From Alphaproteobacteria bacterium (GTDB taxonomy: Bacteria; Pseudomonadota; Alphaproteobacteria; RF32; CAG-239), in contig JBGUGE010000002.1 of assembly GCA_045111335.1 (NCBI GenBank), positions 1,032 through 65,031 of the forward strand: a stretch of 64,000 bases of DNA. The letters run 5' to 3'. The position numbers and the translations under genes were made by a program. The notes under the pieces were generated by a model, which was not told the origin of the DNA, did not search any database, and saw nothing but the letters and a program-made list of their open reading frames with translations. Positions 1 to 64,000 of this stretch are shown here, one piece after another (position 1 is the stretch's first letter; each line of letters starts with the position of its first letter).

Positions 1-2
1 TT

Positions 3-251
3 GAGGTCGGCGCGTGGTTTGCCCTAAACTGGGGATATTTATTGTGGCTGACGGCGACGGATTACGGCATTTTAAACTGGACAATGACTTGGACATCATT
101 TATCGGAACATTACTGTTTTTTGTGCCGATAATTCTACTTGCCGGCGGGGTTCGTCTTTTAAGCAATCGTGCTGTTTTGTGGACATTCTTCAGCCTGATT
201 ATTTTTTATGTGTCAGTTGTCGTTTTGGCATTATCAGTTTTTGACAGATAA
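3..251 (+). CDS. 3' fragment of a membrane protein gene (open at window start)
   Basis: Frame open from position 3 to the stop at 249-251. Hydrophobic segments in the translation. Continues the 42..251 track ORF in the same frame. Confidence 0.35.
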   Translation, partial: EVGAWFALNWGYLLWLTATDYGILNWTMTWTSFIGTLLFFVPIILLAGGVRLLSNRAVLWTFFSLIIFYVSVVVLALSVFDR

Positions 252-281
252 TATGTGTCGTTCTGGTAATTAAAATAACAG

Positions 282-318
282 GCAAGAGTTGAAATATACT
301 CTTGCTCTTTTTATTTTT
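282..318 (+). terminator. Rho-independent terminator
   Basis: Inverted repeat gcaagagt / actcttgc followed by tctttttattttt. Confidence 0.55.
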
Positions 319-818
319 GCCGTATTATATTCTTAATTCAACCTAAAGTAGTACGACTTATCCGCAACAAATAGCAACAACACCGGCGCCATGGTGCAAT
401 CCGGCAACGCAAATTAGCCCGGTGCCGTGGCGAAATAATCAAAACATAACACCGTGGGCGAGAGGATATGATTTGAGTGCGCCGACACAGAGTAATATCA
501 ATACACAATCTATTGATTATTCATTGTATGGAAATGACTTTTCCCGTGAATTCATTGATTAGATGGAAAATGATGAGGAATTTCAAAAAATATTAAATGA
601 ATATATAGTCATCAATGAGTTCTTTTATCCTTTCTTTACTGCTCCAATCACTGCTTTCGTATACGGCATCAATATCTATACCGTGATATAATTCCGCTCT
701 TGCATTTGCACAAAATCTAAAATCAGGCTTTGTCGATATATTATGATATTTTTTTTGCTTGACTTTGACAAAAACATGGTCATACTAAATCCATAAAAAC
801 AATAATTTAAAAACAGTT

Positions 819-1085
819 ATGGATAAATATTACTATGTTTTATTGCTTGTTTGGATAATTGGGATGTTTTGGTTTGTATACGAAATTTTCCGCGGTGTCC
901 AGAGAAATCGGTATATTGCCTATCTGCGCCGTTTGAGCGACGATAAATTGAGGGCACTCTATGCCGAAAAATGGAGAAAGGTAAACATTGCAATGTTTAG
1001 TCGGTACACCGAAACCATGCAGTATGTCGAAGTCATACGTGAAATGGTTCGCCGGCAGATTTATGCGGATACCTATGTTTACTGA
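819..1085 (+). CDS. small membrane protein, unknown function
   Basis: 88-aa ORF with an N-terminal hydrophobic helix. Terminator immediately downstream. Confidence 0.4.
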   Translation: MDKYYYVLLLVWIIGMFWFVYEIFRGVQRNRYIAYLRRLSDDKLRALYAEKWRKVNIAMFSRYTETMQYVEVIREMVRRQIYADTYVY

Positions 1086-1123
1086 AATACAAAAACAAAC
1101 CCCGACTTTGCGGGCAGCGGTTA

Positions 1124-1168
1124 AAAGAAAGACGTGAGCTTAAGCGGCTCGCGTCTTTCTTTTTATTT
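1124..1168 (+). terminator. Rho-independent terminator
   Basis: Stem agaaagacgtgagc / gctcgcgtctttct followed by a T-run. Confidence 0.6.
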
Positions 1169-1270
1169 TAACACAAAAAAATGGGATTACATGCAAGAAA
1201 ATGATTGATTTTTGTCAAAAATAGTGTATGATACTTAGCAAATGTTGAGTTTTTCTGTTCGGGAGAGAAT

Positions 1271-3922
1271 TTGATGAGCAAATACAAGACGCTGAGAGTG
1301 AGACCAAGCTACTACAATGACGGCGAAGGTTCGGTCAGTATATGGAATGAAGAAGACGAAACCAAAAACATCAGAATTATTCAGGATAATTGCGTCATCA
1401 ATGAGGAACAAATTATCAAAATTTATGATTTTTGGTTGAAAAACCCGCAGGCTAAAAGAATATATATTGATAAAGACCGGTCGGTTAACGGGGAATACGA
1501 GGGCGCAGATAGCGAGTTTACCGTATTTTACGGCGATGATAAAGGTGAATATGCAGTTAATTTGGCCGAATTACCGGCGGCCGAAAATGCGGAATTAAAA
1601 GAAGCACTCAACGGCGAAGCAGAAAGATTAAAACAAGAGCGAATTGCCGAAGAAATTGCCCAAGAAAAAGCAAGGGCGGAAGAAGAGCATAAAGAAGCCG
1701 AAAAGCGGATTCAAGAAAAACTCAAACTGCTGAGCGAAAAGAAGAAAATCACGCAAAAAGCAAATAATCCGTTTATGCAATATAAAAAGACGCCGGAAAA
1801 AACCTATAATGATGCGCCGATCGGCACCAAAGTCGAAATTTTGGGCGGTAACAACGAATATCGTATCGGTGCCAGCAGTAAGTTGGTTGAACACAATGAG
1901 CCGGGTAAACCGGTGGCGCGGATTTTGATTGATGACGGGGCGATGTTCCCGCCGGATTGGATTGGCTACGACTCGGCTATTCCGGATATGCGTCGATATT
2001 TCGACAGTCCGTACGGCAAGGCGGAAAAGCCGGTAAGTGCGATGTTTATTACCCACTGTCACGAAGATCATATCGGAGCTATTGTGTTTTTGGCAGCCGC
2101 AAAGTTTAAGCTACCGAAGATTTATACCAGCGAATTTACGGCCAATTTTATCAAAGAACAGATGAGAAACAACAGTGTGCCGGAAGAATTTGTGCCGGAG
2201 TTTGAGATTATCCGCCAGGGTGAATATGTCGAAATCGGCGATAATATGAAAGTTTCTCCGTTCAATATACCGCATTCAACGGCGGGTGCTCTCGGGTTCC
2301 ATATCGGCACCACTCTTGACGGCAAAGACAATGCGGGTTTGGTATTTACCGGCGATTATCATATGGATAACGTTCCGTTCGGACCGAGTTTCAGTGAAGA
2401 AGATCTCAAAAAATTTATGGCCGGCAAATATGTTTCGCACATTTTAATGGACTCAACATCGGCAACTACCGATATGTATGATGAGAACGGCAATCGCCTG
2501 ATTCCGGATTTCAATAAGGCGGTGGAAAATACGGTGCGCGAAATTACCAAACATCCGGAAAAGCAGATTTTTTCGCCGGTGATTGCCCGCAGTGTGCAAA
2601 ATTTAGCCATTGACATCAAAGCAGCGGCCGAAACCGGACGTACGATTTTAATCGGCAGTCGCGGTTTGCGGCAGGCGGTGAAAGATTTGCTGCTGATAAT
2701 TCGCAATAAAGACCGTTGGGTAAAAGAAAAGATTTTGCAAATCAAAAAAGAAGCATATCAGGCGCGGCAGAAGGCGCAAAGCGAGGGCAAACCTTGCTTT
2801 TATGACGAAGAACAACGGATTGCCGAAGCCAAACTCGATGCGGAAGTTATTTCGGATATGATGCGGCTTTCTTCGGGCGAAAAAATCGATTTGGAAAAGG
2901 TTATTTATAACGCTAGCGATTTGGATAATACCGATATTCAGAAGTATTTGAACAAATATCCGCCGCAAGAACGCTATATGATTATCAGCGGTGCATTTGC
3001 TGAAGATAAAGCCGATCGCAAGTCGACACTGGTGTTGATGAGTGAGCAAAATAAGGCAACCATTGATAAAGACGGTAAGATTAAAGGCAAGGGGGATACC
3101 GGACATCCGCTGTTTACGGTGGATAACAATACCCTGATTATGTTACGCCAGCGGCCGATTGAATCGATTAACGGAGCAAAACATCGTGCGGTGGTGGCTA
3201 AGTTGCAGAGTTTGGGGGCTACGGTGATTACCAACGGCGATACGATTGATACCAAATATCAGCGTACCGGCCATGCCACCAGAGAGGAAACGTTGCGCTT
3301 GCACAAACTGACAATGGAAAACTGCAAGAATGCCGCCGCGTTTGCCGACGGTTCGCAACGCATTATCGATATTGCGGTGCACGGCGATCAGGAACAGTTG
3401 CCGGCGATGCTCGAGGTGGTAAAGCAGCATAACGGTGTGCCGTTGCTGTGTATGAATACCGATGCGATTGTGATTGATCAAAGCGGTACCTATAAAGAAC
3501 AGGGTGTCCCGTTTGAGCAGCAAAAATGGATTTGTGTACAAGCACAATGTATTGTGGGTTCGGGCAGTAATAATTTGTTTGTGTTTGATCGCTGCGACCA
3601 TAATTTGATGTTTGAAGAGCATTTATTTACGGTAATGAACGTACAGGCACGCAAGAGTGCGAGAATTGACGGCGATTATATGATGCGCAAGGCGGTGGAG
3701 AAGGCTGAAGAAATGGTGGAAAAAGAAGGTATGTCCGCCTCAAATATCGAAATTCGTATGCAAAAGCAATCTAAGCATTATAAAGACAGACGCGGCGAGA
3801 ATACGCGCATGACTTATCAGGAGTGGTTGGAACAGCAAGAATCTAAGCCGAAAGGCAAGTTCGGCCGCAAACAAAAGAAATTCAACCGCCGTAAAGGGTA
3901 TAACGGCGGTGGTCGCGAATAA
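1271..3922 (+). CDS. RNase J-like beta-CASP metallo-beta-lactamase fold ribonuclease with ~230-aa N-terminal (Glu/Lys coiled-coil) and basic C-terminal extensions
   Basis: Motifs ILIDDG, FITHCHEDHIGA (HxHxDH), PHSTAGA, FTGDYHMD and ILMDSTSAT match the RNase J MBL/beta-CASP motif order (vIDcG, HGHEDH, HS.PgS, YTGDFK, LLSDSTN). 883 aa. C-terminal tail is KGKFGRKQKKFNRRKGYNGGGRE. Confidence 0.55.
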   Translation: MMSKYKTLRVRPSYYNDGEGSVSIWNEEDETKNIRIIQDNCVINEEQIIKIYDFWLKNPQAKRIYIDKDRSVNGEYEGADSEFTVFYGDDKGEYAVNLAELPAAENAELKEALNGEAERLKQERIAEEIAQEKARAEEEHKEAEKRIQEKLKLLSEKKKITQKANNPFMQYKKTPEKTYNDAPIGTKVEILGGNNEYRIGASSKLVEHNEPGKPVARILIDDGAMFPPDWIGYDSAIPDMRRYFDSPYGKAEKPVSAMFITHCHEDHIGAIVFLAAAKFKLPKIYTSEFTANFIKEQMRNNSVPEEFVPEFEIIRQGEYVEIGDNMKVSPFNIPHSTAGALGFHIGTTLDGKDNAGLVFTGDYHMDNVPFGPSFSEEDLKKFMAGKYVSHILMDSTSATTDMYDENGNRLIPDFNKAVENTVREITKHPEKQIFSPVIARSVQNLAIDIKAAAETGRTILIGSRGLRQAVKDLLLIIRNKDRWVKEKILQIKKEAYQARQKAQSEGKPCFYDEEQRIAEAKLDAEVISDMMRLSSGEKIDLEKVIYNASDLDNTDIQKYLNKYPPQERYMIISGAFAEDKADRKSTLVLMSEQNKATIDKDGKIKGKGDTGHPLFTVDNNTLIMLRQRPIESINGAKHRAVVAKLQSLGATVITNGDTIDTKYQRTGHATREETLRLHKLTMENCKNAAAFADGSQRIIDIAVHGDQEQLPAMLEVVKQHNGVPLLCMNTDAIVIDQSGTYKEQGVPFEQQKWICVQAQCIVGSGSNNLFVFDRCDHNLMFEEHLFTVMNVQARKSARIDGDYMMRKAVEKAEEMVEKEGMSASNIEIRMQKQSKHYKDRRGENTRMTYQEWLEQQESKPKGKFGRKQKKFNRRKGYNGGGRE

Positions 3923-3952
3923 ACCGAGTCATCAAGTTTTGCGGCAGAGTCT

Positions 3953-4711
3953 TTATTTGGTGCGTTTTTCCAGCATTGCGGCGCATATTTTTTGGAAGAA
4001 GAAACGTTCTTTACAGCGATCAAACGGTTGCCAGCCTTCGTCGTTTACGGCGTCCATATCGGCACCGGCGGCTACCAAATATTTTGCCATTTGCACATTA
4101 TCAAATCTGACCGCATGGTGAAGTGCGGTATAGCCGTCAGGGGCTTTGGCATTAACGTCGGCACCAGCATCTATCAGCAGCTTGACCGCGTTGTCGGCAT
4201 TATTTTTTGCCGCAAACAGCAATGGCGTTTCACCCTTTGAATAATATTCCTGCGATACCATTTCCAAATCCGGATGATACGGCATAACTTTATCCAAACA
4301 TTGTGCGTTATGCTTACTGTCAAGCATATAAAAGTACAGAGAGCCTTTAAAGCCGTCAATCCGCTCATACATAATATCTATTCCGCCCTCTTGCAGAATT
4401 TTATCCAGAGCCTCGCAATCGCCGTCCTTAATTGCATCCATTATGCCGTTTACCATATTTTCTTTTTTTATTCCTTCTTTGTCGCATCTGATTTTGCGGC
4501 CGGTACGATAATTATATTTCGGTGTCCATGCCTCGCCCGGACAGGTTGGTGAGTCAATACAGTTGGTCAGCGTTTTCACCCACACAATGCCGTCTTTACA
4601 TCTTTCGGAACCGATTGGTGCGGAATCTTTGGAATACACTTTGCCGGCATACCCCGCGGCCATACCCAAAACAAACAATAATCCTAAAGTTATAAATGTT
4701 TTCTTTTTCAT
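3953..4711 (-). CDS. secreted ankyrin-repeat protein
   Basis: N-terminal signal peptide MKKKTFITLGLLFVLGMAAG. Cys-rich module. At least 3 ankyrin repeats (TPLLFAAKNNADNAVKLLIDAGADVNA; GYTALHHAVRFDNVQMAKYLVAAGADMDA). Confidence 0.7.
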   Translation of the reverse strand: MKKKTFITLGLLFVLGMAAGYAGKVYSKDSAPIGSERCKDGIVWVKTLTNCIDSPTCPGEAWTPKYNYRTGRKIRCDKEGIKKENMVNGIMDAIKDGDCEALDKILQEGGIDIMYERIDGFKGSLYFYMLDSKHNAQCLDKVMPYHPDLEMVSQEYYSKGETPLLFAAKNNADNAVKLLIDAGADVNAKAPDGYTALHHAVRFDNVQMAKYLVAAGADMDAVNDEGWQPFDRCKERFFFQKICAAMLEKRTK

Positions 4712-4714
4712 TTT

Positions 4715-5731
4715 CTACTCCTTTGCCTCTTGTTTTTGTTGCATTTGGGATTGTAAAATATTCCTCAATCGCTCAATCCTGTCCTGAAAGTCTTTGGATT
4801 TTACATGGTTAATCGCACGTATATAAGAAATGGGAAATTGCAGATCCTTCTCAGAAATGCCGTCCGTATCGGCACCATTTTTGATTAATACGGCAGCAAT
4901 ATTGGCACTATTATTTTCTATGGAATACTTTAATAATGATTCTCCGTTTTTAGCTTTAGCATTAACATCTGCACCGGCTTTTATCAGTGCAACCGCTATG
5001 TGGTTACTGTGCATATCGATGGTACGTTCTAATAACGATTCTCCGTTTTTGTCTTGAGAATCCGTAGGCAAACCGTTTTCCACCAGCCATTTTATAATTT
5101 CATGGTCATCATTTTTGAACGCATCATTTACAATCGTCGATATTTCATCGTCATCTTCACTTAGGGGCTTTTTCTGCAACAACAGCATTCGGGTGGCTTG
5201 TTTCCTATTTTTACCGTACGCATATTGTAGCGGTGTTTTATCATTAAATTTTATGGCATTAACATTAATTTTGGCAGAATAAACCTCCGGAATACACTTC
5301 TCGGCATAGTCTATTATGTAATAAAGCAACGGCATCAGCTGTCGGTTTTCAGAATAAACCGTTGTACTTAAATAATCTGCCGGATTATCTTTCCACAATT
5401 TTGCCGCCTTTTCGCAATTTCCTGCCGTCAACGCTTCGCCGATTTTTCGCAGTTTATATTCTCGAGGATTTTTTATTTTATCTGCTTTTTCCGCATTTCC
5501 GCATTTGATAACACTTCCGGTAAAAGGATGCTGTTTATTCTGCCAAGAACAGCGCATCGGCATATCTATGCAATCACAGTAATTACAATGAAGCACCTGA
5601 AGTTTACCGCCGACACACCTTTCTTTTTCCGTAGTGTCCTCACTCATATCACGATACCATTGCCAACCTATCCCTATAAGAGCCAGCAAAATCACACAAA
5701 CGATACCCCAAATAATTTTCTTTTTCATCAC
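4715..5731 (-). CDS. secreted/membrane-anchored ankyrin-repeat protein (paralogue of 3953..4711)
   Basis: N-terminal TM/signal region. Cys-rich module (CVGGKLQVLHCNYCDCIDMPMRC). Ankyrin repeats (ESLLERTIDMHSNHIAVALIKAGADVNAKAKNGESLL...). Confidence 0.7.
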   Translation of the reverse strand: MMKKKIIWGIVCVILLALIGIGWQWYRDMSEDTTEKERCVGGKLQVLHCNYCDCIDMPMRCSWQNKQHPFTGSVIKCGNAEKADKIKNPREYKLRKIGEALTAGNCEKAAKLWKDNPADYLSTTVYSENRQLMPLLYYIIDYAEKCIPEVYSAKINVNAIKFNDKTPLQYAYGKNRKQATRMLLLQKKPLSEDDDEISTIVNDAFKNDDHEIIKWLVENGLPTDSQDKNGESLLERTIDMHSNHIAVALIKAGADVNAKAKNGESLLKYSIENNSANIAAVLIKNGADTDGISEKDLQFPISYIRAINHVKSKDFQDRIERLRNILQSQMQQKQEAKE

Positions 5732-6369
5732 CTGTTCCTTTTATCTTTGCTTCGGCAGTATTCGTAAATCGGGCATTTATCGCACAGCGGCTTTTGCGCC
5801 TTGCAGGTATAGCGGCCGAACAGTACCAGCCAATGATTGGTGTTGACAGTCATTTCCGGCGGCAGAACTTTCAGCAAATCCTTTTCTATTTCAAGCGGGG
5901 TTTTACCGCGGCTGAAATCAAGCCGGTGTGCAATTCGCATAACGTGGGTATCAACCGCTAAGGTCGGTTGATGGTACCACACATTCATCACTACATTGGC
6001 GGTTTTACGCCCCACACCGGCAAGCGTGGTCAACACATCACGGTCAGCCGGGACTTCGCCGCCGAAATCGTCGACTAATTGCCGACTCATCAGCATAATG
6101 TTTTTGGCCTTGTTATTGAACAATCCTATGGTTTTGATATGATTTTTGAGTTTTTCTTCGCCGAGAGAGAGCATTTTTTGCGGCGAATCGGCAATTTTGA
6201 ATAATGCCTCAGTTGCTTTATTAACCCCTTTATCGGTACTTTGCGCCGATAAAATCACCGCTACCAACAGCGTGTACGGATTATGAAAGTGGAGTTCGCA
6301 TTGCGGGTTGGGATTTTCGCGTTCAAAAATCCGCATAATCTCGAGGATTTCCTTTGGCGAACGCGTCAT
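5728..6369 (-). CDS. nth: endonuclease III
   Basis: HhH-GPD motif (LLVAVILSAQSTD), [4Fe-4S] Cys cluster CKAQKPLCDKCPIYEYC. 213 aa. 4-nt overlap with tsaD. Confidence 0.85.
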   Translation of the reverse strand: MTRSPKEILEIMRIFERENPNPQCELHFHNPYTLLVAVILSAQSTDKGVNKATEALFKIADSPQKMLSLGEEKLKNHIKTIGLFNNKAKNIMLMSRQLVDDFGGEVPADRDVLTTLAGVGRKTANVVMNVWYHQPTLAVDTHVMRIAHRLDFSRGKTPLEIEKDLLKVLPPEMTVNTNHWLVLFGRYTCKAQKPLCDKCPIYEYCRSKDKRNR

Positions 6370-7454
6370 GCTTTAACTCCTCCGGCACCCGGAGCCTTAG
6401 GGGCGGCCTCATCAAGCGGCCAACGCGGACGCGGTTTGAAATCAAGTTCATTGGTATATCCCAAGCGATAGCGCTCCAAACCGGCCCAAGCTACCATTAC
6501 TCCGTTATCGGTGCAAAAACGAATCGGCGGCGCGGCAAATTCCAAATCGTTGGCAAAAGCCAATTCTTTGAGCGCGTTGCGCAAATAAGTGTTGGAGGCA
6601 ACACCGCCCGAAACCACCAAATGCTCGCCTTCCGGATATTTTTGTTTGAAGTAGGCAATTGCGCGCTCTAATTTGCGTACCAAACAATCGGTCGCAGTCA
6701 TCTGAAAGCAGGCGCAGATATCGGCTACGTCCTGTTTAGGTAAAATTGCGTGTTCGACCAAACCATCTGGCGAATAAGATTCGATGATTTTGCGCACTGC
6801 GGTTTTTAAGCCGGAAAATGAGAGATTGCAATCGCCGGAATTTAAGAGTGGTCGCGGCAATGTGAAGCGTGAATCATTGCCGATAGCGGCCATTTTTTCA
6901 ATCATCGGTCCGCCCGGATAGCCCAAACCGAGCATTTTTGCAACCTTGTCAAAGGCTTCGCCGGCGGCATCGTCGATGGTAGTGCCGAGACGTTCGTAGT
7001 CTCCGACATTCTTTACCACTAAAATCTGACAATGTCCGCCCGAAACCAGCAGTAATAAATACGGAAAACGGATGTCGTTGGCAATTCGGGCGCAGAGGGC
7101 ATGACCTTCCAGATGATTTACCGCAACAAACGGCTTGTTAAGTGCCAATGCCAAAGCCTTGGCCGTCATTGCTCCGACCACCACGCCACCGATGAGCCCC
7201 GGCCCGCATGATGCGGCAATTGCGTCAATATCCTTAAGCTCGGTATGGGCGCGTTGCAGGCACAGCGATACAATCTCGTCAATATGCTCCAAGTGGGCGC
7301 GTGCGGCAATCTCCGGCACTACACCACCGTATTGTTTATGTTCTTCTTGTGATTGCAGAGCTTCGCCTAAAATCTCTTTGCTGTCACTTACAATCGCGGC
7401 TCCGGTATCATCACAGCTGCTTTCTATTCCCAAAACAATCATCGTTTTTTCCAA
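6366..7454 (-). CDS. tsaD: tRNA N6-adenosine threonylcarbamoyltransferase
   Basis: MIVLGIESSCDDTGAAIV N-terminus. Kae1/Gcp/TsaD family length and His-rich metal-binding region. Confidence 0.85.
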   Translation of the reverse strand: MEKTMIVLGIESSCDDTGAAIVSDSKEILGEALQSQEEHKQYGGVVPEIAARAHLEHIDEIVSLCLQRAHTELKDIDAIAASCGPGLIGGVVVGAMTAKALALALNKPFVAVNHLEGHALCARIANDIRFPYLLLLVSGGHCQILVVKNVGDYERLGTTIDDAAGEAFDKVAKMLGLGYPGGPMIEKMAAIGNDSRFTLPRPLLNSGDCNLSFSGLKTAVRKIIESYSPDGLVEHAILPKQDVADICACFQMTATDCLVRKLERAIAYFKQKYPEGEHLVVSGGVASNTYLRNALKELAFANDLEFAAPPIRFCTDNGVMVAWAGLERYRLGYTNELDFKPRPRWPLDEAAPKAPGAGGVKA

Positions 7455-7543
7455 AAATGATTTTTATTCACTCACTTTAAACTATTTGTGTTATAAATAT
7501 ATGAAATATATTCGGTTCAAATGTCAAGAAAAAGGATACGAAA

Positions 7544-8662
7544 ATGGCTAAAAATGATAAAAAAATTAACACCATACCGGCAGAAGATAAACAGCCGGAG
7601 GTGATTTCGGCAGTAAAACCGGCACCGGAGCCGCATAAACCGGAGCCGCATAAACCGCCGCACCCGGCCGAACCGCCGCATAAAAAACGCCACGGGTTGC
7701 GTAATTTTGTGTTGTTTATTATCCTTTTGGCTGTCGGTGCCGTCGGTTATTTGACCATGCAGTTGCGCCAAACCGAAAAGCTTAATACCGAAGCTTTGAA
7801 TAAGTTGCAACAAGCGTATGATGAAAAATTGAATAAAGTAACCGATAGAGTTAATATCTTAGACAGAGAAGTCGTCGGGTTGAAAAATCGGCCGATTGTC
7901 GAGCATGCCGCAGGTATCAGCGAAAATCAGCTTAATCAAAAATTGGCGGCGTTGCGCGACGAGTTGATGCATCGTTTGGGCGCAACGGATATTGCAAAAG
8001 AAACCGTTGAAGGCAAACCTGCACAAGAAACGGCCGAAAATACGGGAGTTGCCGATATCCCGCCGTTTACAAGTGTGACGCAATCCGAAAAGACTACACA
8101 AGAGATTCTGCTTGCCAGCGGGGCAATTATTGTGCGCGATTTGGCCGAACAAGGGGTTGATTTTGCTTATGAGGCCGAGGTGTTGCAAATTTTGGCACAA
8201 GGAAACGATTTGGCGGCAAAAAATGTGCAAATTGTTCGTAGCTATGCTAATTCCGGCATTACTGGTAAAAACAAACTTATTCGCGCTTTTGATAAAATTT
8301 TTGCGGAATTGAATACCGCGGAAACAAAATCGGAAACCGCCAAAGCGCAGAACACCGAAGTTGAAGCAAAATGGTACCTAAAGGTATGGAATTGGATTAA
8401 GTCTCAGGTAATTGCTAAGAAACGTGCGCAAAAACCGGTGTTTACGCCGCAAAAAGATGAAGTTTTGGATTTGGTAAACGAAGGTCGTTTGCAAGATGCA
8501 TTGAATGCCCTACGCATCAGCGAGAAGTATTCTAAGGTCGATTCCGAGCCGTTGCGCCAATGGCGTATGCAAGCGGAACGGTATTTGGAATTTGACAGCG
8601 CCATCAATGCCGTGATTATGAACGCATTAGCCAATATTCGCTTAAAGGAAATGGAACATTAG
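7544..8662 (+). CDS. membrane-anchored coiled-coil protein, Mic60/HemX-like (mitofilin-domain) candidate
   Basis: Pro/His-rich N-terminus with PEPHKP tandem repeat, one TM helix, coiled-coil, conserved C-terminal helix pair (LRQWRMQAERYLEFDSAINAV). Architecture as in alphaproteobacterial Mic60. Confidence 0.35.
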   Translation: MAKNDKKINTIPAEDKQPEVISAVKPAPEPHKPEPHKPPHPAEPPHKKRHGLRNFVLFIILLAVGAVGYLTMQLRQTEKLNTEALNKLQQAYDEKLNKVTDRVNILDREVVGLKNRPIVEHAAGISENQLNQKLAALRDELMHRLGATDIAKETVEGKPAQETAENTGVADIPPFTSVTQSEKTTQEILLASGAIIVRDLAEQGVDFAYEAEVLQILAQGNDLAAKNVQIVRSYANSGITGKNKLIRAFDKIFAELNTAETKSETAKAQNTEVEAKWYLKVWNWIKSQVIAKKRAQKPVFTPQKDEVLDLVNEGRLQDALNALRISEKYSKVDSEPLRQWRMQAERYLEFDSAINAVIMNALANIRLKEMEH

Positions 8663-8665
8663 GAG

Positions 8666-10054
8666 ATGACGGCGGATTTGCTGAAAATATGGCATCGGGC
8701 ATACGAAATTGTGCCTGAGCAGTTGAAGCGCGCGGCAAAAGTCGAGCGCGTTGCCACAGCTTTCAATACCAATATCGATGCCGTTGTTAAAATAAGCGGA
8801 AAGCGATTGTCCGAGCTTGCCGCAGAAGTCGGTATGAAATCTGCAGATTTACAAAATCCGCAAACAAAGTTGCACACGCCGCAAGATGCGGTGCGCGGAA
8901 TCAGCAAATGTTTTATCAACGGAATAGCCGAAGAATGGCTGTGTGATGACAAAGAGGTTTATACATGGCTTGAAGAGCATCTCGGTTGTAAACGGTTGCA
9001 AATGGGCGGACAGGCAGGGATTATTGCCAATGTGTCGGCGATTTTGGGGGTGCAACAGGTTTATGCTCATACCGCTGCGCATCCGAAATTAATGGCCGAG
9101 CAATTTGTTGATGCCGATAATTTATGTGCTTTTGCCGCGGACGGCACGAAACAAAAAGCGCGTGAGGTTAATCGCGACGGTGAAGAGCCGCCGATTCATC
9201 TGATTATGGAATTTGACGCCGGCGATACTCTGAGTTTGGATAACCAAATTTATATTTGCCCGAAATCTAATCGTTTTATTGCGACTTATGATACGGTTAA
9301 TACTGCGCTGAAAATCAATGACGGATTTGTAAAATACATTGATAGTCTGGGGTTTGATTTTATGATTTTGTCGGGCTTTCATGCTTTAACAGCGGAGCAC
9401 GGCGGGTTGCAGCGGATTGCCGAAACATTGCCGCTGATAAAAAAATGGAAACAAGCGAATCCGAACGGAATTATTCATTTAGAACTGGCATCAACTCAGG
9501 ATTTGGCAGTGCGGCGGGCTATTTTGGAACAATTGGCGCCGGTGGTGGATTCGCTGGGCTTGAACGAGCGAGAAGCTTTAGAAGCGGAAGAAATTGTTGC
9601 ACCCAAGAGAGATGCGCGGAACAATTTGAATGCTGTCGCGTTGCTCAATATTTTGCTTGAGCTGAAACAAAAATTGCAAACACCGAGGATTCAGTTGCAT
9701 TTTTACGGGATGTATATGACCTTGCAAAACAAAGATTTTCCGATTACTCCGGAGCAAAATAAACGCGGGATGATGTTGGCGGCCACGGTGGCGGCATCTA
9801 AGGCTGCTACTGGAAATATCGAAATTAAGAGCAATCTTTTGCAGGCTCACGGCAGGCAAATCGGGGAAAAATCGCTACAGAATTTATGTGAGTTGGCAGC
9901 GGCCTTGAACAATTCGGCAGTAAGCGAATCGGGAATAACCGAATGCGGAGGATTTGATTTAATTGCCGTACCGACGATTTTGGCGGAAAAACCGCTGACT
10001 TTGGTGGGTATGGGTGATACAATTTCAGCCGTATCGCTGATTGGGGCAAGATAA
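8666..10054 (+). CDS. ADP-dependent sugar kinase (ADP-dependent glucokinase/phosphofructokinase family, PF04587)
   Basis: Family motifs in order: NTNIDAV, RLQMGGQAGIIANV, IHLELAS, HFYGMYMTL, C-terminal GMGDTISAVSLIGA. 462 aa matches family size. Confidence 0.8.
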   Translation: MTADLLKIWHRAYEIVPEQLKRAAKVERVATAFNTNIDAVVKISGKRLSELAAEVGMKSADLQNPQTKLHTPQDAVRGISKCFINGIAEEWLCDDKEVYTWLEEHLGCKRLQMGGQAGIIANVSAILGVQQVYAHTAAHPKLMAEQFVDADNLCAFAADGTKQKAREVNRDGEEPPIHLIMEFDAGDTLSLDNQIYICPKSNRFIATYDTVNTALKINDGFVKYIDSLGFDFMILSGFHALTAEHGGLQRIAETLPLIKKWKQANPNGIIHLELASTQDLAVRRAILEQLAPVVDSLGLNEREALEAEEIVAPKRDARNNLNAVALLNILLELKQKLQTPRIQLHFYGMYMTLQNKDFPITPEQNKRGMMLAATVAASKAATGNIEIKSNLLQAHGRQIGEKSLQNLCELAAALNNSAVSESGITECGGFDLIAVPTILAEKPLTLVGMGDTISAVSLIGAR

Positions 10055-10157
10055 AATATAAAATAGGTCATTAAAATATTAAAAAAGACTTGCATTTTCA
10101 AAAGATTCTATGTATAACCTTTTCACAACAAAAAAGTTTTGCAATAGGGTATGAAAA

Positions 10158-10631
10158 ATGGCTAGAGTTACAGTTGAAGATTGTATTGATAAACTTCCGA
10201 ATCGTTATGAGTTGGTTTTGGTTGCGGCGCAACGCGCCAAAGATATTTCTGCCGGTTCCATGATTTTGGTTGACCGTGATAACGATAAAAATTCGGTGGT
10301 TGCTTTGCGTGAAATTTCCGAGAATCGCGTCAGCATTGAAGATTTGCAGGAATCTTTGGTTAAGAATCAGCAAAAGTTGGTTGAGATTCAAGAGCCGGAA
10401 GATGAGGAAGTCGAGATTATTTCGGCCGAGAAAGAGTTAGCGTCTTTGGGCGTTCAGTTCTCCAGCGATATGATCAGCGACGAGGATTTGAACAATGTTA
10501 TGCAGATTCATGACGGTACCGAGGATGATGACAACTTAGATTTGGATTCCGATGTTGATGATATTGATTTTGACGACAGCGCCGATTTCGGTGATGAATC
10601 ATACGATGACGATATGGATGATTTAGATTAA
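10158..10631 (+). CDS. rpoZ: DNA-directed RNA polymerase subunit omega with long acidic C-terminal tail
   Basis: [31 protein letters not shown]-terminus. Located upstream of rsh. 157 aa with a D/E-rich C-terminal ~60 aa. Confidence 0.85.
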
Positions 10632-10715
10632 AAAAATCATAAATTTAACTTTTATTAAAGCAAAACATATTATATAAATAGGGTATGTTTTGCTTTTTTA
10701 TTTAGAGGGTGTGCC

Positions 10716-12857
10716 ATGTTACGGCAATATGAATTGGTCGATTTGGTAAAATCTTACGATCCGTATGCGGACGAAGATGCGCTCAATCGTGCCTATGTGT
10801 TTGCCCTAAAAAAACATGGTTCGCAGTTGCGTACTTCCGGCGATCCGTATTATTCACACCCGATTGAGGTTGCCGGTATTCTCACCAAATATAAGCTTGA
10901 TTCGGCTTCCATTATTGCTGCCCTGTTGCATGATACGGTTGAAGATACCGATACTACCCTTGATGAAATTAAAGAGCTTTTCGGTGATCAGGTGGCGCAA
11001 TTGGTGGACGGCTTAACCAAATTGGCCATGTTGGAGCATAAATCCGGTTCCAGTAAACAGGCGGAAAACTTCCGCAAACTGTTGCTTGCAATGAGTGAGG
11101 ATATTCGCGTTTTGCTGATTAAATTGGCTGACCGATTGCACAATATGCGCACTTTAAGGTTTTGTCCGCCGGATAAACGTGCTCGCATTGCGCGTGAAAC
11201 GCTTGATATTTATGCACCTCTGGCCGAGCGTATCGGTATGGAGGAACTCAAGGAAGAAATGGATGAGATTGCCTTTGCCGAGCTGTATAAAGATGCTCAT
11301 GATTCCATTGTGACGCGGTTGAATTTTTTGCGTGAGCAGGGCAATGACGTAGTGCCGAAAATCATTAAGCAACTTGAAAAAGATATGGAAGATAACGGCG
11401 TGCATTGTACCATCACCGGTCGCGAAAAAGCTCCGTATTCGATTTGGCGTAAAATGCAGCTGAAAAATGCATCGTTTGAGCAACTGTCGGACATTATGGC
11501 TTTTCGTATTTGTGTGGATACGGTGGCGGATTGCTATCAGGCTCTCGGTATTATTCACAGCAAATATCATATGGTGCCGCGTCGTTTTAAGGACTATATT
11601 TCTACCCCGAAGCCGAACGGTTATCAATCGTTGCATACCGGTGTTATCGGGCCTTTGGACGTGCGAATCGAAGTGCAGATTCGTACTTATGAAATGCATG
11701 AGGTCAACGAAAAAGGTGTGGCGGCACACTGGGCATATAAACAGGGACAGCATACCGAGGGTAAAAACTTCCGTTGGGTACGCGAGCTTTTGGAGATTCT
11801 CGATCAGGCTCAGAATCCGGATGAGTTTTTGGAAAACACCAAGCTTGAAATGTATAACGACCAAGTGTTTTGTTTTACGCCGAAAGGGGACTTAATCGGC
11901 CTGCCGATGGGTTCGACGCCGGTTGATTTTGCGTATGCCATTCACTCTAATGTGGGCAATACCTGTGTCGGGGCTAAGATCAACGGCGAAATCAAGCCGC
12001 TCAGAACCATTTTGCAAAACGGTGACCAAGTCGAGGTGCTAACCGCCAAAAATCAACACCCGTCGCTTGAGTGGGACAGATTTGTGGTGACCGGAAAAGC
12101 CAAGGCGGCTATTCGTCGTTATGTGCGGATTAATAAGCGTGAGCAATTTATTGCTCTGGGCAAGGAAATCGTCGAAAAACTGTTTAAATCGGAAGATCAG
12201 GAGTTTTCGGAAAAAGAGCTGGTGTCGTATTTATCCAATTTTGAGGCGGAAACGGTTGATGATGTTTATGCCAAAGTCGGCGAAGGTTTGGTAACCGGTT
12301 GGGATGTGTTGCGTGTAATGCATCCGGCGTATCGTCAGTCCAAATTAGAAAAAGTGGTGAGTGCCATCAAGCTACCGGTATTCAGCAAAAAGAGTCAACC
12401 GAAAAAAGATTCGCTTAAGATTCGCGGCTTGATTGACGGTATGGCAATGCATTTTGCCGGTTGTTGCCACCCGTTGCCGGGCGACAGGATTGTCGGGATT
12501 GTAACTACCGGTAAAGGGGTTACCATTCACACGGTTGATTGTCCGTCTTTGCATAATTATGAAAACGAGCCGGAGCGGTGGCTCGATGTGGATTGGGGAC
12601 CGGATGCCGAGCAGGAAAAGCACGTTGCACGCCTTAAACTTATGCTCAGCAACGAGCCGGGGGCATTGGCCGAGGTGGCAAATATCGTAGCCAAAGCGGA
12701 AGCTAATATTATTAACTTGAATATTACATATCGCACACTAAGTTATTTTGAAATATTGCTCGATATTGAAATTAAAAATGTTGAACAATTAAACAGCTTA
12801 ATTATGAATATGCGCGCCGAAAAACTCATCAGTTATGTCGCCCGCGCCAACAAATAA
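10716..12857 (+). CDS. rsh: bifunctional (p)ppGpp synthetase/hydrolase
   Basis: HD domain (HDTVEDT), synthetase domain, TGS and C-terminal ACT domains. 713 aa. Confidence 0.9.
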   Translation: MLRQYELVDLVKSYDPYADEDALNRAYVFALKKHGSQLRTSGDPYYSHPIEVAGILTKYKLDSASIIAALLHDTVEDTDTTLDEIKELFGDQVAQLVDGLTKLAMLEHKSGSSKQAENFRKLLLAMSEDIRVLLIKLADRLHNMRTLRFCPPDKRARIARETLDIYAPLAERIGMEELKEEMDEIAFAELYKDAHDSIVTRLNFLREQGNDVVPKIIKQLEKDMEDNGVHCTITGREKAPYSIWRKMQLKNASFEQLSDIMAFRICVDTVADCYQALGIIHSKYHMVPRRFKDYISTPKPNGYQSLHTGVIGPLDVRIEVQIRTYEMHEVNEKGVAAHWAYKQGQHTEGKNFRWVRELLEILDQAQNPDEFLENTKLEMYNDQVFCFTPKGDLIGLPMGSTPVDFAYAIHSNVGNTCVGAKINGEIKPLRTILQNGDQVEVLTAKNQHPSLEWDRFVVTGKAKAAIRRYVRINKREQFIALGKEIVEKLFKSEDQEFSEKELVSYLSNFEAETVDDVYAKVGEGLVTGWDVLRVMHPAYRQSKLEKVVSAIKLPVFSKKSQPKKDSLKIRGLIDGMAMHFAGCCHPLPGDRIVGIVTTGKGVTIHTVDCPSLHNYENEPERWLDVDWGPDAEQEKHVARLKLMLSNEPGALAEVANIVAKAEANIINLNITYRTLSYFEILLDIEIKNVEQLNSLIMNMRAEKLISYVARANK

Positions 12858-12868
12858 CGAGGTGTGTT

Positions 12869-13396
12869 GTGGAACAGATTAAAGTTTATTTCAGCAGATT
12901 GCTTAAAAAAATGTTGGTGCAACTCAAGCGCCTGCAGGGTACTCCGTATTCTATTGCCGCCGGTTTTGCCTGCGGAGTGGCAATATCTTTTACGCCGTTT
13001 ATCGGGTTGCATTTGGTTATGGCGGCGATTATTGCGTGGCTGATTCGCGGCAATGTGGTGTCATCGGCCATCGGCACGCTTATCGGCAATCCGTGGACAT
13101 TTCCGTTTATCTGGATTGCCGTGCTTTCAACCGGGCGATTTTTATTGGGCGATGCTTCGGCTGTCGGGAACGTTAATTTTATTCGCATTTTCGAATCGGC
13201 CAGTAAGGCGCTGATTACCTTTGATTTCAGAAATTTCGGGCGAGATGTCTGGCCGATATTCTTTCCGATGCTTATCGGGTGTATTCCGTATTTTATTGTG
13301 GCGTGGTTTGTATCGTATGAATTGATTAAAACGACGCTGGATAAAATAGCATTGCGGCGGGCAAAACGGTCGCAAATGAAAGGAGAAAATAAATGA
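12869..13396 (+). CDS. DUF2062 family membrane protein
   Basis: GTG start. GFACGVAISFTPFIGLHLV motif. Conserved rsh-DUF2062-acpS synteny of alphaproteobacteria. Confidence 0.6.
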   Translation: MEQIKVYFSRLLKKMLVQLKRLQGTPYSIAAGFACGVAISFTPFIGLHLVMAAIIAWLIRGNVVSSAIGTLIGNPWTFPFIWIAVLSTGRFLLGDASAVGNVNFIRIFESASKALITFDFRNFGRDVWPIFFPMLIGCIPYFIVAWFVSYELIKTTLDKIALRRAKRSQMKGENK

Positions 13397-13785
13397 TTGT
13401 GGGACTGGGCAGTGATATTGTCAATATTGAGCGAATCCAGAATTCGGCGGATTATCTGCAACATTTTGCCGCACGGATTTTGGGTGCAGACGAGCAGGCG
13501 GAAATCAGGCGCAACGGTGCGGCCAAAGATGCGCGTTTTCGGGAGTTGCTGGCTAAATATTACGCGGCTAAAGAGGCTTTTGCCAAGGCACTCGGTACCG
13601 GTTTCCGCGATGGTATTTTTTTTAAGGATATTCAGGTTTTGCATAATGATTTGGGTAAACCCGAATTGAAAATCAGCGGTACGGCCTTGAAATATTTAAA
13701 TAAATTAGCGTCCAAGCCGCGTATGCAGATTACCTTGAGCGACGATATGCCGTTTGCCTTAGCCGTGGTGGTGATTGAGGGATAA
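13393..13785 (+). CDS. acpS: holo-[acyl-carrier-protein] synthase
   Basis: MIVGLGSDIVNIERI N-terminus. 130 aa. EAFAKALGTG motif. Confidence 0.8.
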   Translation: MIVGLGSDIVNIERIQNSADYLQHFAARILGADEQAEIRRNGAAKDARFRELLAKYYAAKEAFAKALGTGFRDGIFFKDIQVLHNDLGKPELKISGTALKYLNKLASKPRMQITLSDDMPFALAVVVIEG

Positions 13786-13910
13786 TTTTTTCGGCCGAAT
13801 ATTAAACCGGCACAACCATGGCAAAACTCGGATAATGTGACAGATGCGCAGTGCTTTTTGAGCAACGCGCACATAAACGGTACAGGCAGATGGTCATTAT
13901 ACGATTTTCA

Positions 13911-14504
13911 TTATATTTCTTTGCGGGCGGAGAGAGCCAGCTGAATAGTCCCGTCATCCATATAATCCAGCTCGCCGCCGAGCGGCAGTCCTTGCGCGAG
14001 GGTGGTAATTTTTACCGGATATTCTTTTAAGCGCGCCAACAGATAGTGATTGGTAATTTGCCCGTCAATCGTGGCCGGGAGCGCCAAGATGACTTCTTTG
14101 ATTTGCCTTTCGGCCAGTCTGGAAAACAACGATTCAATATTGAGATCTTCAGGTGTGATACCATCCAATGCCGAGAGAATACCGCCTAAAACATGGTATT
14201 GCCCGCGATAAATGCCGGTGCGTTCCATCGCCCACAAATCGGCAATATCCTGAACTACGCAGACTATATCGGTATCGCGAGCGGTGTCAGCGCAAATCGA
14301 ACACGGCTCCTCGGTGTCAAAATTGCCGCAGATCGGGCATTTTTTTATGTTGTCGGCCACATTTTGCAGTGCGACAATCAGCGGCAACATCGTTGTTTCT
14401 TTTTTCTTCAATAAGTGCAGAACAATGCGCCGCGCCGACCGCGCGCCCAAAGCCGGAAGCTTGGCGATAAGCTTGATTAATTGTTCAATGTCATTGCTCT
14501 GCAA
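13911..14504 (-). CDS. recR: recombination protein RecR
   Basis: C4 zinc finger CPICGNFDTEEPCSIC. Toprim region. 197 aa. Confidence 0.9.
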   Translation of the reverse strand: MQSNDIEQLIKLIAKLPALGARSARRIVLHLLKKKETTMLPLIVALQNVADNIKKCPICGNFDTEEPCSICADTARDTDIVCVVQDIADLWAMERTGIYRGQYHVLGGILSALDGITPEDLNIESLFSRLAERQIKEVILALPATIDGQITNHYLLARLKEYPVKITTLAQGLPLGGELDYMDDGTIQLALSARKEI

Positions 14505-14514
14505 TTTCTAACGC

Positions 14515-14835
14515 CTAAAACGGGAGTTTCAAACCGCCGAGACCGACACCGTTGGTAGCTTCTTTCATACCCTCGTCCATCATGGCGTCGATTTTTTGGT
14601 GTGCATCGTTATATGCGGCCAAAATCAAATCTTCCAAAACATCGACTTCTTCGGCATTTATCAAAGACTTATCAATGTTCAGGCTCTTCATTTCCGACTT
14701 GCCGTTAAGCACAATTTTTACCATACCGCCGCCGGAGGTTCCTTCACGCTCTTCTTGTCCTAACTTAGCTTGCGTTTCTTGCATTTTGCGTTGCATTTGT
14801 TGTGCTTGTTTCATAATTCCTTGAATATTCAGCAT
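14515..14835 (-). CDS. ybaB: nucleoid-associated protein YbaB/EbfC
   Basis: 106 aa. QMQRKMQETQ ... GGGMVKIVLNG motif. Located between dnaX and recR. Confidence 0.85.
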   Translation of the reverse strand: MLNIQGIMKQAQQMQRKMQETQAKLGQEEREGTSGGGMVKIVLNGKSEMKSLNIDKSLINAEEVDVLEDLILAAYNDAHQKIDAMMDEGMKEATNGVGLGGLKLPF

Positions 14836-14838
14836 TTT

Positions 14839-16512
14839 TTAATCCTCATAAGTTTCTGTTATTGTTTCTTCCGCAACAAACTCGGCCGGCTCTTCATCTT
14901 CGGCTTCTTCTGCCTGTTTGCGGATAATTGTCTCTATTTTAGCACCGTTAAACTCGTTAAGTATAGCCTTTACCAAAGGATATTCAGAGATATTTTTCTT
15001 ATCGCGGTTAAGTTCTTTGGCTTCCAAAAACGCCAATGTTTCGCCGAGCGGCTCATAATCTATATCGATTTTCCACGGCATACCGGTTTCTTTTTCCAAG
15101 AAATTGCGGAAATTGAACACCAAATTTTTATCCGCCTTTTCCGAAACGGCAATGCGTATATGTCCTGTCGCAAATGATTTGAACGAAATATCGTTTTTAA
15201 TCGCAAACATCAGCATCGGTACTTTTTTAGCGGTCATCAAACGCAGTAAATCATCGGTATTTTCCAAAACAACGGCATCGGAGCTTGCGCTTTCAAGAGG
15301 GGAATCTTCCTCGTTGCCGGCAGAAGGGTGATTATTGTTCAGGCCGGATTTTTTTTTTAATTCCTCAAGCAGGGCTGCCGGAGTAGGAAGCGAGGCGGAA
15401 TATGCAATCCGTATCAGTATCATCTCTAAGGCATCAATCTGCACCGCGGCGTATTGCAACTCACTCAATCCTTTAATCAGCATCTGCCATATTTTGGAAA
15501 GAATCGCAATCGGGGCACCGCTGAGTTTTTTGCATAATTCACGGTCATTTTCGCTGAGCGAAGCGTCATTGGTAAATTCCGGCAGAACCTTGATTTTAGC
15601 GGTCAGATGCGTAATTTCGATTAAATCTTGCAACAGTAGCATCGGGGTTGCGCCGTTGGTATACAGGGTTTGCAATGTTTGCAAAACCCCGGCCACATCG
15701 CCGCTTAAGAGTTTTTCATAAAGTTCGCCGCTTTGTTGGCGGTCGGCCAGACCGAGCATATTTTTGACGGTTTGCGCCTGAACCTTGCCGTCGCCGAGTA
15801 CAATTGCCTGATCGAGCATTGAAAGTCCGTCGCGGGCCGAACCGTCGGCGGCTCGTGCCACAATATGCAGAGCTTCTTCATCAAATTCTATTTTTTCGGA
15901 AGTCAAAACCTTACGGAACAGCGTGGTCAGCGTTTCAATGCTTAAACGTTGTAAATCGAAGCGTTGGCAACGCGACAAAATCGTGACCGGAACTTTGCGA
16001 ATTTCGGTGGTAGCAAAAATAAACTTAACGTGTGCCGGCGGCTCTTCCAGCGTTTTTAACAGCGCATTAAAGGCACTTTTGGAGAGCATGTGAACTTCGT
16101 CGATGATGTATACTTTGTAGCGGGCGCTTACCGGTTTATAACGTACGCCGTCCAAAATTTCCCGCATATCATCAACGCCGGTTTTGGAGGCCGCATCAAG
16201 CTCTATAACATCAATGTGTTTGCCGGCGGCAATGGCTTTGCAATTTTCGCACTCACCGCACGGATGAATGGTCGATTCACCGTTACCATCGGGTCCGATG
16301 CAGTTAATCGCACGGGCAATCAGACGGGCGGTGGTGGTCTTTCCCACTCCGCGGATACCGGTTAAAATGTAGGCATGGTGCAGATGGTTATTTTTGATGG
16401 CATTGGTTAAAGTTTGCACCAAAGCATCTTGTCCGAGCAAATCTTCAAAATTTTGCGGACGATATTTGCGTGCCAACGCGATATACTGGTTATTTTCGTT
16501 TAAATCTGCCAT
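14839..16512 (-). CDS. dnaX: DNA polymerase III subunit gamma/tau
   Basis: Walker A GVGKTTTARLIARAINC. Zn-module Cys. 557 aa. Confidence 0.9.
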   Translation of the reverse strand: MADLNENNQYIALARKYRPQNFEDLLGQDALVQTLTNAIKNNHLHHAYILTGIRGVGKTTTARLIARAINCIGPDGNGESTIHPCGECENCKAIAAGKHIDVIELDAASKTGVDDMREILDGVRYKPVSARYKVYIIDEVHMLSKSAFNALLKTLEEPPAHVKFIFATTEIRKVPVTILSRCQRFDLQRLSIETLTTLFRKVLTSEKIEFDEEALHIVARAADGSARDGLSMLDQAIVLGDGKVQAQTVKNMLGLADRQQSGELYEKLLSGDVAGVLQTLQTLYTNGATPMLLLQDLIEITHLTAKIKVLPEFTNDASLSENDRELCKKLSGAPIAILSKIWQMLIKGLSELQYAAVQIDALEMILIRIAYSASLPTPAALLEELKKKSGLNNNHPSAGNEEDSPLESASSDAVVLENTDDLLRLMTAKKVPMLMFAIKNDISFKSFATGHIRIAVSEKADKNLVFNFRNFLEKETGMPWKIDIDYEPLGETLAFLEAKELNRDKKNISEYPLVKAILNEFNGAKIETIIRKQAEEAEDEEPAEFVAEETITETYED

Positions 16513-16529
16513 TGCTCTTTCTTTATTTG

Positions 16530-16625
16530 AAGGCGAAGGGACTTAGACCTTGCGACTATCGTTACGGCTGCTTCCTTCCGAATCTGACCGAGTTGGCGAA
16601 AACACAATCCTAAGCCCTTCATAAA
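16530..16625 (-). ncRNA. ffs: signal recognition particle RNA (4.5S/SRP RNA, small bacterial type)
   Basis: Minus-strand sequence ...gucagauucggaaggaagcagcc... matches the conserved domain IV motif. 5' gaagggcuuagg pairs with 3' cuaagucccuuc. Sits directly upstream of dnaX. Confidence 0.75.
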
Positions 16626-16632
16626 ACTCACT

Positions 16633-16663
16633 TATATAATGCGCAAAACAACGGTTTTTGCAA
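16633..16663 (-). promoter_or_regulatory. putative sigma70 promoter of ffs
   Basis: Read on the minus strand: TTGCAA (-35), 17 nt spacer, TATATA-like -10, a few nt upstream of the SRP RNA 5' end. Confidence 0.35.
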
Positions 16664-16686
16664 GCAAAAAAATCACTTATTACACT

Positions 16687-17961
16687 TTAGTAGTATATGT
16701 TTTGTAAGCCGGCCGGCGGGTTGCCGATAATGCGTGGTTGCATGGTATAACCTTGAGCCTGACTTTCATATGCGGTCGGATAGCCGTAGAATTGTTGCGG
16801 GGCGTATTCGGCAACATATTTTCCGCCGGACGATACTTTTACAACATCCAATCCGTGTTCGTTCAGACCGTTGGCAAAAATTCTGAATGAGCCGCTCATG
16901 CCGGTATAGCCTTCCGGACGTTCGATTTGCTCGTAAATATCGCCGCCCTGTCGTGCCAACATGGAAGCTAATGCAACCGCATCATAGGCAAAAATGCTCA
17001 ACCCGCTCGGACGTTCGCCGAACAAATCATTATATTTTTGTGCAAAACTCGACTGATTTTTCAGCGACATAACCGGATAAACCGCTCCGTACAGCTCCGT
17101 TTCTTTGTTAAGCGAACTGCTGTCCCAAACCGAAGTACCCATAAACAGCACATCCGGCGCCGCCACATCGTAGTAGCTGAACATTGAAGAAATGGCCTTC
17201 AGGCGGTTTCCTGTTTCCGGAATCAGCAAAGCGTCAAAATCAACACCGCCGTCTTTCATTTGTGTTACCAAGCCGGTAAAATCCATACTGTCCGGTGCAT
17301 AAAATCCTACTTTTGATAAACTTACCCCTTGTTTTTGCACCGCCTTAGTCAGAGAACGATACATATTGGCGCCGCTTTGGTTATTAGGTAAAACCGCGGC
17401 AATTCGGGAGCGACCGTTGTCGGCGGCATACTTTACGATACGGTTGATTTGATCTTCTTGCAACAAACCGATGGAATAAATACCTTCTTGCAACACGTTC
17501 GGTGAAGTGGAAAAGCTGATTACCGGCACATCTTGCGACTTAGCCTCAGAGCTGATGGCGGCGACTTCGTCACTCTTTAACGGGCCTAAAATCAGCTCAC
17601 TGTCGGCATTGAGAGCATTTTCAAGGGCAATCCGGGCGCCGCTGCCGGTACCTTTGGTATCATAAAATTGCACCACCAAATTGTTATTGTTTATATCTCC
17701 AATAGCCATCATAGCCGCGTTTTTCAAACTTTGTCCCAGCGCCGCATCGGCACCGCTCAGCGGCAACAGCATCGCCACTCTGAAACTGCCTTCGTGGCCT
17801 AAATCAACCTGCGAATAGTCGGTGGTCTCCACCATATCAACCGCTTTTTGATTCGGCAAATAACGATATGACGGCCGATAGAACGGTGTACGTTGCCAGA
17901 GCGAACAACTGCATATCAAAAAACAGCCGAAAATAAGACTAAATTTTTTTAACACTTGCAT
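16687..17961 (-). CDS. LpoA-like periplasmic-binding-fold lipoprotein (Peripla_BP_6)
   Basis: Lipobox LICSCS. VAMLLPLSGADAALGQSL motif. Divergent from rsmI and adjacent to yraN as in the lpoA-yraN/rsmI synteny. Confidence 0.5.
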   Translation of the reverse strand: MQVLKKFSLIFGCFLICSCSLWQRTPFYRPSYRYLPNQKAVDMVETTDYSQVDLGHEGSFRVAMLLPLSGADAALGQSLKNAAMMAIGDINNNNLVVQFYDTKGTGSGARIALENALNADSELILGPLKSDEVAAISSEAKSQDVPVISFSTSPNVLQEGIYSIGLLQEDQINRIVKYAADNGRSRIAAVLPNNQSGANMYRSLTKAVQKQGVSLSKVGFYAPDSMDFTGLVTQMKDGGVDFDALLIPETGNRLKAISSMFSYYDVAAPDVLFMGTSVWDSSSLNKETELYGAVYPVMSLKNQSSFAQKYNDLFGERPSGLSIFAYDAVALASMLARQGGDIYEQIERPEGYTGMSGSFRIFANGLNEHGLDVVKVSSGGKYVAEYAPQQFYGYPTAYESQAQGYTMQPRIIGNPPAGLQNIYY

Positions 17962-18035
17962 TTTTCCTCAAAATATCAAACAATACATATCTAATAATTC
18001 TAAATAATCTTTTTGTAAAGTTAAAGTTTAATAAA

Positions 18036-18869
18036 ATGTTAAGAAACGGATTATATATCATCGCCACGCCTATCGGCAATCTTAAGGATATTTCGCCGCG
18101 AGCCGCGGAAATATTGGAAGAAGCAGAGATTATTGCCTGCGAAGATACGCGTGTGGCTAAAAAGTTGTTTACACTTTTGGGGCTGCCCTTAAACAAAAAA
18201 TTTATCAAATATGAAGACCATTCGGAAGAAAAACAGGCGCAGGGGTTGATTGATTTGATTAATTCAGGTGCGGCGGTGGCACTTATTTCCGATGCCGGCT
18301 CACCGCTGATTTCCGACCCCGGTTATAAACTGGTGCGCAAATGTCGCGAACAGAAGGTTTATGTGACGGCGATACCGGGGGCTTGTGCAGTGATTACGGC
18401 ATTACAGCTTTCGGGGTTGCCGACCAATCGTTTTATGTTTGCCGGTTTTATTCCCAATAAAGATAAGGCGCGGGCCGATTTGTTTGACGAGCTGAAAAAT
18501 ATTGATACGACTTTGGTATTTTATGAAACCGCACCGCGATTGCTTAAAACATTGGAACAGGCGGCGCAGACGTTTGCCGGACGAGAAATTGCGGTGGCAC
18601 GCGAGCTGACCAAAATGTATGAGGAAGTTGTGGGCGGAGATATTGGCGGCGTGACCGATTATTTTACGGCCAATGAACCGCGCGGAGAGTTTGTGTTGAT
18701 GATTGCACCGCCGACACAGAAAGAGTACGAGCTTGATGATGTGCGTGAAATTTTGCAAAAGCGCCTTGCCGAAACTTCGCTTAAAACGGCGGTTAAAGAA
18801 ATCTGCACGCAATACGGCCTGAACAAAAACGAGGTATATGCGTTGGCTCTGGAGCTTAAGGATGAATAA
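18036..18869 (+). CDS. rsmI: 16S rRNA (cytidine1402-2'-O)-methyltransferase
   Basis: LYIIATPIGNLKDISPRA N-terminus. Tetrapyrrole-methylase fold. 277 aa. Confidence 0.85.
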   Translation: MLRNGLYIIATPIGNLKDISPRAAEILEEAEIIACEDTRVAKKLFTLLGLPLNKKFIKYEDHSEEKQAQGLIDLINSGAAVALISDAGSPLISDPGYKLVRKCREQKVYVTAIPGACAVITALQLSGLPTNRFMFAGFIPNKDKARADLFDELKNIDTTLVFYETAPRLLKTLEQAAQTFAGREIAVARELTKMYEEVVGGDIGGVTDYFTANEPRGEFVLMIAPPTQKEYELDDVREILQKRLAETSLKTAVKEICTQYGLNKNEVYALALELKDE

Positions 18870-19218
18870 CTATATTCGCGGAAAATTTGCCGAGTTTGTG
18901 GCTCGCAACTATATGCGTCTGCACGGATTTCGAATCGTGGCGCGCAATTATGTGACGGGGCGCGGCACCACGGCCGGCGAAATCGATTTTATAGCCAAGC
19001 GCGGCAAGCTGTTGGTTTTTGCCGAAGTCAAACAGCGTGCCACACTGGATACGGCCGCCTATGCCATAAGCCAAAATCAGCAACAACGCCTGATTCGCGG
19101 TGCCAAAAGTTTTATGAAAAATAATCCGCAGTATCAGGGTTTTGATTTGCGTTTTGATGCCATTTTGATTGCCTTGCCGTTCGGGTTGCGGCATATTACG
19201 AACGCATGGGGAGAATAA
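18862..19218 (+). CDS. yraN: YraN family (UPF0102) endonuclease
   Basis: GEIDFIAK...LVFAEVK motifs. Likely start at MNNYIRG, overlapping the rsmI stop. Confidence 0.7.
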   Translation: MNNYIRGKFAEFVARNYMRLHGFRIVARNYVTGRGTTAGEIDFIAKRGKLLVFAEVKQRATLDTAAYAISQNQQQRLIRGAKSFMKNNPQYQGFDLRFDAILIALPFGLRHITNAWGE

Positions 19219-19306
19219 AACTGCGTAAAATCCATATTTTTGCTTGCAATCCGCGTTTTTGCGTGGTATTCATAATGGCGTGGTTCTATTTTTTGGGAGC
19301 AGGAAA

Positions 19307-19648
19307 ATGATTGAAATGCCGCAAAATTTGGTTGAAATGGCGCTCAAAACCATGGGAGACCGCTGGAAAGTCATGATTATTCAGGAATTGATGGACGGCA
19401 CCAAACGCTTTGGCGAAATCAAAAAAGAACTGGGCGATATTACGCAAAAGGTTCTGACTGCAAACCTGCGCGCACTGGAAGAAAAGGGAATTCTTATTCG
19501 CACGGTTTACGCGCAAATTCCGCCAAAAGTCGAATATACGCTGACCAACTTGGGTTATAACCTGAAGCCGGTTTTGGATTCGATGCGTCAATGGGCGGAG
19601 GAGTATTATAATCAAAACGTTAAAAATCTGATGCCGAATCTGGCCTGA
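19307..19648 (+). CDS. HxlR family transcriptional regulator
   Basis: Winged-helix RWKVMIIQELMDGTKRFGEIKK...VEYTLTNLG. GGAG RBS before the internal ATG. Confidence 0.7.
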   Translation: MIEMPQNLVEMALKTMGDRWKVMIIQELMDGTKRFGEIKKELGDITQKVLTANLRALEEKGILIRTVYAQIPPKVEYTLTNLGYNLKPVLDSMRQWAEEYYNQNVKNLMPNLA

Positions 19649-19673
19649 ACAATTTGTGAGATTTAAAATAAGG

Positions 19674-19716
19674 AATCCCGCACTTGGTTTAGAAGTGCGG
19701 GATTTACTTTTTTCCC
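19674..19716. terminator. bidirectional Rho-independent terminator
   Basis: aatcccgcactt / agtgcgggatt hairpin plus T-run. Between convergent genes. Confidence 0.6.
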
Positions 19717-19747
19717 TTCGTCACCCTCGGGTGTCGTTGGGGATGTC

Positions 19748-20290
19748 TTAGTCTCTGTTTAAGATTCTGTTATTTTCGTCTAACAACAGAATGGCCTGCA
19801 CGGGGCTTGGCGATATGGTGAACGTATCCGTAATGGGTACGTTTCTTTCCACCGTACGCGGATACATCTGTATCACGTAGGTTTCGCCCCCTACATACCC
19901 ATACATTACGTGCTGCCCGAGTTTAACTTTTTCCCAGGCAACGTCTGTGTCCTCATAGTTGAGGCCGGAACCCATAACTACGAGGTACTTACCATTGTCC
20001 TTTTTCTCGATGGACTGCACGTCGGTGACGACGTACTGTACAGAGTCCTTATGGACCACGGTAATGCACTGAGCCTTGCTACCATCGTAGATGGCAAGGA
20101 GGTAATTCTCCACGCCACCCTTTTTCATATCGTCATAGACGAATTGGGTGACGAGGAGCTGCTGCGCTCCTGCAGAGACCTTGAACGACATCGCGTTTAC
20201 ACGCGAAATGTCGTCAATTTCAAAAAATTTCTGCGCGTTTGCGCTCATGGCGCACAATACGCAGATTAAGAAAAATGCAATTTTCTTCAT
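19748..20290 (-). CDS. secreted protein, unknown function (compositionally atypical)
   Basis: Signal peptide MKKIAFFLICVLCAMSANA. Higher GC and different codon usage than neighbours. Confidence 0.5.
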   Translation of the reverse strand: MKKIAFFLICVLCAMSANAQKFFEIDDISRVNAMSFKVSAGAQQLLVTQFVYDDMKKGGVENYLLAIYDGSKAQCITVVHKDSVQYVVTDVQSIEKKDNGKYLVVMGSGLNYEDTDVAWEKVKLGQHVMYGYVGGETYVIQMYPRTVERNVPITDTFTISPSPVQAILLLDENNRILNRD

Positions 20291-20692
20291 AACTGTAACA
20301 ATGTTTTGTCGGTGCGGATGACCTTTGTCTTTTTGCTAAACATAACCGATTGATTAACCGCATCCGCTTTCATACTTCGAGCTACTACACCGAGGAAACT
20401 ATAGTCCTTAGGCCGATCGAAAAGAGAAAGATGTTGGATTTGGTTTTATCAACTGTTATATGTTCGGTAAGCTGACGAGATGCACCCACACAAGGTGAAT
20501 ATATAATTTTTCCTTTTTTTCACACAAAAAGTGGCAGCTATGAAGAACATTTTTCATTTTTCAATAAAAATTTCCACAATAGCTACCACAATACTTATTT
20601 TTCTGGAAGTATAATAACACAAACATTTGGGAATTGCAATATCTTTTTTGTCGAAAGTGCAAAAAAATCTTGATACAGCCGTAATTTGCCGA

Positions 20693-21682
20693 TTAGAGCC
20701 TAACAATCAGATCGGCAACCTCGGCCGCGGCATTTAAAACTGCCGGAGAATCGGATGGCAAAGTAGTTTCATCACCTAAAACAGAGGCGTATTTTTTAGC
20801 TATGAGTGATTGGGCAAAGCGCTTATGTTTTGGGGTAAGCCAATGGTCGCCGCCGACAAACAAATACAGCGGCTGGCCGCTACCGGTAGCCTCACAGCAC
20901 ATTGAAACCGAATCGGCGGTAATCACGATATTATCGGCACAAGCCAAAAATCCGGCATACGGGTTTGCACCTTCGGCGCCCCAGTAATACGGGTATTGCG
21001 GAATATCTTTTAAGGCGTTTTTGATGATTTTTTCGGCCTCGCTGCCGGTGCGGCGTGAGGTGGTTATCAGAATCGAGCCGCCGATTTTTTGTTTGAGCCG
21101 CTTAATGCCGTTGCACAATTCCTCCACATCTTGTTGCGGAAACGGTTTGCCTTTAATCGAGCCGCCGATAATTACCGCCGTCAAAGGCTTGGGTAAGTCG
21201 GCAAATTTTTGAGCCCATTCGGCGCGTGCCGCGGCTAAATATTCGGCGGTAATGCGGTGCGGACAGCCCACAATATAGCGGATATTGTCGCAATGTTTTT
21301 TGTTTTTATCGTGTTCCGGCACCACCACCAGATCAAACTCGCGCAAACCGGCGTTGCCGGCGTGCATCAGCTGAATGATTTTGGTGGATGGAGATTTTTT
21401 CTTGATATAGCGGGCAATCGGTGCGGTGCGGCGACTTACCGACAACACATAATCGGGAAACGGTGGCACGATTTGGCTTTTGCTGGCGGCACTGATGCCT
21501 AAAAGCGAGCGGCCGCGAATCCAGTTGGGAAGCGCCGATAACTTGGTATATTCTATGCTTTTTTCAACAATTTCGAAGTTATCCGGCAACGCATTTAATA
21601 CCCCCAACGCCTGGTTGACGCTACCGCGGCGGTTATCCATCAAACTCCAAATTGTTTTCTTCATCTTCTGCCTCGCAAACAT
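20693..21682 (-). CDS. ELM1/DUF1022 family (mitochondrial fission ELM1-like glycosyltransferase-fold) protein
   Basis: N-terminus IWSLMDNRRGSVNQALGVLNAL resembles the ELM1 family start. ~330 aa. Confidence 0.4.
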   Translation of the reverse strand: MFARQKMKKTIWSLMDNRRGSVNQALGVLNALPDNFEIVEKSIEYTKLSALPNWIRGRSLLGISAASKSQIVPPFPDYVLSVSRRTAPIARYIKKKSPSTKIIQLMHAGNAGLREFDLVVVPEHDKNKKHCDNIRYIVGCPHRITAEYLAAARAEWAQKFADLPKPLTAVIIGGSIKGKPFPQQDVEELCNGIKRLKQKIGGSILITTSRRTGSEAEKIIKNALKDIPQYPYYWGAEGANPYAGFLACADNIVITADSVSMCCEATGSGQPLYLFVGGDHWLTPKHKRFAQSLIAKKYASVLGDETTLPSDSPAVLNAAAEVADLIVRL

Positions 21683-21822
21683 TATTTGTGTTCAATATAT
21701 GATATCTCAAAAATATGGCAAGAATTTTTTGTCGCGGCTTGGGCAAAACGCCGTTAAGTAATCCTTAACCCCTTATGGCGTATAGTCTTTTATAAATAAT
21801 TCATAAGACAAAGAGAGGAATT

Positions 21823-22194
21823 ATGAAAAAGGTTGTTTTTATTGCATTGGCTGCCGTATTGTGCAGTTCCTGTCTGGCTCGACCGGAAGCCGAAGTTGCA
21901 CCGAAGCCGGAAGCGGCAAATATAGATGCATCGCAGGTTTATACCTATACGCCGGGGAGCGTTACGGTGGCGGACGCGGATTTTTATCGCAGTAACATTG
22001 TTGTTAAGACAATGGGCGATGATTATGTTATTTATGAGTACGTAGATATTCGCGTGGATAAGGTTGCAACGTTGGCTGCGCAATATTGCTATGAAACAAA
22101 TCCGGGCACGAGTGCTTATTTGCGCGATATTTATTTGCAGAAAAATCATAAAAGACGCGCGACTTTTGACTGCATCGACCTTGCAACCCGTTAA
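21823..22194 (+). CDS. lipoprotein, unknown function
   Basis: Lipobox AAVLCSSC. 123 aa. Confidence 0.5.
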   Translation: MKKVVFIALAAVLCSSCLARPEAEVAPKPEAANIDASQVYTYTPGSVTVADADFYRSNIVVKTMGDDYVIYEYVDIRVDKVATLAAQYCYETNPGTSAYLRDIYLQKNHKRRATFDCIDLATR

Positions 22195-22232
22195 AAATAT
22201 CCCTATATATTTTTAATAGGGAGTAAACGGTT

Positions 22233-23165
22233 ATGGCAAAGGACTTATATCAGGTTTTGGGCGTGAGCAAAACAGCATCGGAGGCCGAGATTAAATCGGC
22301 TTACCGCAAGCTTGCTCGCAAATATCATCCGGATTTAAACAAAGATGATAAAACCGCGGCAGAAAAATTTAAGGAAGTTTCAAACGCTTACGATATTATC
22401 GGTAATGCCGAAAAGCGCAAAAAATACGACAATAACGAAATTGATGCCGATGGCAAGCCGACGGGGTTCGGTGCCGGTTTCGGCGGTGGAAATGCCGGCG
22501 GATATGACTTCAGCGGCGGTAATCCGTTTGGCGGATTTAATCGCGGTGAAGGCGGTTTCGGCGGAGCACAGGGATTCGACTTCTCTTCAATTTTCGGCGA
22601 CGATATCTTTTCGCAATTTACCGGCGGAGCGCGTGGCGGTCGATCGACCGCACGCAAAGGACAGAATGTTTCGTATAATATGAACGTTGACTTTTTAGAT
22701 GCGGCGCGCGGAGTTGAAAAACAGGTCAATTTGGGCGGTAAAAGCGTGAATGTGAAAATTCCGGCCGGAACACAAAGCGGTCAGACATTGCGCTTGAAAG
22801 GTATGGGCAATGCCGGCATAAACGGCGGAGCCAACGGCGATGTGCTGATTACGATTAATGTGGGTGAACATCCGTATTTTAAGGCGGATAATCTGAATAT
22901 TTTGTTGGATTTGCCGATTTCGGTGGTGGAAGCGGTACAAGGTGCCAAAATTACGGTTCCGACCATTAATGGTAAGGTGATGGTGAAGGTACCGCCGATG
23001 TCGTCAAGCGGCGAAAAATTGCGCCTCAAAGGGCAGGGAATTAAAGCCAAGTCCGGACAAGGTGATGAAATCGTAACCTTGCAGATTATGTTGCCGCACA
23101 ACAAAGATGAAAAATTGACGGAGGCAATGGATAAAGTAACCAATTATGCCGTGAGGAGTTTTTAA
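22233..23165 (+). CDS. cbpA: curved-DNA-binding protein CbpA-type DnaJ homologue (J domain, no Zn finger)
   Basis: J domain [33 protein letters not shown]. Gly-rich linker. DnaJ C-terminal domains. No CxxCxGxG repeats. Confidence 0.7.
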
Positions 23166-23728
23166 TGCTGTTGGAAACACTGAAAGAATTTGACTGGATG
23201 AACGAACCGCAACGCGTGCGCTTTGATGAAGACGGAATGCACGTTGCCGCCAAATATCGTACTGATTTTTGGTGTTGTGCGCGCTACGGGTTCAAAAAAG
23301 ACGACGGTCACTTTTTCTTCAGTTATGTTTTGGGTGATTTTTGTTGCGATTTGGATTGGAGTTGTGAAACACCGGGAGTGTTTGACCAATGCGGGGTGAT
23401 GGTACGCACCGATGTCAATAACTGGTTTAAGGCGGCGATTATGTATGAAGACGAAAATACACCGATGTTGGCGACTTCGCTGACTAACGGCGGATTTTCC
23501 GATTTGGCGACGATTCCGCTGCCGCCGGGGGTAACGCATATCTGGTATCGCCTGAAAAAGAAAAAAGGTTGCTATATTGCCAGTTATTCGCTTGATGGGC
23601 AGAATTATGTGCAGCTGCGCAAATTTTATTTGCTAAATGACAGCGACGAAATGAAGGTCGGGGCATATATTTGCTCGCCGCAACACGACGACTTTGAGGC
23701 GGTGTTGCACGGTCTGACGCTCGCTTAA
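23165..23728 (+). CDS. DUF1349-like (concanavalin-fold) protein
   Basis: FDWMNEP...TDFW...YGF pattern. 187 aa. Start overlaps the cbpA stop. Confidence 0.35.
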   Translation: MLLETLKEFDWMNEPQRVRFDEDGMHVAAKYRTDFWCCARYGFKKDDGHFFFSYVLGDFCCDLDWSCETPGVFDQCGVMVRTDVNNWFKAAIMYEDENTPMLATSLTNGGFSDLATIPLPPGVTHIWYRLKKKKGCYIASYSLDGQNYVQLRKFYLLNDSDEMKVGAYICSPQHDDFEAVLHGLTLA

Positions 23729-23791
23729 GATAGTTTGCTTTAAAATGAGAAAGCTCTCTGAACCTTGCGGTATCAGGGAGCTTTCCTTTTT

Positions 23792-24238
23792 TTAGAATCC
23801 AGTTGAATAATCATTACCATCGCTGATAGTGTCATTCTTCTGGGTGTTCTGCTGAGTGTTTTTTGCAGCGGCATGAGCCGACTGAGTATACTTATGCCCA
23901 GTTGAGTCCGGACGATAAGAAGACTTAGCAGCGGCATTTGTTGATGCTGCCAGAATTCTCTTAAGAGAAGCCATCTTCGACATCTCAAAAGCTAATTCCT
24001 GACCAAAGCCGATAAAGTCGCTTCCATAATACTGGCGGCGCACTTTTACGGCATCAGCAATGGCCAGTGGTAGCATTTTGCCGCACTGTACATGCTGGCC
24101 AAATGGCACAACATCTACAGCTACCTTAATACCACCGTAGAAGGTGATATAAGATGAGTTCACATTTTCAATGAACTGGGCCTTTGCTACTGAAACACTC
24201 ATTAAGACGAGAACTAAAATTACCATATACTTCTTCAT
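23792..24238 (-). CDS. secreted protein, unknown function
   Basis: Signal peptide MKKYMVILVLVLMSVSVAKA. Confidence 0.5.
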   Translation of the reverse strand: MKKYMVILVLVLMSVSVAKAQFIENVNSSYITFYGGIKVAVDVVPFGQHVQCGKMLPLAIADAVKVRRQYYGSDFIGFGQELAFEMSKMASLKRILAASTNAAAKSSYRPDSTGHKYTQSAHAAAKNTQQNTQKNDTISDGNDYSTGF

Positions 24239-24841
24239 CTTATTATTTTTTTAACTCACAAGGTTTGTTGCGGTATTTTTCAAGCACTTTTTGATTATTC
24301 CTTTCCGAAAAAACTGAGTTTTAACGGGCAGTTCATGTATTAAAATACAATCCCCCTATACATTGCAAAACAATGCTCGATATGATTCTCGTTGGTCATA
24401 CCGATCGGCTATAATCTAAACATACTTTACTCAATAAAACTCCACAACCTTACTTGCTACGTCATTAACTTTCTATTGAAAAACTTAGGGCTCGTACATA
24501 AATGAACTTCTTAATGAAATCCAACCGTATCAAATATATCATGTCATCAATCCGAATCGCTAATAAAATCCGAAACAACAAACATTCAAATATTCTAAAC
24601 GTTATACGAGTTGGTCTATGTTTTCAAAAGAAAGAAAATAATTCATATTTACATCCTTAAAACATAATCCCTAAGTTTAACAAGCTCAGTATAACCTATT
24701 TTTTGCAAAAATTCAAGTATAAAATGACAAATTTTGTCTATTTATATAGCATTATTTTAGTCACAGTCTGAAAATTTGTGTTGTAATCTCGGATAAAAAA
24801 CGTATAATTTGCCAAGGTTTAATTTTATTAAGGCAAAGAAG

Positions 24842-26122
24842 ATGTTGGATATTAAATTTATTGCAGATAATACCGATTGGGTAAAACAAAGCTTGGGCCG
24901 CAAAGGTTTTCCGGCAGAAAAAGTTGATGAGCTGTTGAATGTGTTTTATGAAATGAATAAGCTCAAAACGTCATCGCAGGCATTGGCAGAAGAAAAAAAT
25001 AAACTCAGCAATTCAATTAAGTCCGCATCAAATGAGGAGCGTCCGGCGATTATTGCCAAGAGTAAGGCTGTGGGCGAGCAGTTTAAGGCCGAGCAGGAAA
25101 AATTGGCGGTTTTGGAAGCGCAGTTTAATGATATGATGCTCAGAATGCCGAACTATCCGAGTGCCGAAAGTCCGGACGGACCGGATGATAGTGCCAACGT
25201 GGTGCGCCGCAAAGTAGGCGAGATTCCGCATTTTGATTTTGAACCGAAAGACCATATTGAGTTGATGGAAATTAATGATTGGAGCGAAATGGAGCGAATC
25301 GCCAAAGTTTCCGGCTCGCGCACTTATGCCATTAAAAACGATTTGGCGCAATTGGAGCTGGCTATTCATATGTTGGTTATGGATAAGCTGCGGGAGCATG
25401 GTTTTACGCTGATTACGGTACCGGCACTTTCAAAAGAAAAGCCGCTGTATAATCAGGGCTATCTGCCGTTTGCGCGTGATGAAATTTATTATATGCCGGC
25501 AGATGATATTTATCTTTCGGGTACGGCGGAGCTGATTTTGAACTCGCTCAGAGCCGATGAAATGCTGACCGAGGCTGATTTACCGGTATTGTATGCCGGA
25601 TTTTCTCCGTGTTTTCGCCGCGAAGCCGGTGCCGCCGGAAAAGATACTCGCGGTTTGGTGCGGGTACACCAGTTCTTCAAAACCGAGCAATTTGTGATTT
25701 GCAAAAATGATATGGCGGAAAGCGAAAAATGGCATAAAAAGTTGCTCGAAATTTCGGAAGAAGTTTTGCAGGATTTAGAGTTGCCGTATCAGGTTTTGGA
25801 AGTTTGCACCGGAGATATGGGTGCGCCGAAATATCGGCAGTATGATTTGGAGGCGTGGGTGCCGTCGCAGAATTGCTATCGCGAAACGCACTCTTGCTCG
25901 AATATTACCGAATGGCAGGCCAGACGCACTAATTTGCGCTATCGCGGCAACGACGGCAAGGTACGTTTTTGCCACACATTGAACAATACCGGTATTGCCA
26001 CTCCGCGGGCGCTTGTGCCGTTTATCGAGAATCATCAGCAAGCCGATGGTACGGTACGGATTCCGGAAAAGTTGCAACCATATTTGGGCGGTAAAAAATT
26101 CATAGGTAAAAATGCAAAATAA
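24842..26122 (+). CDS. serS: seryl-tRNA synthetase
   Basis: MLDIKFI N-terminus. Coiled-coil arm. Class II motifs (FRRE, GTGLA-like). The track ORF starts 11 codons upstream. Confidence 0.85.
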   Translation: MLDIKFIADNTDWVKQSLGRKGFPAEKVDELLNVFYEMNKLKTSSQALAEEKNKLSNSIKSASNEERPAIIAKSKAVGEQFKAEQEKLAVLEAQFNDMMLRMPNYPSAESPDGPDDSANVVRRKVGEIPHFDFEPKDHIELMEINDWSEMERIAKVSGSRTYAIKNDLAQLELAIHMLVMDKLREHGFTLITVPALSKEKPLYNQGYLPFARDEIYYMPADDIYLSGTAELILNSLRADEMLTEADLPVLYAGFSPCFRREAGAAGKDTRGLVRVHQFFKTEQFVICKNDMAESEKWHKKLLEISEEVLQDLELPYQVLEVCTGDMGAPKYRQYDLEAWVPSQNCYRETHSCSNITEWQARRTNLRYRGNDGKVRFCHTLNNTGIATPRALVPFIENHQQADGTVRIPEKLQPYLGGKKFIGKNAK

Positions 26123-26738
26123 AATCGCGCAAATCCTCGAATTTATGAAAATTTTAGACAAGGTCTGCCTCGTTAAACGGGCGACCTTGCTTTCTGACGG
26201 CAGCAGCGAAACCGACTCGTCACACAGCTTTAAGTTAGCATGGCTGTTGATGATGGTGTATCCGTACTTAAAGCATAAATACAATTACACACGTTTGCTC
26301 GAACTGGCGCTGATACACGATATTGCCGAGGCCGAAACCGGTGATTGTCCAAAGGCGGTACAGCGGGCAAATCCGGAGGCAAAGAAGCTTAAAGATGCTC
26401 AGGAGTTGGCGGCTATGGCAAAATATAAAGATATGTTGCCGACTGAGCTTGGCGGGCGAATCTATGATTTGTGGCGCGAATATGAAGATAAAAAAACGCC
26501 GGAATCGCGATTGGTGACCGCGCTTGATAAAATTGACGCCAATTTGCAGGCAAATCAGCATAAAAACGGCGATGTGCGCTATTGGCTCGAATGCGAAAAC
26601 GGAGCGCAGTATTTAACGATTAATACCGAAAAAAAGCAGGTGGTGGCAGTGTTGGATGAGCCGATAATTGAAAAACTGGAAGATGCCGTGATTGCGCTTA
26701 CATTGGCGAATCTTGAAAAATGCGGTATCAAAATGTGA
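26112..26738 (+). CDS. HD-domain hydrolase, YfbR-like 5'-deoxynucleotidase family
   Basis: SETDSSHS ... LALIHDIAEAETGD motifs. Overlaps the serS stop. Confidence 0.6.
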   Translation: MQNKIAQILEFMKILDKVCLVKRATLLSDGSSETDSSHSFKLAWLLMMVYPYLKHKYNYTRLLELALIHDIAEAETGDCPKAVQRANPEAKKLKDAQELAAMAKYKDMLPTELGGRIYDLWREYEDKKTPESRLVTALDKIDANLQANQHKNGDVRYWLECENGAQYLTINTEKKQVVAVLDEPIIEKLEDAVIALTLANLEKCGIKM

Positions 26739-26758
26739 GCAACCGACGGGTATGAGCC

Positions 26759-28030
26759 ATGCTGATTACAACGCGCCGCAAAATAAAAAAATGGATTGTT
26801 CGCCTGATATGGCTCGGAGTTTTGGCGTTTGCGGTGTGGGCAAATTATAATCGATTTTATCACAACAACTATGCCAATTATGAAAAAGCGGTTGATTACG
26901 GTCGGGTGCGTGAAAAAAAGGAAACAATCAATCCGGTTATTGCGGCGGTTTTTTATCAGGGAAAATCGGCTGAAAATAAGTCGCTCTCCAGTTATTTGAG
27001 CCACTGGGATAATCGCCGGCTTCAAAATCCGAAAATGTTGGCGGTTCCGACTCAAATTACGCCGGAAAGCCGTCGTGTAATCGAAAAGCTTTATAAAGAA
27101 ACAGCCGAAAACGCAACAATCGACAGGGTGCTGTTGGTTTACGGACAATCGGCAGATGAGAAATTGCATCGGCAAATTTTGCGACAACATTTTAACGGAG
27201 CCGAAGTAAAATGTTTTGCGGCGGCAGAAAATGAAACAAATTTGGAAGCAGCAATCGAAAAGGCGCTTAACAGGGATAAAACCTTGGTTGTTGTGGCAGT
27301 AGACCTGAATAATGCGGAGAGCAACAAATATTTGGCAGATGAGCTGATTTATTCCGCTCAGCGCCATTTTTATAAAATTCGCATTTTTGACGAAGTGGAT
27401 ACCCAGTTGGCGCGGGCGCTGGAGGATAATTACGCTTCATGGTTTGAGACCGAAACCGACGACGGGCGAAATGAGTTGCGGCGTCAGCAAAAGAATTTGG
27501 CGGCTTATAAAAAACATTACGGCAACGATATTGTGCGCTATTTTATGCAAAATCTTAATTTGGCGGAAGATGAGGAACCGGTGTGGCCGGAAAAAAACGC
27601 GGAAACCTATCGGCTGTTTGATCGCGGCACCGTTTATATCAGATTTTTCGGCTCCGGTGATAAAGAAATGTTTTCGCGAGCCAAAATCGGCAAAAATAAG
27701 GGGATTATCGTGGCGGTGATTGAGTTGGCTCGCAAGGCCGTGTTTAAGCTGAAACAGCCGATAAAATCATATAAAATATACTTTTTGACTGATTTTGAAA
27801 AAATTGAAAAAGCGGCAAATGAACCGCTGATTAATTATTTGGAAACCGATGATGGTGTATATGTGCAATATCGCGGGCGTAAAGCCCTGATGGCCGCAGA
27901 CGAGCGTCCCGATGAAGAAGATATATTAGCGGCGGCTTTGCGGAGTCGTGCCAAAATACCCGATTCGGAGTCGGATTCGAAAATAGAGTTTTATCGGTTT
28001 AAAACAGTGGAGATTGAAAATGAAAATTAA
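26759..28030 (+). CDS. membrane-anchored protein, unknown function
   Basis: N-terminal TM helix. 423 aa. Translationally coupled to neighbours. Confidence 0.45.
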   Translation: MLITTRRKIKKWIVRLIWLGVLAFAVWANYNRFYHNNYANYEKAVDYGRVREKKETINPVIAAVFYQGKSAENKSLSSYLSHWDNRRLQNPKMLAVPTQITPESRRVIEKLYKETAENATIDRVLLVYGQSADEKLHRQILRQHFNGAEVKCFAAAENETNLEAAIEKALNRDKTLVVVAVDLNNAESNKYLADELIYSAQRHFYKIRIFDEVDTQLARALEDNYASWFETETDDGRNELRRQQKNLAAYKKHYGNDIVRYFMQNLNLAEDEEPVWPEKNAETYRLFDRGTVYIRFFGSGDKEMFSRAKIGKNKGIIVAVIELARKAVFKLKQPIKSYKIYFLTDFEKIEKAANEPLINYLETDDGVYVQYRGRKALMAADERPDEEDILAAALRSRAKIPDSESDSKIEFYRFKTVEIENEN

Positions 28031-29735
28031 CGGCTTTAAAATAAAATATTCGGCGCCGGATATCAGACGACGGGTAACGCAACAAATGCGCAAGATTGAG
28101 CTGATTGATCAAGAGCACGAATCCTATAAAAATTTGTCGGAAGGCGATAAAAAGGCGTTTAAATATTTGATTAATGCCTCGCGCATTATCAATGATGTAG
28201 CGCTGGAAATGGATCATCCGATGAATTTGGTGCAAAAGCAGGCGCTTGAGGTGGCGGCCGAGACAAGCCCGTATGCGACCAATACTCTGAAACTGTTTAA
28301 TTCGCTTAACGGGGTTGCCGGTTCAAACGGCGTTGATAAGGAGCCGGTTGAACTGTTTGAGGGAATTCATCAATATGAGGGGCGCAATTTTTATCCGACG
28401 GATTTAGATGCGGCGGGATTGTCGCGGATTATTAATAAGATGCTCGATGCCGGTAAGGTTGAGGAAGTGCGCAAAATTTTGAGCGCACGGACGATGGTTC
28501 GTCGCCAGGGTAAGGAGCTGAAAGCTATTGATTATACCGAATATTTTGCCGAGGAATTTTCGGAAATTGCCAATGAGTTGGAGTGTGCGGCGCATTTTAC
28601 GACCGATGAGCTGTTCAAAGATTATTTAGGTTGGCAGGCGCAGGCGTTGTTGCAAAACAATGTTGAAATGGATGTTTTAGCCGATAAACATTGGGCCGAA
28701 ATGCAGAATACACCGCTTGAATTTACGCTCAGTCGCGAAAATTATGATGATAAACTGACGTCAAAGCTGTTTTCGGATAAAGTGTTGTGTGCACGCTTGG
28801 AAAAGCTTAATATTCATCCTGTGCCGAAGGATATGCTGGGTATTCGTGTGGGAATTGTCAATCGGCAAGGTACGGAATTGTTGCTGAAATTTAAGGAAAA
28901 GATGACCGAGTTGGCGGCGTTGATGCCGATGAGCGATAAATACGAACAAAACGTCGGCGGTAAAAAGGGCTTAAAGCAAACAATGGTTGATGTTGATATT
29001 GCGGCGCTGACGGGTGATTATGCGCTTTGTCGCGGCGGGATTACCTTAGCCCAGAATTTGCCGAATAATGATAAGCCGAGTTTGGCTCGCGGCGGCGGTC
29101 GACGCAATGTTTATCATCGTCAGGTGCGGCGTAGCGGCGAATCGGAGAAAACCGAGAAAATCCTGAAAAAATTGGTAATTCCGGAATTACATAAATATTA
29201 TAACAATGAATACGACCATCTGTTTACCATCGGGCATGAAAACGGGCATTCGCTCGGTCCGGACAGTACTTATCAGACGGCGCTCGGCATTTATCACCAC
29301 ATTATCGAGGAGCATAAGGCCGATATGGTATCGGCGGCAATGATGCCGGAATACGTGAAGGCCGGTATTATCAGCGAAGAAGAATTAAAATCAATTTATA
29401 TCACATGGATTGTAAAACGTCATTTTATGAAGGCATATCCGCAGGATAAGGAAGCTCACCGGATGGCGGATTTGATTGAGTATAACTTTTTACATGATTA
29501 CGGCGCGTTTTGGTTTGATGCCGATAAAAAATTGCATGTTGATTTTGCAAAAATTCAATCAGGTTCTCGAAAATTGTTGGAAGAGGTCATCAAAGTTCAG
29601 CTGTCAAAATCGCCTGAAGTTGCCGAGAAATTCGTGGCTAAATGGACCGAATGGGGTGAAATGTTACAATTTATTGCCGACTTTAAACAAAGTTTAGGAA
29701 TTAAACCTTATATTAATATCATATCATCGTTTTAA
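28014..29735 (+). CDS. putative zinc metallopeptidase, DPP III (M49)-like
   Basis: IGHENGH (HExGH) and downstream IEEHKAD (EExxAD) resemble the two zinc-binding motifs of peptidase M49. 573 aa. Confidence 0.35.
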   Translation: MKMKINGFKIKYSAPDIRRRVTQQMRKIELIDQEHESYKNLSEGDKKAFKYLINASRIINDVALEMDHPMNLVQKQALEVAAETSPYATNTLKLFNSLNGVAGSNGVDKEPVELFEGIHQYEGRNFYPTDLDAAGLSRIINKMLDAGKVEEVRKILSARTMVRRQGKELKAIDYTEYFAEEFSEIANELECAAHFTTDELFKDYLGWQAQALLQNNVEMDVLADKHWAEMQNTPLEFTLSRENYDDKLTSKLFSDKVLCARLEKLNIHPVPKDMLGIRVGIVNRQGTELLLKFKEKMTELAALMPMSDKYEQNVGGKKGLKQTMVDVDIAALTGDYALCRGGITLAQNLPNNDKPSLARGGGRRNVYHRQVRRSGESEKTEKILKKLVIPELHKYYNNEYDHLFTIGHENGHSLGPDSTYQTALGIYHHIIEEHKADMVSAAMMPEYVKAGIISEEELKSIYITWIVKRHFMKAYPQDKEAHRMADLIEYNFLHDYGAFWFDADKKLHVDFAKIQSGSRKLLEEVIKVQLSKSPEVAEKFVAKWTEWGEMLQFIADFKQSLGIKPYINIISSF

Positions 29736-29762
29736 CAAAACACGAGTTTACGGAGAAATAAA

Positions 29763-29930
29763 ATGCAGAGAGTATTATTGGTTTTGGCGATTTTGCTGAT
29801 TTCATCTTGTTCGGAGTTTATGGCGAATCATATCAGCAGCGAAAGACAGGAGTTATATGACTATAACAACAATCAGGAGTTCTGCCAGCAATATCCGGAC
29901 AGATGTTATAAAAATATTCCGCGGTTTTAA
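29763..29930 (+). CDS. small lipoprotein (55 aa)
   Basis: Not in the ORF track (<60 aa). GGAGAAA RBS. Lipobox LLISSC. Terminator immediately downstream. Confidence 0.4.
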   Translation: MQRVLLVLAILLISSCSEFMANHISSERQELYDYNNNQEFCQQYPDRCYKNIPRF

Positions 29931-29947
29931 GTTCGGAACATTATAAA

Positions 29948-29977
29948 AAACGGCGTCTGTAATGACGCCGTTTTTTA
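29948..29977. terminator. bidirectional Rho-independent terminator
   Basis: cggcgtc ... gacgccg hairpin flanked by A-run and T-run. Confidence 0.6.
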
Positions 29978-29998
29978 ATTTGGCAAATATCGTGCGGT

Positions 29999-30499
29999 TT
30001 ATTCAATACCGTAAATATCGCGAACAACCCATTTGCCGCCGCTTTGGCCGAGCTGATAAATAATCGTGCCCTGACATAACCCGAACCAACCGCCGTTGCA
30101 GGAACTTTCAGTATATATTTCGGTAGTGCCGTTCGGCAAAACGGTTTTATTGATGAAACGATAATTGATTTCCGTCGGGCGCTCAACAGTCGGGTCGGTC
30201 ATAAAGATAAAGGTCGGCAGATTTTGTTTGGCGCAGAATTCCATATCCGGTTTTAAGGTGCATTTTACCGCATTTTCAACAGCGCACAACATTTCGCTGA
30301 CATCTTCGGAGCAATCTGCGGTCAATTCTTGTGCATTAAAAGAATAAACCGTTTCCGGCAGAGCTTCTTCTACCTGAGCCACGGTTGCATCTTCCGTTTC
30401 GGAAGCAACGTTTGTTTCGGTTTTTGTGCGTTTGAGCAGAGACAGACTCCAAACGAACAAAATCAGCATTACAGCAACAATAAAAATTTTCTTAAACAT
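29999..30499 (-). CDS. secreted protein, unknown function
   Basis: Signal/TM MFKKIFIVAVMLILFVWSLSLL. Confidence 0.5.
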   Translation of the reverse strand: MFKKIFIVAVMLILFVWSLSLLKRTKTETNVASETEDATVAQVEEALPETVYSFNAQELTADCSEDVSEMLCAVENAVKCTLKPDMEFCAKQNLPTFIFMTDPTVERPTEINYRFINKTVLPNGTTEIYTESSCNGGWFGLCQGTIIYQLGQSGGKWVVRDIYGIE

Positions 30500-30511
30500 T
30501 GTTTTATTCCT

Positions 30512-31063
30512 TTAGTTAAAGTGATATTCCACACCGAAGGAATATTCCAAACTGTGGTTATATCCTTCGAGATGATCAAATTCTACATGGCGACACATTG
30601 CCCGCGATTGCCAATGTTCGTTCCATGCGTATTTTATACCGCCGCCGAAACGGTAACCGTAGCCGTGTTCGTGGTGCCGGTCGGTCGGGCTGAATTTTGT
30701 TTTGTAATTATATTCACCGATACCGGCCGTGGCAATCAGCGAAAAGTCAGCAAAAATCGGTAAAATTGCCAAAGCATCAAGGCCGTAAGCAAAATACGAG
30801 GTAACCAGCTTGTCGTCGCCATAGCGGCGCTTGTCCTGTCCGCTTTGTTCGGCAAACAGCTCGGTGGCAAAATAGCGACCGTAATCCGAGCCCAGCCGCA
30901 ACGAACCGCCGTGATGATACGGGCGCTCGCCGAAAGCATTGGCGCGACTGAATACATAATCCGCCCCGAGATAAGGCGTATAGTTATAACTGTCGGCACG
31001 AGCAACGGGGTTGCCGATGGTCGTAAAAATTGCCGTCGTTAAAAGAATTGTAAACTTTTTCAT
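30512..31063 (-). CDS. small outer-membrane beta-barrel protein (OMP_b-brl family)
   Basis: Signal peptide. Alternating aromatic/hydrophobic strands. C-terminal ...YHFN with terminal aromatic-x-hydrophobic. Confidence 0.55.
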   Translation of the reverse strand: MKKFTILLTTAIFTTIGNPVARADSYNYTPYLGADYVFSRANAFGERPYHHGGSLRLGSDYGRYFATELFAEQSGQDKRRYGDDKLVTSYFAYGLDALAILPIFADFSLIATAGIGEYNYKTKFSPTDRHHEHGYGYRFGGGIKYAWNEHWQSRAMCRHVEFDHLEGYNHSLEYSFGVEYHFN

Positions 31064-31192
31064 TTATTATCCTTATATAATATCCAATGGCTTTATTATA
31101 ATCGTCTTATTAAAAAAATAAAGTATTTTATAAAAGTTATTGTGAATGAAGTTTTTTTATGGTATTGTAGTACAATATTGAAGGAAAAAATT

Positions 31193-31837
31193 ATGGATGC
31201 GAAAAAAACACAGACCGGTCGGTCAATGATTGAGATGATGGGTTACCTGATGGTCAGCATGGGGGTGATTGTGGCCATGGGGCGTCTGGTCAGCAGCGCG
31301 TTTGATAATCATAAATACAGCACTGCTTCCTATCAGCTTACGGAGTTGGTCGGGGCAATAGTACGCTCGTCGGCAATTGATGTTGATTATACCGAAGTGG
31401 TTGAAAAAGTGCAAAAAGGCGATCGTGATTTGATTCCGAGGTCGTATCGGGTTGTGGTCGGCAATAACAGCGCTAAAATTTATCATGCTTTCGGCGGAAC
31501 GGTGGATGTCAGTCTTTTTGCTCAAAATCCTGAAAAGTTTTCATTAAAATATAACAATCTTTCCAAAAAACAGTGTGTGGAACTTGCTCTTAAAAATTGG
31601 AGCAAGAACCAGTATGCCGATTTGTTTGCTGTGGTGGTTAACAACAAATACTATTGGTATTGGAAGGCTTACGGCAATAAAGACGGCGGTAGTTTTTCTG
31701 TTGCCGACGGAACTTGCGAAGGTGTAACCTGTGCGTTGCCGACATCACGTTATATGCTGACCGGTGTTAATGATAACGGAACCGACGGGCAATGTACCGA
31801 CAGCCGCTCTAACACCGTTATGTGGATATTTAACTGA
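31193..31837 (+). CDS. type IV prepilin-like (class III signal) protein
   Basis: Basic leader MDAKKTQTG followed by RSMIEMMGYLMVSMGVIVAMG (Glu at +5, hydrophobic stretch of ~20). AAGGA RBS. Confidence 0.35.
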   Translation: MDAKKTQTGRSMIEMMGYLMVSMGVIVAMGRLVSSAFDNHKYSTASYQLTELVGAIVRSSAIDVDYTEVVEKVQKGDRDLIPRSYRVVVGNNSAKIYHAFGGTVDVSLFAQNPEKFSLKYNNLSKKQCVELALKNWSKNQYADLFAVVVNNKYYWYWKAYGNKDGGSFSVADGTCEGVTCALPTSRYMLTGVNDNGTDGQCTDSRSNTVMWIFN

Positions 31838-31928
31838 CAACTTCATGTGATTAAGTAACATTAAGTCTTGAAGTTATATCGGTTTGTTGTTAATTATTAT
31901 AAAACTGTAAAAGAAAAGGAGATGTAAA

Positions 31929-32357
31929 ATGACGTCTATTGTATTACCACCGGATTATAAACCGTCCGCTGACGAAGAATATATGAACGAGATGCAACTC
32001 GAATATTTTCGTCAGAAATTAGAAAATTGGAAAAAGTCGCTTGTTTCTCAGTCTGCCGATACATTAGACGATTTGCGTCAAGGCGGTTTGAACCAGCCGG
32101 ACGAAATTGACCGTGCATCTATGGAAACCGATAAATCGTTGGATTTGCGTACCAAAGACCGTATTCGTAAGCTGATTACCAAAATTGATGAAGCGCTGGA
32201 TCGCATTGAAGAAGGTACATACGGTTATTGCGAAGAAACCGGCGAACCTATCGGGATTAACCGTTTGGAAGCTCGCCCGGTGGCAACGCTCTCTATTGAA
32301 GCGCAAGAACGCCACGAGCGCATGGAAAAAACTTTTGATGATGATAACGGCGCATAA
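31929..32357 (+). CDS. dksA: RNA polymerase-binding transcription factor DksA (Cys-poor variant)
   Basis: Coiled-coil with DxxDxA tip region (DEIDRAS). C-terminal globular domain has only one Cys. Confidence 0.75.
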   Translation: MTSIVLPPDYKPSADEEYMNEMQLEYFRQKLENWKKSLVSQSADTLDDLRQGGLNQPDEIDRASMETDKSLDLRTKDRIRKLITKIDEALDRIEEGTYGYCEETGEPIGINRLEARPVATLSIEAQERHERMEKTFDDDNGA

Positions 32358-32360
32358 TTT

Positions 32361-32945
32361 ATGCAAAATTCGGCAGAAGTAAAAGATTTTATATTAGCTT
32401 CCGGCTCGCCGCAACGTATTGCTTTGTTGCGGCAAGTTGCTTATGAGCCGAAAAAAATTCAGCCGGCGGATATTGATGAAAATTGCCTGCCGCACGAAAT
32501 GCCGTTGCCGTATGTGCGGCGTATGGCGCTTGAAAAGGCTAAACACGTTGCGGCACTGTGCCCGAATGAAAATGTTTTGGCTTGTGATACCATTGTTACC
32601 GTCGGGCAGAGAATCATTCATAAGGCAAAAAATGCCGACGAACAGCGGGAGTATTTGAAAATGTTGTCCGGACGCACTCATCGGGTTATCAGCTCGGTGT
32701 GTTTGGTTGATAAAAGCAGAAGACTTTCACAGCGTACGGTTACCACCAAAATAATGATGAAAGTACTATCCGATGAAGATATAAATGAGTATTTGGAGTG
32801 CGGAGAGTGGAAAGGTGTTTGCGGGTATAAAATTGAAGGGCGGTTGGCCGGATATGTGACACGTATGGTTGGTTCGTATTCGGGTGTGGTCGGTCTGCCG
32901 CTGTATGAGACATTGAATTTATTAAAAGGAGTAGGAATAAAATGA
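32361..32945 (+). CDS. maf: Maf-like nucleotide pyrophosphatase
   Basis: ILASGSPQRIALL N-terminus. 194 aa. Adjacent to rng as in maf-rng synteny. Confidence 0.8.
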   Translation: MQNSAEVKDFILASGSPQRIALLRQVAYEPKKIQPADIDENCLPHEMPLPYVRRMALEKAKHVAALCPNENVLACDTIVTVGQRIIHKAKNADEQREYLKMLSGRTHRVISSVCLVDKSRRLSQRTVTTKIMMKVLSDEDINEYLECGEWKGVCGYKIEGRLAGYVTRMVGSYSGVVGLPLYETLNLLKGVGIK

Positions 32946-34105
32946 AAGCGGAAAAAATAGTATATGACAGAAATGATGAGGCGTTCGGAATTGCCGTTTT
33001 TGATAATACCGGATTGATGGAAATAGATATTTATAATGATAACCGCGCGATTGAGGGCAACGTTTATTTGGGTAAAATCGTTAAAAAAATTAATTTAGCC
33101 AATGACAGATACGGTTTTATTGTTGATATCGGGGACGGACATGAGGCGTTTTTGAATGCTTATGAACCGGCCTTAAAAGAAGCTAATATGAGCGAAGGCC
33201 AGAGTGTTGTAGTGCAGGTTTTGCAAGAAAAACATGCCGAAAAAGGGGCTAAAGTGGTGCGCAATATTCAATTGGTGGGCACTTATTTGGTTTATTGCCC
33301 GTTTAAGTATGATGTGGAATATTCCCGCAAAATTGAGGATACGCAAAAGGCGGAGCAGTATGCCAAAGCCGTGCGCGAAAAATGTAACGGACAGGAAGGT
33401 TGGATTTTACGCACTATGTCGGTTGAGGGTACCGAACAACAACTGATTGAAGAAATGACTCAACTTCGCGAAATTTATGAGGATATTCGCAAAAAGGCTC
33501 GCACATTATCGGCGCCGGCTCTGTTGTATGCTAAGGAAAATCCGCTGTTTGATTATATTCGTCGTTATCGTGACAGCTTAAAAGAAGTAGTGGTTGATGC
33601 GCCGAATTTGGCCGAAGCGGTGAAATCCGTGTTTGACGGTACGGTAACACAAAAGAAAAACGGTTTTGAGGAATACGGCGTGGACGATGCCATTATTGAC
33701 GCGTTGGAACGTACTGTTGAGTTAAAGCATGGCGGAAGTCTGCAAATTGAAGAAACTCGCGCTTGTGTGGCAATTGATGTGGATAGCGGCGGCATGCGGA
33801 ATGTGGGCGATATTGATGCACTCAATGTTGAGGCGGCAAAGGAAATTGTGCGGCAGATTCGTCTGCGTAACCTTTCCGGCAAAATCATTATTGACTTCGC
33901 CGGTTCGTCGGAATATCGCTTTATGAAGAGTATTATCGACTGTTTGGAAGAGGAATTGGCAGATGATGCTTGTCATAGCCGCGTGTTAGGGTTGAGCCGT
34001 GCCGGAAATATCGAAATTTTGCGGCAGCGTCGGCGTCCGACTTTGCGTGATTTGTATACGGTAGAGTGCCCGACATGTAGCGGCACGGGACGAGTTGAGC
34101 CGTGA
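32942..34105 (+). CDS. rng: ribonuclease G/E family endoribonuclease (short form)
   Basis: S1 domain (GNVYLGKIVKKINLANDRYGFIVDIG). DNase I-like region. Zn-link CPTCSGTGRV. Confidence 0.75.
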   Translation: MKAEKIVYDRNDEAFGIAVFDNTGLMEIDIYNDNRAIEGNVYLGKIVKKINLANDRYGFIVDIGDGHEAFLNAYEPALKEANMSEGQSVVVQVLQEKHAEKGAKVVRNIQLVGTYLVYCPFKYDVEYSRKIEDTQKAEQYAKAVREKCNGQEGWILRTMSVEGTEQQLIEEMTQLREIYEDIRKKARTLSAPALLYAKENPLFDYIRRYRDSLKEVVVDAPNLAEAVKSVFDGTVTQKKNGFEEYGVDDAIIDALERTVELKHGGSLQIEETRACVAIDVDSGGMRNVGDIDALNVEAAKEIVRQIRLRNLSGKIIIDFAGSSEYRFMKSIIDCLEEELADDACHSRVLGLSRAGNIEILRQRRRPTLRDLYTVECPTCSGTGRVEP

Positions 34106-34314
34106 GCGAAGTGATTAAAACTCATAAATGTCCGATTTGCGGCAAATTGTTTGCCGATACGACGTATATGCCGTTTTGCTCAAAACGTTGTGCCGATGTT
34201 GATTTAAATCACTGGTTTAACGGCAGTTATGCCGTGGCATCAGAGGATTTGGATGAGTTGGAAACTCAGGAACTTACAGAGGCTTTGGAAAATGCTCAAA
34301 AAGACGGAAAATAA
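34102..34314 (+). CDS. yacG: DNA gyrase inhibitor YacG (zinc ribbon)
   Basis: CPICGK...PFCSKRCADVDLNHW motif. 70 aa. Confidence 0.65.
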   Translation: MSEVIKTHKCPICGKLFADTTYMPFCSKRCADVDLNHWFNGSYAVASEDLDELETQELTEALENAQKDGK

Positions 34315-35422
34315 TATCGTTTTAAATCGTTCAGAGGATAATGTTTTGCATTTATCCGCACGGGATGATGTGATTAATTTTGATAATCCGGATTTTTTGG
34401 AACAACTCAAACAACAATTTGCGGCCAAGCCAAAAAAATTATGTTTGAATGTTGAAAATCTGAAAAACTGGGATTCATCGCTGTTGGCGATTTTTTACGA
34501 AGGAGTGCGGTTGGCAAACGAAAATGCTGTGCCGTACGATATTTCGGGTCTGCCGCGGAATTTGCAGGATTTAATCGGTTTGGCGTTTGCCGACGATCGC
34601 AAGCCGACACACGGCGGCGCAAAACATTTTCCGTTTTTTGAGGCAATCGGTCGCTTTACGCTGGATTGTTTGCAGAAAACATCGGATGTGATGGATTTCT
34701 TGGGGCAAATATGTACTTCAATCGGTCGCGCGCTTACTTTTCGTTCGATTATGCGGCGGGTGGATTTTATGTCCGCATTGGAAGATTGCGGCCCTCGTGC
34801 CATCGGAATCGTATCTTTAATCAGCTTTTTGGTGGGGTTGATTTTGGCCTTTGTCGGGGCTATTCAACTGGAAACCTTTGGGGCGCAGATATATGTGGCC
34901 AGTTTGGTAACCATCGGTATGTGCCGGATTATGGGCGCGATTATGGTGGGGATTATCATGGCCGGTCGTACCGGTTCGTCATACGCCGCCACCATCGGCA
35001 CCATGCAAGTCAACGAGGAGCTGGATGCTCTGCAGACTATGGGTATGTCCAAGGTTGATTTTTTGGTATTGCCGCGATTGCTGTCACTGCTGATTGCCAT
35101 GCCGATTTTAACGATGTTGGCAGATTTTATGGGCATACTCGGCGGTGCGTTTGTCGGCGTTTTTATGATGGACTTGCCGTATCATGAATACTTTAAGTAT
35201 GCTTTTAATGCTTTTAATCTGAAAAACTTTATGGTTGGCGTTTTCCATGGTTTTTGCTTTGGAATCATAATTGCTGTTTGTGGCTGTTACAGCGGCCTTA
35301 ATTGCGGACGCAATGCCGACAGCGTTGGTATTGCCACCACGCAGTCCGTAGTGCGGGCAATTGTGTGGATGATTGTGGCTACCGGCGTGATTACGGTTAT
35401 TTGTATGGAGATTGGGTTATGA
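34292..35422 (+). CDS. MlaE-family ABC permease with N-terminal STAS-like domain
   Basis: N-terminal ~120 aa STAS-like segment, then MlaE/YrbE permease helices. Start chosen after the yacG stop. Confidence 0.6.
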   Translation: MLKKTENNIVLNRSEDNVLHLSARDDVINFDNPDFLEQLKQQFAAKPKKLCLNVENLKNWDSSLLAIFYEGVRLANENAVPYDISGLPRNLQDLIGLAFADDRKPTHGGAKHFPFFEAIGRFTLDCLQKTSDVMDFLGQICTSIGRALTFRSIMRRVDFMSALEDCGPRAIGIVSLISFLVGLILAFVGAIQLETFGAQIYVASLVTIGMCRIMGAIMVGIIMAGRTGSSYAATIGTMQVNEELDALQTMGMSKVDFLVLPRLLSLLIAMPILTMLADFMGILGGAFVGVFMMDLPYHEYFKYAFNAFNLKNFMVGVFHGFCFGIIIAVCGCYSGLNCGRNADSVGIATTQSVVRAIVWMIVATGVITVICMEIGL

Positions 35423-36177
35423 GTAAGCCGGTGGTCATAGATGTAAAAGGTTTGAGCGTCGGCTACGGCGATTATGTGTTGTTGCATGATGCCGATTATC
35501 AGGTGGCTAAAGGCGACATTTTTATCATTATGGGAGGTAGCGGTTGCGGCAAAAGCAGTATGCTCAGAGTGTTGACCGGTTTAATACCGCCGCTTAAGGG
35601 AACGGTGGTGATTAACGGTGTCAATATCAGTACCGCGCCGGCCGAAGAAGTACAAAAAATCCGCGAAAAATCGGGCATATTATATCAGAGCGGGGCGCTG
35701 TTCAGCTCAATGACGTTGGCGGAAAACATTATGCTGCCGTTGCAACAATATACCGATTATTCGCCGGCCACCATGCGCGAGTTGGCACATTTGAAATTGG
35801 CATTGGTGGGTTTGAGCGGATTTGATGATTTTTATCCTTCCGAAATCAGCGGCGGTATGAAGAAACGCGCCGGTTTGGCACGGGCCTTAGCGCTTGATCC
35901 GGATATTGTGTATTTTGATGAGCCGTCGGCCGGTTTGGACCCGATAAGCTCGCATAATTTGGACGATTTGATTATTGAAATCAACCGCAGTCTGGGCACT
36001 ACGATTGTGGTGGTAACCCATGAGTTGGCCTCAATTTTTGCCATCGGCAACAATTCGATTTTTTTGGATGCGGCCACTAAAACCATTATGGCTAAAGGCG
36101 ACCCGAAAGAACTTTTGAAAAATCCGCCGAACGAAGCGGTATATCAATTCTTAACGCGAGGAGAGAAGAAAAAATGA
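35419..36177 (+). CDS. MlaF-like ABC ATP-binding protein
   Basis: Walker A GGSGCGKSS, signature LSGGMKKR, Walker B IVYFDEPSAGLD. Start at MSKPVV, overlapping the permease stop. Confidence 0.8.
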   Translation: MSKPVVIDVKGLSVGYGDYVLLHDADYQVAKGDIFIIMGGSGCGKSSMLRVLTGLIPPLKGTVVINGVNISTAPAEEVQKIREKSGILYQSGALFSSMTLAENIMLPLQQYTDYSPATMRELAHLKLALVGLSGFDDFYPSEISGGMKKRAGLARALALDPDIVYFDEPSAGLDPISSHNLDDLIIEINRSLGTTIVVVTHELASIFAIGNNSIFLDAATKTIMAKGDPKELLKNPPNEAVYQFLTRGEKKK

Positions 36178-37040
36178 ATAAAACATATAGACTAACCGGT
36201 ATTTTTGTCTTAGTCGGCCTGGTTTGTTTCAGTCTGATTATAGGTTATTTCCTCAAACAAAAATTTTCCGAAAACGAGGAAGATATGGTTATTATGTATT
36301 TTGACGAGTCAATACGCGGCCTCAGCGTCGGTTCTCCGGTGTTGTTGCAAGGGGTTGAAATCGGAAATGTGGCAAAGATCCGTCTTCTGGCCAATTTGGA
36401 AAAAGGAACATTTAAAACGCCGGTGTATATGACATTTAACGGTAATAAGTCGGTAACAGTTTACGGCGAAGGCGATGACCTGTTGAAAGGGCTGATTGAC
36501 AAGGGATTGCGCGCGCGTTTGATTACCTCGAACTTTTTGACCGGCCAGCTGATGATTGAACTGGTTATGGATGAAAAATCACCGGTGATCTATCGCGGTA
36601 CCGGAAAATATCCGGAAATTCCTACCATATATTCTTCTTTTGCACAACTCTCTAAGGATTTGGAAGATATCCCGCTTCAAGAAACCGTAATGCGGGTGGG
36701 TAATTTAATTAATAATATTGATGAAAGTCTGCCGCTTATCTTGGAAAATATTTCGCAAACAACCGCGCATATCAGGGAAACAGCACCGAATGCCATGAAG
36801 AATCTGAACGATTTGGCCGATAGCTTAAATAAGAATATTCCGTCGCTGTTGCAAAATATTAACAATATTTCGCTCAAAATCGATAATATAATGGATGAAA
36901 AAACCGGTAGTGCCGGTCGAACCATGGATAACATGAATAAGACGCTTGAAGAGATTTCTAAAGCCAGTCGTTCATTGAAGAATTTGACCGATTATTTAGA
37001 GCGCCATCCGGAAGCCATTATCCAAGGAAAGGAGAAATAA
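36174..37040 (+). CDS. MlaD/MCE-domain substrate-binding protein
   Basis: N-terminal TM. MCE domain (GLSVGSPVLLQGVEIGNV). C-terminal coiled region. Confidence 0.75.
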   Translation: MNKTYRLTGIFVLVGLVCFSLIIGYFLKQKFSENEEDMVIMYFDESIRGLSVGSPVLLQGVEIGNVAKIRLLANLEKGTFKTPVYMTFNGNKSVTVYGEGDDLLKGLIDKGLRARLITSNFLTGQLMIELVMDEKSPVIYRGTGKYPEIPTIYSSFAQLSKDLEDIPLQETVMRVGNLINNIDESLPLILENISQTTAHIRETAPNAMKNLNDLADSLNKNIPSLLQNINNISLKIDNIMDEKTGSAGRTMDNMNKTLEEISKASRSLKNLTDYLERHPEAIIQGKEK

Positions 37041-37041
37041 A

Positions 37042-37608
37042 ATGAAAAAAATTGCTTTAATTTGCGCAATCATAATTTTAAATGCCTGCAGTTTTCGTTC
37101 ACCGCAATCGCAGTTTTATGTGATGAACAGCACTGGCCTTGATTCTCTTTCCGAAAAGAAAATGAGTGTTGCCGTTGCCCGAGTTAAGGTGCCGGATATG
37201 CTGGATAAATCGCAGATGGTTGTTTATGACAAAGATTCATCTGAGGTGCAGATTTTGGAATTTCATCGTTGGGCCGAAGTTTTGCCGGATATGATTCAGG
37301 CTACCGTTACCAATGATTTGATTGCCTATTTGCCGAATGCGTATGTTCAGCGTACATATTTCGACAGCGATACCGTGCAATACAGTGTCAACATAGAAAT
37401 CAATCGTATAGAAGCTTATAAGGGCGGTGACGTTATTTTATCCGCATGGTGGTATATCAGCAATTCCAAGGGTAGGGTTGTAAAGCGTGAACAGCGTACC
37501 TATACGGCGCCGACGCAAAACAGCAGTATGTCGGCATTGGTGGACGCACAGGCAGCGGCGATTCACTGGATGACACGGGATATTTCCGAAAATTTGCTTA
37601 AAATGTGA
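37042..37608 (+). CDS. ABC-type transport auxiliary lipoprotein (PqiC/LptE-like, PF03886)
   Basis: Lipobox ILNACSF. Position as the 4th gene of the MCE operon. Confidence 0.55.
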   Translation: MKKIALICAIIILNACSFRSPQSQFYVMNSTGLDSLSEKKMSVAVARVKVPDMLDKSQMVVYDKDSSEVQILEFHRWAEVLPDMIQATVTNDLIAYLPNAYVQRTYFDSDTVQYSVNIEINRIEAYKGGDVILSAWWYISNSKGRVVKREQRTYTAPTQNSSMSALVDAQAAAIHWMTRDISENLLKM

Positions 37609-37609
37609 G

Positions 37610-38365
37610 TTACTCACGCAAATAGGTGTAATAACGCAGCGCAAATGAGCAGGAGCGCTGTGTACCGCAGTTGCATCCGTCTGCCGCCAGCTCCGGCGTA
37701 AACGGAGTAGGGTTCATTTCGTCATTCGGCTTAGCAACGTTCATCCTTATCGGCTGCGGCAGTTTGACCAACTTTTTTTGGCCGCCGGGGATTGCCACTT
37801 CAACTATTTCATCTTCGGTGATTTCTTCTATATCACGCAAAGCGGTATCTACACCGTTTTCATCAACATAACCGAGCGCAACCGAAATCAGGCCGCTTTC
37901 TTTCCCGCCCCAATCTAAATATGACAGTGCCATACATACATCTTTTTTGAGCCCCTGATAGGCAATTTTGAAGGTAGGGAAAGTCTCTTCTCCTCGAATA
38001 ATCGGGGTTGATGAAGAAACGGCAATACCTCCGCCGTAAATATTGACGAGTTTACCGTCCTGCACCAAAAAATTCGGCATAGTGTTAGATTGCGCCATCA
38101 GTCGCATAATATCTGTTTTGGTGGCGGTATTAACGGCATAAGTGGTGCGAACATTGTCAATCAGCTGCGAAATCTGGTTAACAGTGCGGTTCAAATCGCG
38201 GTTGAATGTGTAGCGGTTGACCGCCCAAATGGTCAGGCGCGAGAACAAAAGCAAAAAAATGCAACCGAACGTAATCAGAAAAATGCGCTTGAGTTTTTTA
38301 TGATTGCGGTCATAAAAATCAAAAATTTTTTCGATATTCGATTCCGGCTCTTGAATTCGCATCAT
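37610..38365 (-). CDS. membrane-anchored protein, unknown function
   Basis: One N-terminal TM helix. 251 aa. Confidence 0.4.
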   Translation of the reverse strand: MMRIQEPESNIEKIFDFYDRNHKKLKRIFLITFGCIFLLLFSRLTIWAVNRYTFNRDLNRTVNQISQLIDNVRTTYAVNTATKTDIMRLMAQSNTMPNFLVQDGKLVNIYGGGIAVSSSTPIIRGEETFPTFKIAYQGLKKDVCMALSYLDWGGKESGLISVALGYVDENGVDTALRDIEEITEDEIVEVAIPGGQKKLVKLPQPIRMNVAKPNDEMNPTPFTPELAADGCNCGTQRSCSFALRYYTYLRE

Positions 38366-38378
38366 GGTTGTCTCCGTT

Positions 38379-41048
38379 TCAGATTAAACGTCCGTGGCAA
38401 TGTTTGAATTTTTTGCCGCTGCCGCACGGACACGGATCGTTGCGACCGATATCGGCAAACATATCTTTGTTTATTTCATCATCGCTGGTAACAGCGCCGT
38501 CATGGAATGCCGACATTTTGCGGTTTTGTTCTTTATCCATGGCGCGTTGCATTTGCTGTTGGGAATCGGTTTGGATTACCGTGTGGCAAATCACGATGGT
38601 TACACGCTCTCTCAATACGCTGAGCAAATCGGAGAACATATTGAAAGCCTCTTTTTTGTATTCGTTCAGCGGGTCTTTTTGACCGTAAGCACGCAAAACA
38701 ATGGTATGGCGCATTAAATCAAGAGCGGCAATATGGTCTTTCCAAAGCTGGTCCAAAACTTGTAACAGAATGCTTTTTTGCACCATTTTTACCACATTAT
38801 CCGGCAGAGCGGATTCCCGTTCGGCCAAGCGGCTGTCAACTTCAGTCAAAATCAGCTCCTGCATTTTATCGCTGTCAATATCCGGATTGTTGCACCAAGT
38901 TGCAATCGGCATTGTAAAACCGGTGGTTGATTGAATATCTTGTTTTAAGCCCTCAATATTCCATTCTTGCGGCGGTGTTCCGTACGGAACGTGAGCACGA
39001 ATGATATCGCCCAAATATTCGCCGCGCATTTCTTTGATGGTGTCTGATACATCATCCTGCTCCATAATTTCGCGACGTTCGCTATAGATGATTTTACGCT
39101 GTTCGTTCATCACGTTGTCATATTTGAGCAAGTCTTTACGAATATCAAAGTTGCGCTCTTCAACTTTTTTCTGAGCTTTTTCCAAGGCCTTGCTTATCCA
39201 CGGGTGAACCAACGCTTCACCTTCAGGCAATCCTAAGCGGTGCAAAACGGTGGAAATCTTTTCCGAACCGAAAATGCGCATCAGATCATCTTCCATCGAA
39301 AGGAAAAACTTTGAGGTTCCCGGGTCTCCCTGACGGCCGGAACGACCGCGCAATTGGTTATCAATGCGGCGGCTTTCGTGACGTTCGGTGCCGACAATGT
39401 ATAATCCGCCGGCCTTAATGACCTTTTCTTTATCGGTCGCCACTTCTTCCTCAATTTCTTTTTTGAGACGTGCATATTGCTCCGGAGTTTCATCGCCGCT
39501 CAATCTTTCCTTGAGTTTCATATCCGGATTGCCGCCGAGCTGAATATCGGTACCGCGACCGGCCATGTTGGTAGCGATGGTAATAGCACCGGAAACGCCG
39601 GCCTGTGCCACAATGGCTGCTTCGCGCTCGTGATGACGTGCATTCAATACCTCAAATTTTATATCCGGAGCTGCCTTATGCAAAAGTTCGGCCACAACTT
39701 CGGATTTTTCAACCGAGGTGGTACCGACCAAAACCGGTTGTCCGCGGCGGTGGCTGTCGATTATGGTATTGATAATGGCATTGTATTTTTCATTTGCCGT
39801 GCGATAAATTTCGTCTTGCAAGTCTTCACGAATTACCGGCTTGTTGGTCGGGATTTCGACGCAAGTCAAATTATAAATATCATAAAATTCGTTTTCTTCC
39901 GTCATGGCCGTACCGGTCATACCGGCTAATTTGGCATATAAACGGAAGTAATTTTGGAAGGTAATGGAGGCCAAAGTTTGGTTTTCTGATTGGATTTCCA
40001 CGTTTTCTTTGGCTTCAAGTGCCTGATGCAGACCGTCACTGAAACGGCGGCCTTCCATAATGCGGCCGGTAAATTCATCAACAATTACCACTTTGCCGTC
40101 TTTAACGATGTAGTCTACATCGCGTTGAAACAGCTTGTGGGCGCGCAAGGCATTGTTAACGTGTTGTACCAAATTAACGTTTCCGATATCATACAGTGCT
40201 CCGTCCGTAATCAGTCCGGCCCCGCGCAGCAACTGCTCGATATGCTCCATTCCGGATTCGGTAAGAGTTACGGTGCGGCGTTTTTCATCTTTTTCATAAT
40301 CGTTTTCACTCAAAAACGGAACCAATTTGGTAACTTTCATATATGTATCGGACGAATCTTCGGCCTGACCGGAAATAATCAGCGGGGTGCGCGCTTCATC
40401 AATCAAAATCGAATCGACTTCATCGACAATGGCGTAATTAAAATCACGCTGTACCCGTTCCGCTAATGAAAATTTCATATTGTCGCGCAGATAATCAAAC
40501 CCGAGTTCGTTATTGGTGCCGTAAACAATATCCGAAGCATAGGCGGCACGACGCTCGTTGTCGTTTTTGCCGTGCACGATATAATCAACCGTCAAACCTA
40601 AAAAGCGATAGATTTGTCCCATCCATTCGGCATCGCGCTTGGCCAAATAATCATTAACCGTTACAATATGGACACCTTTGCCCTCAAGTGCATTAAGATA
40701 GGCTGCCAATGTTGCCACCAATGTTTTACCTTCACCGGTTTTCATTTCGGCAATCATACCTTTGTGCAATACAATACCGCCGATAAGCTGCACGTCATAG
40801 TGGCGTTGTCCCAATACACGCTTGGCGGCCTCACGCACGGTGGCAAATGCCTCCGGCAGGATATCATCTAAAGTTTCGCCCTTTTTCAGGCGTTCGCGAT
40901 ATTCTTGGGTTTTAGCTTTCAGTTCTTCGTCGGACAGCTTAATAAAGTCCGGTTCCAAGGCATTAATCCGATTAACGGTTTTATATTGTTTTTTCACAAA
41001 ACGATCGTTGGCACTGCCAAAAATCTTACGAGCAATTTGTCCTAACAT
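38379..41048 (-). CDS. secA: preprotein translocase subunit SecA
   Basis: DEAD-like motor motifs. C-terminal zinc site [14 protein letters not shown]. 889 aa. Confidence 0.95.
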
Positions 41049-41195
41049 CTGTATTCCTTATAATATTATGTCTTATAATACTTAGTTTGATTAAATCATA
41101 AAGTCAATACTTTGCGCAAAAGTTATAAACTTATATTGAATTTTAAAATAATCAGGTTATAGTAACGATGATTTGTTTATTAAGGAGGAAATCAA

Positions 41196-42044
41196 ATGCA
41201 AAAAAAATATATCATTGCAACGTCTGCGGCTATCGTTGTGTTAATCGCCGGCGCTTTAACCTACAAAGTACATGCCGAAAAAAATAACGGCGTGGCGGCT
41301 ATTGTAAACGGTGAAACGGTTACGGTTGCCGAAATTAAGGAAGTTTATGATAAGAATCCGCAAATTAAGGCTCAGGCCTCTTTTGAAGATTTTTATAATC
41401 AGGCTATTGATGTTGCGGTTAACGGCAAGTTGGCCTTGCAGGCTGCAACGGCTGCCAAAATTCAGGAATCCGACGCCTATAAAGCACAGATCGCCGAATT
41501 GCAAGACGAAGTTGCCCGTCAGGTTTATATGGAACAGAAAGTTAACGAACGTGTTACCGATGAAGCCATCAAACAGGTTTATGATGATTATGTATCCAAG
41601 TTTGAAAGCGAAAAAGAAGTGAAAGCTAAGCATATTTTGGTTGATACCGAAGAAGCGGCTAAAGAAATTATCGCTAAATTGGATGCCAAAGAGGCTTCTT
41701 TTGATGATTTGGCTCGTCAATATTCCAAAGATCAGCCGGATTTAGGCTATTTCACGGCTAAGGCTATGGTTCCGGAATTTTCGGCAGCGGCGTTTGGTAT
41801 GAAGAAAGGCACTTATTCCAAAGAACCGGTTAAAACCGAATTCGGTTACCATGTTATTTTGGTAGAAGATGTTCGTGATACCAAGCCGTTACCGCTCGAC
41901 AGCGTTAAGGAACAAATCAGAATTAACTTGGGCCAACAGGCTGTTGCCGAAATCATTAAGGAATTGAACGACAATGCACAAGTTGAGAAGTTTGATTTGA
42001 AAGGTAAAAAAATCGAACCGAAAAAGGTTGAAGAAGCCAAATAA
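41196..42044 (+). CDS. parvulin-type peptidyl-prolyl cis-trans isomerase (SurA/PpiD-like)
   Basis: Signal/TM N-terminus. PpiC domain (AKHILV...FGYHVILVEDVRD). Confidence 0.75.
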   Translation: MQKKYIIATSAAIVVLIAGALTYKVHAEKNNGVAAIVNGETVTVAEIKEVYDKNPQIKAQASFEDFYNQAIDVAVNGKLALQAATAAKIQESDAYKAQIAELQDEVARQVYMEQKVNERVTDEAIKQVYDDYVSKFESEKEVKAKHILVDTEEAAKEIIAKLDAKEASFDDLARQYSKDQPDLGYFTAKAMVPEFSAAAFGMKKGTYSKEPVKTEFGYHVILVEDVRDTKPLPLDSVKEQIRINLGQQAVAEIIKELNDNAQVEKFDLKGKKIEPKKVEEAK

Positions 42045-42069
42045 TCATTAAAGATTATCGGCATTAAAA

Positions 42070-42102
42070 ATACCCCCGAAAAGTATCGGGGGTGTTTTTT
42101 AT
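42070..42102. terminator. bidirectional Rho-independent terminator
   Basis: acccccga aaag tatcgggggt followed by a T-run. Between convergent genes. Confidence 0.65.
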
Positions 42103-42120
42103 TATAGGTATCAGGAAAAA

Positions 42121-43512
42121 TTATTTTCCTTCCAAAATAGCCTTAAACAGTTCGTGTACGCTCGGAATATGGTTGTGAGCATACAACGGGTCGGTAGCGA
42201 ATCGATAAACGTTGTGTCCGGCAAATGCCAAATTGTTCTGAATATCGCCGCCGTGACCGATGTTCATCAGGGTTTGGTGAATACAATAGGTGCGCGGATC
42301 CGGTATTTTCCCGGTGCAGCCGTTCTCACGCGACCAGCTTGAGAACTGGCATTGCGAGAGGCAGCCGACGCACTCGGAACGTTGCTTTTGCATTTCAATC
42401 CACTCATCCGGAGTTAAAAATACCAAGGTCGAATCCGGAGTTTCTTTAATCATCGAGTAGCCTAAATTGCGTTGTTCTTCAACCTGTTTCTTGTCATTAG
42501 GGTTGATATAAACCGCCTTATGCGGAGCAATCGGCAACAAAAACGTCAGCTCGTCGGTGGCCGTGTCGCTATACGGAATCTCAGCCTTTTTGCGGCGAAT
42601 CAGATTGCTTAAGAAATTGTTTTTAATCGCCGATGAAAAGAAACCGGTAGGGCTGAATTTTTGCAAAATGACGTCGCCTTTTTTGGCGTGCATCATCAAC
42701 AGCTTCCATGCGTCGCTGATAGGGCTTTCTTTGGTAATCATCGGACGGGTGCCGAATTGAAAAGCTACGTTGCCGAGCTCCGGATTATCGATATAATCCT
42801 GCCAATCGCTCAGGCTCCAGACGCCGCCGGCAATGATGATCGGCAAGTCTTTCAGACCCAATTCATTTAAGACCTGACGCAACGCTACCAAGCGCTCGTA
42901 CGGACGCTCCGGCGCCAAAGGATTTTCGGCGTTGGAAAGGCCGTTATGACCGCCGGCAAGCCACGGATCTTCATAAACCACACCGCCCAAATATTCGGCA
43001 AAGTTTTTAAACGAGCGTTTCCACAATACCGTCATGGCGCGAGCCGATGAGATAATCGGATAATAAAAAACCTGATGTTCGGAAGCGATTTTGCCTAAAT
43101 TATAAGGCAAACCGGCTCCGCAGGTTACACCGTGAATCAAGCCCTTTGCTCCTTCTAAAACGCGAGTGATAACCTCTTGCGAATCGGCCATTTCCCACAG
43201 CATGTTGATATGGATGCGCCCGTTGCCGGCCGCAATTTCATGTGCAATCTGAGCCTGAGAAATACCGCCTTTGATGGCGTATTCAACCATTTCGCGGTGG
43301 CGTTTGGCACGGATTTTTTCGTGAAAAATCTCCGGTATAATCGAGCCTTCCAACGAAATTTCAGTCGGGCTCACCATCGAAATAGTGCCGACGCCGCCTT
43401 CTTTTGCCCACGAGCCGGAACTTTTGCCGTCGGTGCCGTTAATACCTTTGCCGCCCTCAATCAGCGGATAAACCATTGCCCCCGAAATATTAAGTTTGTT
43501 TAATGCTTTCAT
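42121..43512 (-). CDS. NMO-family (nitronate monooxygenase / FabK-PfaD-like) flavin oxidoreductase with Cys-rich C-terminal extension
   Basis: TIM-barrel motifs PIIIAGGVWS ... FQFGTRPMITKES. Extra ~100 aa with CVGCLSQCQ...C...C. Confidence 0.4.
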   Translation of the reverse strand: MKALNKLNISGAMVYPLIEGGKGINGTDGKSSGSWAKEGGVGTISMVSPTEISLEGSIIPEIFHEKIRAKRHREMVEYAIKGGISQAQIAHEIAAGNGRIHINMLWEMADSQEVITRVLEGAKGLIHGVTCGAGLPYNLGKIASEHQVFYYPIISSARAMTVLWKRSFKNFAEYLGGVVYEDPWLAGGHNGLSNAENPLAPERPYERLVALRQVLNELGLKDLPIIIAGGVWSLSDWQDYIDNPELGNVAFQFGTRPMITKESPISDAWKLLMMHAKKGDVILQKFSPTGFFSSAIKNNFLSNLIRRKKAEIPYSDTATDELTFLLPIAPHKAVYINPNDKKQVEEQRNLGYSMIKETPDSTLVFLTPDEWIEMQKQRSECVGCLSQCQFSSWSRENGCTGKIPDPRTYCIHQTLMNIGHGGDIQNNLAFAGHNVYRFATDPLYAHNHIPSVHELFKAILEGK

Positions 43513-43678
43513 CTTTTATACGCCTCTCTTGTTTTTGCCATACTACTCCCTTTTCCGAATCGATTCGGAAAATTATATTGAAAATATAATCCTCTTTTAT
43601 TTATTTGAAAAGTAGGCACTTTTAAGACTCATAGTTTCCTGAGGGTAACCAATATAGAAAAATCGGCTCTTTGCGGTA

Positions 43679-45142
43679 TCAGTTGCTCAGCTTAAACCAT
43701 TCAATCGGCAGACCGTTAATCACAATAAAGGCGATAATGATGCAAATATAGCCGTAAATTTGCAACATGCTCAATATATTTTGATATTTTCTTCCCGGCA
43801 GTTTGGGTGCTAAGAAGTTCAACAGGCGATTAATGCCTATAACACCGAGCGTGACGAGAATCAGCTGCGTGAATACACCGGCACTGAGCAGAATATCTTT
43901 GAATACGCCGGCAATTTTATATAAAAACGTGAAAAACAGCAAATAAACCGCCAGCAGACCGTATAACAGATAATTACCGATGTTTTTGATTTGCTCTTTT
44001 TCTAATTTGGCCTTGCGCAGATTTTCGGTGGCTAATTTTTTGATGCTTAAACCGCGCACGGTCTGCGGTTTTTCTTGTTGTTTTTTATAGTTTTCAATCT
44101 GTTCTTTGCATTTTTCCGCCACTATACACAAACCGCAACCTTTCGGCGTGAAATAAATGTGATTTTTATCTTTTTTGCACTGTTTGTAGTGGTGTCTATC
44201 CAATAAATAAGCCAAGTGGGTTTGCCACTCGAGTGCGGTAGGTCGTTCGCCGCCCTTGGTAAAAGCCCGCTCAAATAAATTCATGGTTTCTTTATGCAGA
44301 TAGTCATGAATACTGTACGGATTAGGCATTTGATACGAATCCGGCCAGAAGCCGTAGGCATAATGATATCCGGCAATTCGCTCCTGAATGGAAAGCATAT
44401 CGCCGGTTTTGCGCGGGGTTCCCGAAAACGGATGAATACCCTCGTTCAAAAGTTTGAAAATAATCACCGCCAATGCAAATTTATCCTGTTCTTCGCCCAT
44501 TTCCTTACAGGTGAGGTTCATTCCCTCAGGATAAATATATTCTTCGCTCACAAATTCTGCCGGATAGCGGGTATCTTTTTCGCCTTTAATCGAAAAACCG
44601 TCGCAATCAAATGCCACAACCAAAGGCTCTTTTTTATACACATATACGTTTGACGGTTTCAGATCGATGATATAGTGGCCGCGAACGTGTAATTGTGCCA
44701 CAACCGTGGCGATGTTGAAAGCTGCAAAAACACGCGTTCTGTAACGCTCGGGCAAACCTAAACGTTGGCGCACCGCTTTTTGAATGAGGTGGTCAAGTGA
44801 GACGGCCTCGTTTGTATCAATTTCCGGCATTAAATAACCGACGCAGAAGCCTTGAGAATCTTCCAAAAGAGCAGTCGGCCAGGTAATTTGAATATATTCT
44901 ACGCCGTCATTGTCCGTAATGTTTGGAATATTCGGCCGATTGAGCAGCATAGCCTCTAATTTCTGGCGGTTGGTATCGCTACGCTCTTTTTCATGAAAAA
45001 TTTTAGCCACACTGTGCGAATGAGTGGCATCACGATAAATTTTTCCGGCGGCTCCGCCTTTGTTCAACAGCTCGCCGAGAGTTACTTTTTCGTTGTGGCC
45101 GTCAGGGTATAAAGCCAAATATGTCATACCGGTTTCACTCAT
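43679..45142 (-). CDS. Hanks-type Ser/Thr protein kinase-like protein with Cys cluster and C-terminal multi-TM domain (TerY-P triad kinase)
   Basis: Gly loop GGAAGKIY, VAKIF (VAIK-like), catalytic loop IIDLKPSNVYV, AFDCDGF (DFG-like). Cys cluster CKKDKNHIYFTPKGCGLCIVAEKC. Then 3-4 hydrophobic helices. Confidence 0.6.
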   Translation of the reverse strand: MSETGMTYLALYPDGHNEKVTLGELLNKGGAAGKIYRDATHSHSVAKIFHEKERSDTNRQKLEAMLLNRPNIPNITDNDGVEYIQITWPTALLEDSQGFCVGYLMPEIDTNEAVSLDHLIQKAVRQRLGLPERYRTRVFAAFNIATVVAQLHVRGHYIIDLKPSNVYVYKKEPLVVAFDCDGFSIKGEKDTRYPAEFVSEEYIYPEGMNLTCKEMGEEQDKFALAVIIFKLLNEGIHPFSGTPRKTGDMLSIQERIAGYHYAYGFWPDSYQMPNPYSIHDYLHKETMNLFERAFTKGGERPTALEWQTHLAYLLDRHHYKQCKKDKNHIYFTPKGCGLCIVAEKCKEQIENYKKQQEKPQTVRGLSIKKLATENLRKAKLEKEQIKNIGNYLLYGLLAVYLLFFTFLYKIAGVFKDILLSAGVFTQLILVTLGVIGINRLLNFLAPKLPGRKYQNILSMLQIYGYICIIIAFIVINGLPIEWFKLSN

Positions 45143-45891
45143 TGCATTTTAGCCCATAAAATTGTTTTATCATCGGCATTTAATCGCCGCGCCCGCACAT
45201 CATCAAGGGTATTTTTGAGCGCCTTAACCGCATAAGTTTGTCGCGGTTCGTTTTCCAAATATTCTACAATAGGCAACAAAAATTTGTGATGAATCTTGTA
45301 AAAATCGTCAGAGAATACAAATCCGGTTACACCGTCGGTCATCAACAGCAGCCTGTCAACATATTCAAACGGAGTGAAACGCAGGCAATCCTGCCAATCA
45401 TCCATAGTGTAAAAATAGGTTTCGCATGAAAAAGCGCCGTTTTCCGGTTCGGATATAATCAGATTATCATAAGAACCGACACCGAACGCAATGCCCGCGC
45501 CGTCGCCGATGTGGAAAAATATACCGTTTCCGTTATGATAGAAAAATCCGACCAAAGTGGCGGAAAAATTAATCAAATCATCGGTGCTTTTGCTTTTATT
45601 GAAACGGTGCAGAATCAGCTTTTGGCGCGCAATATTAATCGCCGCAATAACCGATTGCCGAATATTGCGCATGCTGGCTTTAATCAGTAAATCACACAAT
45701 GTTTCGCAGATTATTTTGGCTCCGATTTGGGCATATTTGGCCGAGCCGGCACCATCTGAAATTATGCCTACGGCCTTGTTTTTATGTTGCCGATAGCAAG
45801 CGTAATCCTGGCACGGCAAACCGTTGGCCTTATGCAAAGCCCCACGAACCGAAACGGATAAAAGCCGTATGTTGTTGCTATTGGTAGGCAT
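45139..45891 (-). CDS. PP2C-family Ser/Thr phosphatase (PP2C_2)
   Basis: LPCQDYA ... ISDGAGSAKYA ... HIGDGAG ... MTDGV motifs. Overlaps the kinase start by 4 nt. Confidence 0.6.
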   Translation of the reverse strand: MPTNSNNIRLLSVSVRGALHKANGLPCQDYACYRQHKNKAVGIISDGAGSAKYAQIGAKIICETLCDLLIKASMRNIRQSVIAAINIARQKLILHRFNKSKSTDDLINFSATLVGFFYHNGNGIFFHIGDGAGIAFGVGSYDNLIISEPENGAFSCETYFYTMDDWQDCLRFTPFEYVDRLLLMTDGVTGFVFSDDFYKIHHKFLLPIVEYLENEPRQTYAVKALKNTLDDVRARRLNADDKTILWAKMQ

Positions 45892-45896
45892 ATTTT

Positions 45897-46577
45897 TTAC
45901 TTTTCATTCCACTCCGTTATGTCGTCAAGGTAGTTGTTGGCATTAGGCGCCGCTTTTGAAATGCACGAAACACTGCGACTGAGCCAGAGGAAGAATTCGG
46001 TGAATTTCAGTCCGGTCAGGCGTTTGGGCGGTAACATCGAAAATTTAGCCAATTTATCCAAATTTGCGCCCTGAGTGCCGATGGCATGAATAACAACTTT
46101 TTTGTTTTTCTGAGCATAGCGGCAGATTTCTGCCGAATCTTCCCAACCGTAATCAGTAGGTTCTCCGTCGCTTATAAGGAAAATCCACGGGCGCTTTGAG
46201 GTTACTCCGCAACTGTCATAGAGGCATTTTTGCTCCTCAATTTTTTGCAACGCCATTTCCATGGCCTTACCGAGCGGAGTCAAACCGCCGGCCTCCATTA
46301 TCGGTGCGGTAAAATTCATGGCATCGGTCCAATCTGATTCGATTTTGACTTCGTCTTTGCCGAAAGCCTTGATGATAAGCAACTGCACACGCGAACTGGC
46401 ATCAATGTCGTCTTTTAATTCCTTTTCCAAAGCCACCAGGCCAGCGTTCAGCTGTTTAATCGGCTCGCCACGCATCGAACCCGAGCAATCAAGCACCAAC
46501 ACGCACGGTGTGCGCTCATTGGCGTTGTCGGCAAATTCGACATAGGGAATACGTTCAATTGTGTTATTATCAGCCAT
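45897..46577 (-). CDS. TerY-like von Willebrand factor A domain protein
   Basis: MIDAS DCSGSM...T...ISDGEPTD. 226 aa. Confidence 0.65.
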   Translation of the reverse strand: MADNNTIERIPYVEFADNANERTPCVLVLDCSGSMRGEPIKQLNAGLVALEKELKDDIDASSRVQLLIIKAFGKDEVKIESDWTDAMNFTAPIMEAGGLTPLGKAMEMALQKIEEQKCLYDSCGVTSKRPWIFLISDGEPTDYGWEDSAEICRYAQKNKKVVIHAIGTQGANLDKLAKFSMLPPKRLTGLKFTEFFLWLSRSVSCISKAAPNANNYLDDITEWNEK

Positions 46578-46582
46578 ATTGT

Positions 46583-46726
46583 TTACTCCTGTACGCGCGG
46601 GTAGCTGTGCGGAAAACCGCTGCCTTCAACCGGATGCGGGCGAGAATAGCGTCCGCAAGCGGTCAAGCTTGTTGTTATAAATGCCGCAAATAAAAACAGC
46701 ACAAATATTTTCCATAGATTTTGCAT
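46583..46726 (-). CDS. small lipoprotein (47 aa)
   Basis: Not in the track. MQNLWKIFVLFLFAAFITTSLTAC lipobox. Directly upstream of the vWA gene. Confidence 0.3.
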   Translation of the reverse strand: MQNLWKIFVLFLFAAFITTSLTACGRYSRPHPVEGSGFPHSYPRVQE

Positions 46727-46822
46727 TTATTAACCTTTTTTTTGAATCTTGAGATTATATTTATCATAATATCGGTTAAAAGTTAAAGATAATTTATATT
46801 TTTCGCAGAAAGTTGTTAATTA

Positions 46823-47380
46823 ATGCATAAAATTTTGAAAATATGTATCGTTTTGCTGACATTTGTGTGGGGAGCAACCGCCGATGCCAAAATCAATATG
46901 TTTCAGAAGGCGCGGTATATTCCGCAGCTGAGCATTTATGATGACAACGGAAATGCGTATAAACTTTCGGATTTCAAGTCATCTGATTTATTGATGGCGG
47001 TGGTGTGGTCAAAAACCTGCGGTCCGTGTTTGAAAGATTTGAAGCATTTGGGACGCTTTGTTAAGCGGACCATGGGCAAAGGTATTGAGGTTATTTTGAT
47101 ATCTCCGGAAAATGAGTGGAAATCGCCGGCGGATAAAAGGGCGTTTTTGAAACGGCTCGGCGCTGATAATATGGTGAGCTATAACGATCGTAAATCAAAT
47201 TTTCGCGGCGGTATGGCGATTGCGGTAACTCCGACGGCAATTTTGGTAAACAAAAACGGTGAAGAAGTAGGGCAGATTACCGGCTCGACCAATTGGGACG
47301 ATGATAAGGTAATCGAATATATGACAAATTTGCGAGATGAAGTTTCAAAAAAGCTTGAGCAGAGCAAAGCCGCCGATTAA
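46823..47380 (+). CDS. TlpA/redoxin-like periplasmic thiol:disulfide oxidoreductase
   Basis: Signal peptide. Thioredoxin CxxC (WSKTCGPCLKD). Confidence 0.6.
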   Translation: MHKILKICIVLLTFVWGATADAKINMFQKARYIPQLSIYDDNGNAYKLSDFKSSDLLMAVVWSKTCGPCLKDLKHLGRFVKRTMGKGIEVILISPENEWKSPADKRAFLKRLGADNMVSYNDRKSNFRGGMAIAVTPTAILVNKNGEEVGQITGSTNWDDDKVIEYMTNLRDEVSKKLEQSKAAD

Positions 47381-47944
47381 CAATACCAAGAACAATACCG
47401 ATAACCAACCTAAGTTTTTTTCGATAAACAGGCGCATTCTTTCGCCATAAACTTTCAACAGCCACGCAATTACAAAAAAACGCAGACCGCGGGCAATAAC
47501 CGAAGCAACGGTAAAAACGGCAAGGTTCAGGTGTACCACTCCGCTGGCAATGGTGATGATTTTGTACGGAAACGGGGTGATACCGGCACCGAATACAATC
47601 CATGCGCCATATTCGGTGTAGAGATCCTTGAATTTATTAAATTTATCAAGGTAGCCGTAAAAATTTAAGAGCGGCTCGGCAATGAGTTGGAAAAAATAAA
47701 AACCGATAACATAGCCCAAATAAGCCCCGATAACGCTGGCAAGAGTACAAACTCCGGCAATTTTCCATGCCTTTTTCGGGGTGGCTAAAATCATCGGAAT
47801 CAGCATAATATCCGGAGGAATCGGGAAAAATGAGCTTTCCACAAACGAAATCACCGCCAGCCAAAATAACGCATGCTGTTTGGCCGATAGGTTTATTACC
47901 TCGTCATAAATGCGGCGAATCAAGTGACTAAAAGACATTTGCAA
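47345..47944 (-). CDS. DedA/SNARE-associated family membrane protein
   Basis: Multi-TM. Length and G-rich re-entrant pattern typical of DedA. Confidence 0.45.
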   Translation of the reverse strand: MQMSFSHLIRRIYDEVINLSAKQHALFWLAVISFVESSFFPIPPDIMLIPMILATPKKAWKIAGVCTLASVIGAYLGYVIGFYFFQLIAEPLLNFYGYLDKFNKFKDLYTEYGAWIVFGAGITPFPYKIITIASGVVHLNLAVFTVASVIARGLRFFVIAWLLKVYGERMRLFIEKNLGWLSVLFLVLLIGGFALLKLF

Positions 47945-47972
47945 CCTTCAATATTATCGTTTTGAGGCAATA

Positions 47973-48620
47973 TTAAGGCAAAAACTTTTGAATTTCAGCT
48001 GTGTCTTGATGTCTATCCACATAAAAAATGCGTTGGTGCGGCAGAGTATGGCGTGCGGCAATAAATTCCGGCGTGTATTCAATCCATACCGCCTGCGGCT
48101 GATTCTTTTGCAAATAAAAGGCGGCGGCGTCGATGTTATGCACCTCAAAATACGAGATATTACGGGCTGCCAACCATTCATGCAGTTTGTCCGTATGAGG
48201 CGAGAATTTATCTAAAAGCAGCAATTGCGGATTTTTATGGCCGAAGCTGTAACTTTCTACGATGTCTGCCAATTTGTGAAAATCAAGCGGCATGGTCAGA
48301 TAATGCGCCACGCGCGGATGCACTTCAAAAGTTTCACCGACAGATCTCATAATGATAATCGGGTAATGCCGGGTACCGGTTTCATTTTCAAAACTTTGGA
48401 TGGTTGCGGCGGTCTGTTTATCGGTTCCGCTCAAATTGAAAATCATTACATCGGGGCTGAGTTCGTGCGCATACTGCAAAAATTGATAGATATTATCGGT
48501 GGTAAACGTTTCAAGCGCCTTGTTGTCAAACATATCAGCAAAGGCCGATTGCACACCGCGTTGCGCATCATAATAAAAAATATTCCCGTAATTTGACTGC
48601 TGTAACATATATTTCTCCAT
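47973..48620 (-). CDS. hypothetical protein
   Basis: 215-aa ORF, no recognised motif. Confidence 0.35.
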   Translation of the reverse strand: MEKYMLQQSNYGNIFYYDAQRGVQSAFADMFDNKALETFTTDNIYQFLQYAHELSPDVMIFNLSGTDKQTAATIQSFENETGTRHYPIIIMRSVGETFEVHPRVAHYLTMPLDFHKLADIVESYSFGHKNPQLLLLDKFSPHTDKLHEWLAARNISYFEVHNIDAAAFYLQKNQPQAVWIEYTPEFIAARHTLPHQRIFYVDRHQDTAEIQKFLP

Positions 48621-48660
48621 CCATGAGCGACGGATAAAATATAATTACGAATCGGCAAAA

Positions 48661-49509
48661 TTAAAGTGGTTGATGTTGCATAAAATAGGCATCAAGAGTG
48701 TTTTGCAACAGCATGGCAATGGTCATCGGACCAACTCCGCCCGGAACCGGAGTGATTGCCGCCGCAGTCGGTAAAACGTCGTCAAAATCAATATCACCGC
48801 AGATTTTGCCGTTTTCGCGGTTAATCCCGACGTCAATCAAAATTGTGTTCGGCTTGAGCCAGTCGTTTTTAACCAACTTGGCAACTCCGCACGCGGCCAC
48901 CAAAATATCGGCTTTACGCGTAAGTTCTTTGATGTTTTTGGTATGGATATGGGTGATTGTAACCGTACATTCCTGATTGAGCATCAGAGTTGCCAGCGGG
49001 CGGCCGACAATCAGCGAAGCGCCGACAATTACCACATTTTTACCGCTTAAATCGGCGCATACGGTCTTAATTAAGGTCATAATGCCGAGCGGTGTAGCGG
49101 CAATAAAATACGGTTTTTCGTTGTTTTGCAACATACCGGTATTATAGGGATGAAAACCGTCAACATCTTTATGCGGCGAAATGCGATTGATGATGCGGTT
49201 GGTATTGAGGTGTGCCGGCAGCGGCAGTTGCACGATAATGCCGTTAATATTGTTGTCGGCGTTGCATTGTTCTATCAGTTGCGACAGGGTGTTTTCGTCG
49301 GTTGATTCATCAAGATGAAACAGCTCGGTTTCAAGTCCGATTTCCGCGGCGGCCTTTTGTTTGTTGCGGACATAAATCAGACTGGAATCATCGTTGCCGA
49401 CCAAGATGATGGCTAATTTAGGCGTCTGCGGCAAGGTGATGATTTTTTGCTTTAAGCTGTCGCGAATCCGGGCAGCGATGCGGCGTCCGTCAATAATTTG
49501 AGCTGTCAT
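48661..49509 (-). CDS. folD: bifunctional methylenetetrahydrofolate dehydrogenase/cyclohydrolase
   Basis: MTAQIIDGRRIA N-terminus. NAD(P) binding GxSxxxGxP (GASLIVGRPLA). Confidence 0.9.
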   Translation of the reverse strand: MTAQIIDGRRIAARIRDSLKQKIITLPQTPKLAIILVGNDDSSLIYVRNKQKAAAEIGLETELFHLDESTDENTLSQLIEQCNADNNINGIIVQLPLPAHLNTNRIINRISPHKDVDGFHPYNTGMLQNNEKPYFIAATPLGIMTLIKTVCADLSGKNVVIVGASLIVGRPLATLMLNQECTVTITHIHTKNIKELTRKADILVAACGVAKLVKNDWLKPNTILIDVGINRENGKICGDIDFDDVLPTAAAITPVPGGVGPMTIAMLLQNTLDAYFMQHQPL

Positions 49510-49828
49510 CTTCGGTTCCTTTAACTAAATTGTTCAATTTTTCTGTCAGTTGCGTTGTCAGAGGTTGGTCCACAAAAAATTTTTTGTAGTGATTGCCGGC
49601 ACCTGCCGTCAGGGATATATTCTGTTTGGGAATCCCCAATCTTTTAGCGAGCATTTTTATCAATTCTTTGTTGGCTTTGCCTTTTTCGGGAGCAACGGTT
49701 ACACCGGCTTTCAAGTAGACAGTATCATCAACGTACGTTAAAAGCTCGCCAAAGTCGCATACCGATGCGTTGGGTGTCAACTTAATGCGGATAAAAAATC
49801 CGTTGTCGGCAGGTTCAAAAAAAGACAT
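49490..49828 (-). CDS. DUF167 (YggU) family protein
   Basis: PEKGKANKELIKMLAKRLGIPKQNISLTAGAGNHYK matches the family core. Adjacent to yggT. Confidence 0.6.
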   Translation of the reverse strand: MSFFEPADNGFFIRIKLTPNASVCDFGELLTYVDDTVYLKAGVTVAPEKGKANKELIKMLAKRLGIPKQNISLTAGAGNHYKKFFVDQPLTTQLTEKLNNLVKGTEDDSSNY

Positions 49829-49841
49829 TTATGCCACGCGA

Positions 49842-50159
49842 TTAGGCCGGATATTCAAGCCACTTGGTCAGATAAGAAATGAACTGATAAACAAAAATGA
49901 TAATCAGTAGCAAAACATACGGGGCAACATCGTAGCCGGAAATCGGCGGAACTTTTTGTCGCACCATTTTATAGACCGGCTCGGTCAGGTTTTTCAAAAT
50001 TTCCATAAATTTTTCCGCATACTTGTTGTGGACAGACATCAGTTTGTAGTGCAACATCCAATAAAGAATAATATCCACGGCAACTACTTTGAAATAAATA
50101 TCAACCACAATGCTGAGAATATTCAGAAGAGGTAGCAGAAATAAGCTAAAAATTCCCAT
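49842..50159 (-). CDS. yggT: YggT family membrane protein
   Basis: Two TM helices. ~100 aa. yggT-yggU adjacency. Confidence 0.55.
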   Translation of the reverse strand: MGIFSLFLLPLLNILSIVVDIYFKVVAVDIILYWMLHYKLMSVHNKYAEKFMEILKNLTEPVYKMVRQKVPPISGYDVAPYVLLLIIIFVYQFISYLTKWLEYPA

Positions 50160-50172
50160 TTTTTTTTACTCC

Positions 50173-51081
50173 TTAATTAAGATTGTCATCGCCCGGCGGC
50201 GACGCTTTTGACTTTTCTAACACAAGAAATCTGTTCTTGTCAAATCTTCTTTTATTATATGTACCGCGCAACTGAGCAATACGCCTGCTGATTTCTTCTT
50301 CACGCGAGGTTGCTTCGGATTTTTCCGGTTCTTCGTTTTGCGGTGCGGCCACAGCTGTGGAAGTTGTTTCGGCCGGAGTTGTTACCTCAAGCCGTAATTC
50401 CAACAACATAATTCTTTTGAGCCAATTTTCCGCATTAAAATCTTCAGTCAGATCGGTATCGTCTTCATGATCTATGCCTAAGCTGGAACGCTCTTTGGGG
50501 CTGAAATTATAATCATAACCCAAACTTTGCAACGATTTGAGCATTCTGTAAATAGGTTTGGCCCGCTCGTATTCATCGCGTTCCACCTCAGTTTCAACCT
50601 CATCACGCGTATAATTCATGATTAAGTCGCGGATTTCGCGCAAACGAGTGATATTGAGGCGCAGTTCGTCCAAACGCTGCGAATCTTCCGGATCGGTAAC
50701 GCGCAGCAGGCAAAAGGCCGTGAACAGCGTAAACTCGTAGCGATCGGTCATATTCAGAAAATCGGTTCTTTCTTCGTAGTCTTCGCGCGTGATATAGCCG
50801 TCGTTCATGTGCTTCATGATGTTTGCGGCATTTTCCAAGATCTCGTAGTGTGTTTTTTCGGGAGATTCATATACACAGCTGACGGTCAGTTCTTGCACCA
50901 AGCGCTGCATTATCTCATATTTGGTATAAGTTTTGCCGCTGAATTCTACCACATAATCGTTTGGAGCCAAAATAACCTCACGCAGAATGGTGCAGGCGTT
51001 TTGGCGGCTGACGGCCGGAAAACAATTTTCCGTCGCGTCGTATAATGCGTCAAAATGTGTGCAGCTTTCGTAACGCCCCAT
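50173..51081 (-). CDS. acidic hypothetical protein
   Basis: 302 aa, D/E-rich, no recognised motif. Tightly linked to the TerB-like gene. Confidence 0.4.
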   Translation of the reverse strand: MGRYESCTHFDALYDATENCFPAVSRQNACTILREVILAPNDYVVEFSGKTYTKYEIMQRLVQELTVSCVYESPEKTHYEILENAANIMKHMNDGYITREDYEERTDFLNMTDRYEFTLFTAFCLLRVTDPEDSQRLDELRLNITRLREIRDLIMNYTRDEVETEVERDEYERAKPIYRMLKSLQSLGYDYNFSPKERSSLGIDHEDDTDLTEDFNAENWLKRIMLLELRLEVTTPAETTSTAVAAPQNEEPEKSEATSREEEISRRIAQLRGTYNKRRFDKNRFLVLEKSKASPPGDDNLN

Positions 51082-51084
51082 AAA

Positions 51085-51522
51085 TTATCTTTCCTCAAAA
51101 ATAACTTTTGCCTGTTCTAACCAGAAAATATGGTCGATAACCCAGTTGCTGATTTGCTCGATTTTTTCCATTTCGATGTCAAGAGCAATACCGACCTTGC
51201 CGATAAACAGCGTTTCTTCATCGGAAAGGATGTTATCAACATGCGACAGCATACACATTTCACGTATAAGCTCCATAGCTAAATGGCGATTTTTTATGAT
51301 TTTAACTTTTTTGAGTAATTTTTCTTCGTCCTCAAAGCCTTTCAGGGCATCTAAATCGGTGATTCCCTGAGTTTGCGCCGCCTCTTTGATAAACGTGATT
51401 TCGTTTTTATCGGTAAAACCGTCGGAATCGGCAAGATGGAGCAAAACTTGGAAAAATACCGCTTTTTCCTCCGGTGACGCCGCATCCAAATAAGACGGCA
51501 GAATGTTGGTAATGTTAGACAT
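51085..51522 (-). CDS. TerB-like (tellurite-resistance TerB / DjlA-N-like) domain protein
   Basis: LLHLADSDGFTDKNEITFI ... LIREMCMLSHVDNILSDEE pattern (two helix-Asp repeats). GGAGAAGG RBS 5 nt before MSNITN. Confidence 0.4.
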   Translation of the reverse strand: MSNITNILPSYLDAASPEEKAVFFQVLLHLADSDGFTDKNEITFIKEAAQTQGITDLDALKGFEDEEKLLKKVKIIKNRHLAMELIREMCMLSHVDNILSDEETLFIGKVGIALDIEMEKIEQISNWVIDHIFWLEQAKVIFEER

Positions 51523-51724
51523 ACACCTTCTCCTCAAGACATTAATATAGAGTGTATTTTAATCCAAACAATCTTAAAAAACCATAAATTTTATTGCATT
51601 ATTGTTTTAAATGTGCATTACAACGCGGAGCGCGGTGTTTTTTTGCGTAAAAGATAAAAAATATTTGAATTTTTTGTGATTATGTCTTAATGATGAAGAA
51701 TAATATAAAATCAGGGAAAGAGAA

Positions 51725-53059
51725 GTGTCTGAAAAATATTTTATAAAGACTTTCGGCTGTCAGATGAACGTGTATGATTCGTCGCGTATCTCCGATATGC
51801 TGAAAAATGAAGGCTATGAGGAAACCTCGAGGCAGGCGGAAGCCGATATTGTGCTGTTTAATACCTGCCATATACGAGAAAAAGCGGCGGAAAAGCTGTT
51901 TTCCGATTTGGGACGGGCGCATTTGATTCAATTGGAGCGCGAGGAGGCCGGTAAATCGACGATTATCGGAGTGGTCGGTTGCGTGGTACAGGCGGAAGAT
52001 ACGCAAATTATCAAGAGGGCACCGTTTGTGAATTTTGCTTTGGGACCGCTGATGTATCATAAAATTCCGGAAGTGTTGCGACAAATTAAAGCAAATAAAG
52101 AGCATGAAAGCGTGGTAAATACCGAGTTTCCGGCAGAAAGCAAATTTGATTTTTTGCCGGAAAACAAAGCGCAGGGAGCCTGTTCTTACTTGGCTATTCA
52201 AGAAGGTTGCAACAATTTTTGCACCTATTGTGTGGTACCATACACTCGCGGGGTGGAATATTCACGTCCGGTGGCCGAGGTAATCAAAGAGGCGCGGCGC
52301 TTGTTAGATACGGGTACGCTGGAAATTAATCTTTTAGGGCAAAATGTTAACTCGTATCATGGTGAAGATGAAAACGGAAAAGAGCGAGATTTGGCATATT
52401 TGCTGCATCGGGTGGCAGAGCTTGACGGGATTAAGCGCATTCGTTATACCACGTCGTATCCGGCCGATATGAGCGATGATTTAATCGCTTGCCATAAAGA
52501 TATTGAGGTGTTGATGCCTTATTTGCATTTGCCTATTCAGTCGGGTTCGGATCGGATTTTGAAGGCGATGAATCGGCGTCATACGTCGGGAGATTATTTG
52601 CGAATCGTCGAAAAACTGAAAAAAGCCAACCCGAATATAGGTATGTCTTCGGATTTTATTGTGGGTTTTCCCGATGAAACCGATGCGGATTTTCAGAAGA
52701 CACTTGATGTGGTTAATGAAGTGAAATATATTCAGGCGTTTTCGTTTAAATACAGTCGTCGCGCCGGCACTCCGGCAGCAGTTATGCCAAATCAGGTGGA
52801 AGAAAAGGTTAAAAAAGAACGGCTGGAGATTTTGCAAAATCTGTTGTTTGATTATCAGACCAAGTTTAATCTGAGTTGTGTGGGTAAGGTGATGCCGGTG
52901 CTGTTGGAACAAAAGGGACGGCACAAAGGGCAACTTATCGGGCGCACACCGTATATGCAAAACTTGCATGTTGAAACAAACAGTGCTAACATTAACAAAA
53001 TTATCAATGTGAAGGTGGTTGAAGCAACTACCAATTCCTTAAGCGGAGAGGAGATATAA
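51725..53059 (+). CDS. miaB: tRNA-2-methylthio-N6-dimethylallyladenosine synthase
   Basis: GTG start. FIKTFGCQMNVYDS N-terminus. Radical SAM CxxxCxxC (CNNFCTYC). TRAM domain. Confidence 0.9.
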   Translation: MSEKYFIKTFGCQMNVYDSSRISDMLKNEGYEETSRQAEADIVLFNTCHIREKAAEKLFSDLGRAHLIQLEREEAGKSTIIGVVGCVVQAEDTQIIKRAPFVNFALGPLMYHKIPEVLRQIKANKEHESVVNTEFPAESKFDFLPENKAQGACSYLAIQEGCNNFCTYCVVPYTRGVEYSRPVAEVIKEARRLLDTGTLEINLLGQNVNSYHGEDENGKERDLAYLLHRVAELDGIKRIRYTTSYPADMSDDLIACHKDIEVLMPYLHLPIQSGSDRILKAMNRRHTSGDYLRIVEKLKKANPNIGMSSDFIVGFPDETDADFQKTLDVVNEVKYIQAFSFKYSRRAGTPAAVMPNQVEEKVKKERLEILQNLLFDYQTKFNLSCVGKVMPVLLEQKGRHKGQLIGRTPYMQNLHVETNSANINKIINVKVVEATTNSLSGEEI

Positions 53060-53060
53060 A

Positions 53061-54041
53061 ATGGCGGAAATATGTTTTGAATTGTTTAATAATCAGCTGG
53101 TGCAACAGCTTGTCGGTGAGGCGGACAGCAATTTGCGACTGATTGAAAAAATGCTCAATGTCGAGATTTTGAGCTTCGGTAATCAGATTACGGTTAAGGG
53201 TAGCGCAAGCGATGTTGAAAACGCCAAAACAGCAATCGAAATCTTGTATAACAAAGTCAGTCGCGGGGTTGATGTCGGTGAGCAGGAAGTGAAGGCCGCC
53301 GTCAGAATGAGCGGCGATGTACACACTGAAGATGATAAGCAGAATCTGACCGATATTGTGCTTAAAACCAAAAAACGCTATATTTATCCGCGTTCGGCCA
53401 ATCAGGCAAAATATATTCAGGAAATGATGAAAAACGAGTTGGTCTTCGGCCTCGGACCAGCGGGTACGGGTAAAACTTATTTGGCGGTAGCACTGGCAGT
53501 TTCGATGATGCTGGAAGGTACGATTGATAAGATTATATTGTCGCGTCCGGCGGTGGAGGCCGGCGAAAATTTAGGCTTTTTGCCGGGGGATTTGAAAGAA
53601 AAGGTAGATCCGTATCTGCGCCCGCTGTATGATGCGCTTTATGAGATGTTGCCGGCGGAACAGGTGGATAAAAAATTAGCTTTGGGCGAAATCGAGATTG
53701 CCCCGTTGGCGTTTATGCGCGGCCGCACGCTGGCCAATTCGTTTGTGATTTTGGATGAGGCACAAAATACCACACCGATGCAGATGAAAATGTTTTTAAC
53801 ACGTTTGGGCGAAAATTCGCGCATGGTGGTTAACGGAGACTTAAGTCAGGTCGACCTGCCGCACGGTGTGATTTCAGGCTTGCGGGATGCCCTGAATACA
53901 TTGAAAAACGTCGATAATATCTCGTCGGTAACATTTTCTTCGGAAGATGTGGTGCGTCACGGTTTGGTGGCTAAAATCGTGAAGGCTTATGAAGAAAAAA
54001 GCAAGCGGACTCAAGAGGCGGCACAGTACGAAAATGCCTGA
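53061..54041 (+). CDS. ybeZ: PhoH-like ATPase (PhoH/YbeZ)
   Basis: Walker A GPAGTGKTYLAV. miaB-ybeZ-ybeY synteny. Confidence 0.85.
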   Translation: MAEICFELFNNQLVQQLVGEADSNLRLIEKMLNVEILSFGNQITVKGSASDVENAKTAIEILYNKVSRGVDVGEQEVKAAVRMSGDVHTEDDKQNLTDIVLKTKKRYIYPRSANQAKYIQEMMKNELVFGLGPAGTGKTYLAVALAVSMMLEGTIDKIILSRPAVEAGENLGFLPGDLKEKVDPYLRPLYDALYEMLPAEQVDKKLALGEIEIAPLAFMRGRTLANSFVILDEAQNTTPMQMKMFLTRLGENSRMVVNGDLSQVDLPHGVISGLRDALNTLKNVDNISSVTFSSEDVVRHGLVAKIVKAYEEKSKRTQEAAQYENA

Positions 54042-54555
54042 GATTGTTTTAGAAACGGCAGTTGATGACGCGCGGTGGGAAGTGTCTGTCGAAGATGTAT
54101 CCGGAGTGGCGGAAAAAGTCAAATCCGCCGCTTTCGGCTATCTGTATACGCACGAACATCCGGAGTTTCTGAGAGCCGATAAACCGCTGAAAATCAATGT
54201 TTGTTTGAGCGACGATGCAACGGTGCAACGTCTGAATAAAGATTTTCGCGGGTTGGACAAGCCGACTAATGTGCTGTCGTTTGCCAACTTGGATTTTGAA
54301 AATTTTTCGGCGCAAAACGAACCGTTTGAGGAAATTGAGTTAGGCGATATCATCGTGGCTTATGAAACAATGGTAAGAGAAGCAAAAGAGCAGGGGGTGA
54401 CCCTGTATGCGCATTTTTGCCATTTGCTGACGCACGGTTTTCTGCATCTTGCGGGATATGACCATCAAACGGCGGACGAAGCGATGTATATGGAAAATTT
54501 GGAAAAGGAAATCCTGCAATCTTTAGGGATTGCAAATCCGTACGAGGGGGAATAA
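54037..54555 (+). CDS. ybeY: rRNA maturation endoribonuclease YbeY
   Basis: HGFLHLAGYDH metal-binding motif. Start at MPEIVL, overlapping the ybeZ stop. Confidence 0.85.
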   Translation, partial: PEIVLETAVDDARWEVSVEDVSGVAEKVKSAAFGYLYTHEHPEFLRADKPLKINVCLSDDATVQRLNKDFRGLDKPTNVLSFANLDFENFSAQNEPFEEIELGDIIVAYETMVREAKEQGVTLYAHFCHLLTHGFLHLAGYDHQTADEAMYMENLEKEILQSLGIANPYEGE

Positions 54556-56264
54556 TGGTGCAAAAAACAACCGCGTCGGCGGCAAAATCAAAAAAAATAA
54601 TCCGCAAAACCGCCACAGACGGCAAAAAAAACACGCGTAAAAAAATGCCGTCAACAATCGTGCATACAGAAGAAATTACAGCAATCGAAGAGCCGATTAC
54701 GGAAGATTTGTGGTGGGATGAAAAAGCGGCTAAAATCATTATGAAATACCCGAAGACAACTACTTTTATCTTGGGATGCTTGGCAACGTTGGCATTGCCG
54801 CCGTATTATCAGTTGTGGGCATTGTTTTTGGCGTTTTCCGGCCTGTTGTTTTTGGCATTCGGTACCGGTCGTTTGCGCAAATTGGCCGCGCTCGGGTATT
54901 GGTTCGGATTCGGTTATTTTGCCGCCGGATTTTATTGGATCGGCAATGCCTTGCTGATTGATGTGGTGCAAACCGGTTGGCTGTATCCGTTGGTGTTACT
55001 GTTAAACGGCGCGTTTTTCGGGTTGTTTACGATTTTGCCGGTGATGGTTACCAAGTACGGGCGCAACATATATGCAAAGATTTTGTTGTTTGCGGCGGTG
55101 TGGTGTCTTTCGGTGGAATGGGTACGCAGCTTTTTGCTGACCGGATTTCCGTGGAATCCTCTCAGTTCGGTGCTGACTTTTAAGCCGGTGATGATGCAGA
55201 TTTTATCGGTATTCGGTACTTACGGGACTTCGTTGATTGTGGCGCTGATTGCTTCGTGGCCGGCGGTTTTGTTGGTGCGGCCGAACAAGTTGCGGGCGGC
55301 GGTGGCGTTGTTGGCACTGGTGGCCGGTGCGGGTATTTGGCAGTTTGGTGAATATACATTGGATAAGCGGCCGCAAATTCCCGACGGACATTCGATTATG
55401 GTGCGTTTGGTGCAGCCGAGCATTCCGCAAACCTTAAAATGGGATAAGGCTGCTTTGGAAGAAAATTTGCAAACATACGTCGATTTGAGCCGCGAACGGG
55501 ATATCGGCTATGTTAATTTTACGGTTTGGGGTGAAACGGCGTATCCGTTTGATGTGTTGTATGATGAAAAGCACAATCGAAAATTAAAAGCCGCGGTTCC
55601 GACTTACGGGTATTTGATTACGGGCTTTTTGCGCCGCGTTGATGACGGCTACAATTATACGCCGTACAATTCTTTCGGCGTTATCAATAAAAAAGGTGAA
55701 CTTGTCGGTTGGTATGATAAGAGCCATTTGGTGCCGTTCGGCGAGTATATCCCTCTCAGAAAATATCTGCCGGAATGGGTACGACCGATTGCCAATACGG
55801 TGGCTGAATTCGGGCGCGGTGAAAAGTTCAAGACCTTAAAAATCGAAAATTATCCGGCGTTTGCCCCGCTTATTTGCTATGAAATTATTTTTTCCGATGA
55901 AGTAATCGGCAGAGGTAGCGATAAGCCTAAATGGGCAGTGGTGTTGACCAACGACGGTTGGTACGGCATCAGCTCGGGACCGTATCAGCATTTGGCGGCG
56001 GCGCAGATGCGTGCGGTTGAGGAGGGAATTTCGATAGTGCGCAGCGCCAACAGCGGCATCAGCGCGGTTATCACTCCGTACGGCGAAATCAGAGCGCAAA
56101 TTCCGTTAGGGGCACGCGGCACGGTTGATGCGCTGGTAAAGCCGGATGAGGCACATAAAACACCGTTTTCCGAGCACGGAAATCGGATTCCGTTGGCAAT
56201 GAGCGTGATTGTGATTTTGTTGGCGATGTTGTGTTCTTCGATACCGAGCGCACAAAAGCGATAA
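54555..56264 (+). CDS. lnt: apolipoprotein N-acyltransferase (with ~60-aa Lys-rich N-terminal extension if the first ATG is used)
   Basis: Multi-TM N-domain. CN-hydrolase domain with catalytic Cys in LICYEIIF. Lnt C-terminal TM. Confidence 0.8.
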   Translation: MVQKTTASAAKSKKIIRKTATDGKKNTRKKMPSTIVHTEEITAIEEPITEDLWWDEKAAKIIMKYPKTTTFILGCLATLALPPYYQLWALFLAFSGLLFLAFGTGRLRKLAALGYWFGFGYFAAGFYWIGNALLIDVVQTGWLYPLVLLLNGAFFGLFTILPVMVTKYGRNIYAKILLFAAVWCLSVEWVRSFLLTGFPWNPLSSVLTFKPVMMQILSVFGTYGTSLIVALIASWPAVLLVRPNKLRAAVALLALVAGAGIWQFGEYTLDKRPQIPDGHSIMVRLVQPSIPQTLKWDKAALEENLQTYVDLSRERDIGYVNFTVWGETAYPFDVLYDEKHNRKLKAAVPTYGYLITGFLRRVDDGYNYTPYNSFGVINKKGELVGWYDKSHLVPFGEYIPLRKYLPEWVRPIANTVAEFGRGEKFKTLKIENYPAFAPLICYEIIFSDEVIGRGSDKPKWAVVLTNDGWYGISSGPYQHLAAAQMRAVEEGISIVRSANSGISAVITPYGEIRAQIPLGARGTVDALVKPDEAHKTPFSEHGNRIPLAMSVIVILLAMLCSSIPSAQKR

Positions 56265-56334
56265 CTGAGAAAGCCGCCGGATTGCTCCGACGGCGGGACT
56301 TCATGAAAATACTCTAAGTTTGTTTTGTTGCCGA

Positions 56335-56676
56335 TTAACGGTGGTGATGATGGTGGCCGTGATGATGACCGAACAAAGCATGACCGATAACCGCGCCGGT
56401 AAATCCGACTAACATTCCGGTAGCCACCGGATCATAGTAATATGAACGCGGAGCGGCGGTTTGGCGAACCACTACCGTTTGCGGCGGCTGTTGGACCACA
56501 ACCTGTTGCGGCTGAACATAAACCGGTTGAGGTTGTACCACCACTTGCGAACTCGGTTGGGTGTAAAGTTGTTGTCTGACCACATTGTTTTGGTCAACCA
56601 CAATAATCGTTTCCGCATTGGCCAGCATCGGGCTGAAGATGAGCGAAAAAGCGATTGCAAACATAATTTTTTTCAT
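56335..56676 (-). CDS. secreted His-rich protein with VQPQ-type repeats
   Basis: Signal peptide MKKIMFAIAFSLIFSPMLANA. (V/Q/P)-rich repeats. C-terminus HALFGHHHGHHHHHR. Confidence 0.45.
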   Translation of the reverse strand: MKKIMFAIAFSLIFSPMLANAETIIVVDQNNVVRQQLYTQPSSQVVVQPQPVYVQPQQVVVQQPPQTVVVRQTAAPRSYYYDPVATGMLVGFTGAVIGHALFGHHHGHHHHHR

Positions 56677-56857
56677 TTTTTCCTCCTTAAAATCTGTTGA
56701 TAATTTATATGTAAAATAAAATAAAAAAAATTGCAACAAAATAAATATACATTCAGGTATGTATAATTATATATTGCAACTAACATATTGAATTAACATA
56801 ATAAAAATTTTAAGTTTTTCGAAAAAGAATCTTGTTAAATACTATTTTACCGTCGTT

Positions 56858-57154
56858 TTATTCGACAATCGGGGCTTCATAAGTATATACGATTTCGGTT
56901 TCTTCCGGATTGTCGGTCGGCAGAATCTCGCAAATCAGGAGTTTTTCTTCGTTTTTAAGGATTTCAAACACGTCATCATCCACTTTTTCTAATGTAAAGG
57001 CATCGTTTTTGCGGCGATACAGTTCAACGTTTTTCTGCTCTGGATTAAGGCGTACCAACGGCTCTTCCGGTGCCAAGTCACGTGCGTAAAGTATCAACAT
57101 TACCTCATTTGCGTCACTGATTAAAAAATCAAAGGTATTAACATCAAAAGTCAT
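56858..57154 (-). CDS. small acidic hypothetical protein
   Basis: 98-aa ORF. No motif recognised. Confidence 0.35.
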   Translation of the reverse strand: MTFDVNTFDFLISDANEVMLILYARDLAPEEPLVRLNPEQKNVELYRRKNDAFTLEKVDDDVFEILKNEEKLLICEILPTDNPEETEIVYTYEAPIVE

Positions 57155-57232
57155 CTGCGCCTCCGTGGATTTCAGTTTATTTTAGTGGAATTTTAGGATA
57201 TTTAGGTTAATATTTAGATAATAAGGAAAAAA

Positions 57233-57937
57233 ATGGCACGAATTATTGATTGGATATTGAAAGTGTTAAAATGGCCGACGGCGTTGTTTTTGCTGTTGTC
57301 GGTGCCGGCGCTCTTGCAGTCATTTAATTATTTTAATTTTATGAATGTCAAATTTTATGCTTTGGCCGGTGGAATAGCGGTTTATGTACTGACTATTCTG
57401 ACTGCCGGATATAATAATTGCCACACCATGCAAGTGGTTTCACACGAGTTGACACACACATTTTTTGCGGCGTTGACTTTTCACGGAGCCGGTCGCGTGC
57501 GGGTTAATCCGGACGGTAGCGGAGGCTCCATGGTGGTTAAGGGCGGCGGCAATTGGCTGATTACGATATCGCCGTACTTTTTTCCGTTGTTTGCTTTTTT
57601 ATATATGTTGATTATGCCGGGGCTGTTACGGATAAGCGACGGGCATTGGTTGGTTTACGGTATATACGGCTATTTCATTGCCTATTATTGGGCAACGGTG
57701 ATAGAACAAGTGCATCCCAAGCAGACCGATATCATCAAAGAAGGATACATATTTTCAGCGATTGTGATTGTCGGGGCTAATTTATATACCACCGGAATCG
57801 TGTTGGCCTTTAACAGTAAACTGTGGGCGGGCGTAGATGTTTATTTGCGGCTGGTAAACAAGCTGAACATTGAAAATATGCGCCGCGCGATTGATTTAGT
57901 AACGCAAAATCTTCAGCTCGGCGTGCTCGGTATTTAG
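57233..57937 (+). CDS. M50B-like membrane metalloprotease-like protein
   Basis: Multi-TM. HELTH (HExxH) within a membrane helix. Confidence 0.35.
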   Translation: MARIIDWILKVLKWPTALFLLLSVPALLQSFNYFNFMNVKFYALAGGIAVYVLTILTAGYNNCHTMQVVSHELTHTFFAALTFHGAGRVRVNPDGSGGSMVVKGGGNWLITISPYFFPLFAFLYMLIMPGLLRISDGHWLVYGIYGYFIAYYWATVIEQVHPKQTDIIKEGYIFSAIVIVGANLYTTGIVLAFNSKLWAGVDVYLRLVNKLNIENMRRAIDLVTQNLQLGVLGI

Positions 57938-58786
57938 CTCAACCTCGGCGCCAATCGGCAAAATACGACGGCTCGGCGTGTGTCCGAAATTAAAATCACA
58001 AATTGCCGGAAAATCGGTGTTTTGTAAAAAGTCGGCAAAACAATCCGCTGTGCTGCCGTCTTCGGTGTCGCTTACGGCATCGGTAAATTGTCCGAAAATC
58101 ACACCGGCAAGCTTATCAAAATTCGGTTGTTGTTTGAGCTGTTGCAGCATCAAATCAATGCGATAAACTTTTTCATGAACATCTTCAACGAGTAAGATTT
58201 TGCCGCTTAAATCCGGAAAATACGGCGTACCGGCCATACGCAACAGAGTGCTCAGATTGGCACACAGCAATCTGCCGACGGCAGTTTTGCCGCGCAAGGT
58301 TTTACCGCTGTGAACGGTGTAGGTTTCTTTGTTTAACAGGGTTTTCATATCGGCGGCAATTTGCGCATCAAGCGTGCCGTTGCGAAAATCATAAGCCAAA
58401 CCGAGGCCGTTGTAAGATATAAGCGAGCTTTTTTGCCACAAGGCTAATTGCACGGCGGCGTTGTCGCAGAATCCGAAAAGCGGTTTGGGGTTGCGCCTGA
58501 CAAGTTCATAATCAATGTATGGCAAAATACGGGTAGCACCGGCGGCGGCGCGCACACAGAATATAACCTTAATTTCCGGGTCGGCAAAAGCGGCATTAAG
58601 GTCGGCGGCACGTTCTTCATCGGTTCCGGCCATATAGCGGTTTACTTTTAAAAGATTATTGCCGCAGATAGGTGTAAGCCCCAGAGCGGAGATGTAGTCA
58701 ACGGCGGCGGAGATTTTGGAAATATCACCGATTTGTGCCGATGGTGCAATAAGAGCCGCTTTGTCGCCGGATAGTATTTTTTGCAT
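57896..58786 (-). CDS. ldcA: LD-carboxypeptidase (peptidase S66, LdcA-like)
   Basis: Family pattern around GFCDNAAVQLAL (GYSDxTAL-like). C-terminal His/Glu region. Adjacent to mpl. Confidence 0.55.
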   Translation of the reverse strand: MQKILSGDKAALIAPSAQIGDISKISAAVDYISALGLTPICGNNLLKVNRYMAGTDEERAADLNAAFADPEIKVIFCVRAAAGATRILPYIDYELVRRNPKPLFGFCDNAAVQLALWQKSSLISYNGLGLAYDFRNGTLDAQIAADMKTLLNKETYTVHSGKTLRGKTAVGRLLCANLSTLLRMAGTPYFPDLSGKILLVEDVHEKVYRIDLMLQQLKQQPNFDKLAGVIFGQFTDAVSDTEDGSTADCFADFLQNTDFPAICDFNFGHTPSRRILPIGAEVELNTEHAELKILRY

Positions 58787-60151
58787 TCAGATTTTCTCCA
58801 AAATTTGGTGGCATAAATCGGTTAACGAGTTATCGCGAGCCCCCATAATCACAACTCGGTCACCGGCTTGCGCCAATTTGATGATTTTGGCGGCAGCGGC
58901 GGCTTTATCGGCCACAAAATAGGCGTTTTTCTTGCCGAGTTTTTGGGCATAATCAATTAAATCAGCCGAGGAAATATCTTTGGTTACGGTACCGCCGACA
59001 AAGAAAATTTCCGGCAGAATCAAAATATCGTCATCGTTCATATTATTTACAAATTCGGCCATAATTTCTTTGCCGAGCGCGCGCATCGGACCGAAACCGT
59101 GCGGTTGGAACATAATGATGAGCCGCCCGTCATATTGACGCAATGCGCTGACCGAAGATTTTACCTTGTCCGGATTGTGCGCAAAATCATCAATAACGGT
59201 AATTTTGTTTTTTTCACCGATTACTTCAAGACGGCGTTTGGTGCCGTGAAAATCTTGCAGAATAGTCGCGGCGGTACCGGTATCCACTCCCATTTCGGAG
59301 CAGGCCGCGATTGCCGCCAAAGCATTGGCCACATTAAATTCACCGATTAAATTCAGGGTGTAGGTAATGCCGTTAAAGTCATACTGTGTGCCGCCCGACA
59401 GAGGTTTGATGTTGGCGGCGTAAAAATCCGCCTCGCTGTTTTTGGTTGAAAAAGTCAGGCACGGCTTATCGTGTGCCAGACGGCGACACAATTCGTAGTC
59501 ATCGTTGATGATAATGCTGCGCGAGGCACGGTTGGCAAAATTTTGAAACATGGTCATCAGTTCTTCAATGGTTTTGTGGTCTTCCGAAATATTGGTAACC
59601 AGCGCAATATACGGGTTGTAAAGGTCAATTGAGCCGTTGCTTTCGTCGGCCTCAACCACACAAATATTACCCTGATTATAAATCATGTTGGAAATGGCCG
59701 AAGTATTTTCGTAATCGCGCAACAATCCGCCGTTAATCATACACGGGTTTTTGGCGGCCTTGTCCAAAATAAAGCCTATCATGGCGGTGGTGGTGGTTTT
59801 GCCGCTGGTGCCGCCGACAGCGATTCCGTATTTATATCCGTTGAAAATTTCGGAGAGCAGCTGAGGACGGGTTTTTATCGGGATATTTTTTTGTTTGGCG
59901 GCTTTGATATCGGGAATGGTATCTTCTACTGCGGTTGAGGCGCAAATCCACTCCAAATCATCGGTTATGCCGGAGCCGTCCTGCGGAAAAATGGTAATAC
60001 CCATATTCTCCATAGCCTGCTTAGTGCGCAAATCACGGCCGAGATCAAAGTTGCGATCGGAGCCGCGTACGTCGTAACCGGACAGTTTCAGCACCTGCGC
60101 CAGAGAACTCATACCGCTGCCGGAAATGCCGCAAAAACTTATTTTACCCAT
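58787..60151 (-). CDS. mpl: UDP-N-acetylmuramate:L-alanyl-gamma-D-glutamyl-meso-DAP ligase (murein peptide ligase)
   Basis: MurC-like N-terminus ISFCGISGSGMSSLAQVL. GTSGKTTTT P-loop. 454 aa. Linked to ldcA. Confidence 0.6.
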   Translation of the reverse strand: MGKISFCGISGSGMSSLAQVLKLSGYDVRGSDRNFDLGRDLRTKQAMENMGITIFPQDGSGITDDLEWICASTAVEDTIPDIKAAKQKNIPIKTRPQLLSEIFNGYKYGIAVGGTSGKTTTTAMIGFILDKAAKNPCMINGGLLRDYENTSAISNMIYNQGNICVVEADESNGSIDLYNPYIALVTNISEDHKTIEELMTMFQNFANRASRSIIINDDYELCRRLAHDKPCLTFSTKNSEADFYAANIKPLSGGTQYDFNGITYTLNLIGEFNVANALAAIAACSEMGVDTGTAATILQDFHGTKRRLEVIGEKNKITVIDDFAHNPDKVKSSVSALRQYDGRLIIMFQPHGFGPMRALGKEIMAEFVNNMNDDDILILPEIFFVGGTVTKDISSADLIDYAQKLGKKNAYFVADKAAAAAKIIKLAQAGDRVVIMGARDNSLTDLCHQILEKI

Positions 60152-60162
60152 ATTGTTTCCCC

Positions 60163-61452
60163 TTATAAATCGTTAATCAGCTCGTTCAGATTTTTTTCCT
60201 GTTCCATTAATTTTATGCGTGTATTTTCGTAATTCAGCACAATATAACTGTGGGCCTCGGCATCAGCCAAAACCGAGAGTGTGATTTTGATGTCGCCGTT
60301 GGTAAAGGTTGCAAACAAGGTCGCTTTTTCTTCCTTGAGCTCTTGCAAAAAGGCATCGTGCCCGATTTTTTTGGATGAACCTTCGGCCGGAATATAAACT
60401 TTTTGAGCCTCGTTATATTTTTTATCAAGCGCCTCATAATAATTATCAAACAACTGCAAAACCTTTTCCGCACGCGGTGTATCAGCCATAAACGGAGATT
60501 GTGCATAAATGGTATTCAACCGATCCTGCACTCCGAAAATAACCGTAACTTTATCAAAGGCGGCGCGCTGTTGTTGCGGGTTTTTAACCAGATAAGCGTT
60601 GATAAAATCACCGAATTTAATCGGCTTCAATTCAAAACCCTTAGCCTCAAGCTCCGCTTTGGAAACACCCCATTGCAGTCCGAAAGGGGCGCTTTGCGCG
60701 CTTTCGTCTTGTGCATCGGATCCGTCGGTTGCTTTTGTGCCGAAATTCATCTCCGGCATTTGTGTTGCCTGTAAAAGTTTTTTCTGCTCTTTAAGGATTT
60801 TTTCGCTTTGTTTTTGGAGTTCCTGCGTATCATCAGGCAAAACGACGGCGTCGTCTTTTTGCAACATCAGACGCATGGCATCACTTTGGGCCGCGGCGGC
60901 TTCGGATTTTTTTTGTTCCTTCTCATTAATCTCATTGATATATTGTGCCATAAAATCATCTTCAGCCGGTTGCGATTCGGTGACCGGTTCAGGGTTCTCC
61001 GCTGCCATCGGCACGGCAACATCTTGTTTGGCAACAGTAGCATCGTCTTCGGCGGCATCGGCAGTATCAGCCGGAGTTTCATCGGCAGTCTCTTCAACAG
61101 TCTCCTCAACAGCAATTTCCTCTGTTACAACGTCTTCTGTTGTAACTTCTTCGTTCGGGGCTGTTTCGGTATCCGGTTTAACCTGCGCGGCTTCTTCGGC
61201 TACGATATCTGTTTCGGCCGGGACAGCAGTTTCCGTTACGGTTGCGGCCGTTGCTGCAATTGCCGCGGTGCCTTCATCCTCAGTTACGGTGGCTTCTTCG
61301 GTAACGGTTTCGACTTCGGCTGTCGGTTCTGTTTTTTCTTCAACCGCGGCCGGCGTATCGGCCAACAAATCTTCAAAATCAAGCTGAGCCATACTTCTGT
61401 GCGGAAGTAATCCTGCCAGCGTGACTAAAATGCTTAAAATTAAATTTTGCAT
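60163..61452 (-). CDS. secreted protein with long acidic T/E/A/V low-complexity region
   Basis: Signal peptide MQNLILSILVTLAGLLPHRSMA. ~140 aa of (E/T/A/V/D) low complexity. Structured C-terminal half. Confidence 0.5.
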   Translation of the reverse strand: MQNLILSILVTLAGLLPHRSMAQLDFEDLLADTPAAVEEKTEPTAEVETVTEEATVTEDEGTAAIAATAATVTETAVPAETDIVAEEAAQVKPDTETAPNEEVTTEDVVTEEIAVEETVEETADETPADTADAAEDDATVAKQDVAVPMAAENPEPVTESQPAEDDFMAQYINEINEKEQKKSEAAAAQSDAMRLMLQKDDAVVLPDDTQELQKQSEKILKEQKKLLQATQMPEMNFGTKATDGSDAQDESAQSAPFGLQWGVSKAELEAKGFELKPIKFGDFINAYLVKNPQQQRAAFDKVTVIFGVQDRLNTIYAQSPFMADTPRAEKVLQLFDNYYEALDKKYNEAQKVYIPAEGSSKKIGHDAFLQELKEEKATLFATFTNGDIKITLSVLADAEAHSYIVLNYENTRIKLMEQEKNLNELINDL

Positions 61453-61565
61453 GAATTATTCCTTATGATAACCGCAAAAATACATTGAATCCTGATATTC
61501 TTTGCGCTATTTTATTATAAAAATGCAAATAATTTGTTAAACTGAAAAAAGTTTCTTTTGGAAAA

Positions 61566-62156
61566 ATGGAAAAAGACGACATACAAAAAGTATTGATTGA
61601 TATAGGTCGGCAAATGGTACGCGAAAAAGGTACCGATGCATTGACCGTGCGCAAACTTTCCGAGGCATCCGGCTGTTCGGTGGGGGCGATTTATAACCAG
61701 TTCTCCAACATGGATAATTTTATCGTTATTCAGAATTTTATGACATTGGAGGCGTTGTATAACCGGCTTAAAGATGTTTCGTTGAGCGGCGAGGCGTTTG
61801 CCGATACCAATGCGCTGGTGCAGGCGTTTGTTGATTTTGTGCTTGAAAATAAAAATCTGTGGTATTTATTGTTTAATTTCCATTTGACGCACGCCGATAA
61901 GATTTATTCGGTTTATTATTTGCGCAAAGTGGTTGATATTGTTCATTTGCTCAATGGTGTGGTGTTGCAAAGCGTGCCGAAAATGGAGCGGCCGGAACAA
62001 ATGCTTTCGTCGCAGGTTTTGTGGCTGTGTTTGTTTGCCTTGAGTTCGTTTTTGGCCAAAGATGTGTTGGATCCGTTTGCTAAAGCCGATAAACAGACAA
62101 TTTGTCAGATTTTGGTTAACACTTATATCGCCGGTTTAACCGTGCTTGAAAAGTAG
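61566..62156 (+). CDS. TetR family transcriptional regulator
   Basis: HTH LTVRKLSEASGCSVGAIYNQF. Confidence 0.75.
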   Translation: MEKDDIQKVLIDIGRQMVREKGTDALTVRKLSEASGCSVGAIYNQFSNMDNFIVIQNFMTLEALYNRLKDVSLSGEAFADTNALVQAFVDFVLENKNLWYLLFNFHLTHADKIYSVYYLRKVVDIVHLLNGVVLQSVPKMERPEQMLSSQVLWLCLFALSSFLAKDVLDPFAKADKQTICQILVNTYIAGLTVLEK

Positions 62157-62160
62157 CGGT

Positions 62161-62958
62161 TTAGCGCTTATTGCCTTTGGTGTTTTTAAGAATTTCTTTG
62201 ACTTGGTCATCGGTCAGGCCACGGTCATCTTGCCAATGTTTGCGGGCAGTTTTGGCGTTTTCTTTGCATTTTTGCGCCTTTTGCAAGTACTCATCTGCCA
62301 AATCCGTATCAAACAATTCTTCGCGGCAAATGCGCACCGCCGAATAATAGAAACTCGCTTTTCCGTCGTCGGCTTTAGATTGTTTGAAATAAGGTTTTTT
62401 CAACAGTTCAACCGCATCTTCAATCAAAGACAATTTCTTTTCCGGAGAAAAATTACCATCTTCAAGATACAGACTGATTCTGCCGAGTTCATCTTCTCTT
62501 TTTTCTCTTTCTTCCAAAATAGGGTGCTTGGCCTCATAATACTGGGCTATTTTGGCAAAAGGAAATTTTCTTTTCGGGGTGAATTTTTGATAGGCTTCAT
62601 AAATCACTTTGCCGTAATCTTCAATACTGGAATTACGTTGGTGCATATAGGCATCTTGAGCAATACGTTTGATGGCATCGGGATTGTTGCTGTCGGCGTA
62701 GGCAAGTTGTCTGGAAAGAGCCTGACAATAATATTTGTCGTTCTGCGGAAAAATGCGGAATATAGCTGCCAAAACTCCGTTAAAGGCCTCTACCTTGCGC
62801 TCGTTATCAACCTCCGCATTCATAATTTCCTGCTGGCGTATATCCAGAAATGACCACGCGCTGTCGTCGTAAGGATGATAATTTTTGACGGCCTTATTAA
62901 ATTCTTCGCAGAGGTTGTCGAAACGGATATCCTCACGGAGTTCATCCAACTTAGTCAT
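62161..62958 (-). CDS. hypothetical protein
   Basis: 265-aa ORF with balanced composition. Preferred over the antisense F-rich ORF 62146..62853. Confidence 0.4.
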   Translation of the reverse strand: MTKLDELREDIRFDNLCEEFNKAVKNYHPYDDSAWSFLDIRQQEIMNAEVDNERKVEAFNGVLAAIFRIFPQNDKYYCQALSRQLAYADSNNPDAIKRIAQDAYMHQRNSSIEDYGKVIYEAYQKFTPKRKFPFAKIAQYYEAKHPILEEREKREDELGRISLYLEDGNFSPEKKLSLIEDAVELLKKPYFKQSKADDGKASFYYSAVRICREELFDTDLADEYLQKAQKCKENAKTARKHWQDDRGLTDDQVKEILKNTKGNKR

Positions 62959-62969
62959 AGCGGTTCTCC

Positions 62970-63407
62970 TTACAGCTTTTTCACCATTTTCATAAAGGTT
63001 ATGCCCTGTTCGTCAAAAGGCTCACCTTCGGCTTTATAGCCTAATTTTTCATAAAATCCGACCACAAACAACATGGCATGCATCACAATTTTGGTATATC
63101 CGGCTTCGCGGGCGCGTTTTTCGGCATAAGCTACCAGCTCACGGCCGACGCCCTCGCCCTGATATACGGTGTCTACCGCCACCTGCATCAGGCGGATGGT
63201 GTCATCATCAACCGGCGCCAAAATCAGGCCGCCGACCAAGCGGTTATCAAGCATTTCTACGCAACCGACATGCAGATATTTAGCTTCTTCCGGCCGAAAC
63301 GAGTCCAAAAACTTCAAACCCAGCGGCTCGAGCAAAATCTTATAGCGCAACTCCACCAATTCGTTGTAGCGCGACGAGCCGAAATCAATGTCTATCATTT
63401 TACGCAT
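62970..63407 (-). CDS. GNAT family N-acetyltransferase
   Basis: Acetyl-CoA binding motif QGEGVGRELVAYAEKRAREAG. Confidence 0.75.
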   Translation of the reverse strand: MRKMIDIDFGSSRYNELVELRYKILLEPLGLKFLDSFRPEEAKYLHVGCVEMLDNRLVGGLILAPVDDDTIRLMQVAVDTVYQGEGVGRELVAYAEKRAREAGYTKIVMHAMLFVVGFYEKLGYKAEGEPFDEQGITFMKMVKKL

Positions 63408-63648
63408 GGCGTTTCTCCCCCGTTATCATATAGCCTATTAAAACACATTTTTTAAGATTTGACAATAACAAAAGATGCCGACAACGCATATTCCTTGACA
63501 AATCATGGAAATTGCGATACACTGAAAGCCTAAAACCAATAAGGATTATGTATGACATTCAGTTAAAAATGAATGGTCTCTTTTTCATAATCCTTCAATT
63601 TTTGCGAGAGTTAGTTATCAAAAATATTCACTTCAAAAAATCAAGATT

Positions 63649-64000
63649 ATGAAAAAGATGAGTAAGGCCGATATGCTGGCAACCGCATCTGTAGTACTTA
63701 TGGTGGTATCTTTTATCGCAGAGGTAATTTGTTGCTATCACATCAAAGATTACTACGGCCTGTTTTACGGCTACTGGGGCAAGGATAAGATAGAGGTGCT
63801 ACACTATCTGAATTCCCAGTGTCCGATTTGGCTTTGTGTCTGGATTTTCGGCACCATTGTGTCGGTAGTCTGTCATTGGGTAATCGGAACGGCGTTGGCA
63901 TTCTTACGCGTAGTACCTGGTTGTATTTTTGTGGCTGCATGTACCGCAAAATCAGGTACAATTAAGGCATCTGTAATGATTGGTGTGTCTGTGTATGCAA
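63649..64000 (+). CDS. 5' fragment of a Cys-rich membrane protein gene (runs off window end)
   Basis: ATG at 63649, open frame to the window end (117 codons). Hydrophobic helices. Many Cys. Confidence 0.35.
   Translation, partial: MKKMSKADMLATASVVLMVVSFIAEVICCYHIKDYYGLFYGYWGKDKIEVLHYLNSQCPIWLCVWIFGTIVSVVCHWVIGTALAFLRVVPGCIFVAACTAKSGTIKASVMIGVSVYA

Follow-up and report, generated by a model that had tools for sequence, protein, structure and literature searches.

A strongly diverged probable RNase J with a facultative N-terminal domain in uncultured rumen and gut Alphaproteobacteria

Bacterial RNA decay has two main organisers, of which RNase J is one; most of what has been learned about this enzyme stems from Firmicutes, Actinobacteria, Helicobacter and some few Alphaproteobacteria. 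Within a 64,000-nucleotide stretch of alphaproteobacterial DNA (the window), a single gene encodes a metallo-beta-lactamase (MBL)/beta-CASP protein that carries RNase J-like motifs on a far longer chain. The initial annotation left it open whether this protein is the organism's divergent RNase J or an additional nuclease, possibly directed at a host. Here, we describe an analysis of the sequence, predicted structure, neighbourhood and homologues of this gene. The evidence points to a lineage-specific, strongly diverged RNase J orthologue, probably the RNase J of an uncultured rumen/gut alphaproteobacterial clade. The features of the locus are collected in Table 1.

Table 1. Features of the locus, numbered from the first nucleotide of the window
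Feature	Position	Strand	Details and basis
Intrinsic terminator of the preceding 88-aa ORF (819-1085)	1123..1163	+	18-bp stem, then T-run
Gene-specific promoter/putative operator, TTGATTTTTGTCAAAAATAGTGTATGAT	1205..1232	+	-35 TTGATT, 16-nt spacer, -10 TATGAT
Shine-Dalgarno GGGAGAG (1261-1267) and probable start ATG (1274-1276)	1261..1276	+	Sequence read; start of P0001
Coding sequence, RNase J-family beta-CASP metallo-beta-lactamase nuclease	1274..3922	+	882 aa and stop
N-terminal head domain, residues 1-100	1274..1573	+	Topology b1-b2-b3-a1-b4-b5-b6; AF2
Conserved 'PxAEN(A/P)EL' helix, long Glu/Lys helix (residues ~115-163), disordered linker (residues ~160-183)	1574..1822	+	AF2, alignment
MBL domain, N-terminal part (approximate boundaries)	1823..2473	+	Motifs 1-4 and A; RNase J alignment
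Motif 1, D220	1931-1933	+	
Motif 2, H261/H263/D265/H266	2054-2071	+	
Motif 3, H334	2273-2275	+	
Motif 4, D361	2354-2356	+	
Motif A, D393	2450-2452	+	
Beta-CASP domain, residues ~401-660 (approximate), with family-specific insertions	2474..3253	+	hhalign against canonical RNase J, insertion map
52-aa helical insertion in beta-CASP domain, residues 479-530	2708..2863	+	Alignment, AF2 helices 479-504 and 512-529, insertion map
MBL domain, C-terminal part, and linker	3254..3658	+	Motif B T665-G-H667-A; motif C
Motif B, H667	3272-3274	+	
13-aa insertion, residues 681-693	within 3254..3658	+	
Motif C, H703	3380-3382	+	
Small C-terminal alpha/beta subdomain	3659..3844	+	Helix 797-818, strands 825-831 and 843-847, helix 848-857; AF2 model
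Disordered Lys/Arg/Gly tail, residues 858-882	3845..3919	+	Composition; pLDDT <50; family-wide conservation

Extent of the protein and kinship of its catalytic body

The open reading frame at 1271..3922 (+) is single and uninterrupted, as initially annotated, and would yield 883 aa if read from the first in-frame start codon, TTG at 1271. Use of this codon is unlikely. The likely start is the ATG at 1274, giving 882 aa; it lies 7 nt 3' of the Shine-Dalgarno sequence GGGAGAG, and it is also where P0001, a database protein of 882 aa that starts MSKYK, begins. The protein had been described as ~330 aa longer than RNase J, which is close to the difference of about 320 aa found here (319 extra residues mapped). 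By the insertion map against canonical RNase J, this extra length does not lie mainly at the protein ends: ~164 aa are N-terminal, ~100 aa are inserted within the beta-CASP domain, and no more than ~25-35 aa are truly additional at the C-terminus. The N-terminal region is also shorter than the ~230 aa once assigned to it, spanning ~183 aa before the RNase J core begins at GTKVEILGGNNEYRIGA, residue 185.

The motifs said to follow the order of RNase J were all found in that order: IDDG (residues 219-222), HCHEDH (261-266), PHSTAGA (333-339), FTGDYH (358-363) and MDSTSAT (392-398); in alignments, they fall on the catalytic positions of the canonical enzyme. Motifs B (TGHA, H667) and C (VHGD, H703), absent from that earlier list, are present as well. 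TGHA here replaces the SGHA of RNase J, with the SGHA-like 5'-phosphate loop kept, and VHGD replaces PxHGE. Among 55 homologues, down to ~26 % identity, D220, H261/H263/D265/H266, H334 and D361 of MBL motifs 1-4 and D393, H667 and H703 of beta-CASP motifs A-C are invariant. This invariance of all metal-binding and catalytic residues makes it extremely improbable that the protein is a catalytically dead scaffold derived from RNase J, a reading that its strong divergence and scores below curated thresholds might otherwise suggest.

Profile and fold comparisons place the catalytic body with RNase J. Alignment to canonical RNase J by hhalign covers residues 180-791 over 463 columns (probability 100 %, E = 1.3e-39). 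When the AF2 model of the protein (pLDDT 85.6) was searched against the PDB with Foldseek, the top 42 matches were all RNase J structures (TM to target 0.65-0.81); CPSF73, aCPSF1 and IntS11 structures ranked below every RNase J structure, and no SNM1/Artemis structure was among the top 50. The best NCBIfam matches are RnjA (NF047419; 98.9 bits against a cut-off of 820) and TIGR00649 (90.5 bits against 400), both over profile positions ~7-259 only, and for the aCPSF1/CPSF73-type family TIGR03675 the score is 20 bits, with a cut-off of 580. Pfam recognises Lactamase_B_2 and Lactamase_B only. The RNaseJ_b_CASP (PF22505), RMMBL (PF07521) and RNase_J_C (PF17770) domains have no match in P0001-P0060, and RNase J domains of these types appear from P0066 onward among the homologues. 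The initial suggestion of a divergent RNase J is thus backed by catalytic motifs, fold and profile-profile homology.

The same comparisons bear on the possibility of a DNA-acting beta-CASP nuclease of the SNM1/Artemis kind, perhaps engaged in repair with a radC-like gene downstream. A RadC-like JAB gene does lie two genes downstream in 44 loci, and the canonical RNase J C-terminal domain has been lost. However, the nearest folds and profiles are all those of RNase J, with DNA-acting beta-CASP enzymes missing from the top 50; the 5'-phosphate loop is kept; and motif C is the invariant histidine H703. In the beta-CASP family as reportedly described by Callebaut and colleagues in 2002, a motif C histidine is the signature of RNA processing, whereas the SNM1/Artemis DNA enzymes typically have valine. 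We consider a DNA nuclease highly improbable.

The bacterial RNase J enzymes of B. subtilis (J1, 3zq4), T. thermophilus (3bk1/3t3o), M. tuberculosis (7wnt) and S. coelicolor (5a0t) share with this protein the MBL and beta-CASP body, in which the order of motifs 1-4 and A-C is unchanged and every one of them is conserved. They are its closest folds, yet identity in structural alignments is about 15-22 %, and the protein differs from them in its ~100 aa of beta-CASP insertions, its facultative N-terminal module and its small subdomain with a basic tail. The 52-aa beta-CASP insertion is restricted to a subclade of proteins of at least 700 aa. At the C-terminus, the last ~90 residues are unaligned to the RNase J profile, and homology to the canonical C-terminal domain is not detectable (hhalign ends at residue 791, with no PF17770 match). 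In the RNase J enzymes that have been studied, this domain is important for dimerisation and for activity; in the structural model of the protein, the alpha/beta subdomain occupies its place. The Lys/Arg/Gly tail that follows was correctly recognised from the start (11 K+R, 6 G and 1 acidic residue), and its pattern ('...KxK...RGGR') is conserved family-wide, including every short form in a housekeeping context.

The nearest recognised relative, a 'GGNN' RNase J of ~540 aa, comes from uncultured environmental Alphaproteobacteria (P0066-P0074, P0069 group) and has 30-36 % identity over the MBL half. Both groups have an N-terminal 'LGGNN.RIG' in place of the canonical 'LGG..EIG', and both are without the RNase_J_C domain. 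Unlike the family described here, the 'GGNN' enzymes keep PF22505 and score 163-190 bits; they are without the basic tail, the beta-CASP insertions and the N-terminal module, and their genes have other synteny and no conserved promoter element. Their assignment to the experimentally studied Sinorhizobium/Rhodobacter type was considered, but the homologues all come from uncultured MAGs and provided no link to a characterised enzyme.

A facultative N-terminal module and exchange of the core

The N-terminal head domain, modelled alone, is predicted with confidence (AF2 pLDDT 88, pTM 0.84), and the confident fold spans about residues 1-115. The Glu/Lys coiled-coil noted earlier corresponds to the Glu/Lys-rich helix at residues ~115-163, and the linker behind it (residues ~160-183) holds an NNPF/Y motif conserved in the alignment of module-bearing homologues. 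The head domain has no match in Pfam, PHROG or PADLOC and no significant fold match in the PDB or BFVD; among 1.84 billion representatives it matches 20 clusters only. It is an undescribed, facultative domain. Near-identical genes with identical flanks differ by the in-frame presence or absence of the module, which a minority of alleles carry, this gene among them; L004, which has it, and L009, which does not, have cores that are 99 % identical. One 90 % cluster holds members of 710 aa and 863 aa; alternative start calls were rejected as the explanation, since the short forms begin with an N-terminus of their own, MARAKQNIGTKV..., and a clean in-frame indel separates the two at the DNA level. 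Within the head domain dN/dS is 0.08-0.12, and dS of the module is lower than dS of the core.

This module is also found at the head of several unrelated proteins that are uncharacterised. Of these, one adjoins a Zeta-toxin-domain protein and another a phage ANT antirepressor gene; the module is also found on large, low-complexity, effector-like proteins.

Lineage-specific lengthening of RNase J has been seen elsewhere. Helicobacter pylori RNase J (PDB 7pcr, 8cgl) likewise carries a lineage-specific N-terminal extension, of 132 aa, which has no recognisable homologous structure and is required for full in vitro activity though not for binding of the helicase RhpA (PMC3592473). A phmmer comparison of our protein with 8cgl revealed no similarity between extension and module, aligning the core only (residues 176-414 with 135-353). 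In Helicobacter the extension is a fixed feature of the genus, whereas the module here is on or off among near-identical alleles and common to unrelated proteins. The plant chloroplast enzymes (P0094-P0096, about 900 aa) are also lengthened by fusion of an accessory domain; theirs is C-terminal, GT-1/Myb-like and of a known DNA-binding type (PF13837), on a canonical core.

The core, too, varies in an unusual manner. Between two MAGs the core gene is 97-100 % identical in nucleotide sequence, where the directly adjacent flanks, c16 and c17, are 51-73 % identical; the core gene thus appears to be a recombination hot spot, exchanged between lineages. It also evolves fast relative to its neighbours, with 45-69 % amino acid identity in pairs whose neighbouring map gene is 87-98 % identical. 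In every segment of the gene dN/dS is ~0.1, which indicates purifying selection throughout. Exchange of the core between lineages is unusual for a housekeeping RNase.

Promoter, neighbourhood and distribution of the family

The initial annotation placed strong terminators on both flanks of the gene. The upstream one is real (MFE -26.7 kcal/mol, z about -6.6 (-6.58), with 0/200 shuffles folding as well), but 3' of the gene there is no terminator or hairpin, z being > 0 on both strands. Since the upstream terminator parts the preceding ORF from the gene's own promoter, the gene is a transcription unit of its own. The spacer of this promoter holds the palindrome ATTTTTG.T.CAAAAAT, and the 28-mer is invariant in loci where the surrounding intergenic DNA has diverged. 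At up to 3 mismatches the 28-nt element occurs once in the 64-kb window, with 0 occurrences expected. Over 55 species loci its consensus, TTGc.TTTTGTCAAAAA..gTGTATgAT, reaches 1.56 bits/position, compared with 0.62 and 0.31 for the DNA on its two sides, and 52 of the 58 occurrences of TTTTGTCAAAA in 1.29 Mb lie just upstream of homologues of this gene. The palindrome is absent from contigs carrying the other module-bearing proteins. It is most simply explained as a putative operator for a conserved regulator.

Only uncultured Alphaproteobacteria of rumen and gut possess the family, which was found in at least 152 species genomes; no isolate is represented twice among the 80 best loci, and the 64-kb window holds no second RNase J-like gene. 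The gene lies in an ordinary chromosomal context, with nth, tsaD, spoT/rsh, dnaX-ybaB-recR, rsmI and secA in the window. The arrangement alaS-tspO-[gene]-map-radC recurs in 40-53 of 81 loci, including those of members only 26-40 % identical. Housekeeping synteny is therefore found, though orthologue length varies with the presence or absence of the N-terminal module. Lengths are graded, with ~600-aa forms in the same synteny and ~540-aa 'GGNN' forms that are annotated as ribonuclease J and carry PF22505. Upstream of ~540-aa forms (L075-L081) lie repeated c43 paralogues. As nuo-birA-rnj is a gene arrangement of rhizobia, nuoL/M/N was entertained as their identity; this was rejected, Pfam showing T4SS_TraI, a T2SSE-type ATPase and TcpQ, with no Pfam match for the c43 paralogues.

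Two ankyrin-repeat genes whose products have hydrophobic N-termini do lie directly downstream, on the opposite strand, as first described, and this neighbourhood had suggested a host-directed nuclease. Such a protein would be a secreted effector, with the tail as its type IV secretion signal and a functional link to the ankyrin proteins. Among the loci compared, however, ankyrin genes adjoin the RNase J-family gene in this lineage only, and they are not co-transcribed with it, since a promoter of its own drives the gene and the two directions of transcription converge. The tail is indeed positively charged, but it is the tail of every family member, including the short forms in alaS/map/radC context, and inspection of the N-terminus reveals no evident signal peptide. 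The occurrence of the module on effector-like proteins, the signal-like N-termini of the ankyrin-repeat proteins and the position of the ~540-aa RNase J of the distant relatives L075, L076, L078 and L081 beside type IV secretion/pilus-like genes would fit an effector; apparently single-copy occurrence (80 best loci) across so many species genomes fits an intracellular core function. We consider a secreted effector very unlikely and favour a housekeeping RNase J because of the synteny, the gene-specific promoter, the family-wide tail and the lineage-specific nature of the ankyrin neighbours.

Genetic conflict offers a further alternative, in which the protein is a specialised extra paralogue acting alongside a canonical RNase J, either as an anti-phage or anti-mobile-element nuclease or as a frequent target of phage inhibitors, with the module as sensor, decoy or partner recruiter. 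Consistent with this are the fast core, the recombination mosaic limited to the ORF, the sub-threshold RNase J scores, the on/off module with its low dS, and the presence of this module on unrelated proteins, two of them beside the Zeta-toxin-domain protein and the antirepressor gene. Against it, PADLOC gave no match for P0001 and, for the family, only a weak generic MBL match in P0038; PHROG gave none for either the module or the last 180 aa; and two scans of viral contigs produced no meaningful matches, the family not being found there. The single copy per isolate among the 80 best loci, purifying selection throughout, and a stable housekeeping synteny with a dedicated promoter across more than 50 species, unlike the situation in defence islands, likewise count against it. 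An extra paralogue of this kind is unlikely.

Predicted function and implications

Several observations count against a diverged RNase J: the scores are sub-threshold, the RNase J Pfam domains are missing, the C-terminal domain is undetectable, and the core is fast-evolving and exchanged. If the preferred reading is correct, homology predicts a two-metal centre formed by H261, H263, D265, H266, H334, D361 and H703 in the MBL/beta-CASP cleft, with the motif-B loop T-G-H667-A helping to bind the 5' phosphate. By the same homology, the enzyme would cleave single-stranded RNA endonucleolytically, act as a 5'-to-3' exonuclease from 5'-monophosphate ends, and serve in rRNA maturation and mRNA decay. 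The beta-CASP domain would have gained several insertions, and the canonical C-terminal dimerisation domain would have been replaced by the alpha/beta subdomain and the Lys/Arg/Gly tail, which may provide non-specific RNA or ribosome binding. A facultative cassette, comprising the ~100-aa head domain and the ~60-aa charged helix, heads the enzyme; as 99 % identical cores exist without it, it would be a partner-binding or oligomerisation module rather than a catalytic one. Transcription would proceed from the gene's own clade-conserved promoter, with the palindromic spacer as putative operator.

A more speculative reading, which we regard as rather unlikely, treats the RNase J of these gut Alphaproteobacteria as itself engaged in continuing genetic conflict or in rapid adaptation. 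Through homologous recombination, alleles spanning the entire ORF would sweep from lineage to lineage, and the 5' head-plus-helix cassette would be swapped onto and off the enzyme, possibly with the invariant promoter and the conserved first core codons as homology arms. Since the head domain is common to a few unrelated effector- or toxin-like proteins, it would be a portable targeting or partner-recruitment domain that redirects an RNA-decay enzyme, for example towards, or else away from, a factor of phage or host origin.

As a diverged RNase J, the family would represent a lineage that has escaped the curated models, so that databases say only 'MBL fold metallo-hydrolase' and the RNA-decay inventories of rumen/gut Alphaproteobacteria are likely mis-annotated. 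The apparent loss of the dimerisation domain and gain of a basic tail would constitute a natural experiment on the rewiring of oligomerisation and RNA binding. The module is a small, confidently folded domain without known relatives, and its presence or absence on 99 %-identical cores provides ready pairs for functional tests. Finally, the promoter element, which is invariant and palindromic, suggests a candidate conserved regulator of RNase J expression, a prediction that is directly testable.

Catalytic body and extent of the gene

The catalytic body of the nuclease is that of an RNase J, as established by its invariant motifs, by profile-profile comparison and by matches of its predicted fold to known structures. 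All five motifs claimed in the initial annotation were found (residues 219-222, 261-266, 333-339, 358-363 and 392-398), and the catalytic residues of motifs 1-4 and A-C are invariant in an alignment of 55 homologues, A1. Profile-profile alignment of the nuclease family with 25 canonical RNase J sequences gave a probability of 100 % (E = 1.3e-39) over 463 columns, spanning residues 180-791, and a phmmer search of PDB sequences returned RNase J proteins (best E = 1e-12). A confident AlphaFold2 model built on the family alignment (pLDDT 85.6, pTM 0.73) has bacterial and archaeal RNase J structures as its top 42 PDB matches (TM normalised to target, 0.65-0.81), with CPSF73, aCPSF1 and Integrator ranking beneath all of them. 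The proposal of a divergent RNase J is thus supported by motifs, homology and fold.

The divergence is considerable. Pfam detects only the generic Lactamase_B_2 and Lactamase_B domains (residues 246-362), and the best NCBIfam matches, RnjA (98.9 bits) and TIGR00649 (90.5 bits), cover the first half of these profiles only and score nowhere near their curated cut-offs (820 and 400 bits, respectively). The canonical C-terminal dimerisation domain did not align with the last ~90 residues in profile-profile comparison, nor did a PF17770 search match them. Although every catalytic element of canonical RNase J is present, we therefore file the protein as a strongly diverged variant rather than a standard member of the family. 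The modelled C-terminus consists of a small α/β subdomain (residues 797-857) followed by a disordered tail (residues 858-882) containing 11 Lys and Arg and 6 Gly. The tail motif, '...KxK...RGGR', is kept throughout the nuclease family; the tail is thus a family feature, most simply an RNA-binding one, rather than a secretion signal of this one protein.

Members of the RNase J family hydrolyse single-stranded RNA by a two-metal mechanism in the cleft between the MBL and β-CASP domains, acting endonucleolytically or 5'-to-3' exonucleolytically on 5'-monophosphate ends (PMC4652760). Given the homology of every catalytic element, the nuclease would be expected to work like RNase J, with two-metal cleavage of single-stranded RNA in the corresponding cleft, either internally or 5' to 3' from 5'-monophosphate ends.

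The open reading frame was originally counted from a TTG. Its second codon is an ATG (1274) that lies 7 nt past a Shine-Dalgarno sequence, GGGAGAG, and the database protein P0001 (882 aa) is identical to the translation from this codon; for both reasons, ATG 1274 is the likely start. The protein exceeds canonical RNase J by 319 residues, distributed as listed in the table. Strong terminators had been placed on both flanks. The upstream one, which ends a preceding 88-aa ORF, was confirmed; nothing terminator-like was found 3' of the gene, where it converges with an ankyrin gene across 30 bp. The initial annotation was otherwise essentially right, its errors being this downstream terminator, the start codon and the size of the N-terminal region.

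Features of the nuclease gene, its product and related loci
Feature	Position	Strand	Details
Upstream terminator	window 1123-1163		18-bp stem, -26.7 kcal/mol, z = -6.6
Promoter 28-mer	window 1205-1232	+	TTGATTTTTGTCAAAAATAGTGTATGAT; no other match in 64 kb with up to three mismatches
Nuclease ORF	window 1271-3922	+	uninterrupted; 883 aa counted from TTG
Two ankyrin-repeat proteins	window 3953-5731	-	252 and 338 aa; signal-peptide-like hydrophobic N-termini, Cys-rich N-terminal regions
Bacterial small SRP RNA	window 16529-16623	-	RF00169, 59 bits; between dnaX-ybaB-recR block and periplasmic binding protein gene
Motif 1	D220		invariant in A1
Motif 2	H261, H263, D265, H266		invariant in A1
Motif 3	H334		invariant in A1
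Motif 4	D361		invariant in A1
Motif A	D393		invariant in A1
Motif B	H667		invariant in A1; TGHA here, SGHA in RNase J
Motif C	H703		invariant in A1; VHGD here, PxHGE in RNase J
N-terminal extra			about 164 aa relative to canonical RNase J
Helical insertion in β-CASP domain	residues 479-530		52 aa relative to canonical RNase J
Other β-CASP insertions			8-16 aa each relative to canonical RNase J
Insertion between motifs B and C			13 aa relative to canonical RNase J
C-terminal extra			about 25-35 aa relative to canonical RNase J
Head-domain loci outside the nuclease family	L085:1862-5992; L083:141-4101; L082:2042-3496

Promoter element and chromosomal neighbourhood

Upstream alignment of long and short alleles, which carry or lack an N-terminal module, revealed an invariant 28-mer amid diverged intergenic flanks. 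It reads as a -35 element (TTGATT), a 16-nt spacer and a -10 element (TATGAT), and the spacer holds the palindrome ATTTTTG.T.CAAAAAT. The consensus of 55 species loci reads TTGc.TTTTGTCAAAAA..gTGTATgAT, also written TTG-N2-TTTTGTCAAAAA-N3-TGTAT(G/T)AT, with 1.56 bits of information per position versus 0.62 and 0.31 in the flanks. The 11-mer core, TTTTGTCAAAA, occurs 58 times in 1.29 Mb of fetched DNA, 52 of them just upstream of the nuclease gene; 0.85 occurrences per strand are expected by chance. In L002-L074, loci of related species, the element precedes the homologous gene by ~55-75 bp, and many loci have a second TGTCA/TGACA motif ~22 bp further upstream. The ~540-aa 'GGNN' forms of environmental Alphaproteobacteria lack the element. 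Since RNA polymerase binding needs no conserved spacer, the palindrome is most simply read as a predicted operator for a conserved regulator.

Close homologues (640-880 aa) number about 60, and those that bear a name are entered as 'MBL fold metallo-hydrolase [Alphaproteobacteria bacterium]'. Scanning one genome per GTDB species gave 152 relatives. The best 80 of these, which were examined, come almost entirely from uncultured Alphaproteobacteria that inhabit the rumen or another compartment of the ruminant gut, or the gut of humans, chickens, rabbits and mice. Five contigs (L028, L029, L037, L041 and L070) that carry the gene are labelled Bacteroidaceae, [Ruminococcus] gnavus, Eubacteriales or Lachnospiraceae yet share the alaS-tspO-map-radC synteny and promoter element of other loci; these bins are probably mislabelled or contaminated.

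Housekeeping synteny, named beforehand as an argument against an exotic role, was found when neighbouring ORFs were clustered over 81 loci. The gene lies beside alaS in 40 of these, has a divergent TspO/MBR gene immediately upstream in 53, and has map (methionine aminopeptidase) and a radC-like JAB gene immediately on its downstream side in 45 and 44, respectively. Such loci include family members only 26-40 % identical to the query. A conserved 155-aa ORF without a Pfam match (c5; for example L030:4437-4904, minus strand) is found in 24 loci between alaS and the upstream genes, and in many gut-clade loci travels with the alaS-tspO-nuclease block. More distant relatives form a graded series, in which ~600-aa forms keep the synteny and the ~540-aa forms, annotated as ribonuclease J, carry the Pfam RNase J β-CASP domain and score 163-190 bits. 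No second RNase J-like gene was found in the 64-kb window, and we read the nuclease as a putative vertically diverged RNase J orthologue of the gut clade. In four environmental alphaproteobacterial MAGs (L075, L076, L078 and L081:3-9581) the ~540-aa gene, at ~10000, directly follows a secretion/pilus-like cluster. Encoded in this cluster are T4SS_TraI (PF16932), a T2SSE-type ATPase, a protein with a TcpQ domain and three to four paralogues of 450-515 aa that match nothing in Pfam; in L081 the ~540-aa gene is followed by one for a 371-aa ankyrin-repeat protein.

The alaS-tspO-map-radC arrangement has been lost in the window's lineage (with L004, L005, L007, L009 and L013), whose members have common c16/c17 flanking ORFs and a dnaX-ybaB-recR block nearby. 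In the window this block is inverted (about 14.5-20.3 kb), and ankyrin, nth and tsaD genes now come after the nuclease gene. Two ankyrin-repeat genes with hydrophobic N-termini do adjoin it, as first noted; given the rearranged surroundings, their adjacency is incidental. Across the 80 loci of related species, neither was found adjoining the nuclease gene; ankyrin matches there were confined to two distant ones, a weak match in L041 and another that follows the ~540-aa form in L081. The ankyrin proteins may interact with a eukaryotic host, for instance protists of the rumen. For the nuclease itself, the suggested host-directed role is not supported, the basic tail being family-wide, the synteny of relatives housekeeping and the ankyrin neighbours incidental. 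Otherwise the window holds ordinary chromosomal genes around the locus (spoT/rsh, rsmI, secA, SRP RNA). Further along, a 462-aa protein (8666-10054, plus strand) matches over its full length the ADP-specific phosphofructokinase/glucokinase family (PF04587, 239 bits); sugar kinases of this type are mainly archaeal, and one is unusual in an alphaproteobacterium.

The facultative N-terminal module

The AlphaFold2 model shows a β-β-β-α-β-β-β head (residues 1-~100), a conserved 'PxAEN(A/P)EL' helix, a ~50-residue Glu/Lys helix and a disordered linker; head and first helix (residues 1-115) modelled alone reach pLDDT 88 and pTM 0.84. The module has no match in Pfam, PHROG or PADLOC, and structural searches gave nothing significant in the PDB (best E = 0.07) or among viral predicted structures (best E = 0.016), with TM <= 0.35 in both. 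In a search of 1.84 billion representative proteins, only 20 clusters match an HMM of the module.

A minority of family members carry the module (P0001-4, P0007-9, P0032 and loci L003-L006), which is present or absent as a clean in-frame polymorphism. One 90 %-identity cluster unites proteins of 863 and 710 aa, the cores of L004 (with) and L009 (without) are 99 % identical, and L005 (with) shares its flanking genes and intergenic spacing with L007/L013 (without), as L006 does with L002. Purifying selection acts on the module (dN/dS 0.08-0.12). Within the same gene pairs, synonymous divergence is 0.16-0.21 for the module and 0.45-0.73 for the core, a two- to four-fold difference that suggests more recent exchange of the module.

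The head domain also occurs outside the nuclease family (P0251-P0262), in proteins encoded on metagenome contigs of ruminant-gut and other origin. It stands alone in proteins of 131-165 aa, is repeated in tandem, or heads longer uncharacterised proteins (465-816 aa) of at least four unrelated architectures, which have no Pfam match. The GC content of the two such contigs checked is 39 % (L082) and 32.5 % (L083), against 44.5 % for the window. In L085 the head-domain gene lies directly downstream of one for an 890-aa Zeta-toxin-domain protein, and in L083 a gene for a phage ANT antirepressor lies close by. From the on/off polymorphism and the occurrence in unrelated proteins we conclude that the module is a portable accessory domain; partner binding or oligomerisation is a conjectural role.

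The nearest precedent is the RNase J of H. pylori: its 132-aa N-terminal extension, likewise without recognisable homologues, is required for the enzyme to be fully active in vitro (PMC3592473). The H. pylori extension is a fixed feature of the genus, whereas the module is present or absent among alleles, and no sequence similarity between the two extensions was detected. Plant RNase J fusions also reach about 900 aa, but through a known C-terminal Myb-like domain.

Recombination and evolutionary rate

Two MAGs, L004 (~10500-12800) and L009, form a sharp recombination mosaic, and L005, L006, L007 and L013 are mosaic as well. L004 and L009 are 97-100 % identical in nucleotide sequence from the junction of module and core, the left breakpoint, to about 250 nt beyond the stop codon; flanking identity is 55-73 % upstream and 51-59 % downstream, and the products of the next genes are 50-87 % identical. 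The core in the window shares 78 % identity with its counterpart in L002, a locus with the tspO/map/radC context, but only 61-64 % with the cores of L004-L013, even though these loci match the window at 82-95 % identity in their dnaX, recR and c18-c20 products. By these comparisons, the gene is a recombination hot spot. Its core also evolves fast: where the map products of a pair are 87-98 % identical, the cores share 45-69 % identity.

Recombination limited to the ORF and such rapid evolution are unusual for a housekeeping RNase, and they are the main reason for still considering that the nuclease is tied to genetic conflict. We regard this as improbable, however, since PADLOC (for P0001) and PHROG (for the module and C-terminal region) gave no defence-system or phage-family match, the family was absent in viral-contig scans, synteny is stable and the promoter dedicated, and the gene appears single-copy, each isolate occurring at most once among the best 80 of 152 relatives. 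Within a diverged RNase J, the features that merit follow-up are an undescribed, swappable N-terminal domain, recombination limited to the ORF, and a palindromic promoter element found across the clade.

Follow-up and report, generated by a model that had tools for sequence, protein, structure and literature searches.

A predicted ADP-dependent glucokinase of a bacterial clade in an alphaproteobacterial lineage from animal gut and rumen

Introduction

Recent reviews treat the ADP-dependent sugar kinases as an archaeal and animal family, and a gene with the hallmarks of this family in an alphaproteobacterial genome raises the questions of whether it is a genuine member, which sugar its product phosphorylates, and whether it came from a eukaryote, from an archaeon or by descent within bacteria. 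The present study addresses these questions for one gene (the kinase) and for the gene directly upstream of it (X) in a 64-kb window, i.e. the whole stretch of DNA analyzed. No characterized or assayed bacterial enzyme, and no report on the alphaproteobacterial clade described below, was found in the searchable literature; a paper on the CPR reports that PF04587, the Pfam family concerned, is absent, and the gene is noted as lacking in a paper on Tenericutes.

Results

The kinase gene is a real, intact gene for an ADP-dependent sugar kinase of the ribokinase superfamily. Its reading frame starts with ATG, and in a Pfam profile search residues 28-459 of the product matched PF04587 (ADP_PFK_GK) over profile positions 2-429 of 430, i.e. 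full length, at 239.5 bits (cutoff 27; E = 7.3e-71), a score that places the match far beyond chance and bears out the membership in the ADPGK/ADP-PFK family proposed in a preliminary description of this DNA. The AlphaFold model (pLDDT 92.5, pTM 0.91) has a large Rossmann-like domain and a small alpha/beta lid and superposes on the solved ADP-dependent kinases. In Foldseek the closest superpositions were with the glucose-specific ADP-GKs 5o0j and 1ua4 (TM 0.86-0.88, rmsd 2.7-2.8 Å), while the remaining ribokinase-fold kinases, with adenosine kinases as the next group, reached TM values of at most 0.44, leaving a wide gap. The top 22 Foldseek matches and all 14 PDB sequence matches were ADP-dependent kinases, with no PfkB or ribokinase protein leading either search.

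All five motifs named in the preliminary description were found (NTNIDA, MGGQAGI, HLELA, HFYGMYMTL and GMGDTIS; Table 1). Residues of the catalytic and nucleotide sites are conserved (R203, G450-D451, the HXE and NXXE motifs, and H345), and the Asp of GXGD was present in 130/130 aligned family members; the R206A mutant of AncMsPFK is inactive (PMC7948494). From the conserved nucleotide-site residues we infer that ADP rather than ATP would serve as phosphoryl donor.

Table 1. Position of the kinase gene, its motifs and the neighboring genes in the window; A1 is an alignment of 47 relatives of the kinase, and N32/N34/D36, E90, K179, N181, R206 and R212 are residues of AncMsPFK
Feature	Position	Strand	Basis
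nth (endonuclease III), conserved synteny anchor	5728..6369	-	translation; HhH-GPD on orthologues in L002, L008, L009
tsaD, divergent from X, conserved synteny anchor	6366..7454	-	translation; PF00814 on orthologues in L002, L008, L009
Gene X, 372 aa, adjoins kinase upstream	7544..8662	+	ORF; directly upstream in 5/5 alphaproteobacterial loci
ADP-dependent sugar kinase gene of the bacterial clade, predicted glucokinase, 462 aa	8666..10054	+	ORF, PF04587, AlphaFold, Foldseek
NTNIDA, aa 34-39: N34, N36, D38 equivalent to N32/N34/D36, sugar-binding hinge	8765..8782	+	roles PMC7948494; invariant in A1
Glu90, equivalent to E90	8933..8935	+	alignment mapping; invariant in A1
MGGQAGI, aa 113-119: G114, G115, Q116 touch sugar ring	9002..9022	+	invariant in A1
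PPIHLIMEF: P176 in place of K179 (Lys that binds the phosphate of fructose-6-P), H178 in place of N181	9188..9214	+	PMC7948494; H178 invariant in A1
PKSNRF...D: R203 equivalent to R206, essential catalytic Arg; D209 in place of PFK-type R212	9260..9292	+	R203, D209 invariant in A1
HLELA, aa 271-275: HXE motif, H271 and E273, Mg-ADP binding	9476..9490	+	
NERE, aa 300-303: NXXE motif, N300 and E303, Mg-ADP binding	9563..9574	+	
HFYGMYMTL, aa 345-353: H345 equivalent to H360, ribose-contacting; Y347 in adenine pocket wall	9698..9724	+	
GMGDTIS, aa 448-454: GXGD motif, D451 catalytic base, equivalent to D471	10007..10027	+	invariant in A1
rpoZ, downstream of kinase	10158..10631	+	PF01192, 60.2 bits

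Sugar specificity was read from signature residues established in archaeal enzymes, and their use for a bacterial kinase is an extrapolation. In AncMsPFK numbering, K179, N181 and R212 are conserved in phosphofructokinases (PFK) and bifunctional enzymes only, E90 is conserved in glucokinases (GK) and bifunctional enzymes only, and specific GKs have His at position 181; in AncMsPFK the Km for fructose-6-phosphate (F6P) rises approximately 1000-fold in K179A and approximately 200-fold in N181A and R212A (PMC7948494). At positions 90/179/181/212 the kinase has E/P/H/D, P. furiosus GK E/C/H/D and mouse ADPGK E/E/H/D, and the K/N/R triad is kept in the Methanosarcinales PFK clade. The kinase thus has Glu and His (E90 and H178) at the two positions that mark a GK; its E/P/H/D-type pattern is common to the whole bacterial clade, E90, H178 and D209 being invariant in 47 relatives, and the Lys179/Asn181/Arg212 triad was absent when looked for in the kinase and throughout that clade. 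The activity first proposed, on "hexose or fructose-6-P", can accordingly be kept in its first half, which agrees with the glucokinase-type residues, and not in its second, for which the triad is replaced by P176, H178 and D209.

Among NCBIfam models the best match was ADP-glucokinase NF010642 at 208.4 bits (curated cutoff 387); the ADP-PFK model TIGR02045 scored lower (183.6 bits, cutoff 408), and the ADP-GK equivalog NF010641 gave 174.2 bits against a cutoff of 554. Because it falls below both equivalog cutoffs, the kinase is not an orthologue of the characterized archaeal GKs. At position 244 it has His239 where P. furiosus GK has Gln, and its hexose range could therefore differ; His is the commonest state at this position among GK-type sequences in the alignment and is present in mouse ADPGK too.

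Gene context was searched for metabolic hints. None were found within the alphaproteobacterial lineage, where the neighbors are housekeeping genes, and the contexts in Opitutales, Ancylomarina and L010 were likewise uninformative. In two loci of other clade members (L003 and L004) the kinase gene follows a GH31 alpha-glucosidase gene at a distance of 4 nt, and in another (L007) phosphoglucomutase (PGM) and glucose-6-phosphate isomerase (PGI) genes lie within 3 kb of it, neighbors that point to glucose and glucose-6-phosphate. Neither an ATP-dependent glucokinase nor a pfk is encoded within the 64-kb window.

The kinase falls in a bacterial branch of the family, one already annotated in databases under the RefSeq name 'ADP-dependent glucokinase/phosphofructokinase'. 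Trees were built by neighbor-joining (NJ) on gamma-corrected distances, and the deep branching order is for that reason untrustworthy; the bacterial clade including the kinase was recovered in 100/100 bootstraps. Its members come from Alphaproteobacteria, Myxococcota, Bacteroidota (the cultured Ancylomarina and Labilibaculum), Fibrobacteraceae, Planctomycetota and Opitutales, and they make up hundreds of 90%-identity clusters in at least six phyla. Against the kinase, other bacterial sequences scored 311-507 bits and archaeal ones 190-206 bits at 30-32% identity. A search of genome contigs with the single kinase protein returned one locus, in a roe-deer reticulum MAG. The family had been called rare in bacteria, and it is indeed small as a whole (1.84 billion representatives include 686 clusters of it at 50% identity), but the description is only partly right for a coherent clade of this breadth that includes cultured Bacteroidota and already bears a RefSeq name.

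Signs of recent transfer were sought in GC, GC3 and synteny, and none were found. The kinase gene has GC/GC3 of 0.464/0.473 compared with 0.45-0.51 in its neighbors, and the order nth-tsaD-X-kinase occurs in 5/5 alphaproteobacterial loci, even where kinase identity falls to 37%. The composition, which matches that of the neighbors, and the kept order argue for old vertical inheritance, at a fixed position, within one alphaproteobacterial lineage that comprises animal-gut and rumen MAGs. Heimdall/Asgard kinases were the NJ sister of the bacterial clade in 29/100 bootstraps; with such a placement, and with other archaeal clades scoring nearly as high (approximately 190 bits), an Asgard donor is not claimed. 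A long-branch group (P0242 and its relatives) was at one time suspected to be eukaryotic, and a PDB search showed that it is not.

Protein X starts with a disordered Pro/Lys-rich N-terminus; a long helix covers aa 51-115, with one transmembrane helix at aa 56-74, and the C-terminal domain (aa 180-372) is confidently predicted and consists of helices throughout. Between the stop codon of X and the kinase ATG there are only 3 nt, and the two genes are therefore probably co-transcribed; promoter and terminator scans around them stayed at chance level (8 against 6.6 expected, and 4 against 4.3 expected) and speak neither for nor against this. The upstream gene had been called Mic60-like, which is apt for its architecture of a membrane-anchored coiled coil but finds no counterpart in homology: mitofilin PF09731 did not match X or three orthologues even at E <= 10, Mic60 was not among the matches of X in a Foldseek search or a PDB profile search, and no Pfam or PDB relative of X was found. 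The kinase gene does lie upstream of rpoZ, as previously described, and this downstream neighbor occurs in this genome only, other genes following in L001, L002, L008 and L009. The X-kinase pair persists from 55% down to 37% kinase identity, and this tight, conserved pairing is the sole feature that we are left without an explanation for.

Discussion

The product of this gene is most likely an ADP-dependent glucokinase, to judge from its sequence and predicted fold. A cytosolic enzyme of this kind, belonging to the bacterial clade, is the best explanation of the data and in our estimation a quite probable one, and we infer glucose to be its acceptor. By homology with the archaeal enzymes, the reaction would be ADP + D-glucose -> AMP + glucose-6-phosphate. 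Glucose would bind in the cleft that separates the small lid from the large Rossmann-like domain, held by N34, D38, E90, G114-Q116, H178 and H239. The large domain would bind Mg-ADP with its HXE (H271/E273) and NXXE (N300/E303) motifs, with H345 and with an adenine pocket that is hydrophobic. Domain closure would follow, with the C6 hydroxyl deprotonated by D451 of GXGD and the transferred beta-phosphate stabilized by R203.

An alternative explanation could be an ADP-dependent phosphofructokinase, or a bifunctional PFK/GK of the Methanococcales/Methanosarcinales type, acting in place of PfkA in glycolysis. The ancestral Methanosarcinales ADP-PFK 6c8z is both the top PDB sequence match (177 bits) and the match with the top Foldseek E-value, the RefSeq name leaves both activities open, and E90 occurs in bifunctional enzymes too. 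This would not account for the presence of P, H and D, in the kinase and its whole clade, at the three positions where PFK and bifunctional enzymes have K179, N181 and R212, given the large increases in the Km for F6P that the single mutants at these positions cause in AncMsPFK, and it is very unlikely also in view of the TIGR02045 score, which lies under that of the GK model, the highest TM-scores, which are to specific GKs, and the identity over trimmed columns, which is greater to P. furiosus GK (30.9%) than to 6c8z (28.0%). Rather different is the idea of a kinase dependent on ADP or another NDP and acting, perhaps with protein X, on an unphosphorylated sugar other than glucose, for which glucosamine, mannose, 1,5-anhydroglucitol or a hexose supplied by the host or the diet would be candidates. 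It would be consistent with the separation of the bacterial clade from every characterized enzyme, the scores below equivalog cutoffs, His239 in place of the glucose-contacting Gln244, the promiscuous phosphorylation of 1,5-anhydroglucitol by ADPGK (PMC12965863) and the conserved pairing with X. We regard it as unlikely, however, since conservation extends to all the other residues given as contacting glucose in the M. jannaschii and T. litoralis complexes, His at position 244 also occurs in mouse ADPGK, which is a glucokinase, and the GH31 and PGM/PGI neighbors in other clade members favor glucose and glucose-6-phosphate.

With respect to origin, the preliminary description had raised a possible acquisition from a eukaryotic host, and a recent horizontal transfer of this kind now appears extremely improbable. 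ADPGK is present in eukaryotes, and contact with eukaryotic cells is suggested by ankyrin-repeat proteins among the products of the window. Yet mouse ADPGK (the 5ccf chain, the one sequence that serves as eukaryotic anchor in these comparisons) matches the kinase at only 59 bits, with 23% identity and a Foldseek TM of 0.64-0.66, the weakest among the family structures; it is about equidistant from all prokaryotic clades and joins an archaeal group in the NJ tree, apart from the bacterial clade. A eukaryotic donor is unsupported because of this low identity and this branching. The 150 best representatives, of which the lowest listed scored 107 bits, above the mouse level, included none that was recognized as eukaryote-like; published trees place eukaryotic ADPGK as sister to Asgard archaea (PMC11976288), composition equals that of the neighbors, and synteny is kept across a deep alphaproteobacterial divergence. 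Two further ideas, both quite unlikely as we see them, are that the X-kinase pair may be a functional module, or that an old transfer from Asgard archaea to bacteria lies behind the weakly supported sister placement of the Heimdall-type kinases. If the pair is a module, the ADP-glucokinase could be tethered or regulated by X at the inner membrane, much as eukaryotic ADPGK is anchored in a membrane, or X could link the kinase to the uptake of sugar.

A glucokinase of vertical descent within the alphaproteobacterial lineage remains our preferred reading. Several hundred sequences, this gene among them, make up a coherent bacterial clade whose glucokinase signature is clean, and at least some of these sequences come from animal-gut and rumen metagenomes. 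The annotation 'glucokinase/phosphofructokinase' can be narrowed to glucokinase for this clade, and the account of how eukaryotes acquired ADPGK is unchanged by the result. An assayed member would extend the enzymology of 'modified glycolysis' to bacteria growing at moderate temperatures, and would probe the idea that use of ADP allows glycolysis to start when ATP is scarce; the rationale of ADP use under energy limitation or in a host cytosol is at present speculation.

Comparison with known enzymes

The Thermococcales ADP-GKs (P. furiosus 1UA4, P. horikoshii 5O0J, T. litoralis 1GC5/4B8S; EC 2.7.1.147) belong to the same Pfam family as the kinase and share its two-domain fold (TM 0.84-0.88), its catalytic Arg, GXGD Asp and HXE/NXXE Mg-ADP motifs, which are identical, and its type of specificity signature (Glu90, His at 181, no Lys179, Asp at 212). 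They differ in that identity is only approximately 30%, the kinase falling in a bacterial clade apart from theirs (bootstrap 100%), and in that they are hyperthermophile enzymes with Gln244, whereas the kinase comes from a bacterial MAG lineage of animal gut and rumen and has His239. AncMsPFK (6C8Z/6XIO) and the Methanosarcinales ADP-PFK or PFK/GK enzymes likewise have the same fold and catalytic machinery, and 6c8z has the highest phmmer score among solved structures, but they carry K179/N181/R212 where the kinase has P/H/D and lie in a different clade of the tree. The best non-bacterial matches are Asgard kinases of the Heimdallarchaeota type (P0155 and P0178; 206 bits, 32-35% identity), with a GK-type signature, E/(Y,F)/H/D/H, like that of the kinase, and eukaryotic ADPGK, as represented by mouse 5CCF, is of the same family with the GK-type residues E, H and D, while standing outside the bacterial clade. 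Closest are the RefSeq bacterial PF04587 proteins (for example those of Ancylomarina longa, Labilibaculum sp., and Myxococcota and Opitutales MAGs), which share both clade and signature at 38-65% identity. Within this clade the alphaproteobacterial sub-lineage is set apart by proteins shorter by approximately 12 residues (462-467 aa compared with 472-483 aa in other members) and by the coupling to gene X beside tsaD, which is peculiar to it.

Family membership and fold

The open reading frame is real, and all five motifs listed for it in the preliminary description were located exactly (table), together with an NXXE motif. By every feature that could be tested the product is an ADP-dependent sugar kinase, as had been proposed: PF04587 (ADP_PFK_GK) matched it over almost its whole length (239.5 bits, cutoff 27, E = 7e-71), and 14 of 14 PDB sequence matches were ADP-dependent sugar kinases. 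An AlphaFold model built with 47 homologues as input was confident (pLDDT 92.5, pTM 0.91). Its first 22 PDB matches were all ADP-dependent kinases, so the best matches were not the generic PfkB/ribokinase proteins against which that proposal had been set; adenosine kinases and PfkB proteins formed the next fold group, at TM 0.44 or less. The closest superpositions were with two glucose-specific enzymes, 5o0j of P. horikoshii and 1ua4 of P. furiosus (TM 0.86-0.88, rmsd 2.7-2.8 A), and mouse ADPGK was the lowest structure within the family (TM 0.64-0.66).

Features of the window and of related loci (L001, L002, L008 and L009 are alphaproteobacterial contig loci carrying relatives of the kinase)
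Feature	Position	Strand	Remark
Kinase ORF	8666-10054	+	ATG start, 462 codons
NTNIDA	aa 34-39		in kinase
MGGQAGI	aa 113-119		in kinase
HLELA	aa 271-275		in kinase
NERE (NXXE motif)	aa 300-303		in kinase
HFYGMYMTL	aa 345-353		in kinase
GMGDTIS	aa 448-454		in kinase
Gene X	7544-8662	+
Gene X orthologue	L001 4916-5968
Gene X orthologue	L002 8907-9989
Gene X orthologue	L008 6267-7262
Gene X orthologue	L009 4957-5985
rpoZ	10158-10631	+	downstream of kinase; product 157 aa
Ankyrin-repeat genes, two adjacent	3953-4711 and 4715-5731	-	just upstream of nth
Ankyrin-repeat gene	L001 7477-8160	-	adjoins kinase in roe-deer rumen MAG
Small SRP RNA, bacterial	16529-16623	-	RF00169, 59 bits
ELM1 family gene	20693-21682	-	'mitochondrial fission ELM1', PF06258, strong match, 234 bits
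PilS-like gene	37610-38365	-	251 aa; matches PilS N-terminal (type IVb pilin-like) weakly; directly 3' of secA, same strand
Kinase-phosphatase-VWA cluster	43679-46577	-	Ser/Thr protein kinase, PP2C phosphatase, VWA-domain protein

Sugar specificity and metabolic context

The structure of AncMsPFK, an ancestral Methanosarcinales ADP-PFK, with fructose-6-phosphate and an alanine scan fix the specificity residues of the family. In its numbering N32, D36, R206 and D471 are conserved family-wide, E90 is kept solely in glucokinases and bifunctional enzymes, and K179, N181 and R212 solely in PFKs and bifunctional enzymes; the substitution K179A increases the fructose-6-phosphate Km about 1000-fold, N181A and R212A do so about 200-fold, and His instead of N181 is the state of specific glucokinases (PMC7948494). 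Mapped through our 129-sequence alignment, the sugar-site equivalents in the kinase are N34, N36, D38, E90 and G114-G115-Q116, with R203 equivalent to R206, H239 at the Q244 position and G450-D451 present, and the PFK-type positions K179, N181 and R212 are occupied by P176, H178 and D209. P. furiosus GK has E/C/H/D and mouse ADPGK E/E/H/D at the E90/K179/N181/R212 positions, and K/N/R is retained in the clade around Methanosarcinales PFK. The residue signature thus read from the alignment is the glucokinase pattern, common to every member of the bacterial clade examined, and the specificity and catalytic residues are invariant in 47 relatives. The predicted Mg-ADP site is likewise conserved (HXE, NXXE, ribose-contacting His345 and a hydrophobic adenine pocket). 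Among NCBIfam models the ADP-GK model NF010642 (208 bits) outranked the ADP-PFK model (184 bits), but the kinase scored far under the cutoff of every equivalog model; it therefore has no orthologue among the archaeal enzymes that have been characterised, and residues, not orthology, are the ground on which its substrate is assigned. On those residues the protein is most likely a glucokinase rather than a PFK, so that of the "hexose or fructose-6-P" activity first suggested, the hexose side is much the likelier (E90, H178).

Neighbouring genes in the alphaproteobacterial lineage gave no metabolic hint. In two Myxococcota-type loci (L003 and L004, 7588-11437) the gene for a GH31 alpha-glucosidase stops 4 nt short of the kinase gene, likely a glucoside-to-glucose-6-phosphate operon, and in L007 phosphoglucomutase and glucose-6-phosphate isomerase genes lie within 3 kb. 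Both contexts in the bacterial clade agree with free glucose as the substrate of the kinase; those in Opitutales, Ancylomarina and L010 were uninformative. Genes for other types of glucokinase or phosphofructokinase are absent from the 64-kb window.

Distribution and origin

The family had been called rare in bacteria. It is indeed small (686 clusters at E <= 1e-3 when HMMER was run exhaustively over 1.84 billion representatives clustered at 50% identity), but its bacterial clade is sizeable and already annotated. A search of 5.8 billion proteins returned at least 120 clusters at 50-65% identity, the named ones as 'MAG: ADP-dependent glucokinase/phosphofructokinase [Alphaproteobacteria bacterium]'; the sole species-level genome match was a roe-deer reticulum MAG. 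Scores in the HMMER scan fell in a step, from about 10 full-length clusters at 311-507 bits, including Myxococcota- and Opitutales-named sequences, to 206 bits or less for all others, headed by a Heimdallarchaeote. A Myxococcota-type query added members from Bacteroidota (among them the cultured Ancylomarina longa and Labilibaculum sp.), Fibrobacteraceae, Planctomycetota and Flavobacteriaceae, all with the RefSeq name 'ADP-dependent glucokinase/phosphofructokinase'. One relative, P0107 (594 aa, 50% identity), has a response-regulator receiver domain (PF00072) recorded beside PF04587, either through a fusion or through an error in gene calling.

Acquisition from a eukaryotic host had been raised as a possibility. 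In a neighbour-joining tree (129 sequences, 454 columns, gamma-corrected distances) the bacterial sequences, the kinase included, formed a single clade (bootstrap 100/100), and mouse ADPGK, the eukaryotic comparator (PDB chain sequence), branched instead with an archaeal group; it is 23% identical to the kinase and scored 45-65 bits against every prokaryotic clade, favouring none. In published maximum-likelihood trees eukaryotic ADPGK is sister to Asgard archaea (PMC11976288). The evidence thus lends no support to a eukaryotic donor. A group that included the Heimdall and "Asgard group" sequences also reached 100/100 and was nominally sister to the bacterial clade, at a bootstrap of just 29/100; further archaeal clades scored nearly equally against the kinase (about 190 bits), so that no single donor lineage is picked out, and distance trees with a single eukaryote call for caution over deep branching order. 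Inside the bacterial clade every alphaproteobacterial-type kinase fell into a single group without any labelled non-alphaproteobacterial member (bootstrap 30/60), sister to a mixed Planctomycetota/Fibrobacteraceae/Bacteroidota group.

Nor is the gene a recent transfer. Its GC/GC3 (0.464/0.473) is at the level of adjoining housekeeping genes, the window carries core genes usual for an alphaproteobacterium (secA, dnaX, serS, RNase G, mla operon, folD, miaB, lnt, mpl, ldcA, SRP RNA), and the order nth-tsaD-X-kinase is kept in all five alphaproteobacterial loci examined (the window, L001, L002, L008 and L009), even in L008, where the kinase is just 37% identical; genes 3' of it vary. Gene X, the upstream neighbour, always lies 2-15 nt from the kinase gene and divergent from tsaD, and evolves at a higher rate than the kinase. 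Its product is predicted to be a lineage-specific membrane-anchored coiled-coil protein, whose confidently predicted helical C-terminal domain found no relative in Pfam or PDB.

Other features of the window

As described, rpoZ follows the kinase gene; its product bears a long, extremely acidic C-terminal tail past a 53-residue Rpb6 domain, and a full-length RelA/SpoT homologue comes next. The ankyrin-repeat proteins suggest that the bacterium interacts with cells of eukaryotes, either an animal host or protists of the gut. The SRP RNA, immediately upstream of dnaX, is the sole Rfam match. Four ORFs of 302-573 aa had no Pfam match at E <= 1e-5: 26759-28030 (+), 28014-29735 (+), 50173-51081 (-) and 60163-61452 (-); the first two, which share 17 nt, may be an operon.

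Comparison with known enzymes

General reviews treat ADP-GK as an archaeal and animal enzyme, or as less common in bacteria, and specialists have already remarked on the family's presence in bacteria (PMC7948494). Our literature search found no paper on this alphaproteobacterial clade or on an assayed bacterial enzyme; the interest of the kinase lies mainly in a biochemically uncharacterised bacterial clade and an unexplained conserved coupling to gene X. It fails the criteria of ADP-PFKs and does not group with eukaryotic ADPGK. It would work like the archaeal ADP-glucokinases, but differs from them in falling under their equivalog cutoffs.

Follow-up and report, generated by a model that had tools for sequence, protein, structure and literature searches.

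A vWA, PP2C and kinase operon of the YegL-PphC-YegI (TerY-P) type, conserved in a clade of gut and rumen Alphaproteobacteria

The minus strand of the window (the whole stretch of 64,000 nucleotides that was analysed) carries consecutive genes for a vWA protein, a PP2C phosphatase and a Hanks-type kinase. By domains, catalytic residues, homology and gene structure, this locus is a vWA/PP2C/kinase operon of the YegLKI/TerY-P type, a further member of an already known class of triads. It is probably, though by no means certainly, a chromosomal and vertically inherited phospho-signalling triad that is core in a gut and rumen clade and serves host physiology, rather than a mobile anti-phage system. 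The position of the genes, their pattern of divergence and the constraint on the vWA protein carry this reading, and a defence role, a role in Ter-type stress and a role in lipid homeostasis were weighed against it.

Gene structure and domain content

Four genes on the minus strand make up the unit. The first encodes a 47-aa lipoprotein (46583–46726), and is followed by genes for a TerY/YegL-type cytoplasmic vWA protein of 226 aa (45897–46577), a PP2C_2 Ser/Thr phosphatase of 250 aa (45139–45891) and a YegI-like Hanks-type Ser/Thr kinase of 487 aa that is predicted to be membrane-anchored (43679–45142). As read from the sequence, 5 nt separate the lipoprotein ORF from the vWA gene, whose AGGAG Shine-Dalgarno sequence sits within the 3’ end of the lipoprotein ORF, another 5 nt separate the vWA and PP2C genes, and the PP2C and kinase genes overlap by 4 nt (ATGA). 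Directly 3’ of the kinase gene is a gene for an NMO-family flavoprotein (PF03060) of 463 aa, FabX-like, also on the minus strand (42121–43512). The strongest terminator-like structure of the region, a minus-strand hairpin of 8 pairs (6 of them G-C) with a T-rich tail, lies 3’ of this gene (42072–42093), and a scan of the region for such hairpins found none comparable in the kinase/NMO interval. The NMO gene is possibly co-transcribed with the triad. On the other side is a divergent gene on the plus strand (46823–47380) for a TlpA/ResA-like periplasmic thiol:disulfide oxidoreductase with a TlpA/Redoxin match. The divergent spacer that this gene has in common with the lipoprotein gene contains a promoter-like site, TTAACA-17-TAAATT (46791–46819, minus strand), which is a match to the consensus only. 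The GC content of the triad (0.43–0.44) is the same as that of the remaining window, and there are no tRNA, integrase or transposase genes near it.

The vWA protein scores above the Pfam gathering cut-offs for VWA (PF00092, 32.6 bits) and VWA_2 (PF13519, 27.7 bits), and aligns with E. coli YegL over 211 of its 226 residues at 43% identity (E 2e-51). Its AF2 model (pLDDT 82) is a single domain with disordered ends, and Foldseek assigns it to the vWA fold. The MIDAS is complete and conserved: DCSGSM, with D30-x-S32-x-S34 (codons D30 to S34 at 46476–46490, minus strand), T100 and D137. There is also a conserved Ser-rich C-terminal helix, WLSRSVSCIS, at residues 198–207. The phosphatase matches PP2C_2 (PF13672) with 115.5 bits, again above the gathering cut-off, and aligns over its full length with E. 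coli PphC/YegK (25% identity, E 8e-13). D46 and the motifs HIGDGA, MTDG and DDKT are all conserved. Asp46, which binds metal and lies within ISDGAGS, corresponds in the alignment to D46 of PphC, which is inactive as a D46N mutant (bioRxiv 10.1101/303594), and is invariant in all 81 aligned sequences.

The kinase scores 37.0 bits against Pkinase (PF00069), above the gathering cut-off, and residues 17–330 are 30% identical to E. coli YegI (E 2e-28). Foldseek matches for the AF2 model (pLDDT 80) are eukaryotic-type kinases, PknB among them. In the catalytic domain (residues 1–315; 44198–45142, minus strand), the G-loop GGxxG, K47, D160-L-K-P-x-N165 and D179-C-D181-G-F are invariant in 76 aligned sequences, as are S184 and S199 of the activation segment. 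The D179-C-D181-G-F loop is the YegI-type ‘DxD’ that replaces DFG – YegI has DSDSF at this position. C-terminal to the catalytic domain is a putative Zn knuckle or ribbon (44123–44185, minus strand) formed by C322, H328 and C336-x-x-C339, all four invariant; in the AF2 model the region contains short beta elements at residues 320–331 with a pLDDT of about 90. YegI and the out-of-clade kinases have a CxxC at the equivalent position, and the element here appears to correspond to the zinc ribbon by which the triad has been defined. It is followed by a predicted membrane anchor of three hydrophobic helices (43709–43981, minus strand; about residues 392–414, 417–445 and 457–475), the sequence of which is poorly conserved. 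Analysis of the helices and the model found no extracytoplasmic or periplasmic domain.

The 47-aa ORF is, judging from its conservation in related species, a real gene. It encodes a signal peptide, a lipobox (LTAC) with its Cys, and a mature peptide of about 20–23 aa. The mature motif conserved among relatives, in an alignment of 48 full-length ORFs, is CG[RK]xSxPxP[IV]EGSG[YF]PHxYP. LptM was considered as an identity and rejected: the best LptM_cons score was 15.7 bits against a cut-off of 27.3, and one of six members matched, across just the signal peptide and lipobox.

These results bear out the family assignment proposed in an initial annotation of the sequence, namely a TerY-P-type triad of a TerY-like vWA protein with the MIDAS DCSGSM, a PP2C_2 phosphatase and a Hanks-type kinase-like protein. 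All three pass the Pfam thresholds in the searches for vWA, PP2C_2 and Pkinase domains, each has a one-for-one homolog in YegL, PphC or YegI, and the kinase has the DxD loop, conserved catalytic residues and the CxxC of the Zn knuckle. The tightly packed minus-strand genes were found at exactly the positions that had been given, with the 4-nt overlap between PP2C and kinase genes, the lipoprotein ORF just upstream, the NMO and TlpA-like genes as housekeeping flanks, and no signature of a mobile element.

Conservation and selection within the clade

The order TlpA | lipoprotein-vWA-PP2C-kinase-NMO is kept in all of the 80 species-level loci examined, with the lipoprotein detected by tblastn 5’ of the vWA gene in 77 of them. 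These are 80 of the 132 matching species loci, and the term ‘core’ rests on their synteny and co-divergence rather than on a census of presence and absence. The order of the block is also unchanged in loci that have the FolD/DedA block on the opposite side, which is consistent with inversion of the segment as a unit, and the block is retained in one more MAG whose outer flanks differ. The close relatives are, without exception, MAGs of uncultured Alphaproteobacteria from gut, rumen or faeces. The initial annotation had placed the triad in an obligate intracellular host, for which the origin of these MAGs gives no support, and had viewed it as unusual and perhaps an insertion. Instead, the triad is conserved across its relatives with housekeeping synteny in 80 of 80 loci and has diverged together with the housekeeping genes, an outcome that the annotation itself had named as refuting its view.

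Distances calculated pairwise for the triad genes follow those of NMO, FolD and DedA (Pearson 0.87–0.95) about as closely as NMO follows FolD (0.93). The vWA protein has a dN of 0.018–0.042, while that of SecA is 0.038–0.050, and 56% of its columns are invariant across the 80 species; dN of the kinase and of the phosphatase is about equal to that of FolD. As dS is saturated (>1), omega is rough, and the comparison of dN is the only reliable one. The triad block is under very strong purifying selection. An accessory, patchy, island-like distribution was rejected on the basis of the 80 of 80 loci, the co-divergence and the vWA dN below that of SecA.

There is a gap in identity between the clade and everything else – the vWA proteins within it are at least 76% identical, and the next full-length relatives are about 50% identical. 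The nearest of these out-of-clade relatives adjoin DDE transposases, a phage integrase or an RHH/PIN toxin-antitoxin pair, and no lipoprotein, NMO or TlpA neighbours were found at the out-of-clade triads examined.

Relation to known triads and a proposed mechanism

The closest characterised relatives are YegL, PphC and YegI of E. coli, which match one for one and in the identical order vWA-PP2C-kinase. The 4-nt phosphatase/kinase overlap is common to both loci, and is reported for most E. coli strains (bioRxiv 10.1101/819920). Both kinases have a DxD[GS]F loop and a CxxC that follows the kinase domain directly, and in both the C-terminal membrane helices carry no sensor outside the cytoplasm. 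However, YegI has 648 aa and is two-pass, while the kinase described here has 487 aa and three predicted helices, and the catalytic loop is a canonical D-x-K-P-x-N here but VGDxxQxS in YegI. The locus here has two additional genes, the lipoprotein gene before vWA and the FabX-like gene after the kinase, and is fixed and highly constrained throughout the clade; in E. coli, by contrast, strains differ in the locus (with an insertion of yegJ), which is barely expressed under laboratory conditions (bioRxiv 10.1101/819920). YegI is embedded in the membrane, has a DSD loop and is active as a kinase, autophosphorylating on Ser (bioRxiv 10.1101/819920), and PphC dephosphorylates it (bioRxiv 10.1101/303594; bioRxiv 10.1101/819920). 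From homology to these two proteins, we infer kinase and phosphatase activity for their counterparts here.

The TerY-P triad of Anantharaman et al. 2012, as described in PMC11090510, consists of a TerY-like vWA protein, a PP2C phosphatase and a Ser/Thr kinase with a C-terminal zinc ribbon. The same three proteins are found here and in the triads associated with CoCoNuT systems, and the zinc element is likewise C-terminal to the kinase domain. The neighbours differ: there is no McrBC/CoCoNuT, helicase, nuclease, WXG100/FtsK or other conflict-system gene next to this triad. In contrast to the triads of Anantharaman et al. 2012, this one has a membrane anchor C-terminal to the zinc knuckle and lies among housekeeping genes. 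Stand-alone TerY-P (Gao et al. 2020; PADLOC TerY-P) likewise unites vWA, PP2C and kinase domains in a single operon.

A further comparison can be made with the archaeal Arn module, in which the vWA protein ArnB is switched by the kinase ArnC and the phosphatase PP2A (PMC12852372). ArnB is the sole PDB sequence match of the vWA protein (E 5.7e-4) and is also among its Foldseek fold matches. Both modules combine a cytoplasmic MIDAS vWA protein with a Hanks-type kinase and a Ser/Thr phosphatase, and in Arn a zinc-finger element contacts the vWA protein (PMC12852372). However, ArnB carries a beta-sandwich insert and, at its C-terminus, a helical bundle with phosphosites (PMC12852372), both missing from the 226-aa protein here; the Arn phosphatase is of PP2A type and not PP2C; and there is no FHA partner here (ArnA is ZnF-FHA), the zinc element being fused to the kinase. 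An ArnB-type regulator was rejected as an identity for this vWA protein, which is a single vWA domain without the beta-sandwich insert and the ArnB_C bundle. The Arn module is an analogy to the triad, not an ortholog of it.

In the proposed mechanism, the kinase would be tethered to the inner membrane by its three C-terminal helices, leaving the catalytic domain and the Zn knuckle on the cytoplasmic side. Because it has no periplasmic sensor, activation must come from within the membrane or from the cytoplasm, and the co-encoded lipopeptide may provide the input. The kinase would autophosphorylate on serines of the activation segment and then phosphorylate a target, and the phosphatase, translationally coupled to it, would reset both. 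By analogy with Arn, and from its co-conservation with the other genes, the cytoplasmic MIDAS vWA protein is most likely the target or an adaptor – it could be a substrate, or bind in a phospho-dependent manner, and relay the signal to some conserved partner in the cell. As a whole, the module may serve envelope, membrane or stress regulation as part of host physiology, a housekeeping role that we infer from the evolutionary pattern.

Fixed position, vertical inheritance and constraint on the vWA protein argue for a role in housekeeping signalling in at least one branch of the family. The two constant extra partners, the lipopeptide and the FabX-like enzyme, are concrete candidates for testing. 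Related TerY-P modules have usually been treated as conflict or defence systems, while here the module behaves as a core gene set, and domain composition alone is not sufficient to call such triads defence systems.

Alternative roles of the triad

The favoured reading could be taken further. A TerY-P triad, a module otherwise seen in mobile or conflict-system settings, may have been domesticated throughout the clade into a near-essential unit of five genes – lipopeptide, vWA, PP2C, membrane kinase and FabX-like enzyme – for envelope or membrane homeostasis, in which case docking onto some universal machine of the cell would explain why the vWA protein evolves more slowly than SecA. This extended version is rather unlikely, but if it is true, the clade would be a first physiological handle on the long-unexplained YegL, PphC and YegI.

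An anti-phage TerY-P system, in which a kinase/phosphatase/vWA switch senses infection and triggers growth arrest or another protective response of the kind reported for stand-alone TerY-P (Gao et al. 2020), seems quite unlikely to us. The domain composition is identical to that of the TerY-P triad, TerY-P-like modules protect against T7-like phages (PMC7699616; PMC11090510), and the out-of-clade relatives are in mobile or toxin-antitoxin-rich contexts. The link to anti-phage systems drawn in the initial annotation was not upheld, however, since the TerY-P models of PADLOC were unmatched and the kinase has no OB fold. Searches of the vWA and PP2C proteins against the PADLOC families gave no matches even at E<=10. 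The kinase weakly matches MkoA and PD-T4-6, both of them kinase components (E 6e-7 to 8e-4), but these matches reflect generic similarity of kinase domains and are also obtained with YegI. In a control run with the E. coli and out-of-clade triads, YegL matched the PADLOC ‘TerY’ model at only E=0.032. The validated defence TerY-P kinase is fused to a C-terminal OB fold (PMC11090510), whereas the C-terminus here is the Zn knuckle, a helix and the three hydrophobic helices. Among the neighbours of the triad, no defence or mobile gene was identified, and a position fixed in 80 species, with divergence that follows the housekeeping genes and a vWA protein slower than SecA, is the opposite of the pattern of patchy, fast-turnover defence islands. 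A defence system that became fixed within the clade is formally conceivable.

The triad could also be an arm of a Ter-type response to tellurite, metal or oxidative stress, in which the MIDAS senses a metal and the phospho-switch reports it; Anantharaman et al. 2012, as cited in PMC11090510, hypothesised such a metal-sensing switch for TerY-P triads. We find such a role improbable. The vWA protein is of the TerY/YegL type, and 2,328 plasmid records, many with several copies, contain vWA relatives, mostly on large enterobacterial conjugative plasmids and none of them more than 60% identical. The divergent neighbour encodes a thiol:disulfide oxidoreductase of the TlpA type, and 4.5 kb away is a 150-aa ORF (51085–51537) with a TerB-domain match of 30.4 bits, which remains nearby in both gene arrangements. 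However, this match is short (residues 20–63) and the ORF is part of a different syntenic block. TerC, TerD, TerZ/A/E/F and the associated biosynthetic genes were not found among the neighbours examined, and the 18 neighbouring proteins scanned had no match to the TerC or TerD family. Through the TerB-domain ORF, a remote link to Ter-type stress systems is possible.

Finally, the three-helix kinase might read a property of the bilayer and control, or be co-expressed with, the FabX-like flavoenzyme, which would act in the synthesis of unsaturated fatty acids, with the small lipoprotein as modulator. This role in membrane-lipid homeostasis is very doubtful. In its favour are a kinase without a periplasmic domain, an NMO gene that is 3’ of the kinase and co-oriented in every locus that extends far enough, with kinase-NMO spacers of 64–150 bp except in two loci (about 625 bp each), and a strongest terminator-like hairpin that falls only 3’ of NMO. 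However, genes adjacent throughout one clade may have been inherited together with no link in function, and the NMO neighbour is missing from the out-of-clade triads. A promoter-like site and palindromes in the spacer suggest that NMO may have regulation of its own. The closest solved structure to NMO is FabX of H. pylori, an FMN TIM barrel with a C-terminal [4Fe-4S] subdomain of four Cys, aligned to NMO residues 12–303 with E 2e-22, but the assignment as FabX is unproven: NMO has an insertion of about 100 aa, scores far below the cut-off of the FabK NCBIfam model, and has its cysteines spaced as CxxCxxxC rather than the CxxxCxxxC of FabX (PMC8626469). Four cysteines of NMO are invariant (C381, C384, C388 and C410), and C410 aligns with the FabX cluster ligand C320 (PMC8626469).

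The TerY-P/YegLKI operon

Both sequence and architecture place the locus in the TerY-P/YegLKI class, in which a TerY-like vWA protein is combined with a PP2C phosphatase and a kinase bearing a C-terminal zinc ribbon (PMC11090510; PMC4978471). The class is already known, and nothing about the locus is categorically new. What sets it apart is its status as a core operon under strong constraint, with two further constant partners, and it could help to work out what the family does physiologically.

Four genes are closely coupled on the minus strand: a small lipoprotein ORF (46583–46726, 47 aa), the vWA protein (45897–46577, 226 aa), the PP2C phosphatase (45139–45891, 250 aa) and the Ser/Thr kinase (43679–45142, 487 aa). 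The vWA gene is separated by 5 nt from the lipoprotein ORF, whose 3’ end contains its AGGAG ribosome-binding site, and by another 5 nt from the phosphatase gene; the phosphatase and kinase genes overlap by 4 nt (ATGA). The Pfam matches were all above curated cut-offs (VWA 32.6 bits, VWA_2 27.7, PP2C_2 115.5, Pkinase 37.0), and the vWA protein contains the MIDAS string DCSGSM. NCBIfam gave only matches far below cut-off, with no named equivalog. The downstream flank is a flavoprotein gene of the NMO family (42121–43512, minus strand) and the upstream flank a divergent TlpA/Redoxin gene (46823–47380, plus strand). The initial annotation, which had described these ORFs, domains and flanks, was thus borne out in full by the ORF listing, Pfam and the sequence itself.

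The surroundings are ordinary. Base composition at the triad is unremarkable relative to the window, which has no tRNA genes, and the neighbours include SecA, parvulin, FolD, a DedA/VTT protein, YggT, DUF167, an Mla transporter, a pilin-like gene and a radical-SAM methylthiotransferase-like gene. The sole Rfam match in the window is a bacterial small SRP RNA (16529–16623, minus strand, 59.2 bits). The pilin gene (37610–38365, minus strand) is of the PilS/Bundlin type (type IVb-like); a related MAG has three such genes in tandem, with T2SS-type ATPase and platform genes (L082, 5150–7293).

Each triad protein has a counterpart in the yegI–yegL region of E. coli K-12. Across its full extent, the vWA protein shares 43% identity with YegL (E 2e-51). 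PphC/YegK and the phosphatase can be aligned from end to end (25% identity, E 8e-13), with the metal-binding Asp46 in register, and the kinase shares 30% identity with YegI (E 2e-28) over a stretch that starts at the G-loop and stops short of the Cys motif. These gene-for-gene matches, together with the architecture, uphold the earlier assignment to a TerY-P-type family. JGI names for cluster members include ‘YegL’ and ‘DNA-binding helix-hairpin-helix protein with protein kinase domain’, the latter presumably the COG label of YegI. In both kinases DFG is replaced by an unusual loop, DxD[GS]F (DCDGF in the window, DSDSF in YegI), and a CxxC comes directly after the kinase domain. The catalytic loop of the window kinase is more canonical than that of YegI.

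Conserved residues were scored on alignments of 76 to 81 sequences per protein. Invariant in the kinase are the G-loop, K47, D160-L-K-P-x-N165, D179/D181, the activation-segment serines S184 and S199, and C322/H328/C336/C339. Its AlphaFold model (pLDDT 80) has a kinase fold at residues 1–315. Next come a small predicted Zn knuckle and a helix, then a disordered linker and, last, three long hydrophobic helices, placed by hydropathy at about 392–414, 417–445 and 457–475. Foldseek matched eukaryotic-type kinases, PknB among them. Lys- and Arg-rich stretches on the predicted cytoplasmic side imply very short periplasmic exposure and no sensor domain. The phosphatase retains D46, HIGDGA, MTDG and DDKT.

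The vWA protein has a complete MIDAS and no signal peptide, and was modelled with a standard vWA fold (pLDDT 82). Its N-terminus carries a conserved motif within a disordered segment, and its Ser-rich last helix (WLSRSVSCIS), also present in YegL, is strongly conserved. In a sequence search of the PDB, the only match to the vWA protein was archaeal ArnB. The small ORF represents a true lipoprotein family, in which the mature peptide, about 20 residues long, is highly conserved; profile comparison rejected its identity as LptM.

Conservation across gut Alphaproteobacteria

When bacteria were scanned at one genome per species, 132 species proved to encode a relative of the phosphatase; 80 of them, at 50–90% identity, were analyzed at the level of the locus. 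All 80 loci come from MAGs of uncultured Alphaproteobacteria. The samples were of rumen or gut origin, with human, chicken and rabbit among the hosts, and some of these MAGs carry plainly wrong bin labels. Candidatus Scatocola, a named member of the clade, is placed in Rhodospirillales by NCBI; in GTDB the lineage is named RF32. With relatives of gut and rumen origin, the proposed obligate intracellular host finds no support.

Synteny was examined by comparing the window proteins with the 80 loci by tblastn. Order and orientation are constant wherever the locus is long enough to judge: TlpA(−), then lipoprotein–vWA–PP2C–kinase–NMO(+). In more distant species, a DedA/FolD/YggT block lies on the opposite side and is inverted, as expected if the entire stretch from TlpA to NMO had been inverted; that stretch would thus have survived rearrangement as a unit. 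A further MAG with other outer flanks has the same TlpA-to-NMO block.

The full block, DedA/215-aa ORF/FolD/DUF167/YggT, is located upstream of TlpA in one group of species; in a second group it is inverted and downstream of NMO (sets compared: L044, L046–L048, L051, L053, L054, L057, L060, L063, L064, L069, L070, L072 and L073 versus L001–L033). The 215-aa ORF, between DedA and FolD (47973–48620, minus strand), has no match in Pfam or NCBIfam; it is syntenic in relatives and fast-evolving (26–76% identity). A 150-aa ORF (51085–51537, minus strand) with a short Pfam TerB-domain match (30.4 bits, cut-off 24.4) is part of the same block, and in both arrangements it is no more than a few kb away from the triad.

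The vWA protein is the most constrained member of the triad. Its identity to the window across species is 77–98% (median 85%), compared with 51–87% (median 57%) for the kinase, 50–90% (median 55%) for PP2C, 61–97% (median 66%) for NMO and 49–85% (median 74%) for FolD; SecA, in the four nearest loci only, has 92–94% (median 93%). Invariant columns make up 56% of the vWA protein versus 23–25% of the kinase and PP2C. Because dS was saturated, only dN and identity were compared. To the nearest relatives, dN was 0.018–0.042 for vWA, 0.038–0.050 for SecA, 0.094–0.166 for FolD and 0.066–0.206 for the kinase and PP2C.

Pairwise distance matrices of the triad genes correlated with those of NMO, FolD and DedA (Pearson 0.87–0.95) as well as two housekeeping genes did with each other (NMO and FolD, 0.93), indicating that the triad co-diverged with the host genomes. 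Among the sampled relatives the triad is universal and in housekeeping synteny, the pattern that the initial annotation had itself named as counter-evidence. The family assignment is the part of the initial interpretation that holds; its claim that the module is unusual for the host finds no support, nor does the intracellular lifestyle or, as detailed below, the link to defence.

Defence, phage carriage and relatives outside the clade

The initial annotation had pointed to the listing of TerY-P triads among candidate anti-phage systems. PADLOC left both the vWA protein and PP2C without a match even at E<=10, and gave only weak, generic kinase-domain matches for the kinase. As controls, E. coli YegL meets the PADLOC ‘TerY’ model only at E=0.032 and out-of-clade triads never reach it, so that the catalogued defence TerY-P is a separate, narrow branch. 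In the experimentally protective TerY-P-like modules the kinase is fused to an OB fold (PMC11090510), whereas the window kinase has none. At strict and permissive thresholds alike, PADLOC gave no support for membership in the catalogued defence system, leaving the anti-phage link unsupported.

Two ‘Bacteriophage sp.’ records carry the vWA gene at 80–88% identity. The one examined, from human faeces (L087; MT836238.1, ‘UNVERIFIED: Bacteriophage sp.’), is 11.7 kb and holds TlpA–lipoprotein–vWA–PP2C–kinase–NMO. Since the whole chromosomal block is present, the record most probably represents bacterial DNA from a virome data set and is no evidence of a phage-borne copy; the two matches to phage records are taken as an artefact.

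An exhaustive search over 50%-identity cluster representatives revealed a gap in vWA identity, from at least 76% within the clade to only about 50% in the next full-length relatives, which include Roseiarcus, Sphingomonas suaedae and Myxococcales. Across the three out-of-clade contexts examined, triads adjoin DDE transposases (one of which follows a truncated kinase), an RHH/PIN pair and a bacteriocin exporter, or a phage-type integrase. None of the three has the lipoprotein, NMO or TlpA neighbours, and the kinase tails differ. More distant TerY-type vWA genes are carried by 2,328 plasmid records, the majority of which are enterobacterial and conjugative. Set against the clade-wide synteny, these mobile contexts and plasmid records indicate that the wider family is accessory and mobile, and the branch in the window fixed and core. 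In the Roseiarcus sp. MAG (L084, 8001–13724), the gene after PP2C is just 245 aa long, and DDE transposase genes come next; this kinase looks to have been disrupted by an insertion sequence.

Proposed mechanism and the downstream gene

The E. coli proteins have been tested directly. YegI sits in the inner membrane, lacks an external sensor domain and is active as a Mn/Mg-dependent kinase that autophosphorylates on serine and requires its DSD loop; PphC is a Mn-dependent PP2C, inactive as D46N, that dephosphorylates YegI (bioRxiv 10.1101/819920, 10.1101/303594). RNase E interactome and Rcs studies yielded no usable clues to YegI/PphC function. By homology, the window kinase would autophosphorylate on its activation-segment serines and PP2C would remove the phosphate. 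[quoted passage not shown] The WLSRSVSCIS helix is, by inference only, a candidate phospho-acceptor region. Lacking a sensor domain, the kinase would have to receive its input from the membrane or the cytoplasm, or else through the co-encoded lipopeptide.

The constant downstream neighbour, NMO, is a concrete, if weak, lead to the output of the triad. The strongest terminator-like hairpin of the region is found only after NMO. In the window, the kinase–NMO spacer contains a perfect palindrome, TTTTCCGAATCGATTCGGAAAA (43551–43572), whose core, TTCCGAATCGATTCGGAA, is kept in L001, L002 and L004, and in L005 with two changes. In another subclade the same spacer has a different palindrome, ATAGTTTC-N4-6-GAAACTAT (spacers concerned besides the window: L010, L036–L038, L042 and L080). 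The palindrome of the window is common only to its nearest relatives, and most loci have none. These palindromes are possible operator sites for the NMO gene; with palindromes that differ by subclade or are absent, the search for a conserved operator or terminator in this spacer gave nothing firm.

NMO itself is 93–97% identical in the seven nearest species and 61–67% in the most distant. Its closest solved structure is H. pylori FabX (E 2e-22), a [4Fe-4S] flavoenzyme of unsaturated fatty acid synthesis (PMC8626469). The NMO protein differs from FabX in an insertion of about 100 aa, and has four invariant cysteines (C381, C384, C388 and C410), the last of which aligns with the FabX ligand C320. 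NMO may be a FabX-type enzyme in gut alphaproteobacteria.
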